NCBI GenBank assembly: GCA_963716205.1
Contig: OY970290.1
Location: forward strand, 584,823-648,822
Origin: an uncultured bacterium
GTDB lineage: Bacteria > Patescibacteriota > Minisyncoccia > Phycocordibacterales > GWA1-40-21
Direction of reading: 5' to 3'
Length of the DNA stretch: 64,000 bases
Part shown: positions 1-64,000 of the stretch, piece by piece
Numbering within the stretch: position 1 is the first letter of the stretch
Layout of the letters: the number at the start of each line of letters is the position of its first letter
The notes under the pieces: model-generated
What the model was told of the DNA's origin: nothing
Databases searched by the model: none
What the model saw: only the letters and a program-made list of their open reading frames with translations
Program-made: the position numbers and the translations under genes

Positions 1-467
1 ATTTCATCGACAACGCCATAATATTCTTTCGAACCGAATGTATCCACGGTGAATTTCGCAATATCGCCCACTTTTATATCCGCGAGTCCTTTGTCTTCAT
101 CAAGATGCCCGACAACGCGAAGCTGCGTCGGATCAATCATTGTGGCAACGGTCGCCTGGCCCGCAAGCGCATTTTCGTATTGGCCGATATTCTGATTCAC
201 GGAAACTATCAATCCGCTTACTTTCGCTTTGACGATCTGGTCTCCCACGCGGGCAATCGGTTCATCGGCGCTGACTGAATCGCCGTCTTGTACAAATACT
301 TGCTGAAGCACGTCTGAATTCTGCGAGGAAAGGCTGATGAGCGGCGCTTCAATGACAGATTGATCAATATAAACATATTGGGATGAAACATACAAATATA
401 CGACAAGCACCAATGCTAACAGTATGATTATTCCGATTAGCCACTTTTTCGTTTTTTTCTGTTCCAT
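1..467 (-). CDS. HlyD-family periplasmic adaptor (membrane fusion protein), N-terminal part; C-terminus lies beyond window start
   Basis: Minus-strand frame from ATG at 467 (MEQKKTKKWLIGIIILLALVLVVYLY..., one TM anchor, then a biotin-lipoyl-like segment ...DGDSVSADEPIARVGDQIVKAKVSGLIVSV...) stays open to position 1. It is absent from the ORF track because the window edge truncates it. It lies directly downstream of a second HlyD-like gene. Confidence 0.55.
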   Translation of the reverse strand, partial: MEQKKTKKWLIGIIILLALVLVVYLYVSSQYVYIDQSVIEAPLISLSSQNSDVLQQVFVQDGDSVSADEPIARVGDQIVKAKVSGLIVSVNQNIGQYENALAGQATVATMIDPTQLRVVGHLDEDKGLADIKVGDIAKFTVDTFGSKEYYGVVDE

Positions 468-472
468 AATTT

Positions 473-2023
473 TTAAAAATCAATTATTTTTTCGCCGGCA
501 TGCAATCCTGAAATGACTTCGACCATACCATCGTCTCCAAAAAGACCGAGAGTGATTTGTTGTCTAATATTTTTCCCGTTATTTTGAAGAAGAGCAAAAT
601 TATTGCCGTTATCGTCAAGAACGAGCTGTGATGGAATCTCCACGACATTATCATGCTCGGCAGAAATGATATCCACATCGCCGGTCATTCCGGCGCGAAT
701 CCTGCTGTCAGTATTCGTGAAATAAAGCGTGACATGATACGCGGGCGAACCGTTGAATGTCGTTTCCGAAGTATCGATTGCCGTTACTTTTGCTAAAAAC
801 TTTACACCGGCGCCATAGGCATCGAGCGTGACGGTCGAAGTGGCATTGCTCTCTATTTTCGGAACATCAGTCTCCGATGCATATGCGTCGACTTTTAATA
901 TTCCGTTATTGATGATCGAGAGAACGGGAGTGTTCGGTGAGACAACCATTCCCAATTGTGCCGTTACATTTCTTGCGATTCCGGAAAATGGCGCCACAAT
1001 GGTTGCATTATTTATTGCCAGTTGCGCATCAGCTATCTCGGCTTGCACCTGTGCAATCGCCGCTTCCTGGGCATCAATTGTTTCCGGCGTTGAACTCGCC
1101 TCTTCAAGCAGTAAATTTTTCTGATCTTTATTCAATGTTGCCGCAGAATTCTGCTGTCCGGTAATTCCACCGGTAAGGGTGGTGACGGCGACATTCACAT
1201 TTGTCCGCGCTGTCGAAATATTTGTAATCCAATTACTAATGGAAGAAATACTTGAAGGAGCGTCATTTAATAACGTGTTCGCATCTGAAAGCAATTGCGT
1301 CAACAAGCCCAAGTTCGTCTGTGCTTCCGTTTCTGCAGCGGATAAATTGCTGCTGGAACTGCTCAAACTTGCAACATCGCTCTGCCATGCGGCCAATTTC
1401 CCGAGAAAAGAAACGTATTCAGAAATAAATGTTTCTTGCAGCTGTGAATTCGATGTACTGAAAGTCAGTGACGGTATTATGCTTTGCGGAATATTTATGA
1501 ACTGATTGACTTTGTTATAAATGGCATCATTGGAAATTGTATACGCGCTTTGAATTGCATTCTCAACGCTTTCATTTGCCTGGGTCAATGCAGTTTGATC
1601 GCTTGTTACCTGCGCTTGGGTCACCGCAAGCTGTTCCGGTCGTGTTCCTTCTTCAAGCGAAGCAAGATTTGCAGTTTGTATAGCAAGCGCCGCTTCTTCT
1701 TGGCTCAATTGCGCTTGTTGCGTGGAATCATCCAAACTCGCAAGCGCTTGACCTGCAGTTACCGATTCGCCCTCTTGCACATAAACAACCGAAATTTTTC
1801 CCGATTCCTGAAAAGAAAGATCGACGCTGTTGCTTGAAGAGACTGTTCCGGGAATATCAATTGAAGCAGTGATATTTCCCCGCGAAACAACATATACGCC
1901 AAGCGCCGGCTCCCTATTTGAAAAAATATACCATGCCAAGCCGCATGCAATAAGAATAATGATTGTCCAAACAACAGACCGTATGTGGGTAAAGAAAAAC
2001 TGTTTCATAAAATTATTATACAA
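473..2023 (-). CDS. HlyD/MacA-like efflux adaptor subunit with long low-complexity coiled-coil insert
   Basis: 516 aa with an N-terminal TM segment and a biotin-lipoyl-like segment. It has a long Q/S/T/N/L-rich alpha-helical hairpin and a C-terminal beta-barrel (...IVAPFSGIARNVTAQLGMVVSPNTPVLSII...). It is in an operon with the ABC permease and ATPase. Confidence 0.65.
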   Translation of the reverse strand: MYNNFMKQFFFTHIRSVVWTIIILIACGLAWYIFSNREPALGVYVVSRGNITASIDIPGTVSSSNSVDLSFQESGKISVVYVQEGESVTAGQALASLDDSTQQAQLSQEEAALAIQTANLASLEEGTRPEQLAVTQAQVTSDQTALTQANESVENAIQSAYTISNDAIYNKVNQFINIPQSIIPSLTFSTSNSQLQETFISEYVSFLGKLAAWQSDVASLSSSSSNLSAAETEAQTNLGLLTQLLSDANTLLNDAPSSISSISNWITNISTARTNVNVAVTTLTGGITGQQNSAATLNKDQKNLLLEEASSTPETIDAQEAAIAQVQAEIADAQLAINNATIVAPFSGIARNVTAQLGMVVSPNTPVLSIINNGILKVDAYASETDVPKIESNATSTVTLDAYGAGVKFLAKVTAIDTSETTFNGSPAYHVTLYFTNTDSRIRAGMTGDVDIISAEHDNVVEIPSQLVLDDNGNNFALLQNNGKNIRQQITLGLFGDDGMVEVISGLHAGEKIIDF

Positions 2024-2054
2024 CGTAATTATTATATCCTATCTGGCATGTACT

Positions 2055-2804
2055 TCAAACTTGAATTTTTTCAAAACAATAACCGCCAATCCATAAAAAT
2101 ACAAATGCAATCACTACGAGAACTATTGCATCGGTTCCCAATCCCAAATCATGGTAGCCGATATCGGAAAGAAGGACACGCAGCCCGTCAATGCCGTAAG
2201 TGAGCGGATCAATGCGGGAAATAATGGAAAGCCAATCCGGCAATCCCTGAAGCGGAAACAGCGCTCCGGAAAGAAAGAAAAGCGGCATGATAATAAAATT
2301 GATAATGAGCGAAAAAGCCTGCATATCATCAAGGAATGAGGCAATCACGGTGCCGAAAGACGCAAAAATAAGCGAAATAAAAAACATGATCACTACTGCG
2401 GGAAAAACCCACAGCCAATTTACCGGCTGGAAGCCGAAGAGAACCGCTATGACAAATACTATGCTGCCTTGGATGGTGGCGACGGTCGCACCACCAAGCG
2501 TTCGGCCGAGCATAACATCAAGACGCGACATCGGGGCGACGAGCGTTTCTTTCAAAAATCCGAATTGACGATCCCAGATAACTTCCATGCCGGTAAAAAT
2601 TGCCGTAAATATAATGCTCATTCCGATGATGCCGGGAGCCAAATACGCAAGATAATTGCCTCCACCACCGCCAAATGATCCGCCGAAACCATAACCGAAC
2701 ATGAGCAGAAATACAATCGGCTGGGCAAGCGTTCCGATCAAGCGCGGCTTGGAACGCCAATATTTTTTTATTTGTCGGAGCCAAAGATAATAAATTTTTT
2801 TCAT
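2055..2804 (-). CDS. ABC-2 type transporter permease
   Basis: 249 aa polytopic membrane protein with a Gly-rich loop (GYGFGGSFGGGGGNY). It starts immediately downstream of the ABC ATPase gene. Confidence 0.7.
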   Translation of the reverse strand: MKKIYYLWLRQIKKYWRSKPRLIGTLAQPIVFLLMFGYGFGGSFGGGGGNYLAYLAPGIIGMSIIFTAIFTGMEVIWDRQFGFLKETLVAPMSRLDVMLGRTLGGATVATIQGSIVFVIAVLFGFQPVNWLWVFPAVVIMFFISLIFASFGTVIASFLDDMQAFSLIINFIIMPLFFLSGALFPLQGLPDWLSIISRIDPLTYGIDGLRVLLSDIGYHDLGLGTDAIVLVVIAFVFLWIGGYCFEKIQV

Positions 2805-2816
2805 GGCTATTGAATT

Positions 2817-3602
2817 TTATCTTCCGTGCATTCTCTGCATTGTCCTCATTTGATCAGTAGAGCTGGCTTCCTCATCACGAATAGTCTTGCCGGTAAGTGC
2901 AAGATACGCATCCTCGAGAAAAGTGGTATTTGTTCTTTTTTTGAGTTCATCCGAAGTGCCGACGGCAACTATTTTGCCGTGATCAATGATGACAATACGC
3001 GTTGCAATTCTGTCGGCTTCTTCCATTTGATGCGTAGTGAGAAAAATTGTCATTTTTTCAGTTTTATTGAGTTGTTGCAATCGATCCCACATCAGACTTC
3101 TGGTCTGGGCGTCAAGACCGATGGTCGGCTCGTCCAAAAATAATATTTTTGGATCGTGCAAAAGCCCCCGTGCAATTTCAAGCCTGCGTTTCATTCCTCC
3201 TGAAAATGATTTGACGACGCTGTCTCTGCGCTCCCACAAATCGACAAATTTTAGCAATTCTTCGCTCCGTGCCTTTCGTTCTGCATCGGGAACATCATAG
3301 AGAACTCCGTGCAAATCCATATTTTCCCATGCGGTGAGATCGTCATCAACGCTTGGATCTTGAAAAACGATTCCAAACGTCCGGCGCGCCTGTTCAGGCT
3401 GGCTCACCGGATCAATATTGTTCAATCGAATGGTCCCAGAATTTGGATGAAGAAGCGTTGTGAGCATTTTTACTGTCGTGGTTTTTCCCGCGCCGTTCGG
3501 ACCGAGAAAAGCGAATACTTCGCCGTCATTTACCGTGAACGAAATATTATCCACTGCTATGAGATCGCCGTATTTTTTCGTCAAATTACTTACTTCAATC
3601 AT
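2817..3602 (-). CDS. ABC transporter ATP-binding protein (DrrA-like)
   Basis: Walker A GPNGAGKTT, an ABC signature variant FSGGMKRRLEIARGLL, Walker B ILFLDEPTIGLD and an H-loop. Confidence 0.85.
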   Translation of the reverse strand: MIEVSNLTKKYGDLIAVDNISFTVNDGEVFAFLGPNGAGKTTTVKMLTTLLHPNSGTIRLNNIDPVSQPEQARRTFGIVFQDPSVDDDLTAWENMDLHGVLYDVPDAERKARSEELLKFVDLWERRDSVVKSFSGGMKRRLEIARGLLHDPKILFLDEPTIGLDAQTRSLMWDRLQQLNKTEKMTIFLTTHQMEEADRIATRIVIIDHGKIVAVGTSDELKKRTNTTFLEDAYLALTGKTIRDEEASSTDQMRTMQRMHGR

Positions 3603-3678
3603 GCATTTTATTCTATCATTTTTTTATAAAACAAAATATTGCCCTCTCGAGCAATATTTTGTTATTGACGTTACTTGT

Positions 3679-3748
3679 TGCGGAGGTCGGAATCGAACCG
3701 ACAATCTTCAGGTTATGAGCCTGACGAGCTACCGTTGCTCTACCCCGC
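3679..3748 (-). tRNA. tRNA-Met (anticodon CAT); elongator-type or Ile2-lysidine type cannot be distinguished
   Basis: Reverse complement gcggggtagagcaacggtagctcgtcaggCTCATAAcctgaagattgtcggTTCGATTccgacctccgca. The anticodon stem tcagg/cctga flanks loop CUCAUAA, and there is a T-loop TTCGATT. It lacks the initiator signatures (no C1:A72, and only two G-C pairs at the anticodon stem base). The acceptor pairing is imperfect by hand folding. Confidence 0.65.
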
Positions 3749-3789
3749 TATTCAGGTATATTACAACAAAAAATGAGAAAATGCAATAT

Positions 3790-4386
3790 TTATATAATCT
3801 CAAATTCTTTAAATACTTTTTGATATAAATTAATCACACGTTTCGCTTCTCTTTGATTAATCAGAAAATCTGATCCTTCATGAGCAATTGCATTTCGTAT
3901 TTTATGTGCTTCCCATGCTTCCTCAATGGTTGAAAAATCATCAGTATTAACGGCTTTTAATTTATCGCCGATGCTATCTCCCGGCAAATTGAGCGTATCA
4001 AGAAGTTCTGAAAGAATGATATCCGCTTCAATAATTGCAAGCTTCCATTTATTCGCATCATCTGAATCAATATGATCCTGAACAAGTTTCCATTTTGGAT
4101 TTTCCAATTCTCCCGGACCGGATACACTCTCCATCGCGCCATCTGTCGGAAGAATTTTTGCTATCGACTGTTCGCGCAATTTATTGAATCGTATCGCATA
4201 CAAAACGATGACGATAATCATCGCGATTGAAAAAAGAAAAGCGAAAATAGCGTATTTTGCAAAAAAATTGATGGCATAAAACTGCGCACTGCTGACAAAC
4301 TGCGCACTCGAACTGCCGAAAACAAGATCATGTAGACCTTGAATCAAAGTGACAAGATCAAAAGATTGGGGCGTTGCGGCGTTCAT
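3790..4386 (-). CDS. membrane-anchored hypothetical protein with C-terminal HEPN-like helical domain (Rx4H motif)
   Basis: 198 aa with one N-terminal TM helix (AIFAFLFSIAMIIVIVLYAI). The C-terminal helical region carries WEAHKIRNAIAHEG, an R-x4-H spacing like HEPN and DUF4145-type domains. Confidence 0.35.
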   Translation of the reverse strand: MNAATPQSFDLVTLIQGLHDLVFGSSSAQFVSSAQFYAINFFAKYAIFAFLFSIAMIIVIVLYAIRFNKLREQSIAKILPTDGAMESVSGPGELENPKWKLVQDHIDSDDANKWKLAIIEADIILSELLDTLNLPGDSIGDKLKAVNTDDFSTIEEAWEAHKIRNAIAHEGSDFLINQREAKRVINLYQKVFKEFEII

Positions 4387-4424
4387 ATCAATGTATTATA
4401 TCATCCAACTTTTATTTTGGATAA

Positions 4425-5873
4425 TTACGATTTTTCTCCCAAAAAACTTTTGCCGATTGCAAAAAGTGTGTCTTCATTGCGGTGATCCGCAATAAACTGG
4501 ATTCCAATTGGCAATTCTTTTCCATCGATATTTTTTACACCGGACGGTACGGATATGGCCGGTACACCAGCAAGGTTAACTGGCACCGTAAAAATATCTT
4601 CAAGATACATCGCAAGCGGATCGGAAATTTTTTCACCAATTTTGAACGCGACATTCGGTGCGGTTGGTGTGGCGATGATATCGACGTTTTCAAAAGCAGC
4701 TTTATAATCATTTTTGATAATTTCACGAACAATATTTGCTTTGTTATAATATGCGTCATAATATCCGGACGAAAGCACATATGTGCCGATGATAATTCTT
4801 CGCTTCACTTCCCTGCCAAGTCCCGCTTCACGTGAAAGAAAATAATCCTCGATACCGTTTGCACCCGAAACTCTTTTGCCATATCGCATACCATCAAATC
4901 GCGCCATATTAGAAGAAACTTCCGCCGGAACGATAACATAATAGACTGCGAGAGAATATTTCAAGTTTGGAAGTTTGATATCAATAATATTGTGACCGAG
5001 TGATTTCAATTTTTTCAAAGATTCTTCGAAATTCGCGATGACATCTTTATCGATACCACCCATATTCAAGAAATCTCGTGGTACTCCAATTGTGAATTTT
5101 TTGTTAGCAGGAATTTTTTCCATTTTTTTATCAGGAAGCGAGGTACTATCCATTATGTCTTGCCCTTTGATTGCATTAAAAAGAATTTCTGCATCTTCCA
5201 CCGTCTTTCCAAATGAACCAATCTGATCAAGCGATGATCCCATGGCCATTACACCATATCGCGAGACCGCACCATATGTCGGCTTGAGTCCGACAATTCC
5301 GCAAAAAGAGGCTGGTTGACGAATCGATCCACCGGTATCGGAACCAAGCGCAACCAAAGCGGTATTCGAAGCAACAGCCGCAGCTGAACCACCAGATGAT
5401 CCACCAGAAACTCTTTTCAAATCATGTGGATTTTTTGTTACGCCAAACGCTGAATTTTCCGTCGAGCCGCCCATGGCAAATTCGTCCATGTTGGTGCGGC
5501 CAATGAGAATAGCGCCATGTTCTCGCTGCAATTTCTCAATGACCGTCGCATCATACGTCGCTTTATAATTCTCCAGAATTTTTGACGCTGAAGAAGCAAT
5601 CTGTCCTTTGACCAAAATATTGTCTTTCACCGCAACTGGAATGCCCGCAAGCAACGGGAAATCTTTTTTCGCTTTGCGCGCTTCCGCAATCGCAATATCC
5701 GCAAACTTTGCCTGCACGAGTGCATTACTATAGATTTCGAGATACGCGTGAATATCTTTGTCTTTCTTTTTTATTTCATCGAGATACGCTTGCACGAGTT
5801 CCACCGCAGAATATTCACCTTTTTTCAAAGCTTCATGTGCTTTTTGAATTGTCAGATTTTTCAAGTCAATCAT
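4425..5873 (-). CDS. gatA: Glu-tRNA(Gln)/Asp-tRNA(Asn) amidotransferase subunit A
   Basis: 482 aa with the amidase signature GGSSGGSAAAVA and catalytic Ser-cisSer-Lys context. There is a 4-nt overlap with upstream gatC. Confidence 0.9.
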   Translation of the reverse strand: MIDLKNLTIQKAHEALKKGEYSAVELVQAYLDEIKKKDKDIHAYLEIYSNALVQAKFADIAIAEARKAKKDFPLLAGIPVAVKDNILVKGQIASSASKILENYKATYDATVIEKLQREHGAILIGRTNMDEFAMGGSTENSAFGVTKNPHDLKRVSGGSSGGSAAAVASNTALVALGSDTGGSIRQPASFCGIVGLKPTYGAVSRYGVMAMGSSLDQIGSFGKTVEDAEILFNAIKGQDIMDSTSLPDKKMEKIPANKKFTIGVPRDFLNMGGIDKDVIANFEESLKKLKSLGHNIIDIKLPNLKYSLAVYYVIVPAEVSSNMARFDGMRYGKRVSGANGIEDYFLSREAGLGREVKRRIIIGTYVLSSGYYDAYYNKANIVREIIKNDYKAAFENVDIIATPTAPNVAFKIGEKISDPLAMYLEDIFTVPVNLAGVPAISVPSGVKNIDGKELPIGIQFIADHRNEDTLFAIGKSFLGEKS

Positions 5874-6157
5874 GAGAGTATTTTCTTCACTTTCAAATAA
5901 TTTTTGTCTTTTTCAGGAAATTCAGCGACGATCGCTTCGGTGTATGTTTCGCTTGCCGTCACTGGTCCATCCATTCGTGTAACGTTTTTGTGCTCGCCTG
6001 CGACTTTCTCTTCGCCGACAACTGATGTGACTTCTTTTAATTGTGCCACATAGCCCAAAATCGGCTCTATTTCTTTCAAGAGACTTTTCTTTTCCACATC
6101 GCTCAATTCAATGCGCGCAAGTTTCGCCAAATGTTCAATATCCTTGATTTCAAGCAT
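5870..6157 (-). CDS. gatC: Glu-tRNA(Gln) amidotransferase subunit C
   Basis: 95 aa, MLEIKDIEHLAKLARIELSDVEKKSL..., typical GatC. It is translationally coupled to gatA. Confidence 0.8.
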   Translation of the reverse strand: MLEIKDIEHLAKLARIELSDVEKKSLLKEIEPILGYVAQLKEVTSVVGEEKVAGEHKNVTRMDGPVTASETYTEAIVAEFPEKDKNYLKVKKILS

Positions 6158-6201
6158 GGAAAAAATATAGCATTTTTCGCCTATTTATTCCACTTTGATT
6201 A

Positions 6202-7245
6202 TTAATGAAAAAAGAATGCGACCGCAATGATCAGATACGCCATCATCAGCTGAACTCCTTCAAGCCAGTTGCTTTCTCCATCTTCGATCACGGCATTCAC
6301 AATGAATACCGAGAAAATAATCGCGGCAATCTCAAGCGTGGTAAAAACAAAACTCATCCGTGTTTGAAAAAATAAACTGATAAAAACAAGAAGTGGTGCG
6401 ACGAGCATTGCCACTTGCGTCGCCGAACCGATCGAAACTTGAAGCGCCAAATCCATTTTGTCTTTGATCGCCATGGTAATCGCCGAAGTATGCTCCGCCG
6501 CGTTTCCGATGATTGCAACAAACACAACGCCGATGAAAAGCTCGCTCCAGCCGAGATATGCGACGAGCGGCTGTATCGAGCCGACCAAAATTTCACTCAT
6601 GAAAGCGACGAGAACGGTCGAGAGAAGTAAAATCGTAACGCTTTTTGCGATGCTCCATTTTGCCTCGATTTTGCCAACTTCTTCAGCATACAAATGCTTG
6701 TGCGTGTGAAGCGAGAAAAATAAACTTGACAGATAGGTGATGATAAGCGCAGCGGAGACAAAAATACTCAAGGTGAAAACGGTTGGGGAAGATGCTGAAG
6801 TCGATGTCATAAAAATCGCCGGAATGACAAGTGCGATGACGGCAACGAGAAGCGTCGAGCCGCTCGCTTTTGCGGCGGTTGCATTAAACGTCTGTTTTTT
6901 TCTTTTCAGTCCGCCGAAAAATATCGCCGTTCCAAGGACCAAAAGAAGATTTCCCAAAATGGAACCGGTGATTGATGCTTTGACCACTTCAACAAGCCCA
7001 GCGCGCAGTGCAAAAATACCGATAATCAATTCTGTCGCATTACCGAATGTTGCGTTTAAAAGCCCACCAAGTGCAGGACCGGTATAGACGGATAATTCCT
7101 CCGTCGCCTCGCCGATGTATTTTGCAAGTGGTATAATTGCGAGAGCGGAAACGACAAACGATGTGGTCGGCGATGCGTGATAAAAATAGGCAAAGCACGC
7201 AATCGGCACAAAAAGAAGCAGTGCCTTGAAGAATTTGTCGAGCAT
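6202..7245 (-). CDS. Ca2+/cation:H+ antiporter (CaCA family)
   Basis: 347 aa with about 10 TM segments and two alpha-repeat signatures, GNATELIIG and GNAAEH. Confidence 0.8.
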   Translation of the reverse strand: MLDKFFKALLLFVPIACFAYFYHASPTTSFVVSALAIIPLAKYIGEATEELSVYTGPALGGLLNATFGNATELIIGIFALRAGLVEVVKASITGSILGNLLLVLGTAIFFGGLKRKKQTFNATAAKASGSTLLVAVIALVIPAIFMTSTSASSPTVFTLSIFVSAALIITYLSSLFFSLHTHKHLYAEEVGKIEAKWSIAKSVTILLLSTVLVAFMSEILVGSIQPLVAYLGWSELFIGVVFVAIIGNAAEHTSAITMAIKDKMDLALQVSIGSATQVAMLVAPLLVFISLFFQTRMSFVFTTLEIAAIIFSVFIVNAVIEDGESNWLEGVQLMMAYLIIAVAFFFH

Positions 7246-7288
7246 GAAAATAGATTTATTTATTAGTAATTAACATAAAAAGTATATC

Positions 7289-7579
7289 ATGGATAATATG
7301 AAAATGTATAGCGGCGCATACGGCAATGCCGGCGGCGTGCATACGATGAAGCCAATGTACGAAGTTCGCGGAGATTCGGTTTATCGGACAGTATATAATC
7401 CTGCCGGGCACAGTGCTTTGCCTGATTTCAAAATCCGCGACGGTCAAATGTATACGACTGCGTATCATCCGGCCGGAGCTTCCGCAACACCATGGTTCTC
7501 GATCAAAGGCAATGAAATTCACAACACTTCATATCACCCGGAAGGGATCAAAGCTTTACCAAGTTTTCATTTGAGATAG
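7289..7579 (+). CDS. small protein made of three about 23-aa tandem repeats (Y-x-T-x-Y-[NH]-P-[AE]-G-x-x-A-x-P-x-F)
   Basis: 96 aa. The repeats are VYRTVYNPAGHSALPDFKIRDGQ, MYTTAYHPAGASATPWFSIKGNE and IHNTSYHPEGIKALPSFHLR. No recognisable family. Confidence 0.4.
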   Translation: MDNMKMYSGAYGNAGGVHTMKPMYEVRGDSVYRTVYNPAGHSALPDFKIRDGQMYTTAYHPAGASATPWFSIKGNEIHNTSYHPEGIKALPSFHLR

Positions 7580-7614
7580 TAAAAATCCCTGAGTTTATCT
7601 CGGAGATTTTTATT

Positions 7615-8373
7615 TTATTTTCCTTTTGCCGCAAGTTCAGCAGCATCTTTTTCTTCCACAATTCTGAATGTGTCTTCGACGGAAGACATGCCTGCATCAT
7701 CACCAAAGAGTGTCAAACTATCAAGCTGTCTCAATAAAATGATTGAGATGAATACGGCGGTGCCAAAAAATATTTTCAATATGCTAACGAGCAAAAATGG
7801 TGCCGGAACAAAATCAAATGAAATGACTAGAAGTGTGCCAAGAATATACGTAATCGCCCATTGAAACGGCACGAGTTTCTCTCCATACAAATTCAGTATT
7901 TTTTTGCGTGAAAGCTGGAGATCTGAAATAACCTCGAATAAAAACTGCCAGGCGCTGCCGGCCGCCGGAGTACTGCCGGCTTCTTCTTCGGTAATGGAAC
8001 CGAGAGTTTCAGTCATTTTTGTAATGGTGTTTGATGGATGGGTCACATGATATGCCGGATCATGGTTTTCCTTTATCTTCGTATAATGATCACTGACAAT
8101 CTTTTTTACTTCTTTTTGTATGCGGGGAACCAAACCCGTTACGCGATATAAATAGGAATAATAACCGTCGGTCGTGGTCAATTGATCATTGATAGCCGAA
8201 TACCGGTCATTCTGCCGGGTAATAAAAAATCCGATGAAGAGCGTAAAGAAAAATGTCGTGCCGACAATAATGTCAGAATAATCAGTAACCGTAAAACTCG
8301 CTTTGAAAACAAAAATAGCATAGAGAATGATAAAAATGAACGTTGCAATATAATTCTTAGTGCTTGATTTCAT
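7615..8373 (-). CDS. hypothetical membrane protein (2 N-terminal and 2 C-terminal TM helices; DUF4239-like topology)
   Basis: 252 aa ORF with hydrophobic helices at both ends, followed by a terminator hairpin. Confidence 0.45.
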   Translation of the reverse strand: MKSSTKNYIATFIFIILYAIFVFKASFTVTDYSDIIVGTTFFFTLFIGFFITRQNDRYSAINDQLTTTDGYYSYLYRVTGLVPRIQKEVKKIVSDHYTKIKENHDPAYHVTHPSNTITKMTETLGSITEEEAGSTPAAGSAWQFLFEVISDLQLSRKKILNLYGEKLVPFQWAITYILGTLLVISFDFVPAPFLLVSILKIFFGTAVFISIILLRQLDSLTLFGDDAGMSSVEDTFRIVEEKDAAELAAKGK

Positions 8374-8477
8374 GAAAATCTATTTATTGATAATGAAACT
8401 ATTATACTATATTAAAATAAAAAAACCCTACGCCGAAGCATAGGGTTGGAGTTGACGCACATCTCCCAAGCGTTTAG

Positions 8478-8930
8478 TCATTGTGGAACGAAAAACCGCG
8501 GTTCACTCCCCAAAAAAGGAGTATCAAGCACTCGCGATGATAATTTAATAGGATACGCTTTCCAGTGACCGTCATCATGCAGATAGATGCCGATGATGAG
8601 AAACTTCCCATTTTCCTTGAACAAAAGGAAGTTTCCGTTCATGACGCCGATATGCAGAAAATCCTTATAATCGTTATAAAATTGGATAATCTGCTGCGCT
8701 GTATCCTCCCTGTCTTGAGAAACGAAACAGAGCTGATCTAGTTTTTCGTCAAAGGCGTTGATGATCTGCTTGCCGGTGACATTATTGTTCGCAAGATCGA
8801 ACACGACAATTCGCTGACTGTCCCATCTGGTTTGGATGACTACTTTTAGATACGGATTGGAAACGGCCAGCACTTGCTGAACTCCTACTACCAAAAACAA
8901 AAACAGGAAACAACCAATCAATCTTTTCAT
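8478..8930 (-). CDS. hypothetical secreted protein
   Basis: Start placed at MKRLIGCFLFLFLVVGVQQVLA, a signal peptide. A Rho-independent terminator hairpin lies at about 8430-8460 on the minus strand. Confidence 0.4.
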   Translation of the reverse strand: MKRLIGCFLFLFLVVGVQQVLAVSNPYLKVVIQTRWDSQRIVVFDLANNNVTGKQIINAFDEKLDQLCFVSQDREDTAQQIIQFYNDYKDFLHIGVMNGNFLLFKENGKFLIIGIYLHDDGHWKAYPIKLSSRVLDTPFLGSEPRFFVPQ

Positions 8931-9421
8931 GATTTCCTCCAATTTTTTAAGGTGCTTCGGTATTATATTATCATGATAAAATATATATGTCAATATATTA
9001 AAAGTGCCTTATTTCAAGGCCATTTTTGCCAATTTTTATTTTCGCTTGACGTATCTTTTGGGAAGAATATAATATAAGTGTAAATTATGAATCATTTCAT
9101 TTTTTACAAGTTCTTCACATAGCGTATCTTTTTTCAAGAAAGTCACGCGAATGGTTGGTCTGTCAGCCAACGTAGTTCTTTCGGGACATTGTATAAATTC
9201 ATTTATACAGCTTCCCAGTGTTGGTGCAATTTACAAACGCCTTCGGCTACCACACTTCAAAATATTGCTTTGTTCTTTCTCAGACATCATTATATCATCA
9301 TATTCCTTTCCCCTTTTCATTCTTCTTCCTTTCTTTCATTTCCTTTTCTACTTCTTCCTTCTTTTGATGATTCTCTTGTCGCCCTGATACCATCGGTATC
9401 AGGTTTTTTATTTTTAAAAAA

Positions 9422-11449
<2,028 letters not shown>

Positions 11450-12019
11450 TTAATTGCTGTTGTTGTATTGTTCCTCAATTCCTCTTTCAACCCGCCTGCC
11501 GATGATTCCGCTGTTGAGGCCTTGCGCGGAAATTGTGGTTTGAATGATACCGTTCATAAATTGTTTTACGATAGTGATGCCAGCATTCGGGCTTGTGACA
11601 TTCGGCGGAGTTGTCGTGGAATAATTGAATATCTGTGTCGGAATCACCGATGTGCTGTAGATATTATTACTGCCTGGACTAAAACTTAATTGCGTTGAAC
11701 TGCCATTGCAAGTGATTGTTGGATTCAATGTCGTAGTACTTACGGAATTGCAGTTATTATTTGAATCAACACTAAGACACGTCGGAAAAGCGCCGAGCAC
11801 AATATCGGAATACAGCGCACATTCTTCGGCGGAATCCGCCGCATAATACGCCACCTGCGAAGCCTCTTCGGAAGTTGATATCTGCAATTCTTTCAGGGAA
11901 ATATTAAAAATGGAAATACCGATTGCAATCAAAAGAGCCGAGGCAAGCACCGCAAAAAGCATGGCAAATCCTGACACTTCTTTTTTCCCTGTTATTTTTT
12001 TGTTTGTAAAAAATTTCAT
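11450..12019 (-). CDS. pilin-like minor pilus protein (atypical N-terminus GFAMLF)
   Basis: 189 aa. The N-terminal hydrophobic helix follows G (SGFAMLFAVLASALLIAIGI) but lacks Glu+5. It is the last gene of the minor-pilin array. Confidence 0.45.
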   Translation of the reverse strand: MKFFTNKKITGKKEVSGFAMLFAVLASALLIAIGISIFNISLKELQISTSEEASQVAYYAADSAEECALYSDIVLGAFPTCLSVDSNNNCNSVSTTTLNPTITCNGSSTQLSFSPGSNNIYSTSVIPTQIFNYSTTTPPNVTSPNAGITIVKQFMNGIIQTTISAQGLNSGIIGRRVERGIEEQYNNSN

Positions 12020-12609
12020 TGCAAATACGGTGAATAATTATAAATAAAATCACTGATAATGACGCTCTGTGAGCCGCCCGGACTTTGCCAGGAAACTTTC
12101 ACATTTACCTCGGCTTCGTTTGGATTTGAACTACTCGGATTTGGAATAATATTGATATATCGGGAAAAGATCGATGGTGATTCTCCAACGGGAGGATTGG
12201 AAATAAGCGGAACAAAATACAAAAAATTACCGCTCGTATCGCGCGCAATTTCCATCTGACTTGGGTTTGAATTTGGATCCTGCGGATTATAGGCTAGAAC
12301 ATTCAAATCTCTCGTATCAATGTTGCAATAAGAAGAAACGCAATTATCATCAAGTCCTGAAAGCCAATCCGTGACTGTGCTGTCTGTCTCGGCCTTTAGC
12401 GCAGTATTGTCCCTGATATTTTTTACCGCTTCAATCGCATCTTCGGCGAGAAATGATGCCGTTGCTTCGTCTTTTGAAATTTCCGCATCCGAAAGTCCTT
12501 TTTGTGCTATTGACATCGGGGTTGCAATCGCAATCAGCAAAATGGAAATAGCAACAAGCGCTTCGATAAGCGTAAAACCTTTTTCTTTTTTTGCATTGAT
12601 TAATATCAT
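12016..12609 (-). CDS. prepilin-type N-terminal cleavage/methylation domain protein (minor pilin)
   Basis: Class III signal KGFTLIEALVAISILLIAIA. Start chosen at MILINAKKEKGFTLIE to avoid overlapping the upstream gene. Confidence 0.6.
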   Translation of the reverse strand: MILINAKKEKGFTLIEALVAISILLIAIATPMSIAQKGLSDAEISKDEATASFLAEDAIEAVKNIRDNTALKAETDSTVTDWLSGLDDNCVSSYCNIDTRDLNVLAYNPQDPNSNPSQMEIARDTSGNFLYFVPLISNPPVGESPSIFSRYINIIPNPSSSNPNEAEVNVKVSWQSPGGSQSVIISDFIYNYSPYLQ

Positions 12610-12619
12610 ACTATTGAAT

Positions 12620-13204
12620 TTAACTCCTTTGTCTTTCCGACGCGGTCGTCTGTATATCAAATTCAGTACTCGTACCATTTTGAGACGGTATGAGACCGCT
12701 TGCGGTTATGAAAACTCTCGGCTGGATTGTAACGCCGTCTCCAAAAACATAAAAATCCATGCTGGAAATATCGACAGTCGATGTCGGAGCAGTAATGCTT
12801 TGCCAATTATTGGTACAATTTGAATTCAGGCAGATTTCCTCCTGCACATTGCCTTGTCCGGCGGACAAATTCGGATCTGTACTCTGGACAAATTTATAAT
12901 AGGTGGTATTACCGTCTGAATCATAACTTATTTCCTGAGTTGCACCTGATGAACAATCTCCGACAGTGTTGTTGTAATAACACTGATAATTCGTTCCCGA
13001 TCGCAAATTTCTCGTCATGGTATCGATAGCAAAATTCACATTATCAATGGTGGTTTTTATTGACTGTGCTCTGTCGTCCGCATTAACAATAGATACAAGC
13101 GCACCAATAGCAACAACCATGACTGTTGTAAAAATTGCAGTGGCGACAAGCATTTCCACAAGTGTAAAGGCTTTGTTGAATTTTATTTTTCTGATCTTCT
13201 TCAT
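12620..13204 (-). CDS. prepilin-type minor pilin
   Basis: N-terminus KAFTLVEMLVATAIFTTVMVVAIGAL. Confidence 0.6.
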   Translation of the reverse strand: MKKIRKIKFNKAFTLVEMLVATAIFTTVMVVAIGALVSIVNADDRAQSIKTTIDNVNFAIDTMTRNLRSGTNYQCYYNNTVGDCSSGATQEISYDSDGNTTYYKFVQSTDPNLSAGQGNVQEEICLNSNCTNNWQSITAPTSTVDISSMDFYVFGDGVTIQPRVFITASGLIPSQNGTSTEFDIQTTASERQRS

Positions 13205-13208
13205 AATT

Positions 13209-13892
13209 TTATTGAACATATACGAGCCCTATTGAATTTACAATAACATCTTTTGTCGCACCGTTTAGTGAAGCAACCTGAATATCAGCATAATTGTAAT
13301 GCGTATTGTCTCCATCTATAGTTATTACCGCATTTGGATTCGGTCTGGTAAAAAGAATAGTGAAACCGCTTGTTACTTGCGTACCGGTTTGAGCACTTAC
13401 ACTACATGTGCTGTTTGAACTGACGCAAATACCTTTTATATAATTTCCATTGCCAACAGTGTATCTTGAAATACATTCGTGATCGTTTGTGGTACATGAC
13501 TGTGAAACTTCATCAGCATCATATTTACCATTAGAAACATAATAATTTGAAGAATTTTTACTAATTGTATCTGTAAAAAAAACAAAATTTTTATTACTTC
13601 CTGGCGGATCGGCACCATTCAAATTAAGATTAAAATACACACCGAACGGGGCGAAAGGATTTAATGTTGTTTGTGATTCATTTACATTTACCCCATAACT
13701 TTGTGCTTGTTGCACAGTAAGTGCAACATCATACGCAAGATCTTTGAGTAAAATTGTATTATTAAAACCATTTGAACTGAAAAGTACAATCCCGGTTAAA
13801 ATGACAAAAATGGTGATAGTGACCAAAAGTTCGATAAGGGTGAATCCTTTTCTTGATTTTGATCTTAGATTATTAAATTTCTTCATTTTCAC
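13209..13892 (-). CDS. prepilin-type minor pilin
   Basis: N-terminus RKGFTLIELLVTITIFVILTGIVLF. The C-terminal region is rich in N/S/T/G. Confidence 0.6.
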   Translation of the reverse strand: MKMKKFNNLRSKSRKGFTLIELLVTITIFVILTGIVLFSSNGFNNTILLKDLAYDVALTVQQAQSYGVNVNESQTTLNPFAPFGVYFNLNLNGADPPGSNKNFVFFTDTISKNSSNYYVSNGKYDADEVSQSCTTNDHECISRYTVGNGNYIKGICVSSNSTCSVSAQTGTQVTSGFTILFTRPNPNAVITIDGDNTHYNYADIQVASLNGATKDVIVNSIGLVYVQ

Positions 13893-13964
13893 CCTAATAT
13901 TATATCATTTTGTATAAAAAAGGGTTCCATCTTTCAATGGAACCCTGCGGGATTTAACAAATCC

Positions 13965-14549
13965 CTAATTTGTAAGCTGCGCGGAAAACATGGCAGGATC
14001 TGAACTTTCGCCTGTCAGCGATGAGCCGCTGCCTAATGATGTCCCATTAAATGTTCCATCATTACTTCGATAAGCAGTCACTGTTAAACTCTGTGTTACC
14101 GCACTACTATAATAAGCCGTTATACTGACAGAATCACCGGCTGAAAAAGAAGTAAACGGTCCTCCAATTGTTAGCGGTATAGCACCAACCCCTGTACCAG
14201 ATAGAATTGGGGTGGAACCAGAATAACCAACAATACAACTGTAATCCACAAAAGGGCTACCAGCTGCACCGGATATTACATAATAAATATCATCATCTGG
14301 CGTTGCAGTCACTGTCGGCGTTATCGTCATTGTTGACGTCGCCGTAAAAACTGGTGTTGATGTCATCGTCACCGTAGGTGTCGATGACATGGTAACTGTC
14401 GGTGTTACCGATGTTACTATCTGCGTTGTGAACGTCGGTGTTGGAATGGTCTTTGCCTGCGTCGGTGTTCCTCCACAGCCAGAAATTGTAACGAGTGCGA
14501 CGGAGGACAAAAACAGTCCTGCCATCATCACCAACAATAAATTTTTCAT
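13965..14549 (-). CDS. lipoprotein with Thr/Pro-rich tandem-repeat linker
   Basis: MKNLLLVMMAGLFLSSVALVTISGC lipobox, followed by repeated TPTVTM(S/T)STP units. Confidence 0.5.
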   Translation of the reverse strand: MKNLLLVMMAGLFLSSVALVTISGCGGTPTQAKTIPTPTFTTQIVTSVTPTVTMSSTPTVTMTSTPVFTATSTMTITPTVTATPDDDIYYVISGAAGSPFVDYSCIVGYSGSTPILSGTGVGAIPLTIGGPFTSFSAGDSVSITAYYSSAVTQSLTVTAYRSNDGTFNGTSLGSGSSLTGESSDPAMFSAQLTN

Positions 14550-14678
14550 GATGTCCCCCTTGGACAAAATCAATTGGTTAAATTTTAGAGAACTCTGAAC
14601 TCCCTGTTGGGAGACCTTGACAAATGTCTCTATTTATATCATATATCAAAAATTAAAAAAGTCAAGTCTGCAAATATC

Positions 14679-15446
14679 CTATTGCCCTATGCGCAAAATC
14701 GCAAAAAGATTCCAGCTGGTGAAAAGTTCGAGAAGCAGGGCAAAAATAATGAACGGTGCAAACGGTATTTCGCTTTTCATGGTAAGCCCGAATTTCGATA
14801 TCTTCAGTTTTTGCAATTCCAGAAGAATCAGGCTGACGATAGCTCCGATCCAAAACGCAAGCATGATAGCAGAAATTCCGATACTCATGCCGAGAAGCCA
14901 GCCGACACCGAGTGCGAGCTTCGCATCACCAAGACCCATCCACTTCCCGCCCGAAATAAGCCAAAAAAAAGCAAAAAACGCGAAAAGTGTTGGACCCGCC
15001 CAAAAATTGACAAGTGTCGGTCCCGAAACAAGAAAAAAAACAAATGCAATAATATCAAAAAATAAAACCATACCATCGGGAATTATTTTGTGCTTCAAAT
15101 CGTAAACGAAAATGGCAACGAGTACCGAAATAGCAAGTAGATAAAGAAAAATAAGAGTGGAACCGAATTTCAAAAAGACAAGCGCAAATAAAATACCTGT
15201 CGAGAGTTCAACGAGCGGATACTGAAGTGAAATTTTGCTTTTGCATGTTGCACATCTTCCACCCAAGAATAAAAAGCTGAAAACCGGAATGAGTTCATAC
15301 CATTCGAGCGTCTTTCCGCATGAAAAGCATTTGGATCTGCCGGAGATGAAAGAAAGACCCGTGTTATAGCGCAAAACGACAACATTCACAAAACTGCCAA
15401 CAATCGTTCCGAGTATGAAAAAAATTATCGTGTCAAGAAAAATCAT
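14679..15446 (-). CDS. pilD: prepilin peptidase (A24 family)
   Basis: Two Zn-binding pairs (CFSCG, CATC), the catalytic Asp context including GLGDAKL, and 8 TM helices. Its ATG overlaps the TAA of the upstream pilin gene. Confidence 0.8.
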   Translation of the reverse strand: MIFLDTIIFFILGTIVGSFVNVVVLRYNTGLSFISGRSKCFSCGKTLEWYELIPVFSFLFLGGRCATCKSKISLQYPLVELSTGILFALVFLKFGSTLIFLYLLAISVLVAIFVYDLKHKIIPDGMVLFFDIIAFVFFLVSGPTLVNFWAGPTLFAFFAFFWLISGGKWMGLGDAKLALGVGWLLGMSIGISAIMLAFWIGAIVSLILLELQKLKISKFGLTMKSEIPFAPFIIFALLLELFTSWNLFAILRIGQ

Positions 15447-15937
15447 TATGGCATTGCATCGTAAACCAAGGAATTCGCCGGCGAAGCATTTACTTCTTCT
15501 AGCGGACTTCCGCCAGTGCATATCGTAAATGGCGTTGAGGAAAGATTCGTTGAATCAAATCCTTTTTTTGACGATAAATATTGATTCGAACTTTCAAGCG
15601 TCGTCCATAGCTGATATGTTGTGCAAATGGAAGCATTCGAACCAGTTTCTTGTGTCAGCGGAAGATAATTATACTGGTATGCCAAGCCACTCGGACCACC
15701 CGATGGCGGAGTCGGGATGGGACCAATCGCAGCGGTGCTTGTTGGATATTGTCCATAATGATTGAAATATGTCTCGAGAGAAAGTTGTATCGAGCTGATG
15801 TCAGCGACTCTTTTTTTATCACGGCTTTGCACCTGTGCCTGACCAAATGAAGCGTAAATAATAATCGTCAATATGACAATAATACTGATGACAATGAGAA
15901 GTTCGATAAGAGTAAACCCTTTTGATTTTTTTTTCAT
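15446..15937 (-). CDS. type IV pilin
   Basis: N-terminus KGFTLIELLIVISIIVILTIIIYASF. Confidence 0.7.
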   Translation of the reverse strand: MKKKSKGFTLIELLIVISIIVILTIIIYASFGQAQVQSRDKKRVADISSIQLSLETYFNHYGQYPTSTAAIGPIPTPPSGGPSGLAYQYNYLPLTQETGSNASICTTYQLWTTLESSNQYLSSKKGFDSTNLSSTPFTICTGGSPLEEVNASPANSLVYDAMP

Positions 15938-15968
15938 AAAACAATTATAACTTTTTTGGCATAAAAAG

Positions 15969-15993
15969 AAAAACGCCCCGTTGGGCGTTTTTC
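15969..15993 (-). terminator. Rho-independent terminator downstream of the major pilin gene
   Basis: Perfect hairpin acgccccgttgggcgt followed by a T-run on the minus strand. Confidence 0.6.
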
Positions 15994-16014
15994 AAAAACT
16001 AATTAAAAAATATT

Positions 16015-16473
16015 TTAATCAGTTGCTGTACAAAGACCATTACCTATAGCAGCTGCGGTTGTTGTACCAGTGTAACCACTTCCATCAACGCACCAATATG
16101 CACCTGTTGATAATTCAGCTGCAAATGTATATGTCGATGTTGCTGAAGTACACGCAACAACATGACCAGAAGCATTTGATGTTACGTTAGTAACAATTGA
16201 TGCACCTTGTGCATCTCCCGATGTATTAAACACAGAACCGGTATCGCCAGTTCCCGTGCAAGAAGTTATAGCGGTAGTACCATAATCTTGACCGATATTA
16301 TAGAATATGGCTGCTTGTGCTTGGAAATTACTCAATCCTGATTGTACGGCTGCATCTGAACCCTTTGCTCTCGCCGAATTCAAAGACGCCAAAACGACTG
16401 ATGAAAGAATACCGATGATGGCGATGACCACCAAAAGTTCGATCAATGTAAAACCTTTTTGCTTTCTAATCAT
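16015..16473 (-). CDS. pilA: type IV major pilin
   Basis: MIRKQKGFTLIELLVVIAIIGILSSVVLASL..., a canonical type IVa pilin N-terminus with Glu+5. It has its own terminator. Confidence 0.8.
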   Translation of the reverse strand: MIRKQKGFTLIELLVVIAIIGILSSVVLASLNSARAKGSDAAVQSGLSNFQAQAAIFYNIGQDYGTTAITSCTGTGDTGSVFNTSGDAQGASIVTNVTSNASGHVVACTSATSTYTFAAELSTGAYWCVDGSGYTGTTTAAAIGNGLCTATD

Positions 16474-16666
16474 AATCTTTAATTTTTATCGATAAAAATC
16501 AATTAACATTAATAAAGTTAGCTTGTTGTTTTGATTCTTTCCGCATCGCTTGCTCAAGGCAAAAAGAAAATCATCGAAACATTATTGCAATATTCAAGCT
16601 GACAAGATAATTATACACCAGCAGAAATTAAAGCGGCAAAGTTGAGTGTTGATAAGTCAAGAGCAA

Positions 16667-17875
16667 TTACATTCCCGCGGAAATACTATATATAGGAACA
16701 AGTACGGAAGCCATGAGGAATCCAACGCCGATACCGAGAAGAACAATCATTGCCGGCTCGATAAGCGAAACAAGCCCATCAATGGAATTCGTCACTTCCC
16801 TTCGATAAAAATCTGAAAGTGTTTTCAAAATATTGCCGAGCTGTCCGGTCTCTTCGCCGATTTTCACCATTTGGACAAATATGCCGGGGATTTCAGGATG
16901 CTTGGCAAGTGCATCGGAAACGGAGCTTCCTGCCTTGACATCTTCTACCGTTTTTTCGAGCAGCTGCTGAAAAATTCTGTTCTCAACAATAGTGGATGTG
17001 ATCTCAAGACCTTTGACCATCGGGATTCCGGAGATGATCATGGTGTTCATATTTTCCGCAATGCGCGAAAGATAGAGTGTCGAATACAATTTCTTGGCAA
17101 GCGGAGTTGTCAATTTCAGTTCATCAAGCGATCTCTTGCCAACATCGGTCATAAAATATCTGACGACAAAAAATCCTCCGATGATAAGCGCAATAAGAAT
17201 AAACACTCCGTAGCTGACGACAAAGCCGGAAAAGCCCAGGACGAATTGGGTATAAAGAGGAAGCGTCTGGCCGGAGCCCGTCAGAATGCCGCTGATTTTC
17301 GGGATGACAAATACAAGCATCAGAATCATAACCGCAATAAATGTAAATACAACGAACGCCGGATAGATAAGAGCTGTTTTCACTTTTGAATCCACTTCGT
17401 ATGTTCTGTCCAGATGATCCGCCAGATACATGAAAGTCTGATCCAGCTTTCCGGATTCTTCTCCCGCCTTAACCATATTGACGTAAAACGGAGTGAAAAT
17501 TTTCGGATGCTTCGCAAGCGCCGCGGAAATCGGGCTGCCGGACTGCAAATCGTCCACGATATCCTTGAGCCGCTCGCGCAAAACGCGACTGTCAGATTGC
17601 GCCGAAAGAAGCTGGAAAATTTTTAATGCGGAAACCTGCGCTGCGAACAGTGTCGCCATCTGCCGGGAAAGAATGACAATGTCTTTGTTTGAAACGCGGT
17701 CAAAAAAAGAAATATTTTTTGAAAAAAAAGAACCTTTTTCTTCTTCCGGCTTTATGGAAACAATAGAAAGCCCTCTTTTTTGCAGCGAGCTGATTGCAAT
17801 CTCAATATTGGAAGCATCGATCGTGCCTTCGCTTGGCGTTCCTTTTTGGTCGAGTGTTTTATATCGAAATGTCAT
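16667..17875 (-). CDS. pilC: type IV pilus platform protein PilC (GspF family)
   Basis: 402 aa with two T2SSF repeats, each followed by TM segments. Confidence 0.85.
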   Translation of the reverse strand: MTFRYKTLDQKGTPSEGTIDASNIEIAISSLQKRGLSIVSIKPEEEKGSFFSKNISFFDRVSNKDIVILSRQMATLFAAQVSALKIFQLLSAQSDSRVLRERLKDIVDDLQSGSPISAALAKHPKIFTPFYVNMVKAGEESGKLDQTFMYLADHLDRTYEVDSKVKTALIYPAFVVFTFIAVMILMLVFVIPKISGILTGSGQTLPLYTQFVLGFSGFVVSYGVFILIALIIGGFFVVRYFMTDVGKRSLDELKLTTPLAKKLYSTLYLSRIAENMNTMIISGIPMVKGLEITSTIVENRIFQQLLEKTVEDVKAGSSVSDALAKHPEIPGIFVQMVKIGEETGQLGNILKTLSDFYRREVTNSIDGLVSLIEPAMIVLLGIGVGFLMASVLVPIYSISAGM

Positions 17876-17898
17876 CGCAATAAAGATTTATAGAAGAA

Positions 17899-18963
17899 TT
17901 ATATCATCTTTTGCAGAATTTTCGCGTCGTTTGAATACATATAAGCATTTTCAACGGTGATTTCTCCGCGCGCCACAAGCTCGGCAAGACATCGGTTCAT
18001 ATCAACCATTCCTTCCTGCGAACTCGTCTCAATAACCGAGCTGATTTCATGGATTCTATTTTCACGGATCAGATTTGCCACCGCGTTGTTGTTAATCAGA
18101 AGCTCGTATGCCGGTATCAGGCCGCCGGAAATTCTCGGAATGAGTCTCTGCGAAAGAATTCCCGTCAGGCTTCCAGCAAGCTGAATGCGTATTTCCTCCT
18201 CCTGCTCCGCCGGGAATGAATCAATGATACGGGAGATCGTCTGCGCGGCGCTATTGGTATGGATCGTCGAGAAAACCAAATGTCCTGTTTCCGCCGCAGT
18301 CACGGCGATTGAAATAGTCTCCGCTCCGCGCATCTCACCGATAAGTGCAACATCAACATCTTCCCGGAACATACTCCTGAGGGCTGTGGCAAAATCAACT
18401 GTATCAATTCTAACTTCACGCTGATCAATAATTGATTTTTTCGGCTCATACACATATTCTATCGGATCTTCAATAGTGATAATATGCTCCGCCCTGCTTT
18501 CATTGATGGATTCAATCATTGCGGCAAGAGTTGTTGTCTTTCCGTGTCCGACTGGACCGACAACCAGGAAAAATCCCTGCGGTTTGTCCGCAAAATTTTT
18601 CAAGACTTCTGGCAAGTTTAATTCACCGAGACTTCGAATTTTTTTCGGAATAAGACGCAGAGCAATCGAAACCATCCCCTGCTGGAAATACGCGTTGCCA
18701 CGAAATCGTTCCCCATTTTCAATTGCATATGAAAAATCAAGTTCTTTTGTTTTCAAAAAAATTTCCTTGTTTTCTTTTGTCACGAGCTCCGAGAGGATAC
18801 CGATCATCATTTCACCCGAGACAACATCGCGCTTGACGAGCGGAAGCAAAAGTCCGGACACACGGATCGTCGGGCGCTTGCCTTCCGAGAGATGCAGGTC
18901 TGATGCGCCTTCCTGAAAAACAATTTTTACCAATTCCTCAAGTTCTGTTTTGTAGTCTGCCAT
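17899..18963 (-). CDS. pilT: twitching-motility retraction ATPase PilT
   Basis: Walker A GPVGHGKTTT, Asp box, Walker B, His box and AIRNLIRE-like motif. Start set at MADYKTELEEL. Confidence 0.8.
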   Translation of the reverse strand: MADYKTELEELVKIVFQEGASDLHLSEGKRPTIRVSGLLLPLVKRDVVSGEMMIGILSELVTKENKEIFLKTKELDFSYAIENGERFRGNAYFQQGMVSIALRLIPKKIRSLGELNLPEVLKNFADKPQGFFLVVGPVGHGKTTTLAAMIESINESRAEHIITIEDPIEYVYEPKKSIIDQREVRIDTVDFATALRSMFREDVDVALIGEMRGAETISIAVTAAETGHLVFSTIHTNSAAQTISRIIDSFPAEQEEEIRIQLAGSLTGILSQRLIPRISGGLIPAYELLINNNAVANLIRENRIHEISSVIETSSQEGMVDMNRCLAELVARGEITVENAYMYSNDAKILQKMI

Positions 18964-19018
18964 ATGTTTATAGTTATTAATATTGATTGTAACGCATTTT
19001 TCCTTTTTATGAAAACGA

Positions 19019-20740
19019 TCAGAGCTGATTGACTTCTTCAAACGGGATGATTTTCTGCATCGCTTTGATGATAGCGTCTTCTTTCATAGTGATCAAGCCA
19101 TTTTTTCTCGCAATTTTATAGACTTCGGATTCTGATGGATTTTTCAAAATGGCGTCTTCTATTTCATGGCTCATTTTGAACATTTCAAAAACAGCGATTC
19201 TTCCTTTTGTGCCAGTCGGGCATTGTGGTGTCGATTCTTTTTCAAAAAATTGAGTTGCTGTGGGAATTTCATTTCTGAATTGATCCGGCAGATCCGCAAA
19301 TTCCTTGTCAATCATTTTCGTGACGCTTTCCGTCGTCATATCGAGTGGTTTCCCTGTGTCGGGGCACAGCTGATTGACCAAGCGCTGCGCCACGGCGAGT
19401 ACAAGCGTCGGTCCGATAAGATACGGATCGACGCCCATATCGATCAGTCGCGGAACAACGCCGCATGCGTTATTGGTGTGAATGGTCGAGAGCACCAAGT
19501 GTCCGGTCAATGCCGCTTGCACGGCAAGCCCCGCGGTTTCTTTGTCTCTGATTTCACCAACCATGATGATGTTAGGATCTTGTCGCAGTGTTGTGCGAAG
19601 TCCGTTTGCAAAATCATATCCGATTTCCGGAAAAACCTGCGATTGGCTCACTCCGGCAATACTGTATTCAATCGGGTCTTCCAAACTCAAAATGTTTTTG
19701 TGATCTTTGTCCATTTCCTGAAGCATCGAATACAGCGTTGTTGACTTTCCGCTTCCGGTCGGACCGGAAATCAATATCAAACCATACGGTCTCGCCATCG
19801 CTTCGCGGACCATTTTCAAATAGCGGTCGGAAAAACCCATTTGATCAAGCGACTTGACGCCACGTTCCTGATCAAGAATTCTCATAACGACTTTTTCGCC
19901 GTTGTTGGTCGGAAATGTCGAGACGCGAAAATCTATTTTTCTACCGTCAATAACGGCGCCGATGCGTCCGTCTTGCGGCCTTCGCTTTTCATCAAGGCGC
20001 ATATTGGCAAGAATTTTGATACGTGCGACAACAGCTTGCTGGACTTCAAGCGGTAGGACGAGACTGGTGTTGAGAACGCCATCCACGCGAAATCTCACGC
20101 GGACTTTGTCCGTCATCGGTTCAATATGGATATCCGATGCGTTTCCTTCGATGGCGTATCGCATGATGGTGGCGACAATTTTCGTCACCGGAGCATCCTC
20201 GACGATTTTCGTCTGATCCTGACCTTCATCTTTTTGATTCTTGATGATGCTGACACCTTTGACATCGGCGGAAAGCTCGACATCGAGATCGGTCAGGGCC
20301 TTTTTCACTTCGCCGCCAAGCCCGCGATAGCTTTCAATGACTTTTTGGAAATCTTTCTGTAGAATAATGAACAGCTTATAGGGAAGATTCAGTTTTTCAA
20401 CAATAAAGCTGATGGCATCCCTCGCCTCGATATTTTCCGGATCAGTGATACCGATTTCAAGCACGCCGTCTTCCAAAAAAAGCGGGACGAATCCGTAATG
20501 CGTGGCGGCATCCTCCGAAACATATTTCAAAATGGAAAAAGGCACTTGCTTGCCTTCCAGATTTTGCACGGGAAAATTGTAATATTCCCCTTCTGCATTC
20601 AAAATGGAATCGGCGGAAACTCCCTGGCTTTCCAAAACATCTTCTATTGTTTTCCCCGACGAAGCCGCCTGCTTTTCGATTTTTGCGGCATCACCTTTTC
20701 CGATTATCTTTTTATCCGATAATATTTGAAGAATATTCAT
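19019..20740 (-). CDS. pilB: type IV pilus assembly ATPase PilB (GspE family)
   Basis: 573 aa with an N-terminal GspE_N domain, Walker A GPTGSGKSTT and a tetracysteine motif. Confidence 0.85.
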   Translation of the reverse strand: MNILQILSDKKIIGKGDAAKIEKQAASSGKTIEDVLESQGVSADSILNAEGEYYNFPVQNLEGKQVPFSILKYVSEDAATHYGFVPLFLEDGVLEIGITDPENIEARDAISFIVEKLNLPYKLFIILQKDFQKVIESYRGLGGEVKKALTDLDVELSADVKGVSIIKNQKDEGQDQTKIVEDAPVTKIVATIMRYAIEGNASDIHIEPMTDKVRVRFRVDGVLNTSLVLPLEVQQAVVARIKILANMRLDEKRRPQDGRIGAVIDGRKIDFRVSTFPTNNGEKVVMRILDQERGVKSLDQMGFSDRYLKMVREAMARPYGLILISGPTGSGKSTTLYSMLQEMDKDHKNILSLEDPIEYSIAGVSQSQVFPEIGYDFANGLRTTLRQDPNIIMVGEIRDKETAGLAVQAALTGHLVLSTIHTNNACGVVPRLIDMGVDPYLIGPTLVLAVAQRLVNQLCPDTGKPLDMTTESVTKMIDKEFADLPDQFRNEIPTATQFFEKESTPQCPTGTKGRIAVFEMFKMSHEIEDAILKNPSESEVYKIARKNGLITMKEDAIIKAMQKIIPFEEVNQL

Positions 20741-20755
20741 ACGCGCCTGTTTATT

Positions 20756-21097
20756 TTATTTGAGACTTACGTTGATGGTGGTCGTCGATGCCGGAGCATC
20801 CGTGCTTCCGACGGGAGCAAACGGATTGGCTCGTCCTGCCGGCTCCGCAGAGAATGAAACCGTATTGTCTTTCAGACTTTCAAACGAAGGATCGGAGAAA
20901 ATCGAATCATCGAGCTTGACTTGACCCATCTGCTGGAGAAGAGAATAAATATACTGGGCATCGGTTGATTCAGAAGTGCTCTGGCTTGCGGTAAGCGAAG
21001 AATCTCCGGTGGTATTTGCCGTGTTGCTTGTTCCCAAATACCAAAAAGCTAGAAGGATGACGAGGATGACAACAATGATTGTGATGATTTTTTTCAT
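20756..21097 (-). CDS. hypothetical membrane-anchored protein in PilP position
   Basis: 113 aa with one TM helix and a Ser/Thr-rich region. It sits between the pilO-like gene and pilB. Confidence 0.3.
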   Translation of the reverse strand: MKKIITIIVVILVILLAFWYLGTSNTANTTGDSSLTASQSTSESTDAQYIYSLLQQMGQVKLDDSIFSDPSFESLKDNTVSFSAEPAGRANPFAPVGSTDAPASTTTINVSLK

Positions 21098-21108
21098 GAT
21101 AATAATTT

Positions 21109-21687
21109 TTATTGCAGCCAATACGTATTGAGCGTCACGTTAAAATCATAAAAACCGGTGTCGTTGGCGTTGAAGGTAATGTTCGTGATGTCAACAAGAC
21201 GCAGATTGCTCTCCAAATCCTGCAGAAAATTTATGAAATTGCTGTAGGAAGCATTGACAGTGAAGCTCAATGAAACCGTTCCATATGCATTTGCCGTGCC
21301 GGCTGCGTTTGCATTCCCAGAGGCGGTGGAGTTGCCAATGGTAATATTTTTGGCAATCAGATTTCTTCCTTGGGCAATCTGGCTGATCTCGATGATCAGG
21401 CGGATATTGTCGATATTCGGGGGAAGCATTTTGGAAAGGCGATCCTGATCATCCGTGCTGATGGTATTTTCTTTTTGAACAAGATTATTCTCCTGCGAAA
21501 CTATCGAAACTGAACTTTTTGCCACATCCTGATAATTGGCAAGCTGGCTTTGAAGCGCATCAATACTGTAGGTCGAATAATCGGTCGGATTGGTCGGCGT
21601 GCTTGTGCCTTTGTAATTCGGATCAACATAGCCGAAGAAAATTCCGAGTGATGAAAGTATTAAAATGATTGGTAAAATTAAATTCAT
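21109..21687 (-). CDS. pilO: PilO-like pilus biogenesis protein
   Basis: N-terminal TM helix followed by a coiled coil, in the pilMNO gene order. Confidence 0.5.
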   Translation of the reverse strand: MNLILPIILILSSLGIFFGYVDPNYKGTSTPTNPTDYSTYSIDALQSQLANYQDVAKSSVSIVSQENNLVQKENTISTDDQDRLSKMLPPNIDNIRLIIEISQIAQGRNLIAKNITIGNSTASGNANAAGTANAYGTVSLSFTVNASYSNFINFLQDLESNLRLVDITNITFNANDTGFYDFNVTLNTYWLQ

Positions 21688-21692
21688 AGTTA

Positions 21693-22322
21693 TTATTGTG
21701 TTGATTGCGTTGAACTTGCATTCGCACTTGCATAGGATATGAACTTCGGATTAATCGTCGCTGAAAAAGTAAATGAAACGCTTCCGTCGGCGTTCAAGCT
21801 GAAGTTCGACAGCTTTGCATTGCTGATAATGTTCTGCCAGTCCGGCAAATCGAATTCATCTTCCTGCGAAGCGACGGATTCCCAATCCCGGGCGACGCCG
21901 GCAAGCTGGACCGAGACGGTGCTGTTGCCGTTTGCATCTTTGCCCGCCGAAGAAAATGTAAAGCTGTTGAACCTGACATCCTGGATGGTTGCTTGCTCGA
22001 GAAATGCAAAAATCGGCGAGATAGCGACATGATTTGCAAGAAGCTCTTTGGCGACATTGATCCTGTTATCGAGATCGATGATATTTTCCACGGTGTTTGA
22101 ATCGGAAATCAAGCCGGTTTTATTGGTGGTAATCGTATTTTGTGCAGTAGTAATTTGTCCAATGAGATAATTTTTCTCAAGATAGACCCATGCGACGAGA
22201 CCGAGCGAAACCAAAAAAATAATGATTGAAATGAGAAGGAAAAGACTCATGCCCGATTTGGCACTTTTTACCTGCGCGATCGGCGCTTTCGGTATAAAAG
22301 ATGTTTGAAATTTTTGATCCAT
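21693..22322 (-). CDS. pilN: PilN-like pilus biogenesis protein
   Basis: Short cytoplasmic N-terminus, one TM helix and a periplasmic domain. It lies directly downstream of pilM. Confidence 0.5.
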   Translation of the reverse strand: MDQKFQTSFIPKAPIAQVKSAKSGMSLFLLISIIIFLVSLGLVAWVYLEKNYLIGQITTAQNTITTNKTGLISDSNTVENIIDLDNRINVAKELLANHVAISPIFAFLEQATIQDVRFNSFTFSSAGKDANGNSTVSVQLAGVARDWESVASQEDEFDLPDWQNIISNAKLSNFSLNADGSVSFTFSATINPKFISYASANASSTQSTQ

Positions 22323-22377
22323 TTCTGATGGCTATTATAACTCAAAAAAACAAAAATAACACAATACAATCTGTGGA

Positions 22378-23499
22378 CTAAACCTCCTGAAGCTTGCGAA
22401 TAGCAAGGCCGATGGCAACGGTAAATTCCGGACCGGCAACGCGAAGCACTTCTTCAAGAAAAGCCGGGTATGCAATCTTTGAAAATGGGTTGGCGACTTC
22501 AACAGGCGTCTCAAAAGAATTCTGCGCTTTTTCTTTGACGCCTTTCAAAAGCGCTCCGCCGCCGGTCAATATAATCTTGCTGATTTTCTTGTCGGATTTT
22601 TTGTAATAATCGAGAATGAACCGTCCCGTTTCTGCAAAAATATAATCCATGGTCACCGAGGACACTTCAGAAACGCCCGGATTGCTTTTATTTTCCTCGA
22701 TGCCGTTTTCGCGTTTTATTTTTTCGGCGTCAACGAAAGGAATGTCCAGTGATTTGGAAATGGCGAGCGTAATATCCTGCGAACCGCGGTTGATGACGTG
22801 CGAGGCTTTGAGAATTCCGCGTTCGACAATGAAAACTTTCGTCGAGCCGGCGCCGAAATCCATGATCATTTGCGGAGCGAGTGACGGATCAAGCGCCGCC
22901 CGCATCGTGCTGAAAATTTCCACTTCGGAAAAGCTGACGTTGAGCGAGGCGAGCTTCTGGATGTCTTTGTTTTTGGCAAGAGCGTCGTTGCTGATAACCA
23001 CAAGCAGGACTTCCGTCGATTTGTCTTCTTCGACTTTCGCGCCGTTTTGGAATTCAGAAACCGTACTTTCGTCCTTCGGCATCGCCCACCAATCGAGCGT
23101 CACTTCGGAGATCGGTACTGGAATATATTTTCTCGCTTCAAGCGGGATCATGTCGGCAAGATTTTTTTCGTCCGCAGTCGGAATTTTTATGAAAACAACA
23201 AAGCTTGAACCGATAGAAATCGACATGCCGCAATCCGCAGTCGTCGTGTTGGATTCCTTCAATACGTCTTTCACTGCTTCCGCGATTTTGTCCGCTGGAA
23301 GCACGGAGGATCTTCCGAGATCGGTGTTTGCATATGGACCGAGCGCCACTTCGCCGTATGTTTCAAGGACTGCTTTGCCGTTTTTCTTCTTCAGTTGGAT
23401 GACTTTGACGGATGATGAACCGATATCGATGCCAAGGACGCTCGCACTTTTTTTGGCGGAAGAGAATTGATCCAGAAAATTTGTAAAAAAATTTGCCAT
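22378..23499 (-). CDS. pilM: type IV pilus assembly protein PilM (actin-like ATPase fold)
   Basis: VLGIDIGSSSVKVIQL..., the phosphate-1 motif of the actin/Hsp70 fold, and later DFGAGSTK. Start at MANFFTNF. Confidence 0.75.
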   Translation of the reverse strand: MANFFTNFLDQFSSAKKSASVLGIDIGSSSVKVIQLKKKNGKAVLETYGEVALGPYANTDLGRSSVLPADKIAEAVKDVLKESNTTTADCGMSISIGSSFVVFIKIPTADEKNLADMIPLEARKYIPVPISEVTLDWWAMPKDESTVSEFQNGAKVEEDKSTEVLLVVISNDALAKNKDIQKLASLNVSFSEVEIFSTMRAALDPSLAPQMIMDFGAGSTKVFIVERGILKASHVINRGSQDITLAISKSLDIPFVDAEKIKRENGIEENKSNPGVSEVSSVTMDYIFAETGRFILDYYKKSDKKISKIILTGGGALLKGVKEKAQNSFETPVEVANPFSKIAYPAFLEEVLRVAGPEFTVAIGLAIRKLQEV

Positions 23500-23843
23500 A
23501 CGTAAAGATATGATGAACGTTATGTTATTATAACACAACACAACCTCCGTTCAATGACGTAATCCTCAAATACCCAAAAAATAAAAGACTTTTTCGGCGC
23601 CCTGCTTTCGCTCATCCTGCCCAAAGGTGCCGATGTCATTGAAATTGAAAATATGCCGATGGAAACCCTTGCACAAAAATACCGCACGCCGACGGTATAG
23701 AAAATGGCGCTTCCAAAGTGCTTTTCTAATATAAAATCCCATCGCCATTACAACCAGTACGACGATGCGCGAAGCATCAAAAAACTCTCCGCGCAGCCGG
23801 CGCGAAAAAAGTTTTGTGTTTTGCACTGGCACATTAGAAAATG

Positions 23844-24836
23844 TTATTGCAAATATTCCTGCACATTTTCCAACTGTCCCGCATACGTGTCCGAGCAATG
23901 TATCATGCCATTTGCATCATGCAGATAATACAAACATGTCGTCGTTGCCGGATTGAGCACCGCGTTTATCGCATCGAGTCCGGGATTAGAAATCGGCGTC
24001 GGCGGAAGCCCGGCATACATATATGTGTTGTAGGGCGAATCAATCTTTTCATCCGCCGGCGTGATTGGCGCCCAATAGCCTTCTCCAGTATTGCCTCTTG
24101 CGTATTGCAGCGTCGAATCCGCTTGTAATCTCATATTTTGCAAAAGGCGGTTCCACAAAATTCCCGCGACAAGCGGCATGTCAGATTTCCCCGCCGCTTC
24201 CCTTTGGACAATTGATGCAAGTTTGAGAACAGTCGTCCATTTGATATTTTGTGCGAGTGCTTCCGCGGCGTACGGAGCGAATGATTCGGCAAATTGATCC
24301 TGCAATCTTTTGACCGTATCGAGCGGAGTGGCATTTGCCGGAATCAAGTACGTATCCGGAAAATACACACCCTCGACATAATCCGGATCGGTATCGGTAT
24401 CGACATTGATCCATTCATTTTTCTGCGCATCCGTCCAGCCGAGCGTGCTTGCGAGAATTTCCGCAATTTCTTCTTTGCGAAGACCTTCCGGAATAACAAC
24501 CCATTTCAAGGATGGGCCTTTTGATAATACACTTGCAATCTGCCATGCGCTCATTGAACTTGAAATTTTATAGCCGCCGGCGGAAATATTTTTTACCCCC
24601 TTGAGCCATGCCGCCATTTCAAATATGAAAGAATTTCTGATAAAGCCGTCATTTTTCAATAAAGAAACTGATGATTCCGTTGCATTGAGCGGAACGGTAA
24701 ATTGTCCGGTTGCCGAATTCGATTGCGCCAGCTGGAAAAATATCAGATAGACAAACAAAATAAAAAAAATGACTGCAAAACTTGCGATTGAAATCCATAT
24801 TCCATTTCTTTTTGCTCCGGAAATTTTTTCTTCCAT
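23844..24836 (-). CDS. mltG: endolytic murein transglycosylase MltG (YceG-like)
   Basis: 330 aa with an N-terminal TM helix and a YceG domain (...PYNTYMYAGLPPTPISNPG...). Confidence 0.75.
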   Translation of the reverse strand: MEEKISGAKRNGIWISIASFAVIFFILFVYLIFFQLAQSNSATGQFTVPLNATESSVSLLKNDGFIRNSFIFEMAAWLKGVKNISAGGYKISSSMSAWQIASVLSKGPSLKWVVIPEGLRKEEIAEILASTLGWTDAQKNEWINVDTDTDPDYVEGVYFPDTYLIPANATPLDTVKRLQDQFAESFAPYAAEALAQNIKWTTVLKLASIVQREAAGKSDMPLVAGILWNRLLQNMRLQADSTLQYARGNTGEGYWAPITPADEKIDSPYNTYMYAGLPPTPISNPGLDAINAVLNPATTTCLYYLHDANGMIHCSDTYAGQLENVQEYLQ

Positions 24837-24894
24837 ATATTCATAATATCACAATCGAAAAGCCGTGCCGATTAACATCGGCACGGCATAAAAA

Positions 24895-25446
24895 TCAAAG
24901 CGTATTGATTTCTTCATGAGATTCTATAAAGACGCTGAAAAACTCCATCTTATTTTGAATCTTCTCTTTCCATCCTCGTCTCCATCGCTTGCTATTCAAA
25001 TGAACTGACCACTTTTGTTTTGACAACCATCGGTCGTATCTTGAACGCTCCTGTCGGACCGCCCACTTGGCAACCTTGAATAAAAGTTTGCTCTTTTCCG
25101 ATACGGAAATTTTATGCGACGGATTCGCGGCAAAATCTTTTTCCGCAAAATGGATTTCCGCCTGTCCACCGGCAAGAGCGACAAAATCAATGCATCTGCG
25201 CCTGATATTCAAAGTATTACCGCGTGTCTTAATACTCTTATATATCATTACACGCAAAATAGTCTTCATCTCCTGCATGAAAGCGTGACCGAAAAAGGAA
25301 TCCGAGTCTACGCAGCAAGAATGAATAAACAAGATAATCAGGTCCATTAATTTTCTTATCTCGTCCTCGACAATCCTATCAATCTTTTCTTCGGACTCTG
25401 CTTTGGCAAGCCCGACTTTTTTATTTTCCGTCATCGAGCCCTCCAA
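24895..25446 (-). CDS. hypothetical protein
   Basis: 183 aa ORF with a basic C-terminus and no recognised motifs. Confidence 0.3.
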   Translation of the reverse strand: MEGSMTENKKVGLAKAESEEKIDRIVEDEIRKLMDLIILFIHSCCVDSDSFFGHAFMQEMKTILRVMIYKSIKTRGNTLNIRRRCIDFVALAGGQAEIHFAEKDFAANPSHKISVSEKSKLLFKVAKWAVRQERSRYDRWLSKQKWSVHLNSKRWRRGWKEKIQNKMEFFSVFIESHEEINTL

Positions 25447-25569
25447 TTTTTATTTTCGCAGAGTGCGAATGACAATCTGCCGCAAATATATCATGATTCA
25501 AAAAGAAAAGCGATAAAAAAAATTTAAAACTAGAATAAAAAATAATAATATGGTATCTTTGCCAAATAC

Positions 25570-25658
25570 GGAGACGTGGCTGAGTGGTCGAAAGCGCCTC
25601 ACTGCTAACGAGGTGGACCCGTTAAACGGTCTCGTGAGTTCGAATCTCACCGTCTCCG
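25570..25658 (+). tRNA. tRNA-Ser (anticodon GCT), class II with long variable arm
   Basis: ggagacg...anticodon loop CUGCUAA...long variable arm ggacccgttaaacggtctc...T-arm gtgagTTCGAATctcac...cgtctccg. Confidence 0.8.
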
Positions 25659-25695
25659 CAGACGAAAATTCGCTGGCAAGCCAGCGAATTTTTAT

Positions 25696-26187
25696 TTATT
25701 TTTCCGCGCCATCTTCACGGTCAAAACTGCCGATATTCCTGTGATGGGAAAATTTCAGAAGCTGATGCTCAATAAACCAAAAGATAATGAAGACGACGAG
25801 CGCAGCGATGGTGCCGACAAGCGCAAGCTCAAAAAATCCAAATCCCGCCGCCATACCGACGCCGGCCGAAACCCATAGCCCCGCTGCAGTCGTCAACTCG
25901 GCAACTTTATGGTGGTCCGGCTGAAAAAGAACAAGACCTGCACCGATAAAACCAATACCGGTAATGACAGCTCCTGGAATGACAACTGCACTCGTCGCAG
26001 AAGCATTCGCCCCGCTCGCCAGAATATATTCTGAAATAAGGGCAAAAAGTGATGAACCAATGGCGACCATTGCATATGTCCGCATACCGGCGGTCTTACC
26101 CGCAAATGTCCGTTCAAGTCCGAGCACCGAAGCAAGCCCGATCGCCACGAGAACCCGCACGATAATTTCAGTCGTCGTAATATCCAT
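25696..26187 (-). CDS. MgtC/SapB family membrane protein
   Basis: 163 aa, ...RVLVAIGLASVLGLERTFAGKTAGMRTYAMVAIGSSLFALIS..., typical MgtC N-domain. Confidence 0.75.
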   Translation of the reverse strand: MDITTTEIIVRVLVAIGLASVLGLERTFAGKTAGMRTYAMVAIGSSLFALISEYILASGANASATSAVVIPGAVITGIGFIGAGLVLFQPDHHKVAELTTAAGLWVSAGVGMAAGFGFFELALVGTIAALVVFIIFWFIEHQLLKFSHHRNIGSFDREDGAEK

Positions 26188-26261
26188 AAAATAAATTATT
26201 TTTTGCTAATGCGGCGATTATATCATATTCACGATTTTCTGTGGAATGCTACAATGGTTCA

Positions 26262-28421
26262 ATGAATTTCAATTCCCCACTCGAGCCAATCGTTCGCCCA
26301 AATGAATTTGAAAAAAAAGCGCTCAAAAAGCTTGGTCTCAAAACCGTCGGCGATTTGCTCTATTATTTTCCCGCGCGCTACGGCGACACGTCGGAAAAAA
26401 GAAATATCGGAAGTCTTCTTACCGGCGAAAAAGCGGTAATCTTCGGCAAAATTTCCGGACTCAAAACAAGCAAAGGATTTCGGAGCAAAATCCCGATGTC
26501 GCAAGCAACGATTGAAGACGAGTCAGGAAAAATAAAAGCAGTGTGGTTCCACCAGCCGTACATAGCAAAAATAATCCATGATGGAGCATTCGTCCGCGCA
26601 GACGGAAAAGTCTCCGAACGGAAAGGAGAATTGTATTTTTCAAATCCAAAGATCGAAACAGTTACAAAACTTCCGATCGGCGTCGGCGATTCACTTTTCG
26701 GAAACGACGGCGAAGCGCATTCGCTTTATCCGGTGTATCCGGAGACGAAAGGCGTCACATCAAACTGGCTGTATCATAAAATACAGAAAATTTTCAGTTC
26801 GGAAATTCTCGATGCTTTGGAAGATCCGATACCGGAATATATTTTGGACGCGTATAATCTTCCGTCTCTGAAAACCGCGCTCGTCTGGATTCACATTCCG
26901 CAAAAACAAAATGATGCGCTCGCCGCGCGAAAACGATTTGCATTCGAGGAAATTTTTTTCATCCAGCTGCAGAAAAAGAAAGATAGGATGGCTTGGAATA
27001 AAAATCCTTCGTATGTCATTTCAAAAACTCCGGCGGAAATTGAAGCATTTACCAAACGATTTCCATTTGAGATGACCGATGCTCAACACAGTGCGATTGA
27101 AAAGATCCTTGGCGATTTCAAAGCCGGTCATGCGATGGCACGATTGCTTGAGGGCGATGTCGGTTCCGGAAAAACTGCGGTCGCCGCGGCAACAGCGTTT
27201 GCAATCATTTCTTCGCGGCCAGCTGGACAGACTTTTGGCAATCTGCAGGCCGCATACATGGTGCCGACCGAAATTCTCGCCAAGCAGCATTTCGAATCGT
27301 TCATCGAATATTTTACACATCTGGGAATTCAAGTCGGATTGATCACCGGAAAAGAATGCAGAAAATTTCCGTCAAAAGTAAATCCAAAAGGCTGGACAAA
27401 AATTTCCCGCGCGCAATTATTAAAGTGGGTTGCAAACGGCGAAATACCGATACTCATCGGCACGCATGTGCTCATCCAAAAATCCGTCAAATTCAAGCAT
27501 CTTGCATACGTCATTATTGACGAACAGCATCGCTTCGGCACTTTGCAAAGACAAAAGCTCACGCGGAAAGAAGGTCTCAATCCGCATCTTTTGTCTATGA
27601 CCGCAACGCCGATTCCCCGCACTTTATCGCTCACTCTCTATGGCGATCTCGATATCACTCTGCTTGATCAAATGCCTGCGGGCAGAAAACCGATTATTAC
27701 GGAAATTGTTTTGCCAAACAACAGAAATGAAACGTATGAAAAAATAAAAATTGCGCTTAACACCGGACGGCAAGCATATGTCATCTGCCCGAGAATCGAT
27801 GTTCCCGATCCTGAAAAAGAAATGGCGGTTATTGCAAAATCAGTCAAAGAAGAAGCAGAAAGATTGAAACGGGATGTATTTCAAAAATATGAAATCGGAA
27901 TTCTTCATTCTAAAATGCTTCAGAGCGAAAAAGAAAAAGTGATGCATGATTTCACATCGGGTAAAATAAAAATTCTTATCGCTACCTCGGTCGTCGAAGT
28001 CGGCGTCAACGTGCCGAATGCGACGATTATCATTATCGAAGGTGCGGAAAGGTTCGGTCTTGCCCAATTGCATCAGCTTCGCGGGAGGGTCTTGCGGAGC
28101 AATCATCAGGCGTACTGCTATGTTTTTGCGCAAGCGAAAACGGAAAAAACTCTGGAGCGGTTGAAAGCATTCAAAAAAACTTCCAATGGCTTTGAACTTG
28201 CCGAGTTTGATCTGAAACTTCGCGGTGCGGGAGAGCTTGCCGGCGGCAAGCAATGGGGCATTAGCGACATCGGCATGGAAGCGATACGAAATATAAAAAT
28301 GGTCGAAGCTGCGCGAAACGAGGCAGAGAAAATTTTACAAGAAGATGAAACTCTTTCGCAATTCCCTCTCATTGTTAAAAAGCTTGCTGAAAGAAAAACG
28401 GAAGAGATTCATTTTGAATAA
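26262..28421 (+). CDS. recG: ATP-dependent DNA helicase RecG
   Basis: Wedge/OB domain at the N-terminus, and helicase motifs I (DVGSGKT), II (DEQHRFG) and VI (QLRGRVLR). Confidence 0.85.
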   Translation: MNFNSPLEPIVRPNEFEKKALKKLGLKTVGDLLYYFPARYGDTSEKRNIGSLLTGEKAVIFGKISGLKTSKGFRSKIPMSQATIEDESGKIKAVWFHQPYIAKIIHDGAFVRADGKVSERKGELYFSNPKIETVTKLPIGVGDSLFGNDGEAHSLYPVYPETKGVTSNWLYHKIQKIFSSEILDALEDPIPEYILDAYNLPSLKTALVWIHIPQKQNDALAARKRFAFEEIFFIQLQKKKDRMAWNKNPSYVISKTPAEIEAFTKRFPFEMTDAQHSAIEKILGDFKAGHAMARLLEGDVGSGKTAVAAATAFAIISSRPAGQTFGNLQAAYMVPTEILAKQHFESFIEYFTHLGIQVGLITGKECRKFPSKVNPKGWTKISRAQLLKWVANGEIPILIGTHVLIQKSVKFKHLAYVIIDEQHRFGTLQRQKLTRKEGLNPHLLSMTATPIPRTLSLTLYGDLDITLLDQMPAGRKPIITEIVLPNNRNETYEKIKIALNTGRQAYVICPRIDVPDPEKEMAVIAKSVKEEAERLKRDVFQKYEIGILHSKMLQSEKEKVMHDFTSGKIKILIATSVVEVGVNVPNATIIIIEGAERFGLAQLHQLRGRVLRSNHQAYCYVFAQAKTEKTLERLKAFKKTSNGFELAEFDLKLRGAGELAGGKQWGISDIGMEAIRNIKMVEAARNEAEKILQEDETLSQFPLIVKKLAERKTEEIHFE

Positions 28422-28459
28422 ATTGCGAAAAGGTAATTTTTGATATACTATCTGCCCAT

Positions 28460-28533
28460 GCGCGTGTAGCTCAGCTGGTCAGAGCGCGAAGCTTATACCT
28501 TCGTGGTCCCTGGTTCGAATCCAGGCACGCGCA
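28460..28533 (+). tRNA. tRNA-Ile (anticodon TAT/UAU)
   Basis: gcgcgtgtagctcagctggtcagagcgcgaagCTTATACcttcgtggtccctggTTCGAATccaggcacgcgca. It folds as a clean cloverleaf with U33, anticodon U34-A35-U36 and A37. Confidence 0.7.
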
Positions 28534-28556
28534 CAAAATAAAGGCTATTTTTCTAC

Positions 28557-28745
28557 TTGACAAGAGTATTATTTGGTAATATAATGCGAAAACAAAGTAT
28601 GGCGGAAAATTTTGAACCAAAAGAAGAAATTTCAACGGAAAAAAAACCTGATATACTGGATGATAAATTTCGTGTTGAGGAAGTTTTTAAAAAATTGTCG
28701 GAATTAAGAAAGGTTCAAGAGAACACTCAGTCAAAATCTTTATAA
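28557..28745 (+). CDS. hypothetical small protein (AT-rich islet)
   Basis: 62 aa ORF in an AT-rich segment downstream of tRNA-Ile. Confidence 0.3.
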   Translation: MTRVLFGNIMRKQSMAENFEPKEEISTEKKPDILDDKFRVEEVFKKLSELRKVQENTQSKSL

Positions 28746-28766
28746 AATAATTTAAATAAAAAAAAT

Positions 28767-29084
28767 ATGAAACCCGAAAATATAAATAATAATGAAAAAC
28801 ATGAGCTTATTGGAGAAATTTTTGAAACTCAGGCAATGGCCGCAGAATTAATAAAATATGGAATCGGGATTGAGAATAAAGAACTTATTGATGATTTGAT
28901 ACAAAAAAGAGAATTTACAATTAATGAATTAGCTGGAAGTTTATCAGAACAAGAAGTGAATGAGTTAACTAGACCATATCTTGAGGAAAATGATGATAAT
29001 ATTCCTCTTGATTTTGATTCTCGTAAAAAATATTACGCAGCAAGAATTTTGATAAAAATTACAGAGAGTACGAAAGCAGCTTAA
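28767..29084 (+). CDS. hypothetical acidic protein (AT-rich islet)
   Basis: 105 aa, followed by a perfect palindromic terminator. Confidence 0.4.
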   Translation: MKPENINNNEKHELIGEIFETQAMAAELIKYGIGIENKELIDDLIQKREFTINELAGSLSEQEVNELTRPYLEENDDNIPLDFDSRKKYYAARILIKITESTKAA

Positions 29085-29140
29085 ATTCAATATTAAAAAG
29101 AGCGGCACCCTAGGGTGCCGCTCTTTTTAATATTGAATTG
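29084..29140. terminator. bidirectional Rho-independent terminator; about 54-nt perfect palindrome with 27-bp arms
   Basis: aattcaatattaaaaagagcggcaccc-tagg-gtgccgctctttttaatattgaatt, between convergent genes. Confidence 0.65.
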
Positions 29141-29146
29141 TATTTT

Positions 29147-31108
29147 TTATACTTTCATTCCCGCCTGCTCGATCACCTCTTTCTTTTTCGGCACAATGCC
29201 GTTTGCAATCAAAAGCTTCTCGAATTCTTCGCGCTCAATCGTCTCGATTTCTATCAATCTTTGTGCGATAGCATCCAATGCTTTGCGGTGATCGGTGATT
29301 ATTTTCTGCGCGCGATTTTTATTGTCATTCATTATAGCTGAAACTTCCGCATCAATCTCGGCGCTGACTCTGTCAGAATATTCTTTGTCCTCGACTCCTT
29401 TGCCAAACATCGCCCGTCCGCCTTCACCTTCAAGCGCGACCGGACCGAATTTGTCGGACATTCCATATTTTGTCACCATATCCCTCGCAAGAGCCGTAGC
29501 AACCTGCAAGTCGTTTGAAGGACCCGTTGTCAGATCGCCAAAAATAGTTTTCTCCGCGACATATCCGCCGAGTGATACTGCAATGTCATCGAGAAATTCT
29601 TTTTTCGATTGCAATCTCTTGTCCTCAAACGGCAGATGAAGCGTGTATCCGCCGGCTCGTCCGCGGGCGATGATTGAAATTTTATGCACCGGATCCGCAT
29701 GAACGAGTACGGAAGACACCAGTGCATGCCCGGCTTCGTGATACGCGGTGATCTCTTTTTCTTTTTTGGAAAGAATATGACTCTTTCGCTCCGGACCCAT
29801 CATGACTTTTTCGATGGAACGAATCAGATCAAACTGGGAAACTTTCTGCCTGCCTTCCCGCGCCGCGAGAATGGCTCCTTCATTCATCAGCGAATACAAA
29901 TCCGCGCCGGAAAATCCCGGAGTCCTTTCCGCAATAACGCGCAAGTTCACGTCTTCGGCAAATGGTTTCTCTTTTGAATGGACTTTCAAAATTGCTTCGC
30001 GATCATTTCGATCCGGCAAATCAATAATGACTCTTCGGTCAAATCTTCCCGGCCTCAAGAGCGCGGTATCCAAAACATCCGGCCGGTTCGTCGCCGCCAT
30101 AACAATGACTTTTTCATTCTGCTCGAAGCCGTCCATCTCAACGAGAATCTGGTTTAGCGTCTGTTCACGTTCGTCATTGCCTCCGCCCATTCCGCCGCCG
30201 CGCACTCGTCCGACAGCATCAATCTCATCGATAAATATGATGGCTGGCGCTGCAGACTTCGCCATTTTGAACAAATCTCGCACGCGGGAGGCGCCGACTC
30301 CGACGAACATTTCCACAAATTCCGATCCGGAAATAGAAAAGAATGCGACTCCGGCTTCACCGGCAACAGCCCGCGCGAGCAAAGTCTTTCCCGTTCCCGG
30401 TGCACCCATCAAAAGAATTCCTTTCGGAATTTTTGCCCCGATATCAAGGAATTTTTTTGGATTTTTCAGGAAATCCACGACTTCCGTTAATTCTTCCTTT
30501 GCTTCTTTCGCTCCGGCAACATCAGCAAACGTCACGCGCTGTTTTTTGTCCGACGGTAAAATAATTCTCGCTTTTGATTGCCCGAAAGACATCGCCTGCA
30601 TGCCGGCACCTTTCATCTGCCGCGTGATAATCCAGATAAAAATTCCAATAATGACGAGCGGAATGACAAACGGCGCAAGATTGATAAACCAATATGAAAA
30701 ACCAGTATCGCTTTCAATCGTAATATCGACTTTATCAAGAGCAGCGGAATTCACTTTGTAATTCGCCAGAGTTTCCGTCAGTGCCACACCTTCTTCTTTT
30801 TTGGAAGTTTTCACGACCGGTGTTGAAGTCGCAGTCGTCGTCGCATACGTAATCGTCAGATCATCGCCCGAAACATTAATACTTGAAACAAGCCCGGAAT
30901 TGATATCACTCGCCACCTGCGAAATGGAAATCTGCTGGTTGGAACTTCCGCCGGAAAAAATCGCAGAATATAAAACAGATACGATAATAAGAATCAAAAT
31001 GGCATTTATTATTTTGGTGAACGAAGACATCGGTCCGCCAAATCTCGGCATTTTGCTTTTGTTTCCGTTTTGTTTTTTCGCCGGTTTTTTGTTTTTTTGA
31101 TTATCCAT
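29147..31108 (-). CDS. ftsH: ATP-dependent zinc metalloprotease FtsH
   Basis: Two TM helices, AAA+ Walker [15 protein letters not shown], and zinc motif HEAGHAL. Confidence 0.9.
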
Positions 31109-31165
31109 AGATTGCCCAATATAACACAGATTTCAGATTTTATAAATATCTGCTAGTATTAACGC

Positions 31166-31612
31166 ATGGCACCATTTGCTCAAAACAGAAAAGCACATTT
31201 CAACTATGAAATCCTTGAGAAAATCACGGCGGGCATTGAACTCGTCGGTTTTGAAGTCAAAGCGATCAAAGCCGGTCGCATCACGCTTGATGGCGCATAC
31301 GTCATTATCCGCGGCGGAGAAGCATTCCTTGTTGGCACGCAAGTTACGCCCATTCAGCCGAAAAATACTCCGAAAGATTTTGACGAGCGAAGAAATCGCA
31401 AACTTCTTTTGACCAAAAAAGAAATCCCGCGTCTCGCCGGCATGGAAAACAAACAAGGATTGACAATCATTCCACTTTCAGTGTATAATATTGGATACAA
31501 GCTCAAAGTCGAGCTTGGCATTGCCAGGGGCAAAAAGAAAAGCGACAAGCGCGAATCAATAAAATCTCGCGAGTCCGCCCGGGAAATGGACAGGACATTG
31601 AAAGGAAAATAA
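31166..31612 (+). CDS. smpB: SsrA-binding protein
   Basis: 148 aa, ...NRKAHFNYEILEKITAGIELVGFEVKAIKAG..., with a C-terminal basic tail. Confidence 0.85.
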   Translation: MAPFAQNRKAHFNYEILEKITAGIELVGFEVKAIKAGRITLDGAYVIIRGGEAFLVGTQVTPIQPKNTPKDFDERRNRKLLLTKKEIPRLAGMENKQGLTIIPLSVYNIGYKLKVELGIARGKKKSDKRESIKSRESAREMDRTLKGK

Positions 31613-31613
31613 T

Positions 31614-32017
31614 GGGGATGATCGGCCTAGACAATTGACCAATTATCCGTGCGGCAAAGTGGAGCAACCTTGTGAACTCCTAAATCTATCAAGGAAACTG
31701 TAAATGCTAAAAACATTTCTCAAAAAGTAGCGGGCGTTGCATCACCATTTATGGCGACCGTTCCTACTTTCGCTTACGCATTAGCCTAAGCGACATGTCA
31801 CCTGCTGACGTCTGATAGGTAGCGCGATGTGTAATATTTTCAGAATATATTTTATGAGTTCTCGGCGTAAAATGAAATTAGAGAATCGGATTATAAACAT
31901 TTTGTTTATTTCAAGTTTATAATCTTAAATTTGTCTTCGGACAAAAATAAATAAACTAGACTTTGTAGAAGCACTGCTAATAATCATTTGCACGGCGGTT
32001 CGATTCCGCCCATCTCC
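31614..32017 (+). ncRNA. ssrA: tmRNA (ssrA)
   Basis: Begins GGGGAUG and ends ...GGCGGUUCGAUUCCGCC-CAUCUCC-A. The 7-bp acceptor pairs 5' GGGGAUG with 3' CAUCUCC and includes the G3:U70 Ala identity pair. There is an internal ORF ...gct tac gca tta gcc TAA (...FAYALA*). It lies directly after smpB. Confidence 0.75.
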
Positions 32018-32912
32018 ACATACACGCTATTTGAGCCGCGCGATCGATAAAAGGCGACTCTATTCCTGCATATTCACTCGGTTCGAGTCGTGGACTTTCA
32101 GATCGTATACCATTCATTGTTTCGTCAATCAGCAAGAACGGTTTGAGCAATACAGCGCTTAGTTTTTTGTCCTTCAGTGTCCAGTTCGAGACAAAATACT
32201 CGACTATCTTTTTTTGGCTTATAAGGTCTCCTTTTTTAAACCACATCTTGGAATGATGGGCAAAAACAAAGATATTTTTTAGGGAGTCTTCCCAGTTTTC
32301 CTCTCGGCCTTTTGCCTTTTTCATCCACTTTAGGGCCTCGTCCCGTTCCGTTTCCAGTTTCTTTCTCCGGTCCAAATATTCCTTGTCGGTAATTAGTTCA
32401 CGAATTCTCATATCTGTAAGGACCTCTATAGATTTTTGGGCTTTGTCATGAACTCCTTCGAGGTTCCCCATCCTAACCTTAAGGGTTTCATTATCCGTTT
32501 GCCGAATACGTTCAATCCCTTGGCGCACCCAGAATACGAAGCGTTTCGGAATATGAATTCGTTCCAAGAAGTCAGCAATTTGAGCTTTTAGACTTGGAAG
32601 GGTGATCGAAGATTGAGAACACTTGTTCTTGCCCTTCTTATTTGTGCAGTGATAATAGGTGTAGGAACGAGTTTCACCAGTACCCTTGATGAGTTTTGTT
32701 TTTTCTTCCGCCGTAACCATGTAACCGCATTCCCCGCAACGAATGGTTCCCGTGAAAGCGAATTCGTGGGTCTTGGGGCGAGGCTTTCCTTCGCGCCCTA
32801 GAATTTCCTGCACCCAGTCAAATTCATCTTGCGAGACCAGGCGCTTATATTTATGGGGATATGCTTCCCCTTTTCTTTTCATAAGACCGCAATAGAATGG
32901 GTTTGTGAACAT
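31977..32912 (-). pseudogene. large serine recombinase remnant: C-terminal recombinase tail, zinc beta-ribbon and coiled coil only; no resolvase catalytic domain
   Basis: ...NPFYCGLMKRKGEAYPHKYKRLVSQDEFDWVQEIL... then IRCGECGYMVTAEEK...YTYYHCTNKKGKNKC (zinc ribbon) and a coiled coil. The ORF 3' end overlaps the tmRNA 3' end by about 40 nt (stop at 31977, tmRNA ends 32017). No in-frame catalytic domain exists upstream. Confidence 0.5.
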
Positions 32913-32926
32913 CTTATAACGATAAC

Positions 32927-33208
32927 GTGGGGAAAGAAAAGAAGAACGATTTGGTATATGAATATGATCTTCGATACATGCTATCAACCCGAGAAGGCAT
33001 GTTAGCCCGAGATTTGGCTGAAGGATTAAACGACAAAAAAAGTCTCCGTTTTTACTTCTCGATGGCCTTGGAACACTCAGAGAAATATTTGAGAGAAATC
33101 TACCGCAAGACCATGGAGACACCAGAACATAAGATTAAAAAATCTCGTGGAGCACTCTTTTCTTACCTCATAAAAAAGTATGAACACTTTGACACTATTG
33201 ACTATTGA
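32927..33208 (+). CDS. hypothetical protein
   Basis: 93 aa ORF. It occupies the position where the recombinase N-terminus would be, on the other strand. Confidence 0.25.
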   Translation: MGKEKKNDLVYEYDLRYMLSTREGMLARDLAEGLNDKKSLRFYFSMALEHSEKYLREIYRKTMETPEHKIKKSRGALFSYLIKKYEHFDTIDY

Positions 33209-33647
33209 TCCAGGTGCTAGATTCTGGGGAGTCTCTGTTTTTCACGGGAGAAACTTCAACATCTCCTTTATAAAGAAGCTTTCTACAAAAGCTTCTCCTA
33301 GAAACAGACTCTGCAAGACCAGGAGGTTATTTCTCACCCTTTGCAAGAAGTATGGTCCCGACATCCTCATCATTGAAAAACCCTATAAATTCTGGGAAAA
33401 GCAATCCCAATATCTAGGAAGGATCATTGGAGAGATAAAACGGCTTGCTAGGAAGGAGCGAATAAAAGTGATCGAGTATTCTCCTAGAACTGTCCGGAAA
33501 GTGGTCTGTAATGATAAAAATGCAACTAAAGAGGGTATAGATGATGCCGTCTGTAGGTTCTATCCAGAGTTAAAGACGTACCTAAATGAGAGCCGAAACT
33601 ACAATGACAAATATTGGGGTCGCATGAAAGTCTTGTGGAACAACTAA
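33180..33647 (+). CDS. RuvC-like Holliday-junction resolvase (phage/mobile-element type)
   Basis: 155 aa. LLTIDPGARFWGVSVF matches the RuvC motif (I)LGIDPG..G. ...ILIIEKPY... carries the catalytic Glu, and ...VIEYSPRTVRKVVCNDKNATKEGIDDAV resembles the RuvC helix region. Confidence 0.55.
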   Translation: MNTLTLLTIDPGARFWGVSVFHGRNFNISFIKKLSTKASPRNRLCKTRRLFLTLCKKYGPDILIIEKPYKFWEKQSQYLGRIIGEIKRLARKERIKVIEYSPRTVRKVVCNDKNATKEGIDDAVCRFYPELKTYLNESRNYNDKYWGRMKVLWNN

Positions 33648-33994
33648 TGATTGAACAACGACTTGGCGAAGGTCAAGGCTTGGACGGGTGTTTAAATGTT
33701 TACAACAAACTAATAGATTTAGATGATTTATCAACAGCTTTAATTTTCGATTACATCATGGCCGACGAAGTTAATCACGTGGAACGTGGAAATTATTGGA
33801 TTAGATATCTGCTTAAAGGAAATGAGGTAGCAATACAATCCTTGGAAGCGCGAACACGTATAAAATTATTGAAATTGGGTTTGGATCTTTCCGTTCCAAT
33901 TCCAGTGAACGTTCGCGGGCGTCGTCTCGCCGGGTTCACTGATGAAGAAATCAGTAAATGCCAAACAGCGGAATTTGACACCCAACAATATTGA
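33647..33994 (+). CDS. hypothetical protein, translationally coupled to the RuvC-like gene (TAATG overlap)
   Basis: 115 aa, ...IMADEVNHVERGNYWIRYLL... Confidence 0.3.
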   Translation: MIEQRLGEGQGLDGCLNVYNKLIDLDDLSTALIFDYIMADEVNHVERGNYWIRYLLKGNEVAIQSLEARTRIKLLKLGLDLSVPIPVNVRGRRLAGFTDEEISKCQTAEFDTQQY

Positions 33995-34064
33995 CAAAAG
34001 ATCGAATTTAACAATAATACTTTTATTACTAATTATTTTAAAATAAACAGAAGGGGTAAAAAAA

Positions 34065-34238
34065 TGAAAGCTAAATCTTCCGCGGTGAAAAAAAAAGTTA
34101 ATCCTTCCAACTTAAAGTTCTTAACTCATGTTTCTAAATTGACGAAAGCATTACAGTCAAACAATCGTGAAGCAGAAAAAATAATTAAGCAATTAAAAGC
34201 CCTTCGTCCCTTCCCCATGCCAAGCACCTGGTAGTCAA
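34065..34238 (+). CDS. small hypothetical protein with strong RBS
   Basis: 57 aa (MKAKSSAVKKKVNPSNLKFLTHVSKLTKALQSNNREAEKIIKQLKALRPFPMPSTW), preceded by AAGGGG 7 nt upstream. It is below the ORF-track length cutoff. Confidence 0.25.
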
Positions 34239-34297
34239 GGACTGTTTGCCCCAGGACTTCGACAATAGGCCTTCCCAAAATTTTAGGTGGTGAACAA

Positions 34298-35026
34298 TTA
34301 TTCTTTTTCAAGAATAGCAACGTAGGAAGAACCTGCAGAAGTTAAAATATTTTTTATTTTCCAACCGGTTCCTTTCACAATATTTTTCATTTCGTTTTTT
34401 GAAACTAATAGGTAATTAAACCAATCACCGATATAGTTTTCGAATCGGACTCGTATTCGAAGTTGGCCTGCCATTCGTCCCCTCCTTTTGTTCAATTTAA
34501 GATATGACAAATGTGCGGAATTACTTGTTTTATATGGGTCATTGCTTTCAGCAATAATAAAAGCTTCTGGTTTAGTGATTTTATAAATGGCTTTTAATAA
34601 GGATTTAGCTTTTTTAAAACTCCCAAACAAACCAAAGTTGTTGCCGTACATGACAATCGTATCAAATGAATTTCTTTGGAGAGTATGAATCTTTTCAATT
34701 GGAAGAACCTGCGTTTTTGTTATGCCCCTTGCTTTGCATACTTTAATTGCGAGAGGTGAGTTATCTATCGCTGTGACATCGAGACCTTTTCTTTGAAGAT
34801 ATAGCGCAACTCTTCCCGCGCCGGTGCCCACATCAAGAATTCTTCCCTTGGCAAATACTATTGCTTTCTTCTGTTGAGTTGGCCAGTTTTTAAAATCTTG
34901 AAAATACGCTGGAGAACCCGTTGATAATCCAACATAACCATCATCTCGTTCGATGAGTTCGTAAGACTTTTTTCTTTTGAAATAAGCCCATATTTCTTGC
35001 CCATATGCATCTTTATCAAAATTCAT
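34298..35026 (-). CDS. class I SAM-dependent methyltransferase
   Basis: Motif I ILDVGTGAGRVALYL, plus acidic post-I and motif II. Confidence 0.7.
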   Translation of the reverse strand: MNFDKDAYGQEIWAYFKRKKSYELIERDDGYVGLSTGSPAYFQDFKNWPTQQKKAIVFAKGRILDVGTGAGRVALYLQRKGLDVTAIDNSPLAIKVCKARGITKTQVLPIEKIHTLQRNSFDTIVMYGNNFGLFGSFKKAKSLLKAIYKITKPEAFIIAESNDPYKTSNSAHLSYLKLNKRRGRMAGQLRIRVRFENYIGDWFNYLLVSKNEMKNIVKGTGWKIKNILTSAGSSYVAILEKE

Positions 35027-35376
35027 TATAAAAAAATATTATGAGGTCTGGTGTACTTGTTATTAAGCACCGCTCTCGTTAGCCGAATTGTACCTTTGTA
35101 ATGCCAGAATTGCAAATTCCTAACTGGTCACATTTAGTGCAATAATTATTATAAAAAAAACATCGGCATTCATTAAAATTGGGCAAAACAAGGTCCGTTC
35201 CAAAGTTATATATTTTTAAGTATTGTTCTTTCCATAATTTTTTTGTTTGAAACGAAACTAAATATTATGATGAAGTTCATTATGTAAAATAAAAAAGGAG
35301 GGCAATCTTATGGCAACTCTCAAAAAAGAAGTCATCGTTGGCTGTTATTGAAAATCCATCTTGAAAGGTGTCCGCC

Positions 35377-35862
35377 GTGAGAATCAAATATCTTGTTTTG
35401 GTTATTATTCTGTCAGTTTCAAACGCATTTGCTCAAGACGGTAATTCACAGGACGTTATTTATTTAAAAAATGGTCGCGTGGTAAAAGGAACGATTGTTG
35501 AAAAATCGCCCGGAGGGAAACTTACAATTCGGACTTGGAGTGGATACAAGTTCACTTATAAAAAATCGGAGATTAGTAAGATTGAAAAAGAAGAAACAGG
35601 GAAGGATGAAGAGCAGGCAGATCAAAACGAGTCAAAGCCAACCACTAAAAATCGGGGCCATGTAATCGATAATTTATACGGCGATTCAAAGTATTTTATC
35701 CAGGTTTCCCGGCACATTCAGAAATTCAGTTACTTGACTCCACCACCACCTACTCCCGTACCGCCGGTGTCACCGATTTGTTTCGATTTGGAGATAACAA
35801 TTCCCTTGGAGTTAAACTTTATTGTCGCGGATTGGGTATCTACTCCTGACCCGATGCCATAA
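35377..35862 (+). CDS. hypothetical secreted protein with Pro-rich tail
   Basis: Signal peptide MRIKYLVLVIILSVSNAFA. The C-terminal 40 aa overlap the convergent lipoprotein gene. Confidence 0.35.
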   Translation: MRIKYLVLVIILSVSNAFAQDGNSQDVIYLKNGRVVKGTIVEKSPGGKLTIRTWSGYKFTYKKSEISKIEKEETGKDEEQADQNESKPTTKNRGHVIDNLYGDSKYFIQVSRHIQKFSYLTPPPPTPVPPVSPICFDLEITIPLELNFIVADWVSTPDPMP

Positions 35863-36098
35863 ATTCCACTAGAAACCTTCGTAAATGAATAAATGAAACT
35901 CGATGTTCCATCTTCATTTTCCAATTCTTGATTGGGTGAACCGAGTAGCTCCACTACATCTTCCTTAGTACTTACACCTTTTTTGATTTGTGAATACGCA
36001 CTTTGGTCGATCTGATGGCCCAAAGTAGTTACGCACCCCGTTATAAGACTGCTTGCAAAAGAAAAAATTAGCGAACACAGAATAAATCTCCGTAACAT
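35730..36098 (-). CDS. lipoprotein, SmpA/OmlA (BamE)-like domain with Gly-rich tail
   Basis: MLRRFILCSLIFSFASSLITGC lipobox, then ...SKEDVVELLGSPN... Confidence 0.4.
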   Translation of the reverse strand: MLRRFILCSLIFSFASSLITGCVTTLGHQIDQSAYSQIKKGVSTKEDVVELLGSPNQELENEDGTSSFIYSFTKVSSGIYGIGSGVDTQSATIKFNSKGIVISKSKQIGDTGGTGVGGGGVK

Positions 36099-36258
36099 TA
36101 TTCGTCTCCTTTTCGAAGTTATATAAACCAAAGTTCTCAATTAAGAACCTTCAAGGACAAAAAGGGGCCTAAATATGTTCTTTTTTGAGAACCTTAATAT
36201 AGCAATAAAGTTCTTAGTTGAGAACGTTTATTTTCGTATTGATTTTAATAATGGGGGC

Positions 36259-36465
36259 ATGTCAATACATGCGAAACGAGTCTCGAAAAACCTGAGGAAA
36301 ATGATTGTTGATAGTGGTATGAGCGCAGAAAAAATTGCTCAAGGGGCAGGCATTTCTAAATCACAGATTTCCTACTACTTGAATAGCACTCGAACACCTA
36401 CCATTCAAACCTTAGAGAAAATATCGGATTTCCTGAAGCGGGATTTTCAGGATTTTTTCAGATAA
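36259..36465 (+). CDS. XRE-family helix-turn-helix transcriptional regulator
   Basis: MSAEKIAQGAGISKSQISYYLNSTRTPTIQTLEKISDFL, an HTH_3 pattern. It is convergent with the restriction-modification operon. Confidence 0.5.
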   Translation: MSIHAKRVSKNLRKMIVDSGMSAEKIAQGAGISKSQISYYLNSTRTPTIQTLEKISDFLKRDFQDFFR

Positions 36466-36472
36466 TAGAAGT

Positions 36473-37429
36473 TCAGTGTTTCGAATATGGCCCTAAGAAT
36501 CGGGTTCCATTGAAGTGAATCATGTGGGAAGGATTTTCCGCAACCCATACTTCGGTTTCCCACGCAATCACGGAGAGGTATTTCGTCATTATTGATTTCG
36601 TCGGGAACGCAGTCACAAACACGAGTCCTGCCGTGCAGCCTGAAAACATTTTCTTGAGTTCTTCATGCCGCTTGGCATCCATCGGTCCATGACTTGTTAC
36701 CGACTCCACGAGGACCAGCCAGTTTTTATCAGGATAATAAATTACAACATCAGGCATTTTCCCGTGGGAATCAACAGTAACACCGAGCTTCGCCAATGAC
36801 TTTTCATCAAAAGATGCCCACTTCTTACCAGTATCACCCACATAGACAACTTGAGCGCCGGGGACGAAACGAGAACCAAACTCTTCCACGATAGCCTTGA
36901 TAAGCTGGCTATGTTCCCCAGGACTTAGTTTGATCTCATTACCAGGAGTAATCTTTAAGGCTACTTGTTTCAAATCACGTTCTGCCGCATATTTTTTCGC
37001 CAACTCTGTTTTTATCAAAAGGTATTCTTTAACCTTTTTACTCCACCGCGAAGTGCCGTAACTTTTTACTAACTCAAACGCTTCCGGGGAAATCTGATAT
37101 ACCGCTTTGGGGCTATTTACCGAACGTTCAGGTTCATCGGGGTTATACATAGCAAGTCCAGCTTGGACAAATTGATGGATAGTAAAACGACGAAATGTCT
37201 CTCTGCTGTTGGGAGCATATTTTTTTCCATATGCCTTCAAACTAAAGTCCATCATGGGCGTAATGCCCATGAGTGGCGTAGATGCGTCCTTCCACTCCGT
37301 AGTTTTCTTTAGATTGAGCAAAGCCAAAAGGCAAAGTGCCGACCGCTCATTTATCTGTTCTTTCGGCATTCCAACTTCAGTGAGGATCTTTAACGCATCT
37401 TCGATATGTTCGTGTTGTTTTTTGTTCAT
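36473..37429 (-). CDS. type II restriction endonuclease (PstI/BsuBI-family-like, inferred)
   Basis: 318 aa. Its start overlaps the stop of the upstream DNA methyltransferase by 4 nt (ATGA). The size and N-terminal wHTH-like region fit the BsuBI/PstI family. The assignment rests mainly on context. Confidence 0.45.
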   Translation of the reverse strand: MNKKQHEHIEDALKILTEVGMPKEQINERSALCLLALLNLKKTTEWKDASTPLMGITPMMDFSLKAYGKKYAPNSRETFRRFTIHQFVQAGLAMYNPDEPERSVNSPKAVYQISPEAFELVKSYGTSRWSKKVKEYLLIKTELAKKYAAERDLKQVALKITPGNEIKLSPGEHSQLIKAIVEEFGSRFVPGAQVVYVGDTGKKWASFDEKSLAKLGVTVDSHGKMPDVVIYYPDKNWLVLVESVTSHGPMDAKRHEELKKMFSGCTAGLVFVTAFPTKSIMTKYLSVIAWETEVWVAENPSHMIHFNGTRFLGPYSKH

Positions 37430-38904
37430 TGGATTGATTTTACCATTTTATCAACATCTCCCTGATTAGCAGTTCTATTCGATTTTGCCATTTTGCCGAG
37501 AACTCTGAGCGCTTCAATCGGTGGATATTTCAAAGAGCGAAGATCGGTCGCATTTACTTGCGTATGTCCGTTGAATTCCCTGAAATATTTGTCAACACCA
37601 GATGAGTTCAAATACATCGTTAGACCCCGCGCTACATTTTCTTCAAGGCCTGTTTTCTTAATGTGAAAAACATTTAGATGGTTTTCAAAACCAAGTCTTT
37701 TGGCTTTAATTTCTTTGGGCGAAAGAAGAGCTGCGCTTATACGCTTTTTCTCCTCTTTGGAAGAAAACCTTTTTACCAAAACATAAAACCCTTTTGGAAA
37801 AAGCATTTTTTTCGTTTCATCGTCTAGTGAGATGGCATTAGATTTTCGGATCTCTTTTTTGGGCCATTTCACTGAGTTACCATCAAAGTGCGCTGGATAC
37901 AATAGTGGAGCATCACCTTTTAAAGGCATTTTGTGAAGATTGTCTTTTATACGAAAATCAACCACCGGCCCCGTCGATACTTCTATACCAATTTCTTTGA
38001 GACTACATTTGTCAGTATTCGAGTTTTCCAATGAATTCTTTTTGATTTCAGTAGGAATATGGATGAACGATTCCTCATCCAACGGATTAAGGATTTGTCC
38101 AATATCACATTTGAATTGTTTCAAGTCTGAAAATGAAGAGTCGGAAGATATTGAAATTAAAACTTCTTTTGAAATCCGTCCTTTAACCAAATGGAAAATA
38201 ACGTTTTCTTGAAGAACTCCGTCATCCTTGAATGCCCGTTTCCTTGAATCAAATAAATGAATAGTTTTAATCGCCGTTTTCTTAAGTAAAGATTTTCGAA
38301 ACGATCTGTAGTAAGGGCCGTTGCAAAAACTTCGAGGAATGATAACTACTAATTCGCCACCTTTCGCCATTTTATTTACTGCCACTTCTACGAAGGCAGA
38401 ATAAAGATTCACTGTCTCTATTCCCATTGTTCGAAGCATTTCTCTATGTTCAGAATCACTGTGAATTTTCTTGTAAGGAGGGTTTAGGATCGCATGAGTA
38501 TAGTTTGGTGATTCTGATTTCCATGAATTTCTTACCGCATCAACAATGAAATCATCGTTGTAAATTCGATATTCAAAACGACCATTGGATTTGTTCTTTT
38601 GAAAACTGTTAAAATTATTTTTGAGATACGCCGCTAAGTCGTTGTCTATTTCAAATGCATCAACATATATTTTGGGCTTTAGTCTCTTAAGAGAACTCCA
38701 TCTTTCAAGAAAAGCGAATGTTAAGGAACCGATACCTGCACCCGCATCAAGTAATTTGATTTCCCTATTGGTAAACTTGGAAAAAAGTGACGCCATGAAT
38801 GCGCCCACAGGAGCAGGTGTCATAAACTGACCAAGTGCCGACTTTACCACCGGGTCAAGTGCCTTAGAAACCTCTTGCCTTTTTTGGTCAACTATTTGGA
38901 GCAT
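37426..38904 (-). CDS. N6-adenine DNA methyltransferase, gamma class (M.PstI/BsuBI/Eco57I-like)
   Basis: Motif I LDAGAGIGSLT precedes motif IV NPPY (AILNPPYKKI), and a large C-terminal target recognition domain follows. Confidence 0.75.
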   Translation of the reverse strand: MLQIVDQKRQEVSKALDPVVKSALGQFMTPAPVGAFMASLFSKFTNREIKLLDAGAGIGSLTFAFLERWSSLKRLKPKIYVDAFEIDNDLAAYLKNNFNSFQKNKSNGRFEYRIYNDDFIVDAVRNSWKSESPNYTHAILNPPYKKIHSDSEHREMLRTMGIETVNLYSAFVEVAVNKMAKGGELVVIIPRSFCNGPYYRSFRKSLLKKTAIKTIHLFDSRKRAFKDDGVLQENVIFHLVKGRISKEVLISISSDSSFSDLKQFKCDIGQILNPLDEESFIHIPTEIKKNSLENSNTDKCSLKEIGIEVSTGPVVDFRIKDNLHKMPLKGDAPLLYPAHFDGNSVKWPKKEIRKSNAISLDDETKKMLFPKGFYVLVKRFSSKEEKKRISAALLSPKEIKAKRLGFENHLNVFHIKKTGLEENVARGLTMYLNSSGVDKYFREFNGHTQVNATDLRSLKYPPIEALRVLGKMAKSNRTANQGDVDKMVKSIQ

Positions 38905-39114
38905 TTGTTCTCATTTTTCTTAATTCTAATAATCATTACTTTATGCAGTTACCACAAGCGCAGATTAAGTATACATCTGTTTACCAAAATTCAAAATCTC
39001 ATTTCCAGAAGACTGACTCGATAATCCGACTTCAAAAACTCTTTGAATTCTTTCATCTCTCCTAGCCCTTTATTTTAGGTAATATACAATATAAGTTATG
39101 GCAGACTATCGAAT

Positions 39115-40627
39115 ATGACGATTCCAAATTACATCACGCCAATCACGAAGATCCACTCTACTTTCAAAGAAGCCAAAGGTTTTTTTGATACGTATGGGGG
39201 TATATCGATCTTTGATGACGAGCCGAGACTCGATGTTGTAGCTCTCACGCAAGGAAAGCGCAATCTCGTGGTAGGCGAGCCCGGTGTCGGTAAAAGCCTG
39301 TTGCTTCAGGTCGTCAAAGAACATCTTGATCAAGAGAAATATGCCACTGCCATCATTAGCCTTCGTGATCCAGATGCAATTAAACAAATAGACGAATTTT
39401 TGAATTCTCCTTTCCAAACCCAAAAAACCTTACTACTTGATGCACTCGATGAAGTTAAGGCGAACTTATTTCCATCGCTACTCCAAAAAATCGAAGACAT
39501 TTCTGCTAAATATCCGGACATTTCGATTTTTCTCTCCTGTAGGTGGGTATTCATCAGTCGATATACAAATTCATTTCCCGCATTTCGCTTCATCACAATT
39601 TCTCCTTTTACCCGCAGACAAGTAAAAATGTATCTCATTGGGTCTCCAATTTTTTGGTGATCCAACAGTCATTGACGAATTGCCCGATCTCACTAATTCG
39701 GAAGAACTGATACTCACAAGCCAATATAAGCGGTGGGAAGAAGAACAATCCAAAACTGCATCAAATAACACGGAAGAAACTGCTGAAGAGCTTTTGAAAG
39801 AATTTCGTACTTTACTTGAACCCGAACCGGGAAAATTTAAAACTAATGTGTTTCAATTCTACAATAGACATTCGAATGAAATTACTTCACGACTTACAGA
39901 TAATGATCGCGAGCGAATTATAAATCTTCTTTCAAATACAGTTTTTAAATTCATGGACCCAGGCCAATACGGTATCACAATCACTTCAGAAAAAAACGGT
40001 TCACACACTTTCACCGTAGCTGACACGATACATATTTTTGGTGATGCAATCGTGACCGCGGAACACATCGGAATGAACATAACTCCCTTTCGACAACAAA
40101 TTCTCAATTTCATACCGTTTACATTTGGAGATAATCTGACCACCATCTTTAATTTGGTGAAAAACATTCGGCCCGAAGAAATGACACCCATTATTGAAGT
40201 TTATCGAAAACGTCATTCAGATTTGTGGCGGCATAACCCCCATAGTTTTGTTAAAGCTGTGGAGCAGTATCACATCTCAGAAGCCATACCTGTTTTGAAA
40301 ACCTTGATATTTGAATCAAAATGGGAAATGCAAGTTAGAAATGCCGCCTTACCAGTGATCGATTCCCTTGCACCAGATATAGATTTTCTTAGACAAGTCG
40401 TCGCAAGGTACAAAGATAGTACAGATAACGAAGAGAAAAAATTAGCAGACATCGCGAATGGTTTGCTCATTACTAACTATGCTGATGCTGACGCAGTGCA
40501 TTGGCGTTTAAAAAAAATCGTTGAGCGAGCAGCCGCCTTCATTAAGCCGAGAGGACCGCACGCGCATATGGTAGGCGGCTTGGAGGAAGAAATTTCATTT
40601 GGAAAGACATTTGCAAAACCGTTATAG
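39115..40627 (+). pseudogene. STAND/NACHT-like P-loop NTPase, split by a +1 frameshift in a T6 run (39650-39655) into a 181-aa NTPase part and a 329-aa C-terminal part
   Basis: Walker A VVGEPGVGKSLLL, Walker B LLLDALDEV, and a sensor-like SCR. ORF1 ends ...IGSPIFW*. ORF2 continues in the +1 frame from a TTG. Deleting one T fuses them into a protein of about 510 aa. Confidence 0.45.
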
Positions 40628-40815
40628 ATAATGCTGGAGCTAAAAACATGATCGGCATCAAAGAAGCTTTCCAAAACATAAAAGGTGTATGGGTTTTGTC
40701 GTTTAACTGCCACGATAGTGTGACAGCCCAAAAGAAGAAAAAGGTCCTAAAAACAAAAAAACGAGCTGACCATACCGGTCAGCGTAGAAAGAAGTAGCAT
40801 ATTCGAGTGTAGATA

Positions 40816-41325
40816 CTATCTTTCGTCCACTACTCGAAATTTTCTAGGTATATCAGATGGTCGTGCATATCGTTCGGAACGTGGACCATTTACGGTTTCA
40901 TCTAACGCCTTTGCGCCAGGTCTCGTTCCCCGTCTTTCAAGAGCGTTAATCTTTTTCGCTTGTTCCCTAATCCTGACGAACGAAAGATTTATCTCGATGT
41001 GCGTGCCTTTGTCATTCCTGCATGAATAGGAATCATAGATAAATTTCTTGTCAAAATACGGATATAAAATACGATAAATCACATGATGCAGAAGTCTGTC
41101 TCGCACGACCGCCTTGTGTATGCTTCTCGGTTTCGGATCGTTGATAGCAAATGCTTTATAGCCGGAATGAACGTATGTTTTGTTTTTCAAATCATCATGC
41201 AGACTTGCAATATTTTTTGAGAGTTGAAGCGCATATTCTGCCACATCATTTTTATATCGTTTGTCAGAAACAAATTCCCGCCATGCTTGGTGAATATTTG
41301 TCAGAGATATGATAGTATCGTACAT
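40816..41325 (-). pseudogene. DGR-type reverse transcriptase, N-terminal fragment (motifs 1-2 only; no YxDD)
   Basis: MYDTIISLTNIHQAWREFVSDKRYKNDVAEYALQLSKNIASLHDDLKNKTYVHSGYKAFAINDPKPRSIHKAVVRDRLLHHVIYRILYPYFDKKFIYDSYSCRNDKGTH follows the DGR/retron RT pattern (...FRDRVVHHAL...SYACRKGKGTH). After this point the ORF diverges and stops, and a terminator hairpin lies at 40758-40782. Confidence 0.6.
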
Positions 41326-41360
41326 GTTGGAAAAAATACTATACCACAAAAATACCATGA

Positions 41361-41732
41361 ATGTTGCCCCCCCCCCGCAAATCGCCAGTTGTCGTTGCAA
41401 AAGAAAAAGAAGCGTATCAATTTTGGCTTAGTCTCCACAGAAATTTTCCCAAGTCTGAACGCTTTGGTATCGGACAGAAAATAGAAAATACGTTTTTAGA
41501 CATTTTAGAATATAGCTTTGCATCAGTGTATCTGTCGCCGGAACCGAAAATTATCTTGCTCACAAAGACAATATCAAAACTAGATACCTTGAAATTCTTT
41601 GTTCAGCTTGCTTGGGAAAGTAAACTGATACCGGAAGAAAAATACATTGAATTTTCTGAAAAATTAGAGGAAATTGGAAAAATGCTCGGCGGATGGAAAC
41701 GCGGATTGCAACAAAAAACTCCCGCCAAATAG
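41361..41732 (+). CDS. avd: Avd-like four-helix-bundle protein (DGR accessory variability determinant)
   Basis: ...FPKSERFGIGQKIENTFLDILEYSFASVY... and ...KLDTLKFFVQLAWESKLIPEEKYIEFSEKLEEIGKMLGGW match the four-helix-bundle (23S rRNA IVS protein / bAvd) family. It sits between the TR and the RT gene on the opposite strand. A C10 run lies at 41367-41376, right after the start codon. Confidence 0.55.
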   Translation: MLPPPRKSPVVVAKEKEAYQFWLSLHRNFPKSERFGIGQKIENTFLDILEYSFASVYLSPEPKIILLTKTISKLDTLKFFVQLAWESKLIPEEKYIEFSEKLEEIGKMLGGWKRGLQQKTPAK

Positions 41733-41750
41733 ACGGGAGAAAATGAATGA

Positions 41751-41866
41751 GTTTCGGAACCACGATCCGATGCCTGTTCTCGGCATTCCAGACGTTGTCG
41801 TTCGACAAACGATTGACGTTCACGTTGAGCCCATCGGAGTTCACGTTCACGTTCGCCACGAAATTT
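41751..41866 (-). repeat. DGR template repeat (TR), 116 nt
   Basis: Near-identical to 42204-42319. On the minus (sense) strand it encodes NFVANVNVNSDGLNVNVNRLSNDNVWNAENRHRIVVPKL with 10 AAY Asn codons. Confidence 0.7.
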
Positions 41867-42199
41867 TGTGCAATGTTCCTCCTATTCCACCATCCGCCAA
41901 ACCATGACAGATTGTATCTTATGCGGGACCTCAAAGTCCTCTGAAATATTGCACCAACTTTATTTATTTTTATAAGATATCCGTATCATCCACTCTTTTA
42001 CAAGACGTATCCGGTAAAATTCTCAAACGATACAGACATGCAATTGCAGTCTCAAGCCGTAGCCGGAGACATCTAGAATTGCTTTTTCATTATATATGAA
42101 AAATAAAAAATTAAAATAAAAAACCCCTCGATCCTGCTTGCGCAAAATCGAAGGGTCAAAGTGTCCAAGTCCCAAAGGGACAAGAACGAAGTGTTGAAG

Positions 42200-42922
42200 T
42201 TACAGTTGCGGAACCACGACCCGAGGCCTGTACCCGGCATCCCAGACGTAGTCGTAAGACAAACGAAAGACGTGCACGTAGAGCCCATCGGAGTACACGT
42301 CCACGTCCGCCACGAAATAATCCTTCCCAACTTTGAAGAGGAAGAAAGTTCCGTAACCATCGGTACGAAGCCACTTGGCGTGCTTCTTGCAGAACTGCTT
42401 GATCTGGGCCTGAGTCAGACACAGACGATCGAGGTTTTCTCCAAAACTTCCGAAGATCGCCTTGAAGTCGCCGTCCTGCGTCATCTCAAACACGTGGGTT
42501 TTCACCCGCTTGGTCGCTTCAGCCGGAACATCAAGACCCCAGTTTTTGAAGTCGGAGTCGATATAATCGGGGAAAACGTCCTTGGCGTTCGCGATAGTTT
42601 CCGTGCCGTCTGTCGGATCAAGAACGGTGTCCTTGCCGAGAGAAATGCACGTGAGATGGCTGGTTTTGAGCTCGATGGATTCGGCAAAGAATTTTTCCAT
42701 CGCATCCTCGATCGCCGAATTGAGCTTGCCATCCGCTTGAATCCGCTGAACAGCCGATCTGTCGAGGGCTTTCGAAAACTTGCTAACCGCCCTCTTTACC
42801 CCTCTTCGTCCGGCTTTCTCGCCCCGACTCACGAGATCCTTCATCTGCTCGGATGTAATCAATGACTTAGCCATTGTTATCATCCTCCTTTTCTGAATTT
42901 TACTTCGCGTGGTTTTCACCAC
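42200..42922 (-). CDS. DGR target protein; VR at extreme C-terminus (CLec/FGE-like tail ...GYRPRVVVPQL)
   Basis: 240 aa. The last 38 aa (YFVADVDVYSDGLYVHVFRLSYDYVWDAGYRPRVVVPQL*) are encoded by the VR. Confidence 0.55.
   Translation of the reverse strand: MVKTTRSKIQKRRMITMAKSLITSEQMKDLVSRGEKAGRRGVKRAVSKFSKALDRSAVQRIQADGKLNSAIEDAMEKFFAESIELKTSHLTCISLGKDTVLDPTDGTETIANAKDVFPDYIDSDFKNWGLDVPAEATKRVKTHVFEMTQDGDFKAIFGSFGENLDRLCLTQAQIKQFCKKHAKWLRTDGYGTFFLFKVGKDYFVADVDVYSDGLYVHVFRLSYDYVWDAGYRPRVVVPQL
42204..42319 (-). repeat. DGR variable repeat (VR), 116 nt
   Basis: 17 mismatches against the TR. 16 of them lie at positions where the TR sense strand has A. Confidence 0.7.
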
Positions 42923-43271
42923 AGCTTTGAATTGACCTGTTGGATCAGCTCAAAGCTGTAGTGAAATACAACTGTTTTTAAGGTTCTTATCTACTTACAA
43001 TTGTACACCTTTTTAATATATCTGTCAAGAATAGCTATACTCCCTTAGAAATAAGCTAGATTTGGCTATGATACTACATATTTTTTCAGATCCGGAATAT
43101 AAATATACCTATTCTCTTCCTGAAAAATCGTACGGACTGCCATCACGGTGTCCCACATTAAAAAATAAACTCATATTCATAAATATGAGTTTATTTTTTT
43201 AAAATCTTGACACCAATATAATATATGTGTTAGTATTCTAACAAGTTGCTCTTACAAAAAAGGAGAACCGC

Positions 43272-43505
43272 ATGTCTATTCACACAGGTCAGCTCATCAA
43301 GACAACTGAAACACTTGGGGATTTGAAAAATGCCCATGTTGCAGAAAAACATATTCGAGCTCGCACACCGAATTGTTTTGGAACCGTATTTTCTGAACGG
43401 CCAAAGGAAAGGCTTGTCTATGTTAAACATGTAAACAAGCCTGATCTCGCCGTGTATGAACGCGGTGAATTATCTTCAGCCGAACAATTTTTGCAGGTTT
43501 CTTAA
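43272..43505 (+). CDS. hypothetical protein
   Basis: 77 aa. A TTGACA-17-TGnTAGTAT promoter-like element lies at about 43206-43240 and a terminator follows. Confidence 0.3.
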   Translation: MSIHTGQLIKTTETLGDLKNAHVAEKHIRARTPNCFGTVFSERPKERLVYVKHVNKPDLAVYERGELSSAEQFLQVS

Positions 43506-43519
43506 GAAATAAGCCCTGC

Positions 43520-43556
43520 AAAAAACCGCCCGACACAATGTCCGGCGGTTTTTTAT
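43520..43556 (+). terminator. Rho-independent terminator
   Basis: accgcccgaca-caat-gtccggcggt followed by a T-run. Confidence 0.55.
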
Positions 43557-43674
43557 TATATTTTTCATTACGTAAGGGAAAAATAAGAATATCCACAGCT
43601 ATTGACAATATTAATATAATGATATAAAATATAAATAAAGCTGTTCTTCGTAAATTTAAAAAACGAGGTGGAGT

Positions 43675-44388
43675 GTGAAAAACATTTTCATGCTGTTCCT
43701 GCTGACGTTTAGCGTTTTGTCCACCGGCTGCATTTATAGAGTGGTCTATGGACCAAGAGTCTATGACATTTATGGACAAGACACTCCTGCTGCCGCGAGA
43801 ATTCGTTTTTATCAGCAACATCCAGAATTTAAGGATGATGTGATAGATGATGGAATAACGGGCATTGTGCCGGGACCAAATGGCTGGATAATTAGTCATC
43901 ATAAAAAAGATGCTAGTCCTGCCGTTCCCCGTCCTCAAAGCTTAAAGCCTGCAGTTAAAGCTAGAGAATGGGTAAATGTTCCTGATGGATATTTTCAGCC
44001 GCCGCTCGATGGTCCAATTGAAATCAATTGGAAAAAAGGACTTCATGGCAAGGGAAACACCGGCTATGATTTGTTCGCCAAAAAAGGATCGCGTGTCAAA
44101 TCGTCGGCTGCCGGCAAAGTAATTGTTGCATCAACGGGATGGAATGATGGATCGGGATATTTGATCCGGATTTTACATCCGAATGGAACCATTACGGCTT
44201 ATTGCCACCTTTCCCAAATTGATGTTTGGAAAGGACAAGAAGTTTTCCAAGGACAAACCATAGGACTCTCTGGAAACAGCGGAAACGTAAGCAGTGATTG
44301 CGGTGGAGATGGATCTCACCTGCATTTTGCGGTTTACTATACGGAAAATCCAGCTCCAAAATGGGAGTCGCGTTACGCTTCTCGTTAA
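43675..44388 (+). CDS. M23-family peptidase lipoprotein
   Basis: Lipobox LSTGC, LytM motifs ...HxxxD... and SHLHFAV. Confidence 0.7.
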   Translation: MKNIFMLFLLTFSVLSTGCIYRVVYGPRVYDIYGQDTPAAARIRFYQQHPEFKDDVIDDGITGIVPGPNGWIISHHKKDASPAVPRPQSLKPAVKAREWVNVPDGYFQPPLDGPIEINWKKGLHGKGNTGYDLFAKKGSRVKSSAAGKVIVASTGWNDGSGYLIRILHPNGTITAYCHLSQIDVWKGQEVFQGQTIGLSGNSGNVSSDCGGDGSHLHFAVYYTENPAPKWESRYASR

Positions 44389-44400
44389 TTGTGTTTAGGA

Positions 44401-44440
44401 AAAAGGGATCGTGATTCGTCACGGTCCCTCTTTTTATTTT
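44401..44440. terminator. bidirectional terminator
   Basis: gggatcgtgattcgtcacggtccc flanked by A- and T-runs, between convergent genes. Confidence 0.55.
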
Positions 44441-45060
44441 TATATCTTTCCAACAAGATCAAGTCCGGGTGATAAAGTATCATCTCCTGGCTCCCAGCTT
44501 GCCGGACAAACTTTGCCGCCGTGTGTGGCAACAAACTGCGCAGCTTGGAGCTTTCTGAATAATTCTTTTGCAGATCTGCCGATGGAATTATCATTGATCT
44601 CCATCGATTTCAAAACTCCGTCCGGGTCGATGACAAATGTTCCTCGCAGAGAAACTCCCTCGGACGGAATATATGTGCCGAACATTTCCGACAGCTCATG
44701 CGTCGCATCGGAAAGCATCGGGAATTTTACTTTCTTGATAGCCGGAGATGTATCATGCCACGCTTTGTGCACTTCGACGGTATCGACGGAAACAGAAAGT
44801 ATTTCAGTATTTAATTTTTTAAATTTGTCATAATAATCCGCCATCTCTTCAAGCTCGGTCGGGCAGATGAATGTAAAATCTTTCGGATAGAAAAATACTA
44901 TTACCCATTTTCCGCTAAAATCGGAAAACTTGATATTTTTTTCTTTTCCTGCATGCAAAGCTTTCGCTTCAAAATCTGCAACTTTCTGGCCGACTTCCAC
45001 CAAAAAAGATTCTCCGCACATGTCGCATCCCCCACCGCACATTGTGTTATCTTTGCTCAT
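44440..45060 (-). CDS. peroxiredoxin (AhpC/Prx1 family) with Cys-rich N-terminal extension
   Basis: FTFICPTELEEM peroxidatic Cys motif and a resolving Cys near the C-terminus. The N-terminus is MSKDNTMCGGGCDMCGE. Confidence 0.8.
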   Translation of the reverse strand: MSKDNTMCGGGCDMCGESFLVEVGQKVADFEAKALHAGKEKNIKFSDFSGKWVIVFFYPKDFTFICPTELEEMADYYDKFKKLNTEILSVSVDTVEVHKAWHDTSPAIKKVKFPMLSDATHELSEMFGTYIPSEGVSLRGTFVIDPDGVLKSMEINDNSIGRSAKELFRKLQAAQFVATHGGKVCPASWEPGDDTLSPGLDLVGKI

Positions 45061-45106
45061 AAATTTTTATATTGTATTAATTAGTAATATAAAAAGTATA
45101 TCAAAT

Positions 45107-45772
45107 ATGCTAGAATTGTTGAAATCGCCAGATTTTATGAATTTAAAATACAAACTTATCCTTCTTACACTTCTCGTTATCGTTTTTTGTGCGATTCTTT
45201 TTGGCATAACGGCACATAATCAGCTTGTAATGAATTTTGACGCCGAAACCGCGCAATTATTTTCCACATTTCATTCTTCTTTTCTCGATAATTTCGCCCT
45301 TGCCATTACTCAAGTCGGCAATACGTATCCAACAGCGATTATTTTTTTGATTCTCGGGCTTTTCCTGATTATAAAAAAGAAAAAATATTCGTTTTATATT
45401 TTTTCGATAGCGACCGGACTCGGCATCACGCTCGTCGAAGCGATGAAAGTCAGTATTGAGCGCATCCGCCCGCCGATGCATCTTTTGATTGAAACCGGAT
45501 ACAGCTTTCCGAGCGGCCACTCGACCATTTCCACGATTTATTTGCTTTCGGCGATTATTCTCATCGCTCCGCTTCTTGCAAACCGCTTTTCAAAAATCGT
45601 TTGGATAACGCTTTGCTCGATTATTTTTCCGCTTGTCGCGCTTTCACGGATTTATCTTTCTGTTCATTTTGCTTCTGATGTCGCAGCCGGCATCATTCTC
45701 GGCGCAGCATGCTTCCTTTTTGCCAACACCGTCACATTCCACCATCATTCCTACAAAAAAGAAGCCGAGTGA
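45107..45772 (+). CDS. PAP2-family phosphatase (undecaprenyl-diphosphatase-like)
   Basis: KxxxxxxRP (...IERIRPP), PSGH and SRxxxxxHxxxD (SRIYLSVHFASD) motifs, with 6 TM helices. Confidence 0.7.
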   Translation: MLELLKSPDFMNLKYKLILLTLLVIVFCAILFGITAHNQLVMNFDAETAQLFSTFHSSFLDNFALAITQVGNTYPTAIIFLILGLFLIIKKKKYSFYIFSIATGLGITLVEAMKVSIERIRPPMHLLIETGYSFPSGHSTISTIYLLSAIILIAPLLANRFSKIVWITLCSIIFPLVALSRIYLSVHFASDVAAGIILGAACFLFANTVTFHHHSYKKEAE

Positions 45773-45875
45773 CATCGTTGCCAGAAAAAATAAAATATGC
45801 TATAAATAGCTTCTAACGCAGTCTATTGGGGGTTGTGAAAAATGCACGCTTTCAATACGTTATTTTTAAAAAACT

Positions 45876-46397
45876 TTGAGCATAAAAGTAAGAATCAATC
45901 ATCAGATACGGGTCCCGGAAGTCCGCGTCATTACCGACGACGGAGACAATCTTGGAGTCATGTCTGTGGGAGACGCTTTGAAAAAGGCCGAGGAAATGGG
46001 TTTGGACCTGATAGAAATATCGCCGAATGCCGTTCCTCCGGTTGCAAAAATAACTGACTACGGTAGATTTCAGTACGCTGAAAATAAAAAACTCAAGGAT
46101 TCAAAGGCAAAATCGCAGAGTATTGAAATAAAAAGTATTCAGGTCAAGATCGCAACTGACGAGCACGACCTCGCCATGAAGGCGGCAAAAGCGTCAGAGT
46201 GGCTTCGGGAAGGACATCGCGTGCGACTCAATTTATTTCTCTCGGGACGGGCGAAATATCTTGAAAAGAATTTCTTGCAGGAAAGAATGGAAAGGATTTT
46301 GAAGATGATTACGGAAGAATTCAAAATCTCCGAAGCTCCGCAGAAAAGTCCGAAAGGATTGACCATGCTGATAGAGAAAGCGACAAAAAAAGTTTAA
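45876..46397 (+). CDS. infC: translation initiation factor IF-3
   Basis: ...IRVPEVRVITDDGDNLGVMSVGDALKKAEEMGLDLIEISPNAVPPVAKITDYGRFQY... The true start may be a non-ATG codon upstream. Confidence 0.8.
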   Translation: MSIKVRINHQIRVPEVRVITDDGDNLGVMSVGDALKKAEEMGLDLIEISPNAVPPVAKITDYGRFQYAENKKLKDSKAKSQSIEIKSIQVKIATDEHDLAMKAAKASEWLREGHRVRLNLFLSGRAKYLEKNFLQERMERILKMITEEFKISEAPQKSPKGLTMLIEKATKKV

Positions 46398-46406
46398 ATA
46401 AAAAAT

Positions 46407-46598
46407 ATGAAAACAAATAAATCATTTACCAAAAGATTAAAAGTGACGAAGAATGGCAAGATTCTCGGAAGACGCGCCGGGCAGAATCATTTCAATGCAA
46501 AAGAAAGCCGCAACACGCAGCTGAAGAAAAAGAAATTCATGGCAATGCACTTCACATCGAGAAACAAAGCGAGATTTTTGCCGGGAAGATTCAAATAA
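46407..46598 (+). CDS. rpmI: 50S ribosomal protein L35
   Basis: 63 aa basic protein in the infC-rpmI-rplT position. Confidence 0.65.
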   Translation: MKTNKSFTKRLKVTKNGKILGRRAGQNHFNAKESRNTQLKKKKFMAMHFTSRNKARFLPGRFK

Positions 46599-46622
46599 AT
46601 TTAAAAATAATAATACACAATC

Positions 46623-46967
46623 ATGACGAGAGTAAAGCGAGGAACGATGAAGAATAAGACGAGAAAGGGCATCTTGGCGATGACCAAGGGTTATCGTCTG
46701 AACCGAAGAAACAAAGAAGCATCCGCGATCGATGCGATCATGCATGCCGGAGCAAGCGCATTTGATCATCGAAGAGACAAGAAAGGAGATTTCCGAAGAT
46801 TGTGGAACGTTCGCATTAATGCGGCATTGCGGGAAAATGGAACGACATACAGCAAATTCATCGGCACTTTGAAAAAGAAAAATATAGAAGTCGACAGAAA
46901 AATCCTTTCCACATTGGCAAATGAAAATCCGGAGACATTCAAAAGAATTGTAGCTCAAGTAAAATAA
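46623..46967 (+). CDS. rplT: 50S ribosomal protein L20
   Basis: MTRVKRG...RLWNVRINAA...YSKFIGTLKKKNIEVDRKIL. Confidence 0.85.
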   Translation: MTRVKRGTMKNKTRKGILAMTKGYRLNRRNKEASAIDAIMHAGASAFDHRRDKKGDFRRLWNVRINAALRENGTTYSKFIGTLKKKNIEVDRKILSTLANENPETFKRIVAQVK

Positions 46968-46987
46968 ATCAGATAAAAAATCAAAAG

Positions 46988-47021
46988 AAAAAAGGCGAAC
47001 CGCAAGCGGTTCGCCTTTTTG
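46988..47021. terminator. bidirectional terminator (perfect hairpin ggcgaaccgc-aa-gcggttcgcc)
   Basis: A-run, stem, T-run. Confidence 0.6.
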
Positions 47022-47040
47022 AAAAAACTTTGAAACAAAA

Positions 47041-47664
47041 TTAAACTGTGGCAACCTGCGGAGTGGGGAAAAATCGTTTATACAGCTTGTCGATCAAGCT
47101 CTTAGTGTCGTAATACACACCGTTGACATGGAGGTTTTCCGGCGACAAATCCGGTAAAATAAGCTTTTCTAACATCTTGCCTGACTTGTAAACGTAATGT
47201 ACTCCGCCATCTGTGGTGCCCACTTGAGAAGCGGAAAAACTTTCCACATCTCTTCCGTTTATGTGCACATGCTGGACAGAACAACCGTGCGTTTCTGCCT
47301 GAAAACCATTGTGAGCTAATTGTTCATTCAAACACTGCGGGCATGCACGGTAAAGAACAGAAAATGAAATATTTACGGAAGAATACCCGCTTTCAATTTG
47401 TTCTCTGCCTTCTGTCAAAACGAGGGTCATTTCCTGTTCGGGAAAAACTTTCATACAGAGCGTGCACCAGTTGAGGTGCTCTTCTTGCAACTTCGTCTTC
47501 ACAAGAAGCGCGCGAAAATCAAAATATTTCTTTTTGCTTTCGCGCGAGCCTATCTCCATGGAATCACGTTTTGATGTAAGTTCTTCCAGGGTTTCTGCAT
47601 CCTGATCCATCCGATTTTCCAACGATTTAAGCTCAATCACCATCAAATCAATTTCAGAGGACAT
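47041..47664 (-). CDS. hypothetical protein with N-terminal coiled coil and two CxxC pairs
   Basis: WCTLCMKVF ... ACPQCLNEQ. Confidence 0.4.
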   Translation of the reverse strand: MSSEIDLMVIELKSLENRMDQDAETLEELTSKRDSMEIGSRESKKKYFDFRALLVKTKLQEEHLNWCTLCMKVFPEQEMTLVLTEGREQIESGYSSVNISFSVLYRACPQCLNEQLAHNGFQAETHGCSVQHVHINGRDVESFSASQVGTTDGGVHYVYKSGKMLEKLILPDLSPENLHVNGVYYDTKSLIDKLYKRFFPTPQVATV

Positions 47665-47742
47665 TAGAAAACTCCTTTTGTTTTTTGTTTCAATTTAAAA
47701 GAACCGCCTTTGATTTGATAATAAAGGAAAAATTTGACTTTG

Positions 47743-49116
47743 TCAATCAAGCTCCACACTCTCTCCATATTCCGGATATTCGGCTTTCACATCAAGCTCA
47801 TCACGCAGGCGCTGGACCAAAAATAATGAGGATTTCGGCTCGCCCATGACCGTAAAAACTTTCTTCAAATCCCCGCCTTTTGCCGCATCTTCGACAAATG
47901 AGACGAGGTGGTCAGAATCTTTGTGCGAAGAATATCCTTCAATCTTTGCAATTTTTGCCTTCACAATAATTTCTTCATTATCTATTTTGACCATTTTGGC
48001 TCCGTCTTCAAGCTGTCTGCCCAAAGTTCCCGTCGCTTGGTATCCGACAAGCAGTATCGTGGCGCTCGCATCTCCCGCATGATCTTTTTCATGCTGGACA
48101 ATTCTTCCGCCGTTTGACATTCCGCTTCCCGCCATAATGATTTTCGGATTCGGCGTCTCATCTATTTTTTTCGATTCCCACACCATCGGCGTATCTTTTA
48201 ATTTGGGAAATTTGAATACGTCATCTCCCGTTTTTATTTCGTCGCGTACTTTTTGATTCAAATAGCTTTTGTATTTTTCATAGATGCCCGTCACCTTGAT
48301 AGCAAGCGGCGAATCGAGAAATACCGGAATTTGTTTGACTTCTTCATTCATGAAAAATTCATTCATTTCGTAGAGCATCATCTGGGTGCGCTCGACGGAA
48401 AACGATGGGATGATCAGAAGTTTTTTGTTTGCAATCGTATCGGAAATTACATCTTTCAATTCTTTTCGTCTTTGATCTTTTGGCTCGTGATTGCGGTCGC
48501 CATACACGCTTTCCATAATAATATAATTTGCATCCGTAATTTGTTCCGTGTCATTCAAAAGAAGCGATGGAGAATTACCGAGATCTCCGGTAAAGACCGC
48601 TTTTATTTTCCCATCGCTGACTTCCACCATTGATGCGCCGAGAATATGTCCGGCATCGCGCAAATAAATGGAAACTCCGGCATCAAGAGCAAAATGTTCG
48701 TGATACGGCAATGTATTCCACAGCGTCATAGCCATTTCCAAATCTTTTTTCTCAAAAAGTGAAAGTGTGCCGTCTTTTCTCGCCTCGCTTTCCAAAATTC
48801 CGAGCGTATCTTCCAAAAGAAGCTCTGCGATTTCTTTTGTCGGCGGAGTGCTGAAAATTTTTCCGCGGAAACCCTCCTTCACAATCTTCGGTATCCTGCC
48901 GATATGATCAATATGTGCATGCGTGATGATGAGAAAATCTATTTCGCTCGGCTGATAAGGAAACGGCGCCTGATTAAATCTGTGGGCGACATCCGTTCCC
49001 TGCATCATGCCGCAATCAATGAGAAGTTTGATATTTTTCCCGCTTGCATCCGTATGCTCCACCAGAAAATTCGCCCCCGTCACCGAACCCGTTCCGCCGT
49101 AAAAAGTTACTTTCAT
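47743..49116 (-). CDS. MBL-fold beta-CASP hydrolase, RNase J-like (lacks long C-terminal domain)
   Basis: HAHIDH motif, plus beta-CASP Asp/His motifs. 457 aa. Confidence 0.6.
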   Translation of the reverse strand: MKVTFYGGTGSVTGANFLVEHTDASGKNIKLLIDCGMMQGTDVAHRFNQAPFPYQPSEIDFLIITHAHIDHIGRIPKIVKEGFRGKIFSTPPTKEIAELLLEDTLGILESEARKDGTLSLFEKKDLEMAMTLWNTLPYHEHFALDAGVSIYLRDAGHILGASMVEVSDGKIKAVFTGDLGNSPSLLLNDTEQITDANYIIMESVYGDRNHEPKDQRRKELKDVISDTIANKKLLIIPSFSVERTQMMLYEMNEFFMNEEVKQIPVFLDSPLAIKVTGIYEKYKSYLNQKVRDEIKTGDDVFKFPKLKDTPMVWESKKIDETPNPKIIMAGSGMSNGGRIVQHEKDHAGDASATILLVGYQATGTLGRQLEDGAKMVKIDNEEIIVKAKIAKIEGYSSHKDSDHLVSFVEDAAKGGDLKKVFTVMGEPKSSLFLVQRLRDELDVKAEYPEYGESVELD

Positions 49117-49476
49117 GTGTTTTGTTGTTTTTAAATTGCTTTTTCATTATAGCACTTACCAATCGTTCTCGAAACAAAAAGAAAAACCATCTGTCGCGCA
49201 GATGGATTTTTCTATAAGGATTACCAGATAAGCATTACCCTAGATAATACTAGGTGGGTGCCCTCGATGATGCGCCAAGACGTATCAAAAGTTAAGCTCC
49301 CTGAAAATTAATTTACGAGGATAATGCTTTACTCGTAATCCTAACTTCAATTATACTCCGACTGTGCCGATGTCAACAAAAAACATAAAAAGAAAATCAT
49401 TTTGACGACTCTGTAAATACGAAAGCCGATTTGCCTAGGCAAATCGGCTTTCTTTTCGGACAGAAAAAATAAAATA

Positions 49477-50148
49477 TTATTTTATGTCCCCTTTTATCTT
49501 CTCAATATACTCTGCGGCCGCATTTTGTCCTCCCAGACCGAATGCAAGACCCAAAGCGAGTGATATCGCGATGATAATGCCGGTGAAAAGCGTATTGATG
49601 AAAGAAACTGCGATACCGAGCTGCATGATAGCCGCAAGGATTGCAAATATCCAGATAGCCCACTTTGAAAGCTTACCCGCAAAGTTTGCTGATGTGATAT
49701 TTGCCGCTTTTGCCGTGCCAGCAACTAATTTCTGAACTGCTTCAGCAACAATTGCCGCAACGAGAATGATAAGCACCGCTACGATAACTTGAGGCAAATA
49801 ACCAAGGACAACATCCTTGAGGAATGCTGTGACCTGGGTCAAGCCGAGAACTCCGAGCGCCGCTACCAAAAATACGATGATAATGAACCATTCCACCAAT
49901 TTACCGAGAAAATATCCGGTATTGAGCTTGAATCCGGCTTTTTCAACATATTTCTCCATTCCAGCGGCCTTCAAAGCGCTGTCTATTCTCGCAAGTTTGA
50001 CCAATTCAAAGATAAATTTGAAAAAGATCGCACCGACGATCCATCCAACAATAGCGATAATAACAGCAACCAAGAATGTTGGGATAAAAGCGATAACGCC
50101 TGACCACATATTCTGCAGGGAAGCTGACAAAGCATCTGTAAAAATCAT
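49477..50148 (-). CDS. membrane protein with duplicated TM-helix repeats
   Basis: 223 aa. It has two similar halves, each with paired hydrophobic helices. Confidence 0.45.
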   Translation of the reverse strand: MIFTDALSASLQNMWSGVIAFIPTFLVAVIIAIVGWIVGAIFFKFIFELVKLARIDSALKAAGMEKYVEKAGFKLNTGYFLGKLVEWFIIIVFLVAALGVLGLTQVTAFLKDVVLGYLPQVIVAVLIILVAAIVAEAVQKLVAGTAKAANITSANFAGKLSKWAIWIFAILAAIMQLGIAVSFINTLFTGIIIAISLALGLAFGLGGQNAAAEYIEKIKGDIK

Positions 50149-50238
50149 AAATTCTTATTAAATAATTATTAAACCTTAATAAATGTCATATCGTTTTAGA
50201 TATGAACGACCTGTTTCTATGAGGGATATTATACCATT

Positions 50239-50853
50239 TTAAAATAGCTTATCCAAAAGCACTTGGTGTGGATAATCCAAAACATCTTTGACAAGCTTGT
50301 CGAACATCCGGATGCGGTAATTGAAATCCGCGGTTTCAAAATACGCATAGAGAAGCTCGGTGCCAAGCTCGGCTTCGATGGATTTTATGATGTTGGTCAA
50401 AACCTGCTTTTTGATATTGTCGCCGACGACAAGCAAGTCGAGTCGACTATCCTTATTTTGTGTGAAAACGCCGGCAATAATGATTAATTTGAGTTTTCCG
50501 GATTTTGAAAGCCGTTTTACTATTTCGCCGGCATCAAGAGTTTTAGTATTGATGAGCAACTGCTTGAGTGCCGTGATATAGGGGAAATTTTCGTTTAAAC
50601 AATACCCGTGGGATTTTATTTTTACCTCGACTATTTTCCTGCCCTTTTTCTTTTTGGCAACTTTATAGAAAATTCCTTTTTTCAAAAAATGAATTTTTTC
50701 CAAAATGGCGAATTCTTTCTTCACATTTTTCTTTTCGATTTTTGATTTGCCGGAAACCAAATCAATATCGAAAAATTCTTCCGGATTGAAGATAAAAAGA
50801 CGGAGGATTTTCACCCGCGCTTCGCTGCCGAATAATTTGCTGAGAATTTCCAT
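50239..50853 (-). CDS. hypothetical protein
   Basis: 204 aa, Lys-rich. Confidence 0.35.
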   Translation of the reverse strand: MEILSKLFGSEARVKILRLFIFNPEEFFDIDLVSGKSKIEKKNVKKEFAILEKIHFLKKGIFYKVAKKKKGRKIVEVKIKSHGYCLNENFPYITALKQLLINTKTLDAGEIVKRLSKSGKLKLIIIAGVFTQNKDSRLDLLVVGDNIKKQVLTNIIKSIEAELGTELLYAYFETADFNYRIRMFDKLVKDVLDYPHQVLLDKLF

Positions 50854-50885
50854 AGGTTGGTATTATAGCGCAAATTAATCATAAG

Positions 50886-50921
50886 AAAAGGGCGTTTTCG
50901 CTTCGCGAAAACGCCCTTTTC
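50886..50921 (-). terminator. terminator after rplL
   Basis: gggcgttttcgc-ttcg-cgaaaacgccc followed by a T-run. Confidence 0.6.
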
Positions 50922-50935
50922 TAGCACGTAAGGTA

Positions 50936-51322
50936 TTATTTCAATGAAATTTTTCCTCCTGCTGCCTCAACATCTTTCTTGAGTTTCTCGGCATCTTCCT
51001 TTTTCATATCTTCTTTTAAGACCGAAGGAGCTGCATCAACGAGATCCTTGGCTTCTTTTAAACCAAGTCCGAGGACTTCCTTGATCGCTTTGATGACGGC
51101 GATCTTCTGCGCGCCGGCATCTGTCAATTCAACTTTGAATGACGTTTTCTCTTCTGTTGGAGCTGCGGCAGCTGCAGGACCGGCGACGGCGACTGCTGCG
51201 GCTGAAACACCGAACTTCTCTTCGAGCACTTTGACGAGCTCGTGGAGATCAATAACTGACATTTTTTCTATTTCTGCAACGATTTTTTCAAATTTTGCAG
51301 GAACTGCTTTTTTCTCTTCCAT
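50936..51322 (-). CDS. rplL: 50S ribosomal protein L7/L12
   Basis: Ala-rich hinge and C-terminal ...[20 protein letters not shown]... Confidence 0.9.
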
Positions 51323-51352
51323 AATTTTGATTAAATATTAATGAATAATAAT

Positions 51353-51844
51353 TTACACTGTTTTCGTTTTTGCAATCGCATCAAGTGCGACAACAAACTG
51401 CTGGATCGGCGAATTGATGAGATTGACGAACTGCGCGTACAGAGTTTTCTGTGATGGGATGGCTGCGATTGCAGTCATTTCCTCCACCGTCATATACTTT
51501 CCTTCAAAGATACCGCCGACAATTTTGACATTGCCATTGTACTTTTTCTGGAATGCATAGAACTCTCTCGCTGGTGTGGTCAGATCATCACCGTAAACGA
51601 TGGCAAGCTCTCCGACGAATTCCGGCATGGTGCCAGTAATTTTTGCATCATTGAGTGCGATCTTTGCCAATGTCTTTCTCGTGACCAAATATCCAACACC
51701 TTCCTTTCGGAGTGCGCGTCGCATTGCCTGATCATCGGCTACATTGAGCTGGTGAAAGTTTGCAAAGACGACTGACTTGGCGCCTTTGAGTGCTTTCGCA
51801 ATCTCAGCGACCAATTCCTGTTTCTTTTCTTTTGTAATGGGCAT
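51353..51844 (-). CDS. rplJ: 50S ribosomal protein L10
   Basis: 163 aa, typical L10. Confidence 0.85.
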   Translation of the reverse strand: MPITKEKKQELVAEIAKALKGAKSVVFANFHQLNVADDQAMRRALRKEGVGYLVTRKTLAKIALNDAKITGTMPEFVGELAIVYGDDLTTPAREFYAFQKKYNGNVKIVGGIFEGKYMTVEEMTAIAAIPSQKTLYAQFVNLINSPIQQFVVALDAIAKTKTV

Positions 51845-52011
51845 GAACTACTTTTTTGTTTATAAAATAAAATCGACCTTATAAATATATAAGGCCTCTA
51901 AGCATTAGAGTTTGACCTCGACCGGTCCTTTCGGATTATGGCTTTCGCCACCGGTTGTCTTTGGCCTTAATGCAAGTATAGTAGCAAAAAATGAGGAAAA
52001 GTAAAGGAAAT

Positions 52012-52038
52012 AAAAAACACCCTCTCGGGTGTTTTTTA
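52012..52038 (-). terminator. terminator immediately after rplB
   Basis: acaccc-tctc-gggtgt with a symmetric A-run and T-run. Confidence 0.55.
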
Positions 52039-52040
52039 TC

Positions 52041-52892
52041 TTATTTCTCTCCCTTTGCTTTTCCGACTTTGCGTCTTGAAACAATGAGATAGTTTGAATA
52101 CTTTTTCGGGGTTCGGGACTTTTGTCCTTTGCCGACATGCTTTCCCCACTTGGTCTTGGCAAATCTCGTGCCTCGCGGATGTTTTCCTTCGCCGCCTCCG
52201 TACGGGTGATCCATCGGATTCATGACAGAGCCTCGGACAGTCGGTCTGATACCAAGCCATCGTGAGCGTCCGGCTTTACCGATATTGACGAGCCAGTTTT
52301 CGTCATTTGAGACGTTGCCAATACTTGCCCATGCGAGCTCCGGAACTTTTCTGATCTCGCTTGAGGGCATTTTGATATGCACATATCCGGCATCGTTTGC
52401 CACGATCTGCGCAAAACTTCCCGCTGAACGAACCATCTTTGCTCCGCCGCCGACTTTGAGCTCAATATTATAAACAAAGGTGCCGACAGGAATATTTTTC
52501 AAAGGCATTCTGTTGCCGACTTTGATTTCCGCTTTTTCAGAGGTGAGAAATGTCTCGCCGACTTTCATTCCCTTTGGCAAAAGCATGTATCTCTTTTCTC
52601 CGTCGGCATAATTTACGAGTCCGATAAAACCGGTTCGGTATGGATCATATTCAACGGTCATGATTTTTGCCGGAATATCTTTTTTGTCGTAAATAAAATC
52701 AATGTATCGGAACGCTTTTTTGTTGCCTGAACCCTGGTGCCGCATGGTGATCCTGCCGCGATTATTTCTGCCAGCCGCATTCTTTCTGCCTTTGGTCAAA
52801 GCTTTCAAAGGTTTTGACGCAGTCAAAACTCCGCGATACGTAACCGTGGACATGTTTCTTCGTGATGGTGATGTTGGTCTGTAAAATTTCAT
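52041..52892 (-). CDS. rplB: 50S ribosomal protein L2
   Basis: 283 aa. Confidence 0.9.
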   Translation of the reverse strand: MKFYRPTSPSRRNMSTVTYRGVLTASKPLKALTKGRKNAAGRNNRGRITMRHQGSGNKKAFRYIDFIYDKKDIPAKIMTVEYDPYRTGFIGLVNYADGEKRYMLLPKGMKVGETFLTSEKAEIKVGNRMPLKNIPVGTFVYNIELKVGGGAKMVRSAGSFAQIVANDAGYVHIKMPSSEIRKVPELAWASIGNVSNDENWLVNIGKAGRSRWLGIRPTVRGSVMNPMDHPYGGGEGKHPRGTRFAKTKWGKHVGKGQKSRTPKKYSNYLIVSRRKVGKAKGEK

Positions 52893-52901
52893 GTTCGTAT
52901 T

Positions 52902-53192
52902 TTATATGAAAGCTATCTTATCTCCCTTTTTCAAAAAGACAAGCGCTTTTTTGACTGATGATTTGGTTCCGACCTTTCCGCGTCTCGTAATATTTTTTGC
53001 CGGAAGATTGACGACGTTGATTCTGATAGGGGTGACTTTGTAAAGCTGCTTGATCGCTTCCGCAATTGTTTTCTTTGTCGCGGCTTTCGTCACTTCAAAT
53101 GTATACACGTTTCGTGATTCCGCTGCGATGCCTGACTTTTCGGTTATCTTCGGCTTTTTGATGACTACCGTGCTAAAGTGTGAGTTTGTCAT
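52902..53192 (-). CDS. rplW: 50S ribosomal protein L23
   Basis: 96 aa. Confidence 0.8.
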   Translation of the reverse strand: MTNSHFSTVVIKKPKITEKSGIAAESRNVYTFEVTKAATKKTIAEAIKQLYKVTPIRINVVNLPAKNITRRGKVGTKSSVKKALVFLKKGDKIAFI

Positions 53193-53196
53193 AATT

Positions 53197-53958
53197 TTAT
53201 TTGGCTTTTGCCATCTTATGCTCGATAAATTTGACCGACTCGGCCGGATTTTCGATGACCAAGTATTTCATATTGACCAAATCCACCGGATTGATGTTTC
53301 GCAATTCGTCCACAGTAATATTGCCGATATTTGCAAAACTTTTTTCCACGGCAAAATTCTTGGTTGATGTTTCGATAATCGCGCTGTTATTTTTCTTTGA
53401 AAGAATATCCGGGCAGGCTTTGATCGAACTCATTGATTTCAAAATCGCGACAGCATCCGATGTCTTTGGTTTGGCAATATCGAATTTGTCGATGAAAATC
53501 ACTTCGCCATCTTTGAACTTCTTTGAAAGAAGGACATAAAGCGCCTTGATCTTCATTTTTTTGTTAATCTTTTTGGAATAATTTTTCAAGCCGTTCGGGC
53601 CATGCGCAACGCCGCCGCCAACCCAGATTGGTGAGCGTGATGAGCCGTGCCGTGCGCGACCAGTGCCTTTTTGTTTCCACGGCTTCTTTCCTCCACCCCG
53701 AACATCGCCCCTGCCTTTTGTGTGAGCGTAGATGACTCTGCGGTCTGCGAGCATTGAGTAGACAACCTGGTGCACAAGATCGGCATTCCATGAAAGTCCG
53801 AAAACATTTCCCGGCAATTTGACCTCTCCGACTTCTTTGCCCTTTTGATTATAAACTGCTGCTGAAAGTTCTGCGGAAACTTTTGTCTCTTTTTTGAAAG
53901 TAGTTCTTTTCACTTTTTTCGGTGCGGATACTTTTTTTGTTTTTGTTGTTTTTTCCAT
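53197..53958 (-). CDS. rplD: 50S ribosomal protein L4 (Lys-rich N-terminal extension)
   Basis: ...RGGGKKPWKQKGTGRARHGSSRSPIWVGGGVAHGP... Confidence 0.8.
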   Translation of the reverse strand: MEKTTKTKKVSAPKKVKRTTFKKETKVSAELSAAVYNQKGKEVGEVKLPGNVFGLSWNADLVHQVVYSMLADRRVIYAHTKGRGDVRGGGKKPWKQKGTGRARHGSSRSPIWVGGGVAHGPNGLKNYSKKINKKMKIKALYVLLSKKFKDGEVIFIDKFDIAKPKTSDAVAILKSMSSIKACPDILSKKNNSAIIETSTKNFAVEKSFANIGNITVDELRNINPVDLVNMKYLVIENPAESVKFIEHKMAKAK

Positions 53959-53976
53959 AGTAGTATTTTTAAAATA

Positions 53977-54582
53977 TTATCCGCGCACTTCGACAAGTGT
54001 TCCCCGTCTTCCCGGGACTGCGCCGCCGATCAAAAGCTGATTGTTTTCTTGATCGACTCCAAGAACTTTCAAGTTTTTTACCGTGACTTTGTCTGCACCC
54101 ATTCTGCCTGCCATGCGCATGCCTTTCGGAACCATGTTTCTCAAACCTCCGGAAATAGATCCTGGAGCATTTTCGGAATGCTTCTGTCCGTGGCTTCGCG
54201 GCTGGCCTTCGAATCCGTGTCTTTTGATGACGCTCTGATATCCTTTTCCTTTTGAAATCGCGGAAACTTCGATCATATCGCCGACTTTGAATTCGGAAAG
54301 ATTGATGACATCGCCGATTTTAAATTTTGAAATATCGTCAATTCTGAATTCTTTGATGAATCTGGCATTGACACCTTTCAAGTGGCCTTTCAAAGGCATC
54401 GTGATATTTTTTTCTTTCTTTTGTCCGAATCCGACTTGTACCGCACTATAGCCATCCGTGTCTTTGGTTTTCAATTGAGTGACGGTCAAAGGACCCGCTG
54501 ACAAAATCGTCACCGGATGCACCTTACCCAACTCATCAAAAATTTGGGTCATATTCTGTTTTGTACCGAGTATAAATTTCAT
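53977..54582 (-). CDS. rplC: 50S ribosomal protein L3
   Basis: 201 aa. Confidence 0.85.
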   Translation of the reverse strand: MKFILGTKQNMTQIFDELGKVHPVTILSAGPLTVTQLKTKDTDGYSAVQVGFGQKKEKNITMPLKGHLKGVNARFIKEFRIDDISKFKIGDVINLSEFKVGDMIEVSAISKGKGYQSVIKRHGFEGQPRSHGQKHSENAPGSISGGLRNMVPKGMRMAGRMGADKVTVKNLKVLGVDQENNQLLIGGAVPGRRGTLVEVRG

Positions 54583-54666
54583 GCTGTTGTAATTATTGGC
54601 AGAGGATCAGGCCGCAAGCAATATGAAAATCGCTCTTTGGCGGGATCATGCCCTCTTGTTGATAGT

Positions 54667-55065
54667 TTAATTCATCTTTACATCAATGTTCACACCGCTT
54701 GGCAGACTCATGTTGGTCAAAGCTTCGATCACTTTCGCAGAAGGATTGATGATATCAATCAATCTTCGGTGTATCCTCATCTCAAATTGTTCTCGCGCAT
54801 TTTTGTAGACGAATGACGCACGGTTGACTGTGTATTTTTTGATCTCCGTTGGAAGCGGTACCGGACCGATGACTTGCGCATCATGTCGGAGTGCCGTTTC
54901 GATAATCTGCTTTACTGAAGCGTCAAGGATTTTGCTGTCATACGCCCTGACTCGTATTCGTAGTATCGAGGAACTTTCGTTTTTGGTTGCTGTTTTCGGA
55001 ATCTTCAACTTTGTTGCTGTTGCAGATTTTGTCGTATTCTTTTTTATTGCTGTTTTTTCTGGCAT
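54667..55065 (-). CDS. rpsJ: 30S ribosomal protein S10 (about 30-aa N-terminal extension)
   Basis: ...LRIRVRAYDSKILDASVKQIIETA... Confidence 0.85.
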   Translation of the reverse strand: MPEKTAIKKNTTKSATATKLKIPKTATKNESSSILRIRVRAYDSKILDASVKQIIETALRHDAQVIGPVPLPTEIKKYTVNRASFVYKNAREQFEMRIHRRLIDIINPSAKVIEALTNMSLPSGVNIDVKMN

Positions 55066-55113
55066 ACATTTGGCTTTTCGTCAGCAGAAACTTTTCTGCT
55101 TGAAAAGCTATTA

Positions 55114-56325
55114 TTAAGCAATAACTTTTGTGATAACTCCCGAACCGACGGTCTTGCCTCCTTCTCGGAAAGCAAATCTCATCTTATCTTCGAGAGCAAC
55201 CGGAGCAACAAGCTTCACTTTGAAAGTAACGGTATCTCCCGGCATAACCATTTCAACTCCCGGGTTCAAAGTAACATCGCCGGTAACATCGGTCGTTCTC
55301 ATATAGAACTGCGGTTTGTAGCCGGTAAAGAACGGCGTGTGTCGTCCGCCCTCTTCCTTTTTCAACACGTAGACTTCCGCTTCAAATTCGGTGTGGGGAA
55401 GAACGCTTCCCGGCTTCGCCAATACCTGTCCTCGGTGAACATCTTCTTTCTTGGTACCTCTCAAAAGAACACCGGCATTGTCACCAGCTTCTCCTCTCTG
55501 GAGCTGTTTGTTAAACATTTCTATACCAGTAACGGTTGTTTTGGTTGTTGGCTTGATGCCGACGATTTCACATTCTTCGCCGACCTTGACCGTTCCTCTT
55601 TCAATTCTTCCGGTAACGACAGTTCCTCTTCCTTCGATTGAGAAAATATCTTCGATCGGCATAAGAAATGGCTTATCAATGTCTCGGACTGGAAGCGGAA
55701 TGTATGTATCGAGAGCGTTCATAAGATCTGTAATGCATTTTGCATCTGGATCATCCGCGCTCTTGCAAGCCAAAGCTTTCGTGGCTGAACCCCGGATAAT
55801 AGGCGCGTTCGCACCGTCGTACTTGTATTTCGTCAAAAGCTCTCTGATTTCCGATTCAACAAGATCCAAAAGATCGTTGTCGGTAACGAGATCGCACTTA
55901 TTCAAGAAGACGACAATCTTTGGAACACCGACTTGATATGCCAAAAGAATGTGCTCTTTTGTCTGAGGCATCGGACCGTCAACTGCTGAAACCACGAGAA
56001 TAGCACCGTCCATTTGCGCGGCACCGGTGATCATGTTTTTGACGTAGTCGGCGTGTCCCGGGCAGTCTACGTGCGCATAGTGTCTTTTGTCGGATGAATA
56101 TTCGACGTGAGAAATCGCAATCGTGATAATCTTTGATGCATCTCTTCGTCCTGCTGACTCTGATGCTTTCGCAACGGAATCGTACGCGATATCATTTGCC
56201 AATCCCTTGAGGGACTGAACGTGAGTAATGGCCGCGGTAAGAGTTGTCTTTCCGTGGTCAATGTGACCAATAGTACCGACGTTTACGTGCGGCTTTGATC
56301 TATCAAACTGGGCTACTTCTGCCAT
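55114..56325 (-). CDS. tuf: elongation factor Tu
   Basis: [15 protein letters not shown] and NKCD motifs. Confidence 0.95.
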
Positions 56326-56578
56326 ATTTTGTTTGTGCTGATTTTCTCAATAGATTGCGCGAGAACGCTCTCTCTATTCAGGAAACCAACTGATTGATTA
56401 ATCCCATCATTCACTGAAACTGCTCAAGGCAAATTTCGGCGGACTGGGAGACTTATAAATTACGACTTGCAACTCTGATGTGCTTTTTTTTGATTTAATA
56501 GAAAATAAAAAAGCGCACAGCGTGTTTGGCAATAGTAGCAAAAGAAAAAGAAAGAGTCAACAGATGAACTGTTGTTTT

Positions 56579-58741
56579 TTACACTCTTTGCGTCGCTGTT
56601 CCTCTCGCTTCGATAATCGTCTTTGCCACATTTGGCGGTACGATGGCATAATGGTCAAATTCCATTGTTGCAGAAGCTCTGCCTTCGGTAAGAGACCTAA
56701 GTGTTGTAACGTATCCAAACATTTCCGCCAAAGGAACCATTGCTCGAATGACTTTATTCATGCCGCGATCAAACATTTCTGTTATCTGTCCTCTGCGTGA
56801 ATTGATCGAGCCGGAAACATCTCCCATGAATTTCTCCGGTGTAACGACTTCAACTTTCATCATCGGTTCAAGAATAACCGGCTTTGCACGTCTTGCCGCA
56901 TCTTGAAATGCCATTGAAGCGGCGATTTTGTATGCGAGCTCGGATGAGTCAACATCGTGATACGATCCGTATGTAAGCTCACAGGAAACATTTACTACGC
57001 GATAGCCGGCAAGAATTCCTCGCTCCATTGCTTCTTTCACGCCTTTTTCTACTGCGGGAATAAATTCCTGCGGAATAACACCTCCTTTGATGGAATCGAT
57101 AAATTCAAAATCTTCGGATCGATGAACATTTTTTGGAATTTTTTCTCCTTCCTCAATCGGCTCCATCGGCTTGATTTTGATGAGCACGTGTCCATACTGA
57201 CCTTTTCCTCCGGACTGTTTGATATATTTTTCCTCTTTTTCCGCTTCGCCGGTGATAGTTTCTTTGTAAGCAACCTGCGGCTTGCCGACATTCGCTTCAA
57301 CGCCGAATTCCCTTTTCATTCTGTCCACAAGAATTTCCAAGTGAAGTTCTCCCATGCCCGCCATAACGGTCTCACCTGTTTCTGAATCAGACTTGATTTT
57401 AAAAGTTGGATCTTCATCGGAAAGTTTTTTGAGGGCAAATCCCATTTTTTCCTGGTCGGCTTTTGTCTTCGGTTCGATTCGAAGAGTAATGACCGGCTCC
57501 GGAAATACGATTTGGTCCAAAATAATCGGATTCGCCTCGTCGCAGAATGTGTGCGACGTCTTTGCGGATTTCAAACCGACGGCTGCCGCAATTTCTCCGG
57601 CAAAAACCGTTTCCACATCTTCGCGGTCGTTGGCATGCATTCGCACGACTCTTCCCAATCTTTCTTTTTCTCCGGTCGTTGAATTATAAATATACGTTCC
57701 AGCGGAAATCGTTCCGGAATAAACTCGAAAATACGTGAGCTGTCCGACGAACGGATCGTTTTGCAATTTGAATGCAAGCGCACAGAATGGTTCCTCGTCT
57801 GATGCATGTCGCGTGACTTCTTCTCCAGTTTTCGGATTGATGCCTTTGACTGCCGGAATATCAAGCGGGCTTGGAAGATAATCCACAACAGCATCAAGCA
57901 TCAGCTGCGTGCCTTTATTTTTTAAAGCGGAACCGGTCATGACTGGCACAATGGTATTTTTGATTGTCGCTTTTCGCAAAACTCTCTTCAAATCCTCGAT
58001 TGCGATTTCTTTTCCTTCAAGATATTCATTCATCAACTTGTCATCTTCGCCAGCAATTTTTTCCACAAGCTCAAGGCGGTATTTTTTCGCTTCATCAAGC
58101 AAATCATTTGGAATTTCTTCTTCGCGAATCTTGTCGCCCATTTCGCCGTCAAAGTAATATGCTTTCATTTTCAAAAGATCAACAAGACCTTTGAATTCAC
58201 TTTCAGCACCGATCGGCAACTGCAATCTAACGGCATTTTTTGTAAGTCTTTCAAGAATAGACTGGTAGGATCGTTCAAAACTTCCTCCGGTTCTATCGAG
58301 TTTATTGATGAAACAAATTCTCGGCACTTGTCCTTCATCGGCATATCTCCAGTTCGTCTCTGACTGCGGTTCAACTCCGGCAACGCCGTCAAAAACAACG
58401 ACAGCTCCGTCGAGCACGCGAAGAGATCTTTTTACTTCGGCGGTAAAATCAATGTGTCCCGGCGTATCAATAATGTTGAATCTAACTTTTTTGCTCAAAT
58501 CCTCTTTCGGCATATAACTCGGATTCCAAAAACACGTAATAGCGGCAGATGTGATGGTGATGCCTCGTTCCCGCTCCTGTTCCATCCAGTCTGTCGTCGT
58601 ATCGCCTTCATGAACCTCGCCAATATTGTGCTGCGAGCCGGTATAATAGAGAATTCTTTCAGAAACCGTCGTCTTTCCAGCATCAATGTGCGCGATGATT
58701 CCGAAGTTCCTGACTTTTTCCAATGGATAATCTCGTTTCAT
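56579..58741 (-). CDS. fusA: elongation factor G
   Basis: [14 protein letters not shown] and NKLD motifs. 720 aa. Confidence 0.95.
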
Positions 58742-58768
58742 TTTTTCAATTAAAAAAATAGTAATAAA

Positions 58769-59239
58769 TTACCAGGCAAAATGCGCAAATGCTTTGTTTG
58801 CTTCCGCCATTTTGTGCGTATTTTCCTTCTTTCGGACCGCATCGCCTTCATTTTTGGAAGCGGCAATAATCTCTGTCGCCAATTTTTCCGCAATTGGCGC
58901 GCCTTTCTTCGTTCTCGCAGCCTCAACAATCCATTTCATGGAAAGTGCGCTTCTTCGTGCGGGTCTGACCTCTACCGGCACCTGGTAATTTGCACCTCCG
59001 ACTCTTTTTGAGCGGATTTCCATATTCGGAGCGGTATTTGAAAGCGCAAGCTCGAAAATTTCAACCGGATTTTTGACTTTTGCTTTTTCTTTGATGATTT
59101 CAAGCATGTCATAGATATTTTTCTCGGCAACGCTTTTTTTGCCATCGTACATGATGTAATTCACGAGTTTAGTGATTTTTTCCGATTGATATTTGTAGTC
59201 TGGCTTTAACGCTTTTTTTGTTTTAAGTTTTCTTCTCAT
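58769..59239 (-). CDS. rpsG: 30S ribosomal protein S7
   Basis: 156 aa. Confidence 0.9.
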   Translation of the reverse strand: MRRKLKTKKALKPDYKYQSEKITKLVNYIMYDGKKSVAEKNIYDMLEIIKEKAKVKNPVEIFELALSNTAPNMEIRSKRVGGANYQVPVEVRPARRSALSMKWIVEAARTKKGAPIAEKLATEIIAASKNEGDAVRKKENTHKMAEANKAFAHFAW

Positions 59240-59257
59240 GGGATTTTGGTTAAAAAA

Positions 59258-59674
59258 TTATTTCGCTGCTTTCGGTTTCTTTGCACCGTATTGGCTGCGA
59301 CCTTTTCTTCGTCCTTCCGGAGCTGTAGCATCAAGCACACCTCGGACAATCGTATATCGAAGTCCCAAGTCTTTAACGCGTCCACCTCGCAAAAGTACAA
59401 CGGAGTGTTCCTGAAGTGTATGTCCCATTCCCGGAATGTATGCGGTGACTTCCATACCATTGGAAAGTCTGACCCTCGCGATCTTTCGGATGGCAGAGTT
59501 TGGTTTCTTCGGAGTTTTTGTCGTCACTTTGATACAGACGCCTCGCTTGAACGGCGAGTTCAGATATGTCGGGCGATTTTCAAGCGTATTAAAACCCTTG
59601 GTCAGGGCAACCGCCTTTACCTTTCGCTTGGCATTTTTTCTGTTTCTTTTTATTAATTGATTGATGGTTGGCAT
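59258..59674 (-). CDS. rpsL: 30S ribosomal protein S12
   Basis: [10 protein letters not shown]..., with a long C-terminal Lys-rich tail. Confidence 0.9.
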
Positions 59675-59848
59675 GATTCGATTTATTTTTTAATTAGGCA
59701 AATATACAAACGCAAAAAGCTACAGAGATATTTTCACTTTAAAAAAGCAAAAATCCCCGCAACTCGTTTCAAAACATTCGCATACAGCCAGTAGCTAATG
59801 TCGCGGTTATACTAATATACTCTTTGAAAAATAGCAAGAATATTCTTT

Positions 59849-60463
59849 TTACATATGAATCCCCGTTAAAAGAAAAAACAAGGCTGAAATAATAGGTGTA
59901 ATAATTCCCGGCAGGAATATTATGAATAAAATAATAAGTATCAATCCGTATCGCTCGGCAACTTGCGAGAAAACAAATCGGTTGCCGATCGGAATGATGG
60001 AAAAAAGGACTTTGGAACCGTCAAGTGGAGGAATGGGAATAAGATTGAAGATCGCCAGTGCAATATTGATAAGAACAATAAAGGCAAAAATTGAAATAAG
60101 TAATACATTTGTTTGCGGAATAATGCGGATGAGGATTCCAAAAATAACGGCAACCAAAATATTTGAGAGCGGTCCGGCAAATGCCACGAGCGGCTCGGCG
60201 ATTTTGCGATTTCTTAAATTATAGACATTATACGGCACTGGTTTCGCCCAGCCGATCATAAAACCCGTGCCGCTGATATACAAAAGAAATGGCAAAATGA
60301 TCGAACCGAACCAATCAATATGTTTGAGAGGATTAAGCGTCAATCTGCCGGCGTATTCTGCGGTCCTATCGCCAAAAGAAAGTGCCATCAGTCCGTGAGA
60401 TATTTCATGGATCATGACAGAAAAAATCAGAATAAAAAGCTCAAGTATGATATTGATTTGCAT
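59849..60463 (-). CDS. site-2 protease family (M50) intramembrane metalloprotease
   Basis: HEISHG in a TM helix and an LDG motif (NLIPIPPLDGSKVL). Confidence 0.6.
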   Translation of the reverse strand: MQINIILELFILIFSVMIHEISHGLMALSFGDRTAEYAGRLTLNPLKHIDWFGSIILPFLLYISGTGFMIGWAKPVPYNVYNLRNRKIAEPLVAFAGPLSNILVAVIFGILIRIIPQTNVLLISIFAFIVLINIALAIFNLIPIPPLDGSKVLFSIIPIGNRFVFSQVAERYGLILIILFIIFLPGIITPIISALFFLLTGIHM

Positions 60464-60525
60464 AGATATTTGCCTGAAAAACATTTCTATGATAGCATAC
60501 GTGCTCACATTTCAACAATAATTTT

Positions 60526-60771
60526 ATGGCAAAAGTCTGTGCAATCACAAAAAAAAGTTCAATATTAGGTGCCGGATATTCCAACAGAACCCGTGCCACG
60601 CAGTTTAACCCTACCGGAAAAATCAGAAAATACATCAATCTTCAGAAAAAGAGGATTTATGTCCCTGAATTGAAGAAAACATTCGTCCTTACCCTTTCGA
60701 CGAGAGCTCTCAAAACAATCCAGAAAAACGGCGCTTTCGCCACGCTTTATAAAGCCGGAATTATAAAATAA
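60526..60771 (+). CDS. rpmB: 50S ribosomal protein L28
   Basis: MAKVCAITKK...NRTRATQFNPTGKIRKYINLQKKRIYV... followed by a terminator. Confidence 0.65.
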   Translation: MAKVCAITKKSSILGAGYSNRTRATQFNPTGKIRKYINLQKKRIYVPELKKTFVLTLSTRALKTIQKNGAFATLYKAGIIK

Positions 60772-60777
60772 ACTAAA

Positions 60778-60817
60778 ACAAAAAGGCGGCTCGCGAGGAG
60801 AGCCGCCTTTTTGTTTT
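60778..60817 (+). terminator. Rho-independent terminator after rpmB
   Basis: ggcggctc-gcgagga-gagccgcc followed by a T-run. Confidence 0.6.
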
Positions 60818-60828
60818 TAATTCAGCTA

Positions 60829-61260
60829 TTATTTCTTTGTTGTCGAAGTTGCGGTTGCCGCTGTCGACGTTGCCGGATTTTGCATAATAACCGGTCCGAC
60901 ATTCACAATCATATTTCTCGACGGAGAATATACGATTGCTTTGGCTGCTTTTTGATATACGAGCACCACATCGCCGTCTATCGCACCCGTATAAAATGCC
61001 TGCTGTTTGATAAGAGATGAGGCGTCGTTGATTGTAGCGATGACAGGCTGTTCACCGGTAGGAAGAATGACAAGCTTGCCAACTTTTGCAATGAGAGCAG
61101 CCATCTGAGCCTGATCTGTCTGAGCTGTTACTGCACTTTGACTTGTTGTTGAAGATCCATAAAAATGGTTCCATACCCACAAACCTCCAACTCCAATAAT
61201 GATACCAATAATAAGTCCAACAAAAACTGAACTGCCACCCTTTTTTACTTCGTCATCCAT
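60829..61260 (-). CDS. hypothetical membrane-anchored protein
   Basis: One N-terminal TM helix and an Ala/Thr-rich C-terminus. Confidence 0.4.
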   Translation of the reverse strand: MDDEVKKGGSSVFVGLIIGIIIGVGGLWVWNHFYGSSTTSQSAVTAQTDQAQMAALIAKVGKLVILPTGEQPVIATINDASSLIKQQAFYTGAIDGDVVLVYQKAAKAIVYSPSRNMIVNVGPVIMQNPATSTAATATSTTKK

Positions 61261-61571
61261 TTTTTTATTTTATTTAGTTGTTAATAATAACGAGCTTTAA
61301 AAAGCTTTGTACATGCATTATACAAATAATCCTAAAAATAAACAACTTGCCCTGTTTATTATTTGTTTCCTATTTTTTCCATCTGATGTAAAAACAATAT
61401 CGCCATTAATTATATGTTTCGATTGGCACAGTTTTGACATTCTCGAGCGAAGCAAGCGTTTCTGCATCCGGATATCCGTATGTATTATTTTTCACCGGAG
61501 AATTGTAGTATAAAAAAATCCCCACACCGTACTTATGGTGGGGGGATTGAACATCTTTGCACCTTTAATGC

Positions 61572-62093
61572 TTACTCTGATGCCTGGATGGGCAATTTCA
61601 ATAGCAGTTGCGATGAACCCGAACAATAAAGGCTGTTGCGACTGTCGAGGAATCTTCCGCGGTCATCATGTCTGAACACGATAACCCCGCCACGCCCCGG
61701 CATCACAATAAAAAAACTTTCTCCTTCCGGTTGATTATACTGACACGCAAGCTCAAGAACCTCACGGCGGGAATAAAATGAAAGACCAAGATCTTTCACT
61801 CGCTTGCACATTTCTTCTTCCGCATTCCCAAGCTGTTCAAAGGAAAAAATTACCGGCGTTGACCTCCCGAATGTTTTTCCAAAATCACCCAATACCGTGG
61901 AACTGGTTATCAGCTCTTCTTTGGCTATCGGACTCAGAGAAATTCCTTTCTGGTCTACCCGCTTAAGCAGATCTTCATGGCTCATCCGAAAAACTCTCAA
62001 AACTGGCAGTTTTTTTAGACACATCTTGAGCGGATCAGCCATCACCTTTCCAGAATTTTCTCTTTCAAGAACAGTATTGTCACTCGGTGTCAT
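61572..62093 (-). CDS. hypothetical protein
   Basis: 173 aa. A terminator hairpin lies at about 61520-61556. Confidence 0.35.
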   Translation of the reverse strand: MTPSDNTVLERENSGKVMADPLKMCLKKLPVLRVFRMSHEDLLKRVDQKGISLSPIAKEELITSSTVLGDFGKTFGRSTPVIFSFEQLGNAEEEMCKRVKDLGLSFYSRREVLELACQYNQPEGESFFIVMPGRGGVIVFRHDDRGRFLDSRNSLYCSGSSQLLLKLPIQASE

Positions 62094-62187
62094 AAAATCT
62101 CACTTTCTCAATTGTATTTAACGGTTGTTCAGACAACCGCTTGCAACCCAACTAAAAAGAACTGGCGGAAATGATACAACTCTTATT

Positions 62188-62682
62188 TTATTTGTCAAAT
62201 ATTTTCACTTTGTAGCTGTTGATATCTCCGAAAAAAAGTTTCGGCTTCTCGCCATCGGCAAACATTGTCGCAATTTCGTCGCATCTCTCATTTCCCGGCA
62301 CTCCGGCATGTCCGGCGACATGATTCCATGTTATTTTTTTATCTTTTGCGGCTTCAATCAGCTCTTCCCACAGCTCGCGATTCAAGACCGGCTTCTTTGC
62401 GGAATTTTTCCAATTGTTTTTCTGCCAATTGTGAATCCATTCTGTCATCCCGAGAGTGATGTATGTCGAATCCGTATTGAGAATTATTTCTGTGTCGGAA
62501 TTTTTCACGGACTGCAATGCGAAAATCGCGCCGGAAAGTTCCATTTTATTATTTGTTGTATGTTTCTCACCTCTGCCCAGCTCGGTGACTTTTCCATGCC
62601 CATATACAATCGCACCCCAGCCGCCCGGCCCCGGATTGCCTCGCGATGAACCGTCACAGAAAATAATTATTTTATTTTGCAT
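62188..62682 (-). CDS. rnhA: ribonuclease HI
   Basis: ...IFCDGSSRGNPGPGGWGAIV... with DEDD catalytic residues. Confidence 0.85.
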   Translation of the reverse strand: MQNKIIIFCDGSSRGNPGPGGWGAIVYGHGKVTELGRGEKHTTNNKMELSGAIFALQSVKNSDTEIILNTDSTYITLGMTEWIHNWQKNNWKNSAKKPVLNRELWEELIEAAKDKKITWNHVAGHAGVPGNERCDEIATMFADGEKPKLFFGDINSYKVKIFDK

Positions 62683-62734
62683 TTTTTGTATAAATTATTT
62701 TTATATTATATCAGATTTGTGCTAAGATTTATTC

Positions 62735-63475
62735 ATGCTTACGAAAAACCAGGCAAAGCTCATCAAATCTCTAGCTGACAAAAAAAATCGTGTGGAAACG
62801 GGATTATTTTTGGTGGAAGGAGCAAAGAGTGTAATAGAGTTGCTCAATTCTGATTTTGAAATTGATCTGATACTCACCACTGATGAATTTTTTGCAAAAC
62901 ACGGTGAGCAAATCCGCGACTGGTCAAAAGAATTTGAAATTGTAAAACAAGATGAAATAGAAAAGGTTGGCACACTTGAGACGAATGACTCCGCGCTCGC
63001 CGTTGTGAAACAGAAATCAAACACTGCGCCTGAAACAAAAAGTACTGGAATAATTCTCGCTCTTGATGAAATAAAAGATCCTGGCAATCTCGGCACCATT
63101 ATCAGAATTGCCGACTGGTACGGAGTGAAAAATATTGTTGCATCAAAAAATACCGTCGACTTTTACAATCCGAAAGTCATCGCCGCTTCCAAAGGTTCAT
63201 TCACGCGAGTGAATATGTTTTACACAGATTTGAAAGAATTTTTGCCGCAAACAAAACTTTCGATTCTCGGCGCCTATATGGAAGGTGTTAATATTCATGA
63301 AACGAAATTCCCATCAAACGGAATTCTCTTGATGGGCAATGAATCAAACGGTGTAAATTCCGAATTGGAAAAATTCATCACAGAAAAAATCACTATTCCC
63401 TCTTTTGGTCACGCCGAATCGCTCAATGTTGCAATTGCAACGGCGGTGATTTTAGATAATTGGAAAAGGAAATAA
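62735..63475 (+). CDS. SpoU/TrmH-family RNA 2'-O-methyltransferase
   Basis: ...ILALDEIKDPGNLGTIIRIADWYGV..., LLMGNESNGV and SLNVAIATAVIL. Confidence 0.8.
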   Translation: MLTKNQAKLIKSLADKKNRVETGLFLVEGAKSVIELLNSDFEIDLILTTDEFFAKHGEQIRDWSKEFEIVKQDEIEKVGTLETNDSALAVVKQKSNTAPETKSTGIILALDEIKDPGNLGTIIRIADWYGVKNIVASKNTVDFYNPKVIAASKGSFTRVNMFYTDLKEFLPQTKLSILGAYMEGVNIHETKFPSNGILLMGNESNGVNSELEKFITEKITIPSFGHAESLNVAIATAVILDNWKRK

Positions 63476-63484
63476 AAAAACTCC

Positions 63485-63751
63485 TCAGATTTCACCCCGA
63501 GGAGTTTTCGTATTTCTGGCAAAACCTGCATTGATCAATTCTTGAGCGTCTTCTTGCTCAAAATCAAAGGGGGCGCCACAGAACCACATGGTCAAACCGC
63601 TTTGGTTCAAAATCTTCAGTTCCATAAATTCGAGAGGAAATCGACCAGTGAAGACAATCTTCACTGGATTGAGAACTTCAGTATTCTCTTTCATCCAATC
63701 CGGATCAACTCTGAATCCCAAAACAATTTTTCGTTTATCAACTTCCGGCAT
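63485..63751 (-). CDS. hypothetical protein
   Basis: 88 aa. Confidence 0.3.
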   Translation of the reverse strand: MPEVDKRKIVLGFRVDPDWMKENTEVLNPVKIVFTGRFPLEFMELKILNQSGLTMWFCGAPFDFEQEDAQELINAGFARNTKTPRGEI

Positions 63752-63826
63752 CAGTGACCTCCTTGTAACATTTTATTTGCAAACTTCTGTTCTTACAATA
63801 ACAAAATATAAGTTAGAATGCAAAGA

Positions 63827-64000
63827 TTATTTCTCCGAAAACAATTCCTCTTTCGGAAATCTCACTTTTGGCCGTTTCAGATATTCATCATCTGCCGATC
63901 GATATCCGACAGCAAACGTTACAACAGGATAGAGATTGTCCGGCAATTTCAAAATTTTCTTGAACGCATCCGGATCAAACCCCTCCATCGGGCATGAATC
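63827..64000 (-). CDS. nitroreductase-family protein, C-terminal fragment (N-terminus beyond window end)
   Basis: The reverse complement translates to ...PMEGFDPDAFKKILKLPDNLYPVVTFAVGYRSADDEYLKRPKVRFPKEELFSEK*. Confidence 0.5.
   Translation of the reverse strand, partial: DSCPMEGFDPDAFKKILKLPDNLYPVVTFAVGYRSADDEYLKRPKVRFPKEELFSEK

Follow-up and report, generated by a model that had tools for sequence, protein, structure and literature searches.

The window, by which we mean the whole 64-kb stretch of DNA analysed here, has a GC content of 39–45% and a gene set typical of the Candidate Phyla Radiation (CPR). It encodes a type IV pilus cluster (12–23 kb), GatCA, LigA, MltG, RecG, FtsH, SmpB and tmRNA, together with a restriction-modification pair, ribosomal proteins and EF-G/EF-Tu. 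The window FtsH is 63–75% identical to its best relatives, which come from metagenome-assembled genomes (MAGs) labelled Candidatus Taylorbacteria, Minisyncoccia, Nomurabacteria, Kaiserbacteria, Paceibacterota and Patescibacteria group. The sequence thus points to a Taylorbacteria-like host among the Patescibacteria (Parcubacteria/Paceibacteria). ARAGORN reported four RNA genes in the window, namely tRNA-Met(cat), tRNA-Ser(gct), tRNA-Ile(tat) and tmRNA. These genes and their relevant neighbours are:

3677–3749, minus strand: initiator tRNA-fMet(CAU), from ARAGORN, Rfam and alignment with the three CAT classes of two related loci (L049 and L075)
25570–25659, plus strand: tRNA-Ser(gct), from ARAGORN
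26241–28421, plus strand: recG, the upstream neighbour of the tRNA-Ile(UAU) gene (NCBIfam RecG, 728 bits)
28441–28449, plus strand: TGATATACT, a possible extended −10 element, found by eye 11 nt upstream of the mature 5′ end of tRNA-Ile(UAU)
28460–28533, plus strand: tRNA-Ile(UAU) gene, from ARAGORN, Rfam RF00005 and covariation over 36 sequences
28492–28498, plus strand: anticodon loop CTTATAC (C32 U33 U34 A35 U36 A37 C38)
28494–28496, plus strand: anticodon TAT (U34 A35 U36), read from the sequence
29147–31108, minus strand: ftsH, the conserved linkage partner of tRNA-Ile(TAT) (NCBIfam FtsH, 793 bits)
31166–31612, plus strand: smpB, on the upstream side of ftsH
31614–32021, plus strand: tmRNA, on the upstream side of ftsH (ARAGORN, as 31614–32019; Rfam)

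The original prediction was a clean cloverleaf with the anticodon loop C-U-U-A-U-A-C (U34 A35 U36 A37), and ARAGORN, Rfam and the sequence itself all agree with it. ARAGORN placed tRNA-Ile(tat) at 28460–28534 on the plus strand with the anticodon at position 35, in the register and with the anticodon and isotype that had been claimed. The Rfam model RF00005 matched 28460–28533 over its full length with 71.7 bits (E = 1.1e-13; gathering score 29) and zero non-canonical pairs. The tRNA is 74 nt long up to the discriminator A73, leaving CCA unencoded, and reads GCGCGUG UA GCUC AGCUGGUCA GAGC G CGAAG CUUAUAC CUUCG UGGUC CCUGG UUCGAAU CCAGG CACGCGC A. Its stems are GCGCGUG/CACGCGC (acceptor), GCUC/GAGC (D), CGAAG/CUUCG (anticodon) and CCUGG/CCAGG (T). 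The conserved tRNA positions U8, A14, G18-G19 and U33 and the GTTCGAATC T-loop are all present in addition to a score above the gathering threshold, and the fold of the single sequence (z = −3.1) is more stable than all 200 shuffles.

In E. coli, the identity elements of tRNA-Ile comprise A73, A37, C4-G69, U12-A23, A38 and C29-G41. Measured against this set, which may not be that of the present clade, tRNA-Ile(UAU) has A73, A37, C4-G69 and U12-A23, while position 38 is C and the pair 29-41 is A-U. A37 is a potential t6A site. Position 34 is T and not the C34 that characterises the tRNA-Ile2(CAU)/TilS system, and TilS itself is absent within the window.

Because a consensus scan gave no TTGACA/TATAAT pair with 16–18 nt spacing before the tRNA-Ile(UAU) gene, the extended −10 element can be proposed only tentatively; alternatively, the tRNA might be transcribed by read-through from recG, whose stop codon lies 38 nt upstream. 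A perfect TTGACA-17-TATAAT promoter is found at 28557–28585 (plus strand), 24 nt past the tRNA. Behind it lie two open reading frames of 48 codons (28599–28745) and 105 amino acids (28767–29084), neither of which matches a family, and a 20-bp hairpin (29088–29135) between the convergent genes closes the region 3′ of the tRNA.

Several other features of the window were recorded alongside. The tmRNA encodes a long tag of 27 residues (AKNISQKVAGVASPFMATVPTFAYALA); the tags of relatives have 18–28 residues, many share an SPYF motif, and the last residue is mostly A and in a few cases V. A 381-residue open reading frame (31977–33122, minus strand) overlaps the 3′ end of the tmRNA and has similarity only to the C-terminal portion of large serine recombinases. 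Beyond it extends a stretch with a GC content of 0.39 containing a RuvC-like open reading frame, a methyltransferase, an HTH protein and a BsuBI/PstI-type restriction-modification pair (36473–38904). The region 31977–43000 looks like an island integrated at ssrA, although a search for a direct repeat of att type matching the tmRNA 3′ end, which would delimit it, found none. The ribosomal genes at 50936–59674 (minus strand) have the unusual order S12-S7-EF-G-EF-Tu-S10-L3-L4-L23-L2, followed by an L10 leader (51859–51982, directly after L2; Rfam 51 bits), L10 and L7/L12. S19, L22, S3 and others are absent after L2, as are rpoB/rpoC after L7/L12. The S12 gene occupies 59258–59674.

The only CAT tRNA gene reported in the window had been proposed to encode a tRNA-Met rather than tRNA-Ile2. 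This was right because the gene at 3677–3749 has the sequence characteristics of an initiator, which sets it apart from both tRNA-Ile2 and elongator tRNA-Met: an A1xA72 mismatch, A11:U24 within a GAGC/GCUC D-stem, and the pairs G30:C40 and G31:C39. Its anticodon arm, UCAGG-CUCAUAA-CCUGA, is identical to that of the initiator-type CAT tRNA of locus L049 and close to that of L075, and its D arm likewise is identical to that of CPR initiators. We note that the mismatch is A1xA72 in place of the usual bacterial C1xA72, and that the anticodon stem (A29:U41, G30:C40, G31:C39) holds only two G:C pairs where three are canonical. In L049, the CPR initiator has this same anticodon stem and has kept C1xA72.

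The original prediction had named rarity of AUA as an observation that would speak against it. AUA is not rare in the window: ATA accounts for 259 of 18,410 codons (14.1 per 1000) and 16% of the isoleucine codons in 73 non-overlapping open reading frames. The meaning of the codon was assessed by comparing ftsH codons of the lineages carrying a TAT tRNA with the residues at aligned positions of outgroup orthologues. The outgroup residue is isoleucine at 40% of ATA, 43% of ATT and 42% of ATC codons, and at ATG codons it is methionine in 35% and isoleucine in 11%. As judged from these alignments, AUA is in ordinary use as an isoleucine codon and signs of reassignment are absent. The median share of ATA among isoleucine codons is 23.5% in TAT loci and 10% in tilS-adjacent loci; both groups have a median GC content of 0.447, and the samples are small with overlapping ranges.

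To place the gene in an evolutionary context, we collected 80 loci around relatives of FtsH and found tRNA-Ile(TAT) downstream of ftsH in 31 of them. The distance from ftsH has a median of 425 nt, and 25 of the 32 tRNAs share the strand of ftsH; in the window, the ftsH stop codon is 613 nt from the tRNA, and the two genes are on opposite strands. Base pairs of the standard cloverleaf were counted in an alignment of 31 TAT sequences (the window and 30 orthologues) and five CAU relatives. In these 36 sequences pairing holds in 99.0% of the cells, and both partners have changed in 18 of 21 pairs. Covariation scores 0.79, compared with 0.18 for shuffled alignments (0 of 500 reach 0.79) and at most 0.15 when the partners are slid by one to three columns, and covariation is present in all four helices. 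TAT is the anticodon in every one of the 32 orthologues. The compensatory stem changes, the conserved ftsH linkage and the invariant anticodon together identify tRNA-Ile(UAU), at the level of sequence, as a functional gene under purifying selection, neither a pseudogene nor a chance match. Its description as uncommon therefore needs qualification: it holds for bacteria generally (Taniguchi et al, 2013; PMC3575796), whereas within this lineage, with 31 related species, the UAU tRNA is the rule.

The 32 TAT genes carry three anticodon loops, CTTATAC (27 genes), CTTATAA (4) and CTTATAT (1). C38 is thus found in 27 of 32 TAT genes including that of the window, and all 32 CAT tRNAs examined have A38, as do the CUUAUAA loops of L031, L045, L052 and L053. 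We regard C38 as a derived state and speculate that it has a role in codon discrimination or in recognition by isoleucyl-tRNA synthetase (IleRS). As a separate observation, the 1-72 and 2-71 pairs flip jointly in 11 of 35 distinct tRNA sequences, and a C1-G72 start (CCGCCC.../...GGGCGG) replaces the usual G1-C72 in the tRNA-Ile(TAT) of L008, L009, L012–L015, L017–L020, L022 and L023.

The neighbourhood of ftsH differs in lineages outside this group. In 12 non-TAT outgroup loci, from Kazan, Peregrini-, Moran- and Doudnabacteria, a “Parcubacteria group” MAG and some Chloroflexi, tilS lies directly upstream of ftsH, on the side that is filled by smpB and tmRNA in the window. The PP-loop open reading frames at this position are TilS, with TIGR02432 scores of 185–197 bits against a cut-off of 93.6. 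Their database matches carry PF01171, several of them also PF09179, and those named by their source are mostly tRNA lysidine(34) synthetase TilS with a few listed as “hypothetical protein”. The full arrangement tilS-ftsH-tRNA-Ile2(CAU) occurs in distant CPR lineages (Moran-, Doudna- and Peregrinibacteria, Kazan) and in some Chloroflexi. Ile2-like tRNA(CAT) genes are located behind ftsH in L030, L046 and L054, and L049 (Kazan) has three CAT tRNAs, one of each class, just upstream of tilS. The CAT tRNAs adjoining tilS or ftsH have the anticodon arm GCGAC-UCAUAAU-CGC in common, which we take to be that of E. coli ileX (tRNA-Ile2). The position next to ftsH is not universal for tilS, which is missing there from many non-TAT loci (Uhr- and Magasanikbacteria, most Chloroflexi).

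A second sample, obtained with a query alignment of four TilS sequences, comprised 80 further metagenome loci centred on TilS. These loci contain 21 CAT tRNAs, all of them Ile2-like, and 36 tRNA-Val(GAC), but not a single TAT tRNA. Conversely, neither HMM searches for TilS open reading frames nor tblastn searches for remnants found tilS in the window or in 589 kb of the 32 TAT loci, while 12 of 12 positive controls were recovered, and tRNA scans detected no CAT tRNA in any TAT locus. With TAT in 0 of 92 tilS loci and tilS in 0 of 32 TAT loci, the two states are mutually exclusive in the loci seen. In a neighbour-joining tree of FtsH, which as a distance tree of a single gene is to be read with caution, the TAT loci all fall into a single clade that excludes every tilS-adjacent locus. 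L025 is nested within the TAT clade, and its contig stops 80 nt past ftsH. The ftsH-downstream slot is occupied by tRNA-Ile2(CAU) in tilS lineages and by the UAU tRNA in the TAT clade. In the more basal TAT loci L027, L045, L048, L052 and L053, tRNA-Val still follows tRNA-Ile(TAT), as in the tilS lineages. The tRNA sequences are indistinguishable in this respect, the mean identity of TAT tRNAs being 0.644 to Ile2-like CAT tRNAs, 0.641 to tRNA-Val(UAC) and 0.639 to tRNA-Lys(CUU), so that it is gene position that suggests descent from Ile2(CAU).

Two annotated Paceibacteria genomes were inspected for the genes of both systems. In 603 of the 1306 annotation rows of the cultured Minisyncoccus archaeiphilus, we found no “lysidine”, “TilS” or PF01171. 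The Paceibacterales bin PMX_810_sub, which is incomplete, shows no PF01171 in at least 819 genes, with a single tRNA-Ile(gat) and no more than two tRNA-Met(cat) listed among them (PMC10936435 Table S2). Since ftsH is absent from this bin, the region with the TAT gene is probably missing as well. A PMX_810_sub gene named “tRNA(Ile)-lysidine synthase” by Prokka is not accepted as TilS: PF01171 is lacking, the best UniRef match is an N-acetyl sugar amidotransferase, and the gene is placed amid polysaccharide genes. Neither the window nor the 82 loci fetched contain ileS; the class-I synthetase matches there were LeuRS (L028) and ValRS (L052). The IleRS of both Minisyncoccus archaeiphilus and PMX_810_sub carries PF19302/DUF5915, which we take to mark the type-2 (archaeal/eukaryote-like) C-terminus. 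In PMX_810_sub the enzyme (PMX_810_sub_00382, K01870) is apparently fused to a histidine-phosphatase (GpmB-like) domain, and the gene of 3504 nt was named phosphoglycerate mutase by Prokka (PMC10936435 Table S2).

The reading that best accommodates these data is that tRNA-Ile(UAU) is a lysidine-independent AUA decoder of the Mycoplasma mobile/Bifidobacterium/Neorickettsia kind, which would be fixed across one clade of at least 31 species. We consider it probable, from sequence comparison, that this is a functional minor isoleucine tRNA which reads AUA directly by Watson–Crick U34-A pairing with no TilS/lysidine route, and we infer that the source genome has neither tilS nor tRNA-Ile2(CAU). The genome might instead be redundant, with tilS and tRNA-Ile2(CAU) encoded elsewhere and the UAU tRNA an extra, possibly minor, reader of AUA. 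The data cover a 64-kb window, beyond which both genes could be situated; tilS does not always adjoin ftsH in CPR or Chloroflexi; and both systems exist together in Lactobacillus casei, L. plantarum, Cyanothece and Ferrimonas (PMC3575796). Because such coexistence is documented, we retain redundancy as an unlikely but appreciable possibility. It does not readily explain, however, why the UAU tRNA fills the very slot of Ile2(CAU) downstream of ftsH, why the two states exclude each other across 92 tilS and 32 TAT loci, and why the TAT state is fixed in a single clade of the FtsH tree. The partial annotations of the two Paceibacteria, lacking PF01171 and in one case with only two CAT tRNAs, also argue against it. 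A modification of U34, such as pseudouridine or another uridine derivative, could confer AUA specificity and IleRS recognition. In eukaryotes a type-2 IleRS goes together with pseudouridine at both position 34 and position 36, and a possible modification of the UAU anticodon has been suggested for M. suis (PMC3575796); the IleRS of Paceibacteria appears to be type 2 in the two annotated relatives. Nevertheless, U34 was unmodified in both bacterial cases analysed chemically, M. mobile and a B. subtilis suppressor, and no candidate for a U34-modifying enzyme is encoded in the 64-kb window, a small part of the genome. A modified U34 is a serious contender that we still find doubtful; the two analysed cases suggest by analogy that an unmodified U34 may pair with A3 of AUA.

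Far less probable are two further explanations. AUA might be reassigned, for example to methionine as in many mitochondria, with the tRNA carrying another amino acid. The CPR is known for one codon reassignment, that of UGA in Gracilibacteria and Absconditabacteria. For AUA, Ile, Val and Leu stand opposite ATA codons in the proportions seen for ATT and ATC and unlike ATG, and A73, C4-G69 and U12-A23 fit the E. coli isoleucine identity set, which makes reassignment very improbable. Still less credible is that the gene is a pseudogene or the cargo of a phage or mobile element. A recombinase fragment and the low-GC island at the tmRNA, 3.5 kb away, might hint at a mobile origin. The island, however, lies on the far side of ftsH, smpB and tmRNA, and ftsH linkage kept in 31 species, compensatory stem changes and an invariant anticodon would hardly be expected of either.

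Returning to lysidine-independent decoding, the data are most simply explained if the common ancestor of the Paceibacteria TAT clade replaced the lysidine system by a genomic UAU tRNA. The ftsH-linked Ile2 gene would have undergone a C34-to-T change in situ and the adjacent tilS would have been deleted, a scenario made attractive by the fact that the UAU gene occupies the Ile2(CAU) slot downstream of ftsH. We lean slightly towards the view that the Paceibacteria crown group (Taylor-, Nomura-, Kaiser- and Jorgensenbacteria, Minisyncoccales) abandoned lysidine in this manner, passing from tilS-ftsH-tRNA-Ile2(CAU) to ftsH-tRNA-Ile(UAU) by an in situ C34-to-U change with deletion of tilS, and that a later A38-to-C38 change may tune the tRNA against AUG misreading. 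The tRNA would be charged by the IleRS of the clade, for which a type-2 C-terminus is seen in the two annotated Paceibacteria; this kind of enzyme takes U34-type anticodons in eukaryotes and is also found in Bifidobacterium and Neorickettsia. Misreading of AUG by U34-G wobble would be curbed by competition from tRNA-Met together with features of the tRNA or the ribosome, the derived C38 being a candidate for such a feature.

TilS is regarded as near-universal and essential in bacteria and has been discussed as an antibacterial target. If the replacement holds genome-wide, AUA is decoded with no lysidine in much of the CPR, and dozens to thousands of species would constitute a natural system of repeated sampling. 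In such a system one could ask how a U34 tRNA avoids misreading AUG, which IleRS features accompany it, and how a tRNA/enzyme pair is replaced through a single point change in the anticodon. In practical terms, annotating CAT tRNAs of these genomes as Ile2 should be avoided, and a MAG that lacks tilS should not be regarded as incomplete on that account; the label tRNA-Ile(TAT) will already be given to the genes by routine annotation pipelines. In a literature search of incomplete coverage, no paper emerged that connects CPR, Patescibacteria or Parcubacteria with lysidine or tilS. Decoding of AUA independently of lysidine, with a genomic tRNA-Ile(UAU), is known already, and it is the clade-wide scale and the contrast of tilS-ftsH-tRNA(CAU) with ftsH-tRNA(UAU) that are worth following.

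The precedents invoked in the original prediction, a few Mycoplasma, Bifidobacterium and other lineages lacking tilS, agree with Taniguchi et al (2013), who counted nine tilS-less species with tRNA-Ile(UAU) in three clades (PMC3575796). The canonical tRNA-Ile2(CAU)/TilS system shares with the present case the task of reading AUA as isoleucine and, in the CPR, the ftsH neighbourhood. It has C34 and A38 and needs TilS, whereas here we find U34, mostly C38, and no TilS in any TAT locus examined.

Among the natural counterparts, Mycoplasma mobile tRNA-Ile2(UAU) is similar in its genomic TAT and A37, in decoding with no lysidine and apparently no tilS, and in belonging to a small reduced genome. 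In that species U34 is unmodified, A37 carries t6A, the IleRS is adapted and the ribosome helps to reject AUG (PMC3575796). The M. mobile IleRS is of type 1, with Arg for the wobble-contacting Trp, whereas the two annotated relatives, as distinct from the genome studied here, indicate a type-2 C-terminus for Paceibacteria. M. mobile is moreover a single species, in contrast to a clade of many species with C38 in 27 of 32 genes that is known from sequence alone. The tilS-less Bifidobacterium and Neorickettsia possess a eukaryote-type IleRS, and the eukaryotic enzyme accepts a minor tRNA-Ile with a pseudouridine-A-pseudouridine anticodon, that is, a modified UAU (PMC3575796). They resemble the present case in combining a UAU tRNA and a type-2 IleRS (here in annotated relatives) with the lack of tilS (here presumed), but they belong to other phyla and represent independent origins, and the ftsH linkage with a sister arrangement tilS-ftsH-tRNA(CAU) is specific to the CPR.

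The closest experimental parallel is the B. subtilis suppressor of a tilS deletion, tRNA-Ile1 G34U, in which a UAU tRNA with unmodified U34 replaces lysidine; it binds AUA strongly and AUG weakly, little AUG is misread, and a single point mutation in the anticodon suffices (PMC3919564). That replacement arose in the laboratory from the major GAU tRNA, whereas the one proposed here would be natural, fixed and, by its position, derived from the minor CAU gene.

What the first reader, a model, noticed from the sequence alone, without database searches (positions are those of the whole stretch)
31977..43200. About 11-kb accessory island integrated at the tmRNA 3' end, with a degenerate serine recombinase
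Immediately 3' of ssrA lies the C-terminal half of a large serine recombinase (zinc ribbon plus coiled coil). Its stop codon lies inside the tmRNA 3' end (last about 13 codons overlap the tmRNA T-arm/acceptor), a classic signature of integration into tmRNA. The catalytic resolvase domain is missing, so the island is probably fixed. Cargo runs through a RuvC-like resolvase, SAM methyltransferase, secreted and lipoproteins, the restriction-modification pair, the STAND NTPase and the DGR. Recognisable core genes (peroxiredoxin, PAP2, infC) resume after about 44400. I could not find a direct repeat of the tmRNA 3' end (attR) by eye.
Basis: partly seen in the sequence, partly recalled or inferred. 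Interest (0 to 1): 0.6.

Follow-up and report, generated by a model that had tools for sequence, protein, structure and literature searches.

The report
Decayed serine-recombinase island at tmRNA end
An 11.1-kb piece of foreign DNA sits exactly at the last bases of the tmRNA gene of a Patescibacteria (CPR) bacterium; it was put there by a large serine recombinase that has since lost its catalytic half, and whose attachment site lies inside its own gene and copies the tRNA T-loop.

Summary
An 11,137-bp island (32022-43158) follows ssrA.

- **Boundaries.** The missing attR is a 6-bp core, CCACAT, at 32016-32021 and 43153-43158. Serine recombinases leave no long repeat.
- **Evidence at attR.** Beside attR lie the recombinase's displaced last 28 codons (minus strand, 43152-43069) and the displaced ssrA terminator (43160-43199).
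- **Relatives.** L204 is collinear on both flanks and lacks every island gene.
- **Decay.** One deletion of roughly 1.4 kb removed recombinase residues 1-220 and the neighbouring regulators, so the island cannot move itself. The reverse transcriptase, NTPase and DUF455 genes are also fragments.

Wider finding:
- The recombinase belongs to a large family. In 40 of 80 genomic relatives the stop codon overlaps a tRNA or tmRNA gene on the opposite strand.
- attP lies inside the recombinase gene's 3' end.
- The conserved "VRT" tail is really a DNA motif, GTT[A/C]GAAC, resembling the T-loop.
- In all six loci with both junctions, this motif lies exactly 5 bp farther from the crossover core than the tRNA's own T-loop. 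That matches the known attP/attB spacing rule for the zinc-ribbon domain.

Closest precedent: the Dehalococcoides ssrA islands (DsiB, 2011). I rate it a new variant of a known kind.

The parts
31460..31489 (+). Likely ssrA promoter (TTGACA-18-TATAAT, 12/12)
   Evidence: Consensus scan only; function inferred.
31614..32021 (+). tmRNA gene (ssrA), complete; forms the host (B) arm of attL
   Evidence: ARAGORN; Rfam, 103 bits, full model.
32016..32021 (.). attL core CCACAT: last two acceptor bases, discriminator A, then CAT
   Evidence: The only sequence shared by the two junctions.
31977..32936 (-). Large serine recombinase remnant: residues ~221 to the core, plus 12 tmRNA-antisense codons; catalytic domain deleted
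   Evidence: Pfam; tblastn to P0002-P0029; 68% identical to P0002.
32937..32940 (.). Deletion junction between the two divergent gene remnants
   Evidence: Recombinase homology ends at 32936. Homology to the 106-aa protein starts at orf93 residue 5, about 32939.
32927..33208 (+). orf93: conserved 106-aa partner protein, lacking about 14 N-terminal residues
   Evidence: 66% identical to L257 2057-2377. Also found in L003, L002, L024, L063, L018 and L048.
33180..33647 (+). RuvC-like resolvase, conserved partner gene
   Evidence: Pfam RuvC; PHROG 159; 59% identical to L257; also in L003, L002 and L024.
33614..33994 (+). DUF455 C-terminal fragment
   Evidence: Matches profile positions 141-246 of 247 only.
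34298..35026 (-). SAM-dependent methyltransferase (cargo)
   Evidence: Pfam Methyltransf_11/25.
35368..35862 (+). Putative secreted protein, no family match
   Evidence: ORF with signal-like N-terminus; no Pfam or PHROG hit.
35730..36140 (-). BamE-like lipoprotein
   Evidence: Pfam BamE, 2.1e-7.
36175..36465 (+). XRE-type HTH protein, possibly the controller of the restriction-modification pair
   Evidence: Pfam HTH_3; controller role inferred from position.
36473..37429 (-). BsuBI/PstI-type restriction endonuclease, full length
   Evidence: Pfam, both domains, 1.9e-65 and 2.6e-52.
37426..38904 (-). N6-adenine DNA methyltransferase partner
   Evidence: Pfam Eco57I and N6_Mtase.
39115..40627 (+). 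P-loop/STAND-like NTPase, split into two ORFs and much shorter than its 1134-aa homologue
   Evidence: Pfam; L080 homologue.
40816..41400 (-). DGR reverse transcriptase remnant: homology to a DGR-type RT (L057) covers residues 21-134
   Evidence: tblastn to L057; no further RT frame downstream.
41361..41732 (+). bAvd accessory protein of the DGR
   Evidence: Pfam bAvd, 2.4e-15.
41750..41864 (-). DGR template repeat
   Evidence: Repeat pair; 15 of 16 mismatches fall at TR adenines.
42200..42922 (-). DGR target gene with the variable repeat at 42204-42318
43066..43152 (-). Displaced last 28 codons and stop of the recombinase (DTVMAVRTIFQEENRYIYIPDLKKYVVS*)
   Evidence: tblastn to tails of P0012, P0019, P0020, P0021, P0015 and P0087, best E 5.6e-5. 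Joining it to the remnant restores the family C-terminus.
43130..43137 (-). Degenerate T-loop-like box GTCCGTAC (family consensus GTT[A/C]GAAC), 5 bp farther from the core than the tmRNA T-loop box
43153..43158 (.). attR core CCACAT
43160..43199 (+). Displaced ssrA terminator: 18-bp hairpin with a T run
   Evidence: -16.5 kcal/mol, z = -6.65. Empty sites in L206 and L138 have a terminator at this position.
43272..43505 (+). First host gene after the island (77 aa), with a promoter-like site at 43207-43236
   Evidence: L204 has a 78-aa gene 73 nt after its tmRNA (33% identity, E 2e-4).

Best explanation
An integrative element of about 11 kb entered the chromosome of a Patescibacteria bacterium by site-specific recombination, catalysed by its own large serine recombinase (LSR). 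The bacterial site (attB) is the extreme 3' end of ssrA. The crossover lies within CCACAT (acceptor end and discriminator), so the tmRNA sequence is unchanged but is cut off from its terminator, which now sits 11 kb away.

The element's site (attP) lies inside the 3' end of the LSR gene. Integration therefore split off the last 28 codons, now at attR, and replaced them with 12 codons read antisense through the tmRNA.

I infer that the enzyme's zinc-ribbon domain reads the T-loop box of the t(m)RNA gene. attP carries a palindromic copy of that box (GTTCGAAC, which is what encodes 'VRT'), placed 5 bp farther from the crossover, as LSR attP arms are relative to attB arms.

Later a deletion of roughly 1.4 kb removed LSR residues 1-220, a small upstream ORF, an XRE-type repressor and the start of the 106-aa partner gene. 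The island can no longer excise on its own. Other cargo also decayed (RT, NTPase, DUF455), while the restriction-modification pair looks intact.

Shown: boundaries, displaced tail and terminator, absence in relatives, truncation, and the family-wide tRNA overlap and 5-bp rule. Inferred: the exact crossover dinucleotide, recognition of the T-loop box by the zinc-ribbon domain, and any function of the tail swap.
For: - **Junctions.** A shared 6-bp core is the only identity between them.
- **Displaced tail.** It sits in frame, on the right strand, exactly at the synteny break. The rejoined ORF restores the family C-terminus.
- **Displaced terminator.** z = -6.65. Real empty sites in L206 and L138 show tmRNA-CCAC(AT)-terminator.
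- **Relatives.** L204 is collinear on both flanks with no island genes.
- **Composition.** There is a dip over 31-41 kb.
- **Truncation.**, against the intact modules in L257, L256 and L003.
- **Family pattern.** 40 of 80 genome loci have a tRNA or tmRNA on the opposite strand overlapping the LSR stop by 10-67 nt.
- **Further cases.** Five more loci have a displaced tail, a 7-10-bp core and (L076, L042) a terminator hairpin beside it.
- **The box.** It is present in 33 of 34 tails, and the Arg codon is only AGA or CGA. The shift is exactly +5 bp in 6 of 6 loci, matching PMC3783163.
- **Fold.** The family folds as an LSR; best PDB hits are the SPbeta, Bxb1, PhiC31 and A118 integrases.
Against: - No recombination was observed, and no excised circle or same-species empty site was found. 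The exact attB 37-mer is absent from JGI metagenomes.
- The window's tail scores poorly against the tail HMM (5.4 bits), and its box has 2 mismatches.
- The opposite arms of attP and attB show no clear box.
- 14 of 80 relatives have intact tails in large chromosomal contigs with no tRNA nearby, so attP-in-gene may not hold for the whole family, or those copies sit in arrays.
- The six loci showing the 5-bp rule are related, so they are not fully independent.
- Whether all 11 kb arrived in one event cannot be told.
Confidence: 0.85

Rival explanations
1. Composite island: the recombinase element integrated at ssrA, but part of the cargo (the restriction-modification pair, the NTPase, the DGR) arrived or was rearranged by later events inside the same boundaries.
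For: Several genes are fragments with abrupt ends: the RT abuts the NTPase on the other strand, and DUF455 overlaps RuvC. GC ranges from 0.345 to 0.48 within the island. Relatives carry quite different cargo.
Against: There is only one T-loop-like box and no second tail or attP-like site inside 32022-43158. The tetranucleotide signature is uniformly atypical across the island.
Confidence: 0.25
2. The conserved tail reflects only a DNA constraint, because it is the attP half-site. Swapping the C-terminus on integration has no consequence for the protein, and the gene/attP overlap is mere compaction.
For: Third codon positions of V, R and T are conserved, and the Arg codon is restricted to AGA or CGA. 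Integrated copies with tRNA-antisense tails are the majority state. Solved LSRs have no counterpart beyond profile position ~460 of 550.
Against: Residues outside the box are conserved with free third positions (V at -3, E/D at -2, D at -1, F/Y at +3/+4). AlphaFold predicts a confident helix at 519-539 (pLDDT 82-88) after a disordered linker. A further motif, YIYIPDL, lies beyond any plausible half-site.
Confidence: 0.45
3. A conventional tDNA island made by a tyrosine integrase (now lost), with the serine recombinase as incidental cargo and the ORF/tmRNA overlap a coincidence.
For: tmRNA genes are classic targets of tyrosine integrases (PMC4383910, PMC7192596).
Against: There is no tyrosine integrase in the island and no direct repeat of the tmRNA 3' end. 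The displaced recombinase tail lies exactly at attR. The same overlap occurs in 40 of 80 relatives.
Confidence: 0.03
4. Not an island: a lineage-specific but vertically inherited region.
For: No same-species empty site was found. The one other sample with this strain (ERR11563597, L001 and L202) also carries both island ends.
Against: Flank collinearity without the island in L204, empty sites in L206 and L138, and a different element at the same site in L203. Atypical composition.
Confidence: 0.02

Closest known systems
Dehalococcoides ssrA-specific genomic islands with the serine recombinase DsiB (McMurdie et al. 2011, PMC3146451)
   Same: A ~540-aa large serine recombinase on the reverse strand directly beside ssrA. 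Its 3' end always runs across attL into ssrA. Islands are about 10-12 kb and carry accessory cargo. The authors already suggested the gene may be complete only on the circular form.
   Different: [quoted passage not shown] DsiB comes with a small second serine recombinase (DsiA), RecF, ParB and Mom-like genes; here the partners are a small upstream ORF (about 60 aa), an XRE HTH, a 106-aa protein and a RuvC-like protein. That paper described the C-terminal parts as divergent and reported neither a displaced conserved tail nor the T-loop-like box. Sequence relatedness to DsiB was not tested.
Canonical phage large serine integrases (A118/LI, SPbeta SprA, Bxb1, PhiC31)
   Same: Same domain order and fold. 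Short crossover core, and a zinc-ribbon-domain motif 5 bp closer to the centre in attB than in attP (PMC3783163), which is what the t(m)RNA and tail arms show here.
   Different: In those systems, as far as I recall, attP lies outside the integrase gene and the targets are protein-coding genes. This family targets t(m)RNA 3' ends, has an extra C-terminal segment of about 90 residues, and is rare in viral contigs (about 8 close members in 2.9 million).
Tyrosine-integrase tDNA islands (Islander/TIGER type)
   Same: Integrase gene next to a tRNA or tmRNA gene, target gene left functional, island variably present among relatives.
   Different: A different enzyme family, and no displaced tDNA fragment as a direct repeat. 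S-Int use of t(m)RNA genes was 14/297 and 'not reported previously' in PMC7192596. 27 of 937 tycheposons and related cryptic elements carry an LSR.
Gene-internal attP systems: integration-dependent immunity of mycobacteriophage BPs (PMC4557955); SSV1-type split integrase genes (from my own knowledge)
   Same: attP lies inside a coding sequence, so integration changes the C-terminus of the product.
   Different: In BPs the split gene is the repressor and the enzyme is a tyrosine integrase. A functional effect of the swap is shown there but is only hypothesised here.

Membership tests
Large serine recombinase (serine integrase) | N-terminal resolvase catalytic domain with the serine nucleophile | tested here: not met
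   Absent from the window copy: homology starts at residue ~221, and there is no fragment elsewhere in the 64 kb. Present in all full-length homologues (PF00239). The window gene is therefore a remnant of a member, not a working member.
Large serine recombinase (serine integrase) | Recombinase domain, zinc-ribbon domain and inserted coiled coil | tested here: met
   Zn_ribbon_recom at 3.6e-10 and a partial Recombinase domain. The model of the 68%-identical P0002 has long helices at 351-455 and matches the SPbeta, Bxb1, PhiC31 and A118 integrases.
Large serine recombinase (serine integrase) | Short crossover core, and a zinc-ribbon-domain motif shifted 5 bp between attP and attB arms | tested here: met
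   6-bp core in the window and 7-10 bp in five other loci. The T-loop-like box is shifted +5 bp in 6 of 6. The rule is taken from PMC3783163. Only one arm of each site shows a box.
t(m)RNA-integrated genomic island (Islander definition) | Integrase gene adjacent to the tDNA, and island absent from relatives | tested here: met
t(m)RNA-integrated genomic island (Islander definition) | Displaced 3' fragment of the tDNA as a direct repeat at the far end; tyrosine integrase | tested here: not met
   No copy of the 22-mer at up to 3 mismatches, only a 6-bp core. The enzyme is of the serine type.
Dehalococcoides-type ssrA island (DsiB) | LSR on the reverse strand whose 3' end overlaps attL/ssrA | tested here: met
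   compared with PMC3146451.
Dehalococcoides-type ssrA island (DsiB) | 20-bp ssrA direct repeat, T-loop insertion point, DsiA/RecF/ParB/Mom module | tested here: not met
   6-bp core at the acceptor end. The module here is small ORF/HTH_3/106-aa/RuvC-like.
Dehalococcoides-type ssrA island (DsiB) | Sequence orthology of the recombinase to DsiB | not tested
Diversity-generating retroelement (cargo) | TR/VR pair differing at TR adenines; Avd; reverse transcriptase | tested here: inconclusive
   TR/VR and adenine bias met (15 of 16) and bAvd met. The RT ORF is 194 aa, with homology to a DGR-type RT over residues 21-134 and no Pfam RT hit. Past activity is clear; present function is doubtful.
Type II restriction-modification, BsuBI/PstI type (cargo) | Endonuclease with both BsuBI_PstI domains plus an adjacent N6-adenine methylase | tested here: met
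   Pfam 1.9e-65 and 2.6e-52; Eco57I and N6_Mtase. Activity not testable.

The most novel reading that the evidence does not exclude
This recombinase family is a general tRNA-docking system. Its zinc-ribbon domain reads the universal T-loop box, so lineages can hop between tRNA species (Asn, His, Trp, Ser, Gln, Asp, Lys, Ile, Tyr, Gly, Ala, Leu, tmRNA) by changing only the short acceptor-end core. Because attP sits inside the gene, the enzyme's C-terminal helix is present only on the excised circle and is swapped for tRNA-antisense codons on integration. This would act as a built-in sensor of integration state that tunes activity, stability or directionality. Arrays of orphan tails after some intact genes (L030 and others) would then be stacks of recombinase-less cassettes captured at the same site.
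Probability: 0.3. Interest if true: 0.8.

Novelty: new variant of a known kind. Interest (0 to 1): 0.6.

Why it matters
- **A rarely reported target.** Serine integrases are reported to avoid tRNA and tmRNA genes. A 2020 survey counted 14 of 297 and asked for proof. Here one family gave at least 594 confirmed hits in species-representative genomes, mostly Patescibacteria, and half of the 80 inspected loci dock on a tRNA or tmRNA 3' end.
- **A testable mechanism.** The T-loop-like box with the exact 5-bp attP/attB offset predicts how the target is recognised. It also suggests how to find or design serine integrases aimed at near-universal, conserved sites.
- **Mobile elements of CPR bacteria.** These are poorly known. 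This gives a simple way to map such islands without direct repeats: find the orphan tail and the displaced terminator.
- **This genome.** The island is a decaying relic that still carries an apparently intact restriction-modification pair.

Tried and rejected
- **Direct repeat of the tmRNA end.** Searching for a copy of the tmRNA 3' end found none, as expected for a serine recombinase.
- **Exact attB in metagenomes.** The reconstructed 37-mer gave no hit in JGI metagenomes.
- **tmRNA 22-mer in metagenomes.** It returned 120 loci, almost all unrelated taxa sharing only the T-arm and acceptor; only L138 was a true relative.
- **Exact-protein look-ups.** P0001, the M23 ORF and P0121 were not on record. 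SmpB and the 77-aa protein found only the same strain in one other sample.
- **M23 peptidase homologues.** Too distant (40% at best) for a synteny test. FtsH worked instead.
- **Viral contigs.** The family is rare there, so a phage origin is not supported.
- **Tail HMM.** It scored the window's own tail weakly (5.4 bits); tblastn with individual tails was needed.
- **Terminator scan.** It missed the displaced AT-rich hairpin because it requires 3 G-C pairs; folding showed it.
- **A box in the other arms.** None was clear in the opposite arms of attP or attB.
- **An earlier misreading.** I first took orf93 for the tail of a 250-aa HTH_36 protein (L003). Closer relatives show a free-standing 106-aa protein, so only about 14 residues are missing.

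Full report

Yes. ARAGORN and Rfam both call a complete tmRNA at 31614-32019/32021 on the + strand. It lies directly after smpB (31166-31612) and ftsH. A 12/12 sigma-70-like promoter sits at 31460-31489.

The minus-strand ORF 31977-33122 matches the recombinase zinc ribbon (3.6e-10) and the last part of the Recombinase domain. More than 1000 homologues were found, and the best are 525-570-aa proteins with Resolvase, Recombinase and Zn_ribbon domains. Homology begins at their residue ~221 (window 32936). The first 220 residues, which include the catalytic domain, occur nowhere in the window.

The last 14 codons (..MWRWAESNRRANDY*) are the antisense of the tmRNA acceptor and T-arm.

**2. Where is attR?**

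A 22-nt copy of the tmRNA end does not exist. The clue came from the homologues' C-termini:
- Many end in peptides that are antisense translations of tRNA T-arms (..GLDSNQRPSGY.., ..RDSNPR.., ..WRWAESNRRA..).
- Others end in a conserved motif, W..V(E/D)DVRT(F/Y)F...
- P0012 and P0013 are identical up to 'IPRWL' and then diverge into one type or the other.

This suggested that the crossover lies inside the gene, so the displaced tail should sit at the island's far end on the minus strand. tblastn with the tails found exactly that at 43164-43084: FLMWDTVMAVRTIFQEENRYIYIPDL. The best single-query E-value was 5.6e-5, with six different tails hitting.

The two junctions share only CCACAT, at 32016-32021 and 43153-43158. 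Joining the remnant to the tail gives ...AAQIACMW|DTVMAVRTIFQEENRYIYIPDLKKYVVS*, which is the family C-terminus.

Immediately to the right of attR is an 18-bp hairpin with a T run (43160-43199; -16.5 kcal/mol, z = -6.65). This is the tmRNA terminator, now 11 kb from its gene. A promoter-like site and a 77-aa host gene follow. The island is therefore 32022-43158, or 11,137 bp.

**3. Comparative test**

FtsH homologues place the host in Patescibacteria/Paceibacterota.

| Locus | Relatedness | State of the ssrA site |
|---|---|---|
| L204 (GCA_028865965.1) | FtsH 89% | Collinear with window 25925-31626 and 43660-49998 (M23 46%, peroxiredoxin 76%, PAP2 56%, IF3 80%, L20 76%). Its tmRNA is followed 73 nt later by a 78-aa gene weakly similar to the 77-aa gene. 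|
| L206 | tmRNA 79% | Empty: tmRNA-CCACAT-terminator. |
| L138 | tmRNA 80% | Empty: tmRNA-CCAC-terminator. |
| L203 | tmRNA 88% | Occupied by an intact recombinase only 23% identical to this family. It also reads into the tmRNA, in another frame, and carries different cargo. |

No ORF of window 32000-43200 matches any of these four loci. The site is therefore a hot spot. The tetranucleotide correlation to the rest of the window drops to 0.84-0.87 over 31-41 kb, the window minimum, and GC is 0.400 against 0.425.

**4. State of the island**

In the closest relatives with DNA (L257, L256, L003) the recombinase is preceded by a small ORF (60-70 aa). Divergent from it lie an XRE HTH gene, then a 106-aa protein (fused to an HTH_36 domain in L003), then a RuvC-like protein.

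The window keeps the RuvC-like gene (59% identical to L257) and the 106-aa gene minus about 14 residues (66%), abutting recombinase residue 221. One deletion of roughly 1.4 kb therefore destroyed the catalytic domain and the regulatory genes.

Other cargo:
- DUF455 is a C-terminal fragment.
- The NTPase is split and is far shorter than a 1134-aa homologue.
- The DGR has a clear TR/VR pair with 15 of 16 mismatches at TR adenines. Its RT ORF is 194 aa, with homology to a DGR-type RT over residues 21-134 and no further RT frame downstream.
- The BsuBI/PstI-type endonuclease and its methylase look complete.
- There is no second attP-like site inside the island.

**5. The family and the mechanism**

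A scan of one genome per species gave at least 594 confirmed relatives, and 80 loci were inspected.
- In 40 of the 80, a tRNA (Asn 13, His 11, Trp 3, others) or tmRNA on the opposite strand overlaps the stop codon by 10-67 nt.
- 14 have an intact tail with no tRNA nearby.
- Five loci also contain the displaced tail upstream on the same strand, with a 7-10-bp core shared with the tRNA acceptor end, giving islands of 7.5-10.7 kb.

Codon-position analysis of 34 tails shows that 'VRT' is conserved as DNA. The motif [AG]T[TCA][AC]GAAC[CT] occurs in 33 of 34, and the Arg codon is only AGA or CGA. This is a palindromic box resembling the T-loop (GTTCGAAC).

In all six loci where both junctions are known, this box lies exactly 5 bp farther from the core than the T-loop box of the tRNA or tmRNA arm. 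For the A118-type integrase, the zinc-ribbon-domain motif occupies positions 16-24 in attP and 11-19 in attB (PMC3783163). With that numbering, the predicted centre falls inside or at the edge of the observed core in all six loci; this is my own calculation.

I therefore infer that the zinc-ribbon domain reads the T-loop box, and that attP copies it at attP spacing. The window's own box (GTCCGTAC) is the one degenerate copy. The opposite arms show no clear box, which is a weakness of the model.

**6. Does the tail swap matter?**

This is unresolved.

For a protein-level role:
- Residues outside the box are conserved with free third positions.
- A further motif, YIYIPDL, lies beyond any plausible half-site.
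- AlphaFold predicts a confident helix at 519-539 after a disordered linker.
- Solved integrases have no counterpart beyond profile position ~460.

Against: the strongest conservation is at the DNA level.

A second inferred consequence is that ssrA transcription now lacks its terminator and should run antisense into the recombinase gene. Only weak terminator-like sites follow.

**7. What is known**

McMurdie et al. 2011 described Dehalococcoides ssrA islands whose 540-aa serine recombinase, DsiB, always overlaps attL. They speculated that it is complete only on the circle. Those islands have a 20-bp repeat and insert in the T-loop.

Mageeney et al. 2020 found serine-integrase use of t(m)RNA genes in 14 of 297 islands and called it previously unreported. 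27 of 937 tycheposons and related cryptic elements carry such an enzyme. I found nothing on Patescibacteria.

The island itself is thus a new example of a known kind. The extreme-3'-end crossover, the displaced conserved tail and the T-loop-like box with the 5-bp offset are, as far as I could find, new.

**Verdict**

Observation confirmed and interpretation supported with corrections. I rate it a new variant of a known kind, interest 0.6.

Noticed in passing
L030 3698-3808, 6802-6963, 8637-8855; also L078 13556, L005 5933, L063 12599/13011, L072 14851, L056 13232: Some relatives with an intact recombinase gene are followed, on the same strand, by one to three orphan copies of the tail segment at 1-3-kb intervals, with no recombinase body attached. 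They look like stacked recombinase-less cassettes or tandem elements.
   Followed up: partly
L138 (about 65 nt after the tmRNA end, tmRNA-sense orientation); also L112, L125, L130, L131, L173, L176, L179, L182, L199: In many metagenome contigs sharing this tmRNA 3' end, the ssrA terminator is followed by an inverted copy of the acceptor end (GTGGAGATGG..), sometimes with GGAATCGAAC after a hairpin. No explanation; ARAGORN calls no tRNA there.
   Followed up: partly
L203 7535-9118: A close relative of the host (tmRNA 88% identical) has the same ssrA end occupied by an intact recombinase of a different lineage (23% identity). It also reads into the tmRNA, in another frame, and carries DNA methylases and an S24 peptidase. 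The site is a hot spot for unrelated serine recombinases.
   Followed up: partly
window 40816-42922: The DGR has its avd gene on the strand opposite the RT, TR and target; L057 shows the same RT/avd layout. TR/VR show adenine-specific differences, but the RT ORF is only 194 aa, with homology to a DGR-type RT (L057) over residues 21-134, and it abuts the NTPase fragment, so the DGR is probably dead.
   Followed up: partly
window 28460-28534 and L138 6105-6178: A tRNA-Ile with anticodon TAT (UAU) lies upstream of ftsH in both the window and its relative. This is an uncommon way to read AUA.
   Followed up: no
L256 1730-3694: The 16-kb contig carrying the 56%-identical intact recombinase (P0003) also encodes a TraG/VirD4-like coupling protein and a TIR-domain protein, hinting that some members are mobilisable or conjugative elements.
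   Followed up: no
window 35368-35862 and 35730-36140: The putative secreted protein and the BamE-like lipoprotein ORFs converge and overlap by about 130 nt, so one of the two is probably shorter than listed.
   Followed up: no

Follow-up and report, generated by a model that had tools for sequence, protein, structure and literature searches.

The locus analysed here raises the question of whether two overlapping genes on a Paceibacterota chromosome make up a complete restriction-modification (R-M) system, and whether the small XRE gene that lies beside them is the controller of this system. The question was addressed in a stretch of 64,000 nucleotides (hereafter the window), to which all positions refer. 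The two genes very likely form a self-contained two-gene type IIP R-M cassette of the PstI/BsuBI/EcoGIII family, and its parts are the following.

36463..38937, minus strand: mobile R-M cassette of approximately 2.5 kb, delimited by its homology at the DNA level to a related cassette that lies in other surroundings
37426..38904, minus strand: M gene, gamma-class N6-adenine DNA methyltransferase of the M.PstI/M.EcoGIII type, 492 aa (ORF list, profile matches)
37426..37429, minus strand: overlap ATGA of the M stop and the R start, 4 bp, read from the sequence, with putative translational coupling
36473..37429, minus strand: R gene, BsuBI/PstI-family type IIP restriction endonuclease, 318 aa (ORF list, Pfam, PADLOC, SdaI match)

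In the initial annotation, the 318-aa gene was taken for the cognate PstI/BsuBI-family endonuclease, and this assignment was borne out when both Pfam domains of the family were found in its product. The N-terminal winged-helix domain (BsuBI_PstI_RE_N, PF17728) was matched with an E value of 2.6e-52 and 176.8 bits (cut-off 27) over residues 7-143, which correspond to profile positions 2-138 of 140, and the C-terminal nuclease domain (BsuBI_PstI_RE, PF06616) with 1.9e-65 and 219.4 bits (cut-off 27) over residues 158-308, or profile positions 3-153 of 154. With these matches, the protein did not fall into a non-nuclease family. R also matched the PADLOC model REase_II PDLC03420 at 1.7e-141; two REase_II models are kept apart in that collection, and R scored 469 bits on one and 160 bits on the other. 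The search of NCBIfam with R gave no meaningful match.

SdaI (PDB 2ixs) is the one member of the family whose structure has been solved. It aligned with residues 9-316 of R at an E value of 9.1e-76, and the two-domain layout is common to both proteins. In an alignment of 28 sequences, R included, all of the invariant residues (69/69) were present in R. P226, D227, and E242 of R, which align with P232, D233, and E248 of SdaI, are among them, and from what is known of SdaI we take D227 and E242 to be the catalytic acidic pair of the PD...E motif. Thr245 of R stands opposite Lys251 of SdaI; threonine is the family norm at this position, since it is also found in 26 of the 27 other aligned members, EcoGIII among them.

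The gene upstream of R had been called a gamma-class N6-adenine methyltransferase, with motif I placed before NPPY, and this order was indeed seen. FMTP (motif X) at residue 27 is followed by LDAGAGIG (motif I) at residue 52 and NPPY (motif IV) at residue 141, and approximately 350 residues remain C-terminal of NPPY, so that the motif order is that of the gamma class. The PADLOC model MTase_II PDLC03227 was matched end to end (1.6e-188, 625.7 bits), and the Pfam families Eco57I (2.1e-12, 47.9 bits, cut-off 25.3) and N6_Mtase (2.1e-5, 24.4 bits, cut-off 20.4) were matched as well. M did not group with RNA or protein methyltransferases, since the type II DNA methyltransferase models won over TrmN (4.6e-5) and PrmC (2e-3), both of which stayed far under their cut-offs. 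The best NCBIfam name for M, the Alw26I/Eco31I/Esp3I family, reached 76.9 bits, far under the cut-off of 353.5 bits, and a sequence search of the PDB returned no solved structure for M at E<=0.01. With family matches from 1e-12 to 1e-188, chance open reading frames were ruled out for both M and R.

The overlap of the M stop with the start of the 318-aa gene, which the initial annotation had pointed out, lies at 37426-37429, where the minus strand reads ...caatccaATGAacaaa... In 82 of 82 related loci from other contigs, M directly precedes R in the same orientation, and a 4-bp NTGA overlap was kept in 60 of 81. The PstI genes are transcribed divergently; the tandem and mostly overlapping layout seen here and throughout the related loci differs from that arrangement. 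Given the 4-bp overlap of two genes that share the minus strand, we infer a single M-then-R transcript with translational coupling. No Shine-Dalgarno-like sequence was visible upstream of the R start, and a consensus scan upstream of M gave no promoter site, the promoter and terminator counts being not above the shuffled expectation. Since the R start overlaps the M stop and no separate ribosome-binding site serves it, translation of R probably depends on re-initiation after M.

The most likely course of expression would then begin with one minus-strand transcript, the first product of which, M, would use SAM to methylate the CTGCAG adenine in each of the two strands. The second product, R, with its winged-helix domain and a nuclease domain of the PD-(D/E)XK type, would cut unmethylated CTGCAG in incoming DNA. 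Re-initiation would keep the nuclease scarce and delay it relative to the methylase, and a controller protein would not be needed.

The CTGCAG site in this proposal comes from the characterised relatives of the pair. EcoGIII, the R-M system of Stx2a phages, is reported to methylate and cleave CTGCAG (PMC6602927, PMC3893438), and m6A was found at 98.8% of the CTGCAG sites in a strain that carries it (PMC3893438). EcoGIII, located in the Stx2a prophages of E. coli O104:H4 and encoded by ORF31/ORF30 of phage P13374 (L084), is the closest characterised relative, and it was taken as the reference. Its R is 59% identical to the R described here over the full length and with no gaps, and M.EcoGIII of phage P13374 is 49% identical to M over 491 residues; the sequences are thus 40-50% diverged. 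The sizes are nearly the same (489 and 317 aa in EcoGIII, 492 and 318 aa here), the order is likewise M-then-R, and the annotated M end (locus position 3001) and R start (2998) of EcoGIII overlap by 4 bp. Neither system has a dedicated C protein. EcoGIII, however, resides on a lambdoid prophage beside cI in a gammaproteobacterium, whereas the present cassette is chromosomal, in a member of the Paceibacterota, and lies beside an unrelated XRE/BamE-like flank. PstI (Providencia stuartii) and BsuBI (Bacillus subtilis) are the founding members of the Pfam family BsuBI_PstI_RE. The kinship with them is based here on the Pfam families, namely both endonuclease domains and a gamma-class methyltransferase of the Eco57I/N6_Mtase kind, with the same predicted site.

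Judged from these comparisons, the specificity of the pair is quite likely CTGCAG. Cleavage of this sequence by R is predicted because of the gapless identity to the EcoGIII endonuclease together with the published specificity of EcoGIII, and m6A methylation by M because of the full-length identity to M.EcoGIII. It is unlikely that a member of the same family with another specificity is present, such as the 8-bp SdaI/SbfI-type site CCTGCAGG or some other variant. The sole solved relative, SdaI, does read CCTGCAGG and matches R strongly; nevertheless, R is closer to EcoGIII than to SdaI, with which it shares 41% identity, even though the identity to this CTGCAG enzyme is no higher than 59% in R and 49% in M. 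The putative DNA-reading segments of the N-terminal domain differ from those of SdaI. YAPN[ST]RETFRR and VNSPKAVYQI are common to R, EcoGIII, and 25 other family members; R has YAPNSRETFRR and VNSPKAVYQI, compared to YATGSREDFRK and TNSQLNEYCL in SdaI, so that R fits EcoGIII and a large group at 60% identity. The two PADLOC REase_II scores of R (469 and 160 bits) also argue against another specificity.

The occurrence of the sites in the window was also counted. CCTGCAGG was not present (0 copies), although fewer than one would be expected anyway. A check for avoidance of CTGCAG had been suggested, and it revealed none: 11 sites were observed, compared to 7.9 +/- 2.9 in shuffled sequences and 9.2 under a Markov model. 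Counts on 64 kb make for a weak test, and a host whose DNA is methylated has no need to avoid the site. By the ratio of observed to expected counts, CTGCAG ranked 54th of 64 palindromic hexamers in the window. Since the site is not under-represented there, the window shows no footprint of restriction pressure over the long term. This absence of avoidance can be read in favour of another specificity, or of a cassette that no longer restricts; without a deficit, however, the test favours neither side.

The borders of the cassette were defined by comparison with related DNA. By blastn, the region was 80% identical to a related locus (L002) across positions 36463-38937 and 70% identical to a second one (L003) across 36485-38904, and the flanks were unrelated in both cases. 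Of the sequence ahead of the M gene, just 33 bp are covered by the homology to L002. Matches to the family numbered at least 598 in species-representative genomes of many phyla, and 169 plasmid records and 98 phage records also contained them; this spread over genomes, plasmids, and phages fits a mobile cassette.

The initial annotation had placed the pair in a tmRNA island beside other defence genes. This placement is plausible and loosely supported, but a border was not found, the recombinase lacks a catalytic domain, and the defence matches are weak. The ORF that adjoins the tmRNA gene (31977..33122, minus strand) has Recombinase and Zn_ribbon_recom domains only, the resolvase catalytic domain being absent, and it overlaps the tmRNA gene, 3' end to 3' end. 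The final 22 nt of the tmRNA gene were not repeated anywhere else in the 64-kb window at up to 3 mismatches, and no pair of direct repeats in 31500-52000 matched the tmRNA 3' end. The neighbours include a split P-loop NTPase with weak defence-model matches only and a diversity-generating retroelement with a truncated reverse transcriptase.

Such decayed genes (the recombinase, the reverse transcriptase, and the NTPase) raise the suspicion that the cassette itself no longer restricts, either because R is inactive or silent and methylation is left, or because both genes are silent. The failure to find a consensus promoter upstream of M and the unreduced number of CTGCAG sites point the same way. 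However, neither M nor R is truncated, and both can be aligned with EcoGIII over their entire length without frameshifts; the overlap that would couple them is intact, and R retains every residue that is invariant in the alignment of 28 sequences. Moreover, the R gene of EcoGIII is reported to be biochemically active (PMC3893438). The loss of restriction is therefore improbable, and the pair is probably active at present. The locus is an ordinary, intact R-M cassette of the PstI/BsuBI type, that is, a known kind of system in a host of the candidate phyla radiation (CPR). As one more PstI/EcoGIII-type cassette, in a small-genome CPR bacterium (Paceibacterota), it has little import beyond annotation. 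The DNA of this organism is predicted to bear m6A at CTGCAG, which could be of use in the methylation-based binning of metagenomic reads, and the predicted methylation could help to foresee obstacles to the entry of phages or to the uptake of DNA.

The remaining question is whether the XRE gene belongs to this system. The features on this side of the cassette are as follows.

36259..36465, plus strand: XRE (HTH_3) gene, 68 aa, which adjoins the cassette and is not part of it (Pfam HTH_3, 1.2e-11)
36133-36148, 36177-36192, and 36210-36225, no strand assigned: three 16-bp palindromic operators GTTCT-N6-AGAAC, putative XRE sites, outside the cassette
35730..36098, minus strand: BamE-like lipoprotein gene, 122 aa, conserved flank outside the cassette (Pfam BamE, 2.1e-7)

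The XRE start at 36259, which gives 68 aa and had been chosen earlier, is better than that of a 96-aa ORF beginning at 36175. The upstream ATG is not kept in four relatives, where the annotated protein has 69 aa; moreover, the longer form would extend across the operators. The gene ends at 36465, 7 bp from the stop codon of R, so that the two genes converge. The three operators occupy 36133..36225, in the gap that separates XRE from the BamE-like gene, which is transcribed divergently, and they are the only perfect GTTCT-N6-AGAAC matches in the 64 kb.

C proteins control R-M systems such as PvuII, AhdI, and Esp1396I, and the initial annotation had suggested such a role for the XRE protein. In that case, it would time the expression of the endonuclease. 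The likeness is that a small HTH_3 protein is encoded beside an R-M pair and that palindromic operators precede its gene, and the short distance to the R stop codon can be added to it. The XRE protein also gave matches to the PADLOC Control_protein models, but these were weak (E values of 2e-4 and 4.7e-3, 19.5 and 15.4 bits), and generic HTH models scored higher than the C-protein models (HTH_VI, 1.4e-7). In contrast to the layout of the C-protein systems, XRE and R converge and share no transcript; XRE does not precede R in one operon. The operators are located on the side of the XRE gene that faces away from R, and no copy of them, even with one mismatch, was found in 36466-39114, where M and R lie.

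The comparison with related loci largely decided the matter. No homologue of XRE was present within 5 kb in any of the related R-M loci that other contigs contain (0 of 82; tblastn, E<=1e-3). When 381 small ORFs that lie within 600 bp of these pairs were searched with phmmer with all filters off, the best match to XRE had an E value of 0.083. The cassettes that are 87% and 77% identical to the present one were also without an XRE homologue. Conversely, proteins at least 90% identical to XRE were found in other contigs (L086-L089), where the same three operators are kept at the same spacing beside different cargo; no such operators were detected in 748 kb of other loci. XRE is thus conserved beside other cargo and not with the R-M cassette, and it is very unlikely that it controls the endonuclease. 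The XRE gene is instead a conserved flank of the insertion site, a candidate defence-gene hotspot, and not the controller of the cassette.

The DNA comparison of this flank led to the same view. Homology spans positions 35734-36470 of the window and stops at 36463-36470, exactly at the XRE stop codon, a break that also speaks against a controller. In other contigs, the same XRE gene and operators, together with the divergent BamE-like gene, adjoin either a PLD-SNF2 helicase and a type IIG-like enzyme or PD-Lambda-3_B and a UvrD-like helicase. The cargo, which differs among relatives, thus follows directly behind the XRE stop codon. The BamE-like gene was called at 122 aa in L001, L086, L088, and L089. 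Most likely, the XRE protein is a repressor of this conserved flank and is autoregulated, presumably by binding to the three operators. A broader proposal, namely that the BamE-like/XRE module serves as a hotspot for the exchange of defence cargo in Paceibacterota, with swaps at the XRE stop and XRE perhaps as a shared regulator or landmark, is rather unlikely. The more useful by-product of the analysis is that the XRE gene marks a variable site, with three different defence cargoes in close relatives. A terminator-like hairpin was also observed at 36431-36452, where the XRE gene ends.

The restriction-modification cassette consists of a methyltransferase gene (M) followed by an endonuclease gene (R), and a small HTH_3 gene of the XRE type adjoins R.

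37426..38904, minus strand, M ORF, 492 aa
36473..37429, minus strand, R ORF, 318 aa
ending at 36465, plus strand, helix-turn-helix (XRE) ORF

The four bases at 37426-37429 are common to the TGA stop of M and the ATG start of R (junction on the minus strand, ...caatccaATGAacaaa...). XRE and R are convergent, and their stop codons are about 7-8 bp apart. Within the 492 residues of M, FMTP (motif X) is at position 27, LDAGAGIG (motif I) at 52, and NPPY (motif IV) at 141, with approximately 350 residues C-terminal to motif IV; the motif order is that of the gamma class. The ORFs, the ATGA overlap, and the order of motif I before motif IV were all found where the initial annotation, made by a model from the sequence alone, had placed them.

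That annotation had also proposed a gamma-class methyltransferase paired with a PstI/BsuBI-family endonuclease, and the Pfam, PADLOC, and SdaI matches bear this out. The BsuBI/PstI endonuclease family is defined by two Pfam domains, BsuBI_PstI_RE_N and BsuBI_PstI_RE. R matched nearly the whole profile of both, the former at residues 7-143 (E 2.6e-52) and the latter at residues 158-308 (E 1.9e-65), so it does not belong to a non-nuclease family. R also matched the PADLOC type II REase model (1.7e-141), and its only solved relative by sequence was SdaI (2ixs; E 9.1e-76, residues 9-316). M exceeded the Pfam thresholds of both Eco57I and N6_Mtase and aligned over the full length of a PADLOC type II methyltransferase model (625.7 bits, E 1.6e-188). 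Its matches to the RNA and protein methyltransferase models TrmN (4.6e-5) and PrmC (2e-3) were far under the cut-offs, so M does not group with those enzymes. The cassette is therefore a standard, apparently intact type IIP restriction-modification cassette of the PstI/BsuBI/EcoGIII type, a kind already known. The PADLOC 'MTase_II' model PDLC03359 (840 positions) was covered by M at 12-513 and by R at 530-839; therefore, single-chain M-R fusions of this family exist.

The family is very widely distributed: it gave at least 598 confirmed matches in species-representative genomes of many phyla and was carried by 169 plasmid records. Each of the 82 related loci on other contigs had M directly upstream of R on the same strand, and a 4-bp NTGA overlap of the M stop and the R start was present in 60 of 81 loci. 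No Shine-Dalgarno-like sequence was found upstream of the R start when the junction sequence was inspected. Since the overlap is conserved and such a sequence is absent before R, the anatomy best supports a mechanism in which M and R would form a single operon, M first, and ribosomes would re-initiate to make the nuclease once they had finished the methylase.

When phage records were searched at the protein level, 98 proved to carry the family, most of them Stx2a-converting phages. Phage P13374 of the E. coli O104:H4 outbreak strain carries ORF31 (DNA methylase) and ORF30 (restriction endonuclease) in the same order as in the window. Its annotated coordinates (M end at locus position 3001, R start at 2998) give the same 4-bp overlap. 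R was 59% identical to the P13374 endonuclease over 314 residues without gaps, and M was 49% identical to the methyltransferase over 491 residues. From the shared outbreak lineage, we infer that P13374 itself carries the EcoGIII system. In a strain with EcoGIII, m6A was detected at 98.8% of CTGCAG sites, and the EcoGIII R gene was reported to be biochemically active (PMC3893438).

In an alignment of 28 sequences (window R, EcoGIII, SdaI, and 25 database homologues), all 69 invariant residues were kept in the window R; among them, P226, D227, and E242 align with P232, D233, and E248 of SdaI. The N-domain segments YAPNSRETFRR and VNSPKAVYQI of R are the same in EcoGIII and in a large 60%-identity group, whereas SdaI, which is 41% identical and has the site CCTGCAGG, differs in both. 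Lys251 of SdaI aligns with Thr245 of R; Thr is the family norm and is also found in EcoGIII. Because of the identity to EcoGIII and the agreement of the N-domain segments with EcoGIII and not SdaI, the specificity of the pair is predicted, with good confidence, to be CTGCAG. The avoidance of CTGCAG for which a count had been suggested was not seen in the 64-kb window, where 11 sites were observed against 7.9 +/- 2.9 in shuffles and 9.2 under a Markov model; a count on 64 kb is a weak test and has no bearing on family membership. GGATCC was strongly under-represented in the whole window (2 observed, 10.1 expected under the Markov model), a deficit that could come from a further restriction-modification system elsewhere in the genome. 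ACTAGT, GCTAGC, and GGGCCC were each absent from the window, with about 1 expected.

The initial annotation had suggested that XRE could be a controller protein of the pair. However, XRE lies outside the restriction-modification system, as four independent lines agree (loci, cargo, homology break, and operators). Firstly, the 82 related loci on other contigs lacked any XRE homologue within 5 kb. When the 381 small ORFs lying up to 600 bp from the related pairs were compared with XRE by phmmer, the best E value was 0.083; the cassettes nearest in sequence (R 87% and 77% identical) were both in unrelated contexts without XRE. Secondly, other contigs encode XRE proteins of 69 aa with 90% identity or more, in each case divergent from the same BamE-like lipoprotein gene, and three unrelated defence cargoes directly follow the XRE stop (36463-36470).

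window: PstI-type restriction-modification pair
L086 and L087 (other contigs): PLD-SNF2 helicase and type IIG-like methyltransferase-nuclease
L088 and L089 (other contigs): PD-Lambda-3_B-like protein and UvrD/GajB-like helicase

The BamE-like/XRE flank and the operators were kept in the window and in all of L086-L089, and the site looks like a defence hotspot. Thirdly, by blastn, window 35734-36470 was homologous to L086-L089 with the match ending at the XRE stop codon, and the homology to a related cassette in a different genomic context (L002) covered 36463-38937. Since both homologies end there, the junction lies within the 7-8 bp separating the XRE and R stops. Fourthly, three perfect 16-bp palindromes, GTTCT-N6-AGAAC, lie between XRE and the BamE-like gene.

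36133, palindrome
36177, palindrome
36210, palindrome

These were the only perfect matches in the whole 64-kb window; none was found near M or R with one mismatch allowed, and none in 748 kb of other loci. The palindromes and their spacing were conserved in four of four relatives, in which the sequence around them had diverged. XRE is thus best read as a putative autoregulated repressor of the BamE-like/XRE flank. A 96-aa XRE ORF from 36175 was rejected as an over-extension that crosses two operators; since its ATG is not conserved, the start first assigned, 36259, is right.

The pair had further been placed in a tmRNA island beside other defence genes. The tmRNA gene is real.

31614-32021, tmRNA gene (Rfam 103 bits)

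Its predicted tag is unusually long, AKNISQKVAGVASPFMATVPTFAYALA. The adjoining serine-recombinase-like ORF, which with the tmRNA gene takes up 31614-33122, overlaps the tmRNA 3' end and has Recombinase and Zn-ribbon domains only; a domain search found no resolvase catalytic domain in it, and the ORF probably represents what is left of an integrase. No second copy of the tmRNA 3' end turned up in the 64-kb window, and the GC content of 32020-45800 was 0.40 versus 0.42 for the whole window. The island context is thus plausible and partly supported, although it has no defined limits: the tmRNA gene stands, whereas a far border within the window and an intact integrase do not. As for defence neighbours, the pair has two. 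The P-loop NTPase region at 39115-40627 gave only weak defence-model matches (Avs2 E 1.3e-3). It comprises a 181-aa ORF with a NACHT/AAA-like N-terminus and a 329-aa ORF, which overlap at 39638-39660 in different frames; a frameshift has probably split what was a single STAND-like gene.

The second neighbour, a diversity-generating retroelement, lies beyond the NTPase region.

40816-42922, diversity-generating retroelement
40816..41400, minus strand, reverse-transcriptase ORF
41361..41732, plus (opposite) strand, bAvd-like gene (E 2.4e-15)
42200..42922, minus strand, ORF with the variable repeat at its 3' end

Its 115-nt repeats (41750-41864 and 42204-42318) differ only where the former has a plus-strand T, i.e., a minus-strand A, which marks 41750-41864 as the template repeat and 42204-42318 as the variable repeat. 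The reverse transcriptase looks truncated, since its match stops at position 114 of the 263-position model.

Uncommonly for bacteria, in which AUA is usually read by a modified CAT-anticodon tRNA, a tRNA-Ile with a TAT anticodon was predicted at 28460-28534. EF-G (56579-58741) reached 96% identity to some homologues and approximately 87% to those that carry the name Candidatus Paceibacterota; judging from these homologues, the host is a Paceibacterota bacterium (Patescibacteria, candidate phyla radiation).

Follow-up and report, generated by a model that had tools for sequence, protein, structure and literature searches.

The locus considered here raises a simple question: do two overlapping reading frames on the forward strand encode one NTPase whose frame is switched in a homopolymer run, two small proteins, or the remains of a single larger gene? 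In the window (the whole stretch of DNA that was analysed, 64,000 nucleotides with a GC content of 42%), ORF A (39115-39660, 181 aa) carries the motifs GEPGVGKS, LLLDALDEV and FLSCRW and ends in ...SPIFW at a TGA (39658-39660), and the +1 frame, open from 39626, holds ORF B (39638-40627; TTG start, 329 aa). The change of frame must fall within 39626-39660, where the open frames of ORF A and ORF B overlap, and this interval contains a run of six thymines (T6; 39650-39655, forward strand), at which a preliminary description of the locus had placed the frame switch. That description agrees with the window sequence on both ORFs, on Walker A and Walker B, on the SCR motif, on the ...SPIFW end and on the position of T6, but the register changes at 39644/39645 instead, and it is very likely that 39115-40797 is a pseudogene of one NACHT-type STAND NTPase gene of ~1,300-1,350 codons that was broken by three deletions, with T6 uninvolved.

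Sequence features of the two reading frames

The first ORF encodes a recognisable nucleotide-binding core. Its Walker A motif (GEPGVGKS, aa 54-61 of ORF A) conforms to the pattern GxxxxGK[ST], and G53, E54, P55, G56, G58 and K59 of this motif are invariant in 22 relatives. The Walker B motif (LLLD-A-L-D-E-V) fits the NACHT signature D[GAS]hDE, with D108, D111 and E112 invariant across relatives. When one T is removed from the run, the window sequence does yield a single ORF, as had been proposed, with a computed length of 503 aa (~510 aa in the preliminary description). However, this fused product is not a restored protein, because it still falls ~790 residues short of its relatives, and the missing residues include the entire nuclease core as well as the winged helix of the NACHT module. 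Searched against Pfam, it gave only weak P-loop matches, all within aa 44-130 (NPHP3_N at 25.9 bits and NACHT at 21.6 bits, as well as AAA_16 and AAA_22), and it fell below the gathering threshold of the NACHT family PF05729 (21.6 versus 26.7 bits). The helical domain and winged helix found C-terminal to the AAA+ core in the NACHT clade are absent from the relic, as are the features of a PD-(D/E)xK nuclease (an alpha/beta core with conserved acidic residues and an ExK motif).

An undeleted allele and the position of the frame change

A Logan contig of 4,654 nt from run ERR11523671 (L017) provides a base-exact comparison. It is the contig of P0017, a 399-aa protein that shares a 90% cluster with ORF A. 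L017 positions 1-1681 are 100% identical to window 37964-39644, the next 1,018 nt (1682-2699) are absent from the window, 2700-2767 are identical to 39645-39712, a further 612 nt (2768-3379) are absent, and 3380-4291 are identical to 39713-40624. From 4292 onward L017 departs from the window, running on as ...KPL/MDLKREGFED... to its end where the window continues ...CCGTTA/TAGATAATGC. The retained sequence shows zero substitutions relative to L017 in 2.6 kb, and the deleted blocks were found nowhere in the entire 64-kb window.

T6 is also present in L017, where it is in frame: 'TCTCCAATTTTTTGGTGATCC' encodes Phe-Phe within ...ALQFFGDPTVIDELPDL..., and the codons around the run (GCT CTC CAA TTT TTT GGT GAT) read A L Q F F G D, as part of ALQFFGDP. 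The run therefore consists of native TTT TTT codons of the ancestral frame and is not a site of mutation, and the frame switch is attributable to a deletion of 3n+1 length at 39644/39645. Of the explanations offered previously for the frameshift, pseudogenisation is borne out by the three deletions, while phase variation and a sequencing error in the run both fail because T6 has its native length.

L017 is itself open for 1,168 codons apart from a 1-nt frame break at ~nt 2295 (...CAGTTGGTTGAGTTC^CAGGACTACGG...), which lies outside any homopolymer and where the family consensus reads LVEF-SGLR.... Either the gene had already ceased to be functional when the deletions occurred, or the break is a base error in the contig. 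L017 is the sole undeleted comparator and ends before the right side of the third junction (J3), so the estimates for the size and microhomology of the third deletion draw on more distant relatives and on the point at which a second contig begins (L019, see below).

Segments and junctions of the relic

When homologues were compared with the window by tblastn, they matched in four collinear pieces with differing reading registers: window 39130-39639 (register 1) matched reference aa 2-171, 39638-39712 (register 2) matched a HEAT-like motif of ~25 residues near reference aa 520-540, 39713-40624 (register 2) matched P0003 aa 249-549, and 40621-40743 (register 1) matched the extreme C-terminus of the family (P0008 aa 396-436). 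Placed on the complete relative P0019 (1,359 aa), the pieces correspond to aa 1-178, 523-543, 732-1054 and 1298-1328. About 570 of ~1,340 codons are left and ~790 codons are gone. The two ORFs of the preliminary description thus stand as open frames, but the scars at 39712/39713 and 40624/40625 and the tail at 40621-40797 had been missed.

Segment A (39115-39644, forward strand) comprises ancestral codons 1-177, is 100% identical to L017 1152-1681 and shares 64% identity with P0004 aa 2-171 by tblastn. It covers the nucleotide-binding core of the NACHT module, with Walker A GEPGVGKS, Walker B LLLDALDEV and a sensor-1-like SCR, and stops at the first junction (J1; 39643-39646, breakpoint 39644/39645), where L017 1-1681 is joined straight to L017 2700 onward, 5 bases upstream of T6. 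This 1,018-bp deletion has a 2-nt microhomology (TC) at its joint and removed everything past the fifth strand of the nucleotide-binding core, namely the helical domain, the winged helix and the next helices (ancestral aa 178-516). The TGA at 39658-39660 is an out-of-frame stop that ORF A reaches because the J1 deletion put it in register, and the locus reads as two ORFs because the same deletion put the downstream sequence out of frame.

The second piece, segment B (39645-39712, forward strand; L017 2700-2767), is a mere 68 bp of the HEAT-like region (...LQFFGDPTVIDELPDLTNSEELI) that includes T6 and matches P0009 aa 516-540 and P0003 aa 20-44 by tblastn. It ends at J2 (39711-39714, breakpoint 39712/39713), where L017 2767 is joined to 3380 by a 612-bp in-frame deletion with a 2-nt microhomology (TA), at the cost of 204 codons of the repeat region. 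Segment C (39713-40624, forward strand; L017 3380-4291) makes up most of the 329-aa ORF B and comprises ancestral codons ~744-1047, the helical stretch that connects the HEAT-like repeats with the nuclease domain; its identity with P0003 aa 249-549 and with P0002 aa 34-337 is 47-50%.

At the third junction (J3; 40621-40627, breakpoint 40624/40625) identity with L017 stops at 40624, L017 reading ...CCGTTA/ATGGATCTTAAG where the window diverges as given above. Relatives have ~248 more residues between FAKPL and the C-terminal tail, and the deletion is accordingly estimated at ~750 bp, with a putative 4-nt microhomology (GTTA). It creates the TAG stop of ORF B (40625-40627), shifts the frame again and removed ~250 codons, including the nuclease residues D203, E217 and K219. 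What follows is segment D (40621-40797, forward strand), the surviving native C-terminus (VIDNAGAKNMIGIKEAFQNIKGVWVLSFNC...KK and stop), which lies out of the ORF B frame and corresponds to the final strand(s) of the nuclease domain and a basic tail. Segment D matched P0008 aa 396-436 (E = 6.6e-7), P0002 aa 585-614 and P0003 aa 798-829 by tblastn; a scan of metagenome contigs for the 3' tail returned no match.

The parent family

An exhaustive profile search recovered 475 representatives at 50% identity. Among the 150 best of these, 89 are single proteins of 1,300-1,400 aa (the median of long members is 1,347 aa), so that the relatives do not conserve the two ORFs as separate genes, an arrangement that would have spoken against a split gene. 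With the reconstructed L017 protein as query there were 323 matches, and nearly all of the best 120 were single proteins, 1,317-1,451 aa long, that aligned over 95-99% of the query. Homologues of the fused product matched either the N-terminal third or the C-terminal two-thirds, and reached up to 640-840 aa on short contigs. Two loci in which a member appeared split lend no support to a natural two-gene form: the split in L015 is a scaffold N-gap, and the three frame changes in L016, which has full residue coverage, are most likely long-read indel errors.

In full-length members, a NACHT module at the N-terminus is followed by HEAT-like helices and, at the C-terminus, by a domain of restriction-endonuclease fold with an invariant D...ExK. 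Their first 530 aa adopt a fold similar to those of NLRP3, NLRC4 and NOD2, with NLRP3 and NLRC4 as the best matches. P0004 (30.8 bits) and P0022 (29.2 bits) pass the Pfam NACHT threshold (PF05729, 26.7 bits) and others fall below it. Together with the fit of DALDE to D[GAS]hDE, these results uphold the original assignment of the locus to the STAND/NACHT-like P-loop NTPases. HEAT_2 matches occur in the middle region, one of them above threshold (P0031, 34.3 bits). The C-terminal 297 aa were modelled with a pLDDT of 81, and E166, E193, D203, E217 and K219 of this domain are invariant in 20 diverse members; a PDB sequence search with the C-terminal profile gave no match, and the domain was therefore studied by fold comparison. 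Precomputed Pfam labels assign DUF8371 (PF28130) to most full-length relatives and to the C-terminal fragments P0002, P0003 and P0008, which places the ancestral gene in DUF8371, a family that is catalogued but uncharacterised.

The family may travel with integrated elements, as two of the three relatives' loci that were examined lie at mobile-element edges and one lies among housekeeping genes. In L020/L021 a full-length member at such an edge sits beside a serine recombinase and a ParB-methyltransferase, and in L024 another sits beside a terminase large subunit and two N6/N4 methyltransferases. Searches with P0289 gave no match in a phage collection and only two distant Arcobacter matches in a plasmid collection, and a scan of genome contigs with the N-terminal alignment, run on generic P-loop patterns, returned only distant Streptomyces and MAG NTPases.

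By analogy with characterised systems, the intact family would act in antiphage defence or abortive infection as a sensor of the NLR type. PADLOC and NCBIfam defence models gave only sub-threshold partial matches to the family, and the genomic context, with restriction-modification genes in the window and the mobile-element edges in L020 and L024, is at most suggestive of an antiphage role.

Genomic neighbourhood

Upstream of the relic is an apparently intact PstI/BsuBI-type type II restriction-modification system (36175-38904), consisting of a controller-like HTH protein (36175-36465, forward strand), an endonuclease (36473-37429, reverse strand) and an Eco57I-type methyltransferase (37426-38904, reverse strand), the latter two being full-length matches to PADLOC models. 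The restriction-modification genes of the preliminary description are thus confirmed, but the retroelement that it reported beside them is a diversity-generating retroelement (DGR) and not a defence retron.

The DGR (40816-42922) lies downstream, 20 bp from the relic. Its template repeat (41750-41864, reverse strand) and variable repeat (42204-42318, reverse strand, at the 3' end of a 240-aa ORF at 42200-42922 on the same strand) differ by 16 mismatches in 115 nt, 15 of which fall at template adenines. The bAvd gene (41361-41732) is on the strand opposite to the repeat, the reverse transcriptase and the target, an unusual layout. The truncated reverse-transcriptase ORF (40816-41400, reverse strand) has only 194 aa, of which the first ~135-150 residues are RT-like, and the DGR is therefore probably dead. 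Within the 3' tail of the relic, a terminator-like hairpin (GCTGACCGGTATGGTCAGC) with a T run behind it (40765-40783, reverse strand) is oriented so that it would terminate the convergent reverse-transcriptase gene.

Elsewhere in the window, a 457-aa beta-CASP metallo-beta-lactamase nuclease (47743-49116, reverse strand) reached 292 bits with aCPSF1 and 410 bits with the NCBIfam model 'type VII CRISPR-associated Cas14', for which the cut-off is 800. An RNase J/CPSF-like enzyme with a housekeeping role is a more probable identity for it than a CRISPR component.

Authenticity of the junctions

Among named organisms, the nearest matches to EF-G (78-87% identity) come from Candidatus Paceibacterota, Parcubacteria and Minisyncoccia MAGs, which puts the host in the Patescibacteria (Paceibacterota). 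The genome is probably a metagenome-assembled Patescibacteria contig, and the deletions could in principle have arisen by mis-assembly of a gene that is intact in the organism. A second assembly bears on this. In run ERR11563597, one Logan contig (L018) is identical to window 32889-39672 over 6,784 nt and spans J1, and another (L019) is 100% identical to window 40621-44352 and begins exactly where the J3 microhomology does. Support from this assembly thus covers J1 and the right side of J3, and J2 is seen in the window assembly alone. L018 ends with the last 31-mer that holds the last J1-specific base (39642), that is, at J1 +30 nt. Breaks placed exactly at J1 (+30 nt, k = 31) and J3 fit branching of a k = 31 graph at these junctions, which suggests that ERR11563597 contains other alleles besides the deleted one, and assemblers can produce chimeras where more than one allele is present. 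Against an artefact, J1 recurs in the independent assembly, microhomologies of 2-4 nt are far too short to mislead a k-mer assembler, and the deleted blocks do not reappear in any other part of the window. We therefore regard an intact gene hidden by mis-assembly as very improbable.

Origin of the deletions and alternative readings

The favoured explanation remains a pseudogene produced by three deletions in a gene whose product would have combined a NACHT STAND NTPase, HEAT-like helical repeats and a C-terminal PD-(D/E)xK domain. In STAND NTPases generally, ligand binding leads to oligomerisation and activation of an effector. By analogy, a ligand of the intact protein would bind the helical region, prompting ATP-dependent oligomerisation of the NACHT module and activation of the C-terminal nuclease. 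Of the three deletions, numbered along the gene, the non-3n one of 1,018 bp took the NACHT module's helical and winged-helix portion, the second, of 612 bp, removed further sequence in frame, and the third, of ~750 bp, took the nuclease catalytic core and made the TAG stop. The relic would accordingly be devoid of sensor-nuclease activity. Joints of 2, 2 and ~4 nt are consistent with ordinary illegitimate (microhomology) recombination, which presumably struck a gene that was already dispensable, and possibly already frameshifted, in a streamlined Patescibacteria genome. Slow neutral decay would not usually leave three large deletions and not a single substitution, a combination that counts against this explanation.

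Two other sources of the deletions were considered and rejected. Slippage between direct repeats finds no basis in the imperfect repeats at J1 and J2, which are no better than expected by chance (P = 0.62 and 0.035), and self-restriction by the neighbouring PstI-like enzyme would require a CTGCAG site, of which there is none in the relic or the undeleted allele.

It is also conceivable that the locus is a functional, minimised two-gene derivative that produces a 181-aa P-loop protein and a 329-aa helical protein, for example as a decoy or regulator. Both ORFs are open, the promoter-proximal part and the native start codon are intact, and the lack of substitutions relative to L017 would fit continued function, but very recent events would equally leave none. 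The last residues of ORF A are out of frame, and translation of ORF B would have to begin at a TTG within foreign-frame sequence. No cluster of comparably short proteins was found among the homologues: ORF B is a singleton in the clustering and had no record in an exact look-up, and the 90% cluster of ORF A contains ORF A and the longer L017 product and nothing else. In STAND NTPases, a nucleotide-binding core stripped of its helical and winged-helix domains is not known to work as a unit on its own. A two-gene derivative is thus very unlikely.

Equally slight is the chance that the three deletions arose together in a single event through a template-switching polymerase, for example if the DGR reverse transcriptase had copied the gene's mRNA with jumps at microhomologies and the shortened cDNA had then recombined into the chromosome. 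All three scars lie in one transcription unit of which both ends are kept, there is no other difference from L017, the microhomology at the joints is short, and the DGR is close at hand. Moreover, the left breakpoints of J2 and J3 both fall at TA/ATGGA in register (L017 2761-2774 and 4285-4298), a sharing with P ~0.007 for five random breakpoints, assessed post hoc, which hints at a non-random process. However, the adenine-specific substitutions expected from a DGR reverse transcriptase are missing from the retained segments, the reverse-transcriptase ORF is truncated, DGR enzymes are template-specific, and sequential deletions fit without any extra assumption. If true, a cDNA origin would be a bacterial analogue of retro-processing, polymorphic in a natural Patescibacteria population.

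Finally, slippage or phase variation at T6 that toggles a ~500-aa STAND NTPase is extremely unlikely: the run does lie inside the 35-nt overlap of both open frames and the loss of one T does fuse them, but T6 is alike in the window, L018 and L017, where it encodes Phe-Phe in frame, the register changes 5 nt upstream at the joint of the 1,018-bp deletion, and the fused product, without winged-helix part and nuclease, has an architecture found in no relative.

Implications

Read as a pseudogene, the locus should be annotated as one feature (39115-40797) and not as two hypothetical proteins or a phase-variable defence gene. It illustrates how a homopolymer within an ORF overlap can mislead, and how a near-identical undeleted allele settles the question. 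It also records, to the base, how a large NLR-like gene is being lost from an ultra-small Patescibacteria genome, with the undeleted allele in another sequencing run and other alleles probably co-occurring with the deleted one in the same run. Independent of the window, the parent family (NACHT, HEAT-like helices and restriction-endonuclease fold; DUF8371; 475 clusters) is a modest lead towards an antiphage sensor.

Comparison with known antiphage systems

The parent family resembles the Avs/AVAST systems in that a repeat sensor and a nuclease-type effector accompany a STAND-type NTPase, and the two are expected, by analogy, to work alike, with ligand-triggered oligomerisation activating the effector. 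In contrast to Avs, the domain order of the parent family is reversed, with the effector C-terminal, and the Walker B signature and fold matches favour the NACHT clade over the Avs clades. The AVAST-like membership suggested in the preliminary description is not supported: the PADLOC Avs2 model matched the window product at 13.4 bits (E = 0.0028) in the P-loop region only, and no PADLOC Avs model matched five full-length relatives.

Closer in size are HyoA (NF058534) and EruA (NF058535), the antiphage NACHT proteins of NCBIfam (1,318-1,430 aa). The relatives match them locally at the P-loop, and P0019 also matches the C-terminal ~70 residues of HyoA (E = 1.5e-10). However, the relatives score 29-54 bits against equivalog cut-offs of 1,200 and 1,000 and thus belong to a different family. 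A literature search on the two names found no paper describing HyoA or an antiphage EruA.

The bNACHT proteins are defined by a NACHT module with Walker B D[GAS]hDE, have restriction-endonuclease-type effectors among those listed, and bear their enzymatic domains chiefly N-terminally (Kibby et al., bioRxiv 10.1101/2022.07.19.500537). In contrast, the nuclease of the parent family lies at the extreme C-terminus, and its NACHT module starts at ~residue 45 with no N-terminal effector; the copy in the window, a relic, has kept no more than the nucleotide-binding core and some of the helical region. The parent family is nevertheless like the bNACHT proteins in that DALDE fits D[GAS]hDE, in the HEAT-like repeat helices C-terminal to the NACHT module, in possessing a restriction-endonuclease-type domain, and in the NLRP3-, NLRC4- and NOD2-like fold of the relatives' N-terminal 530 aa.
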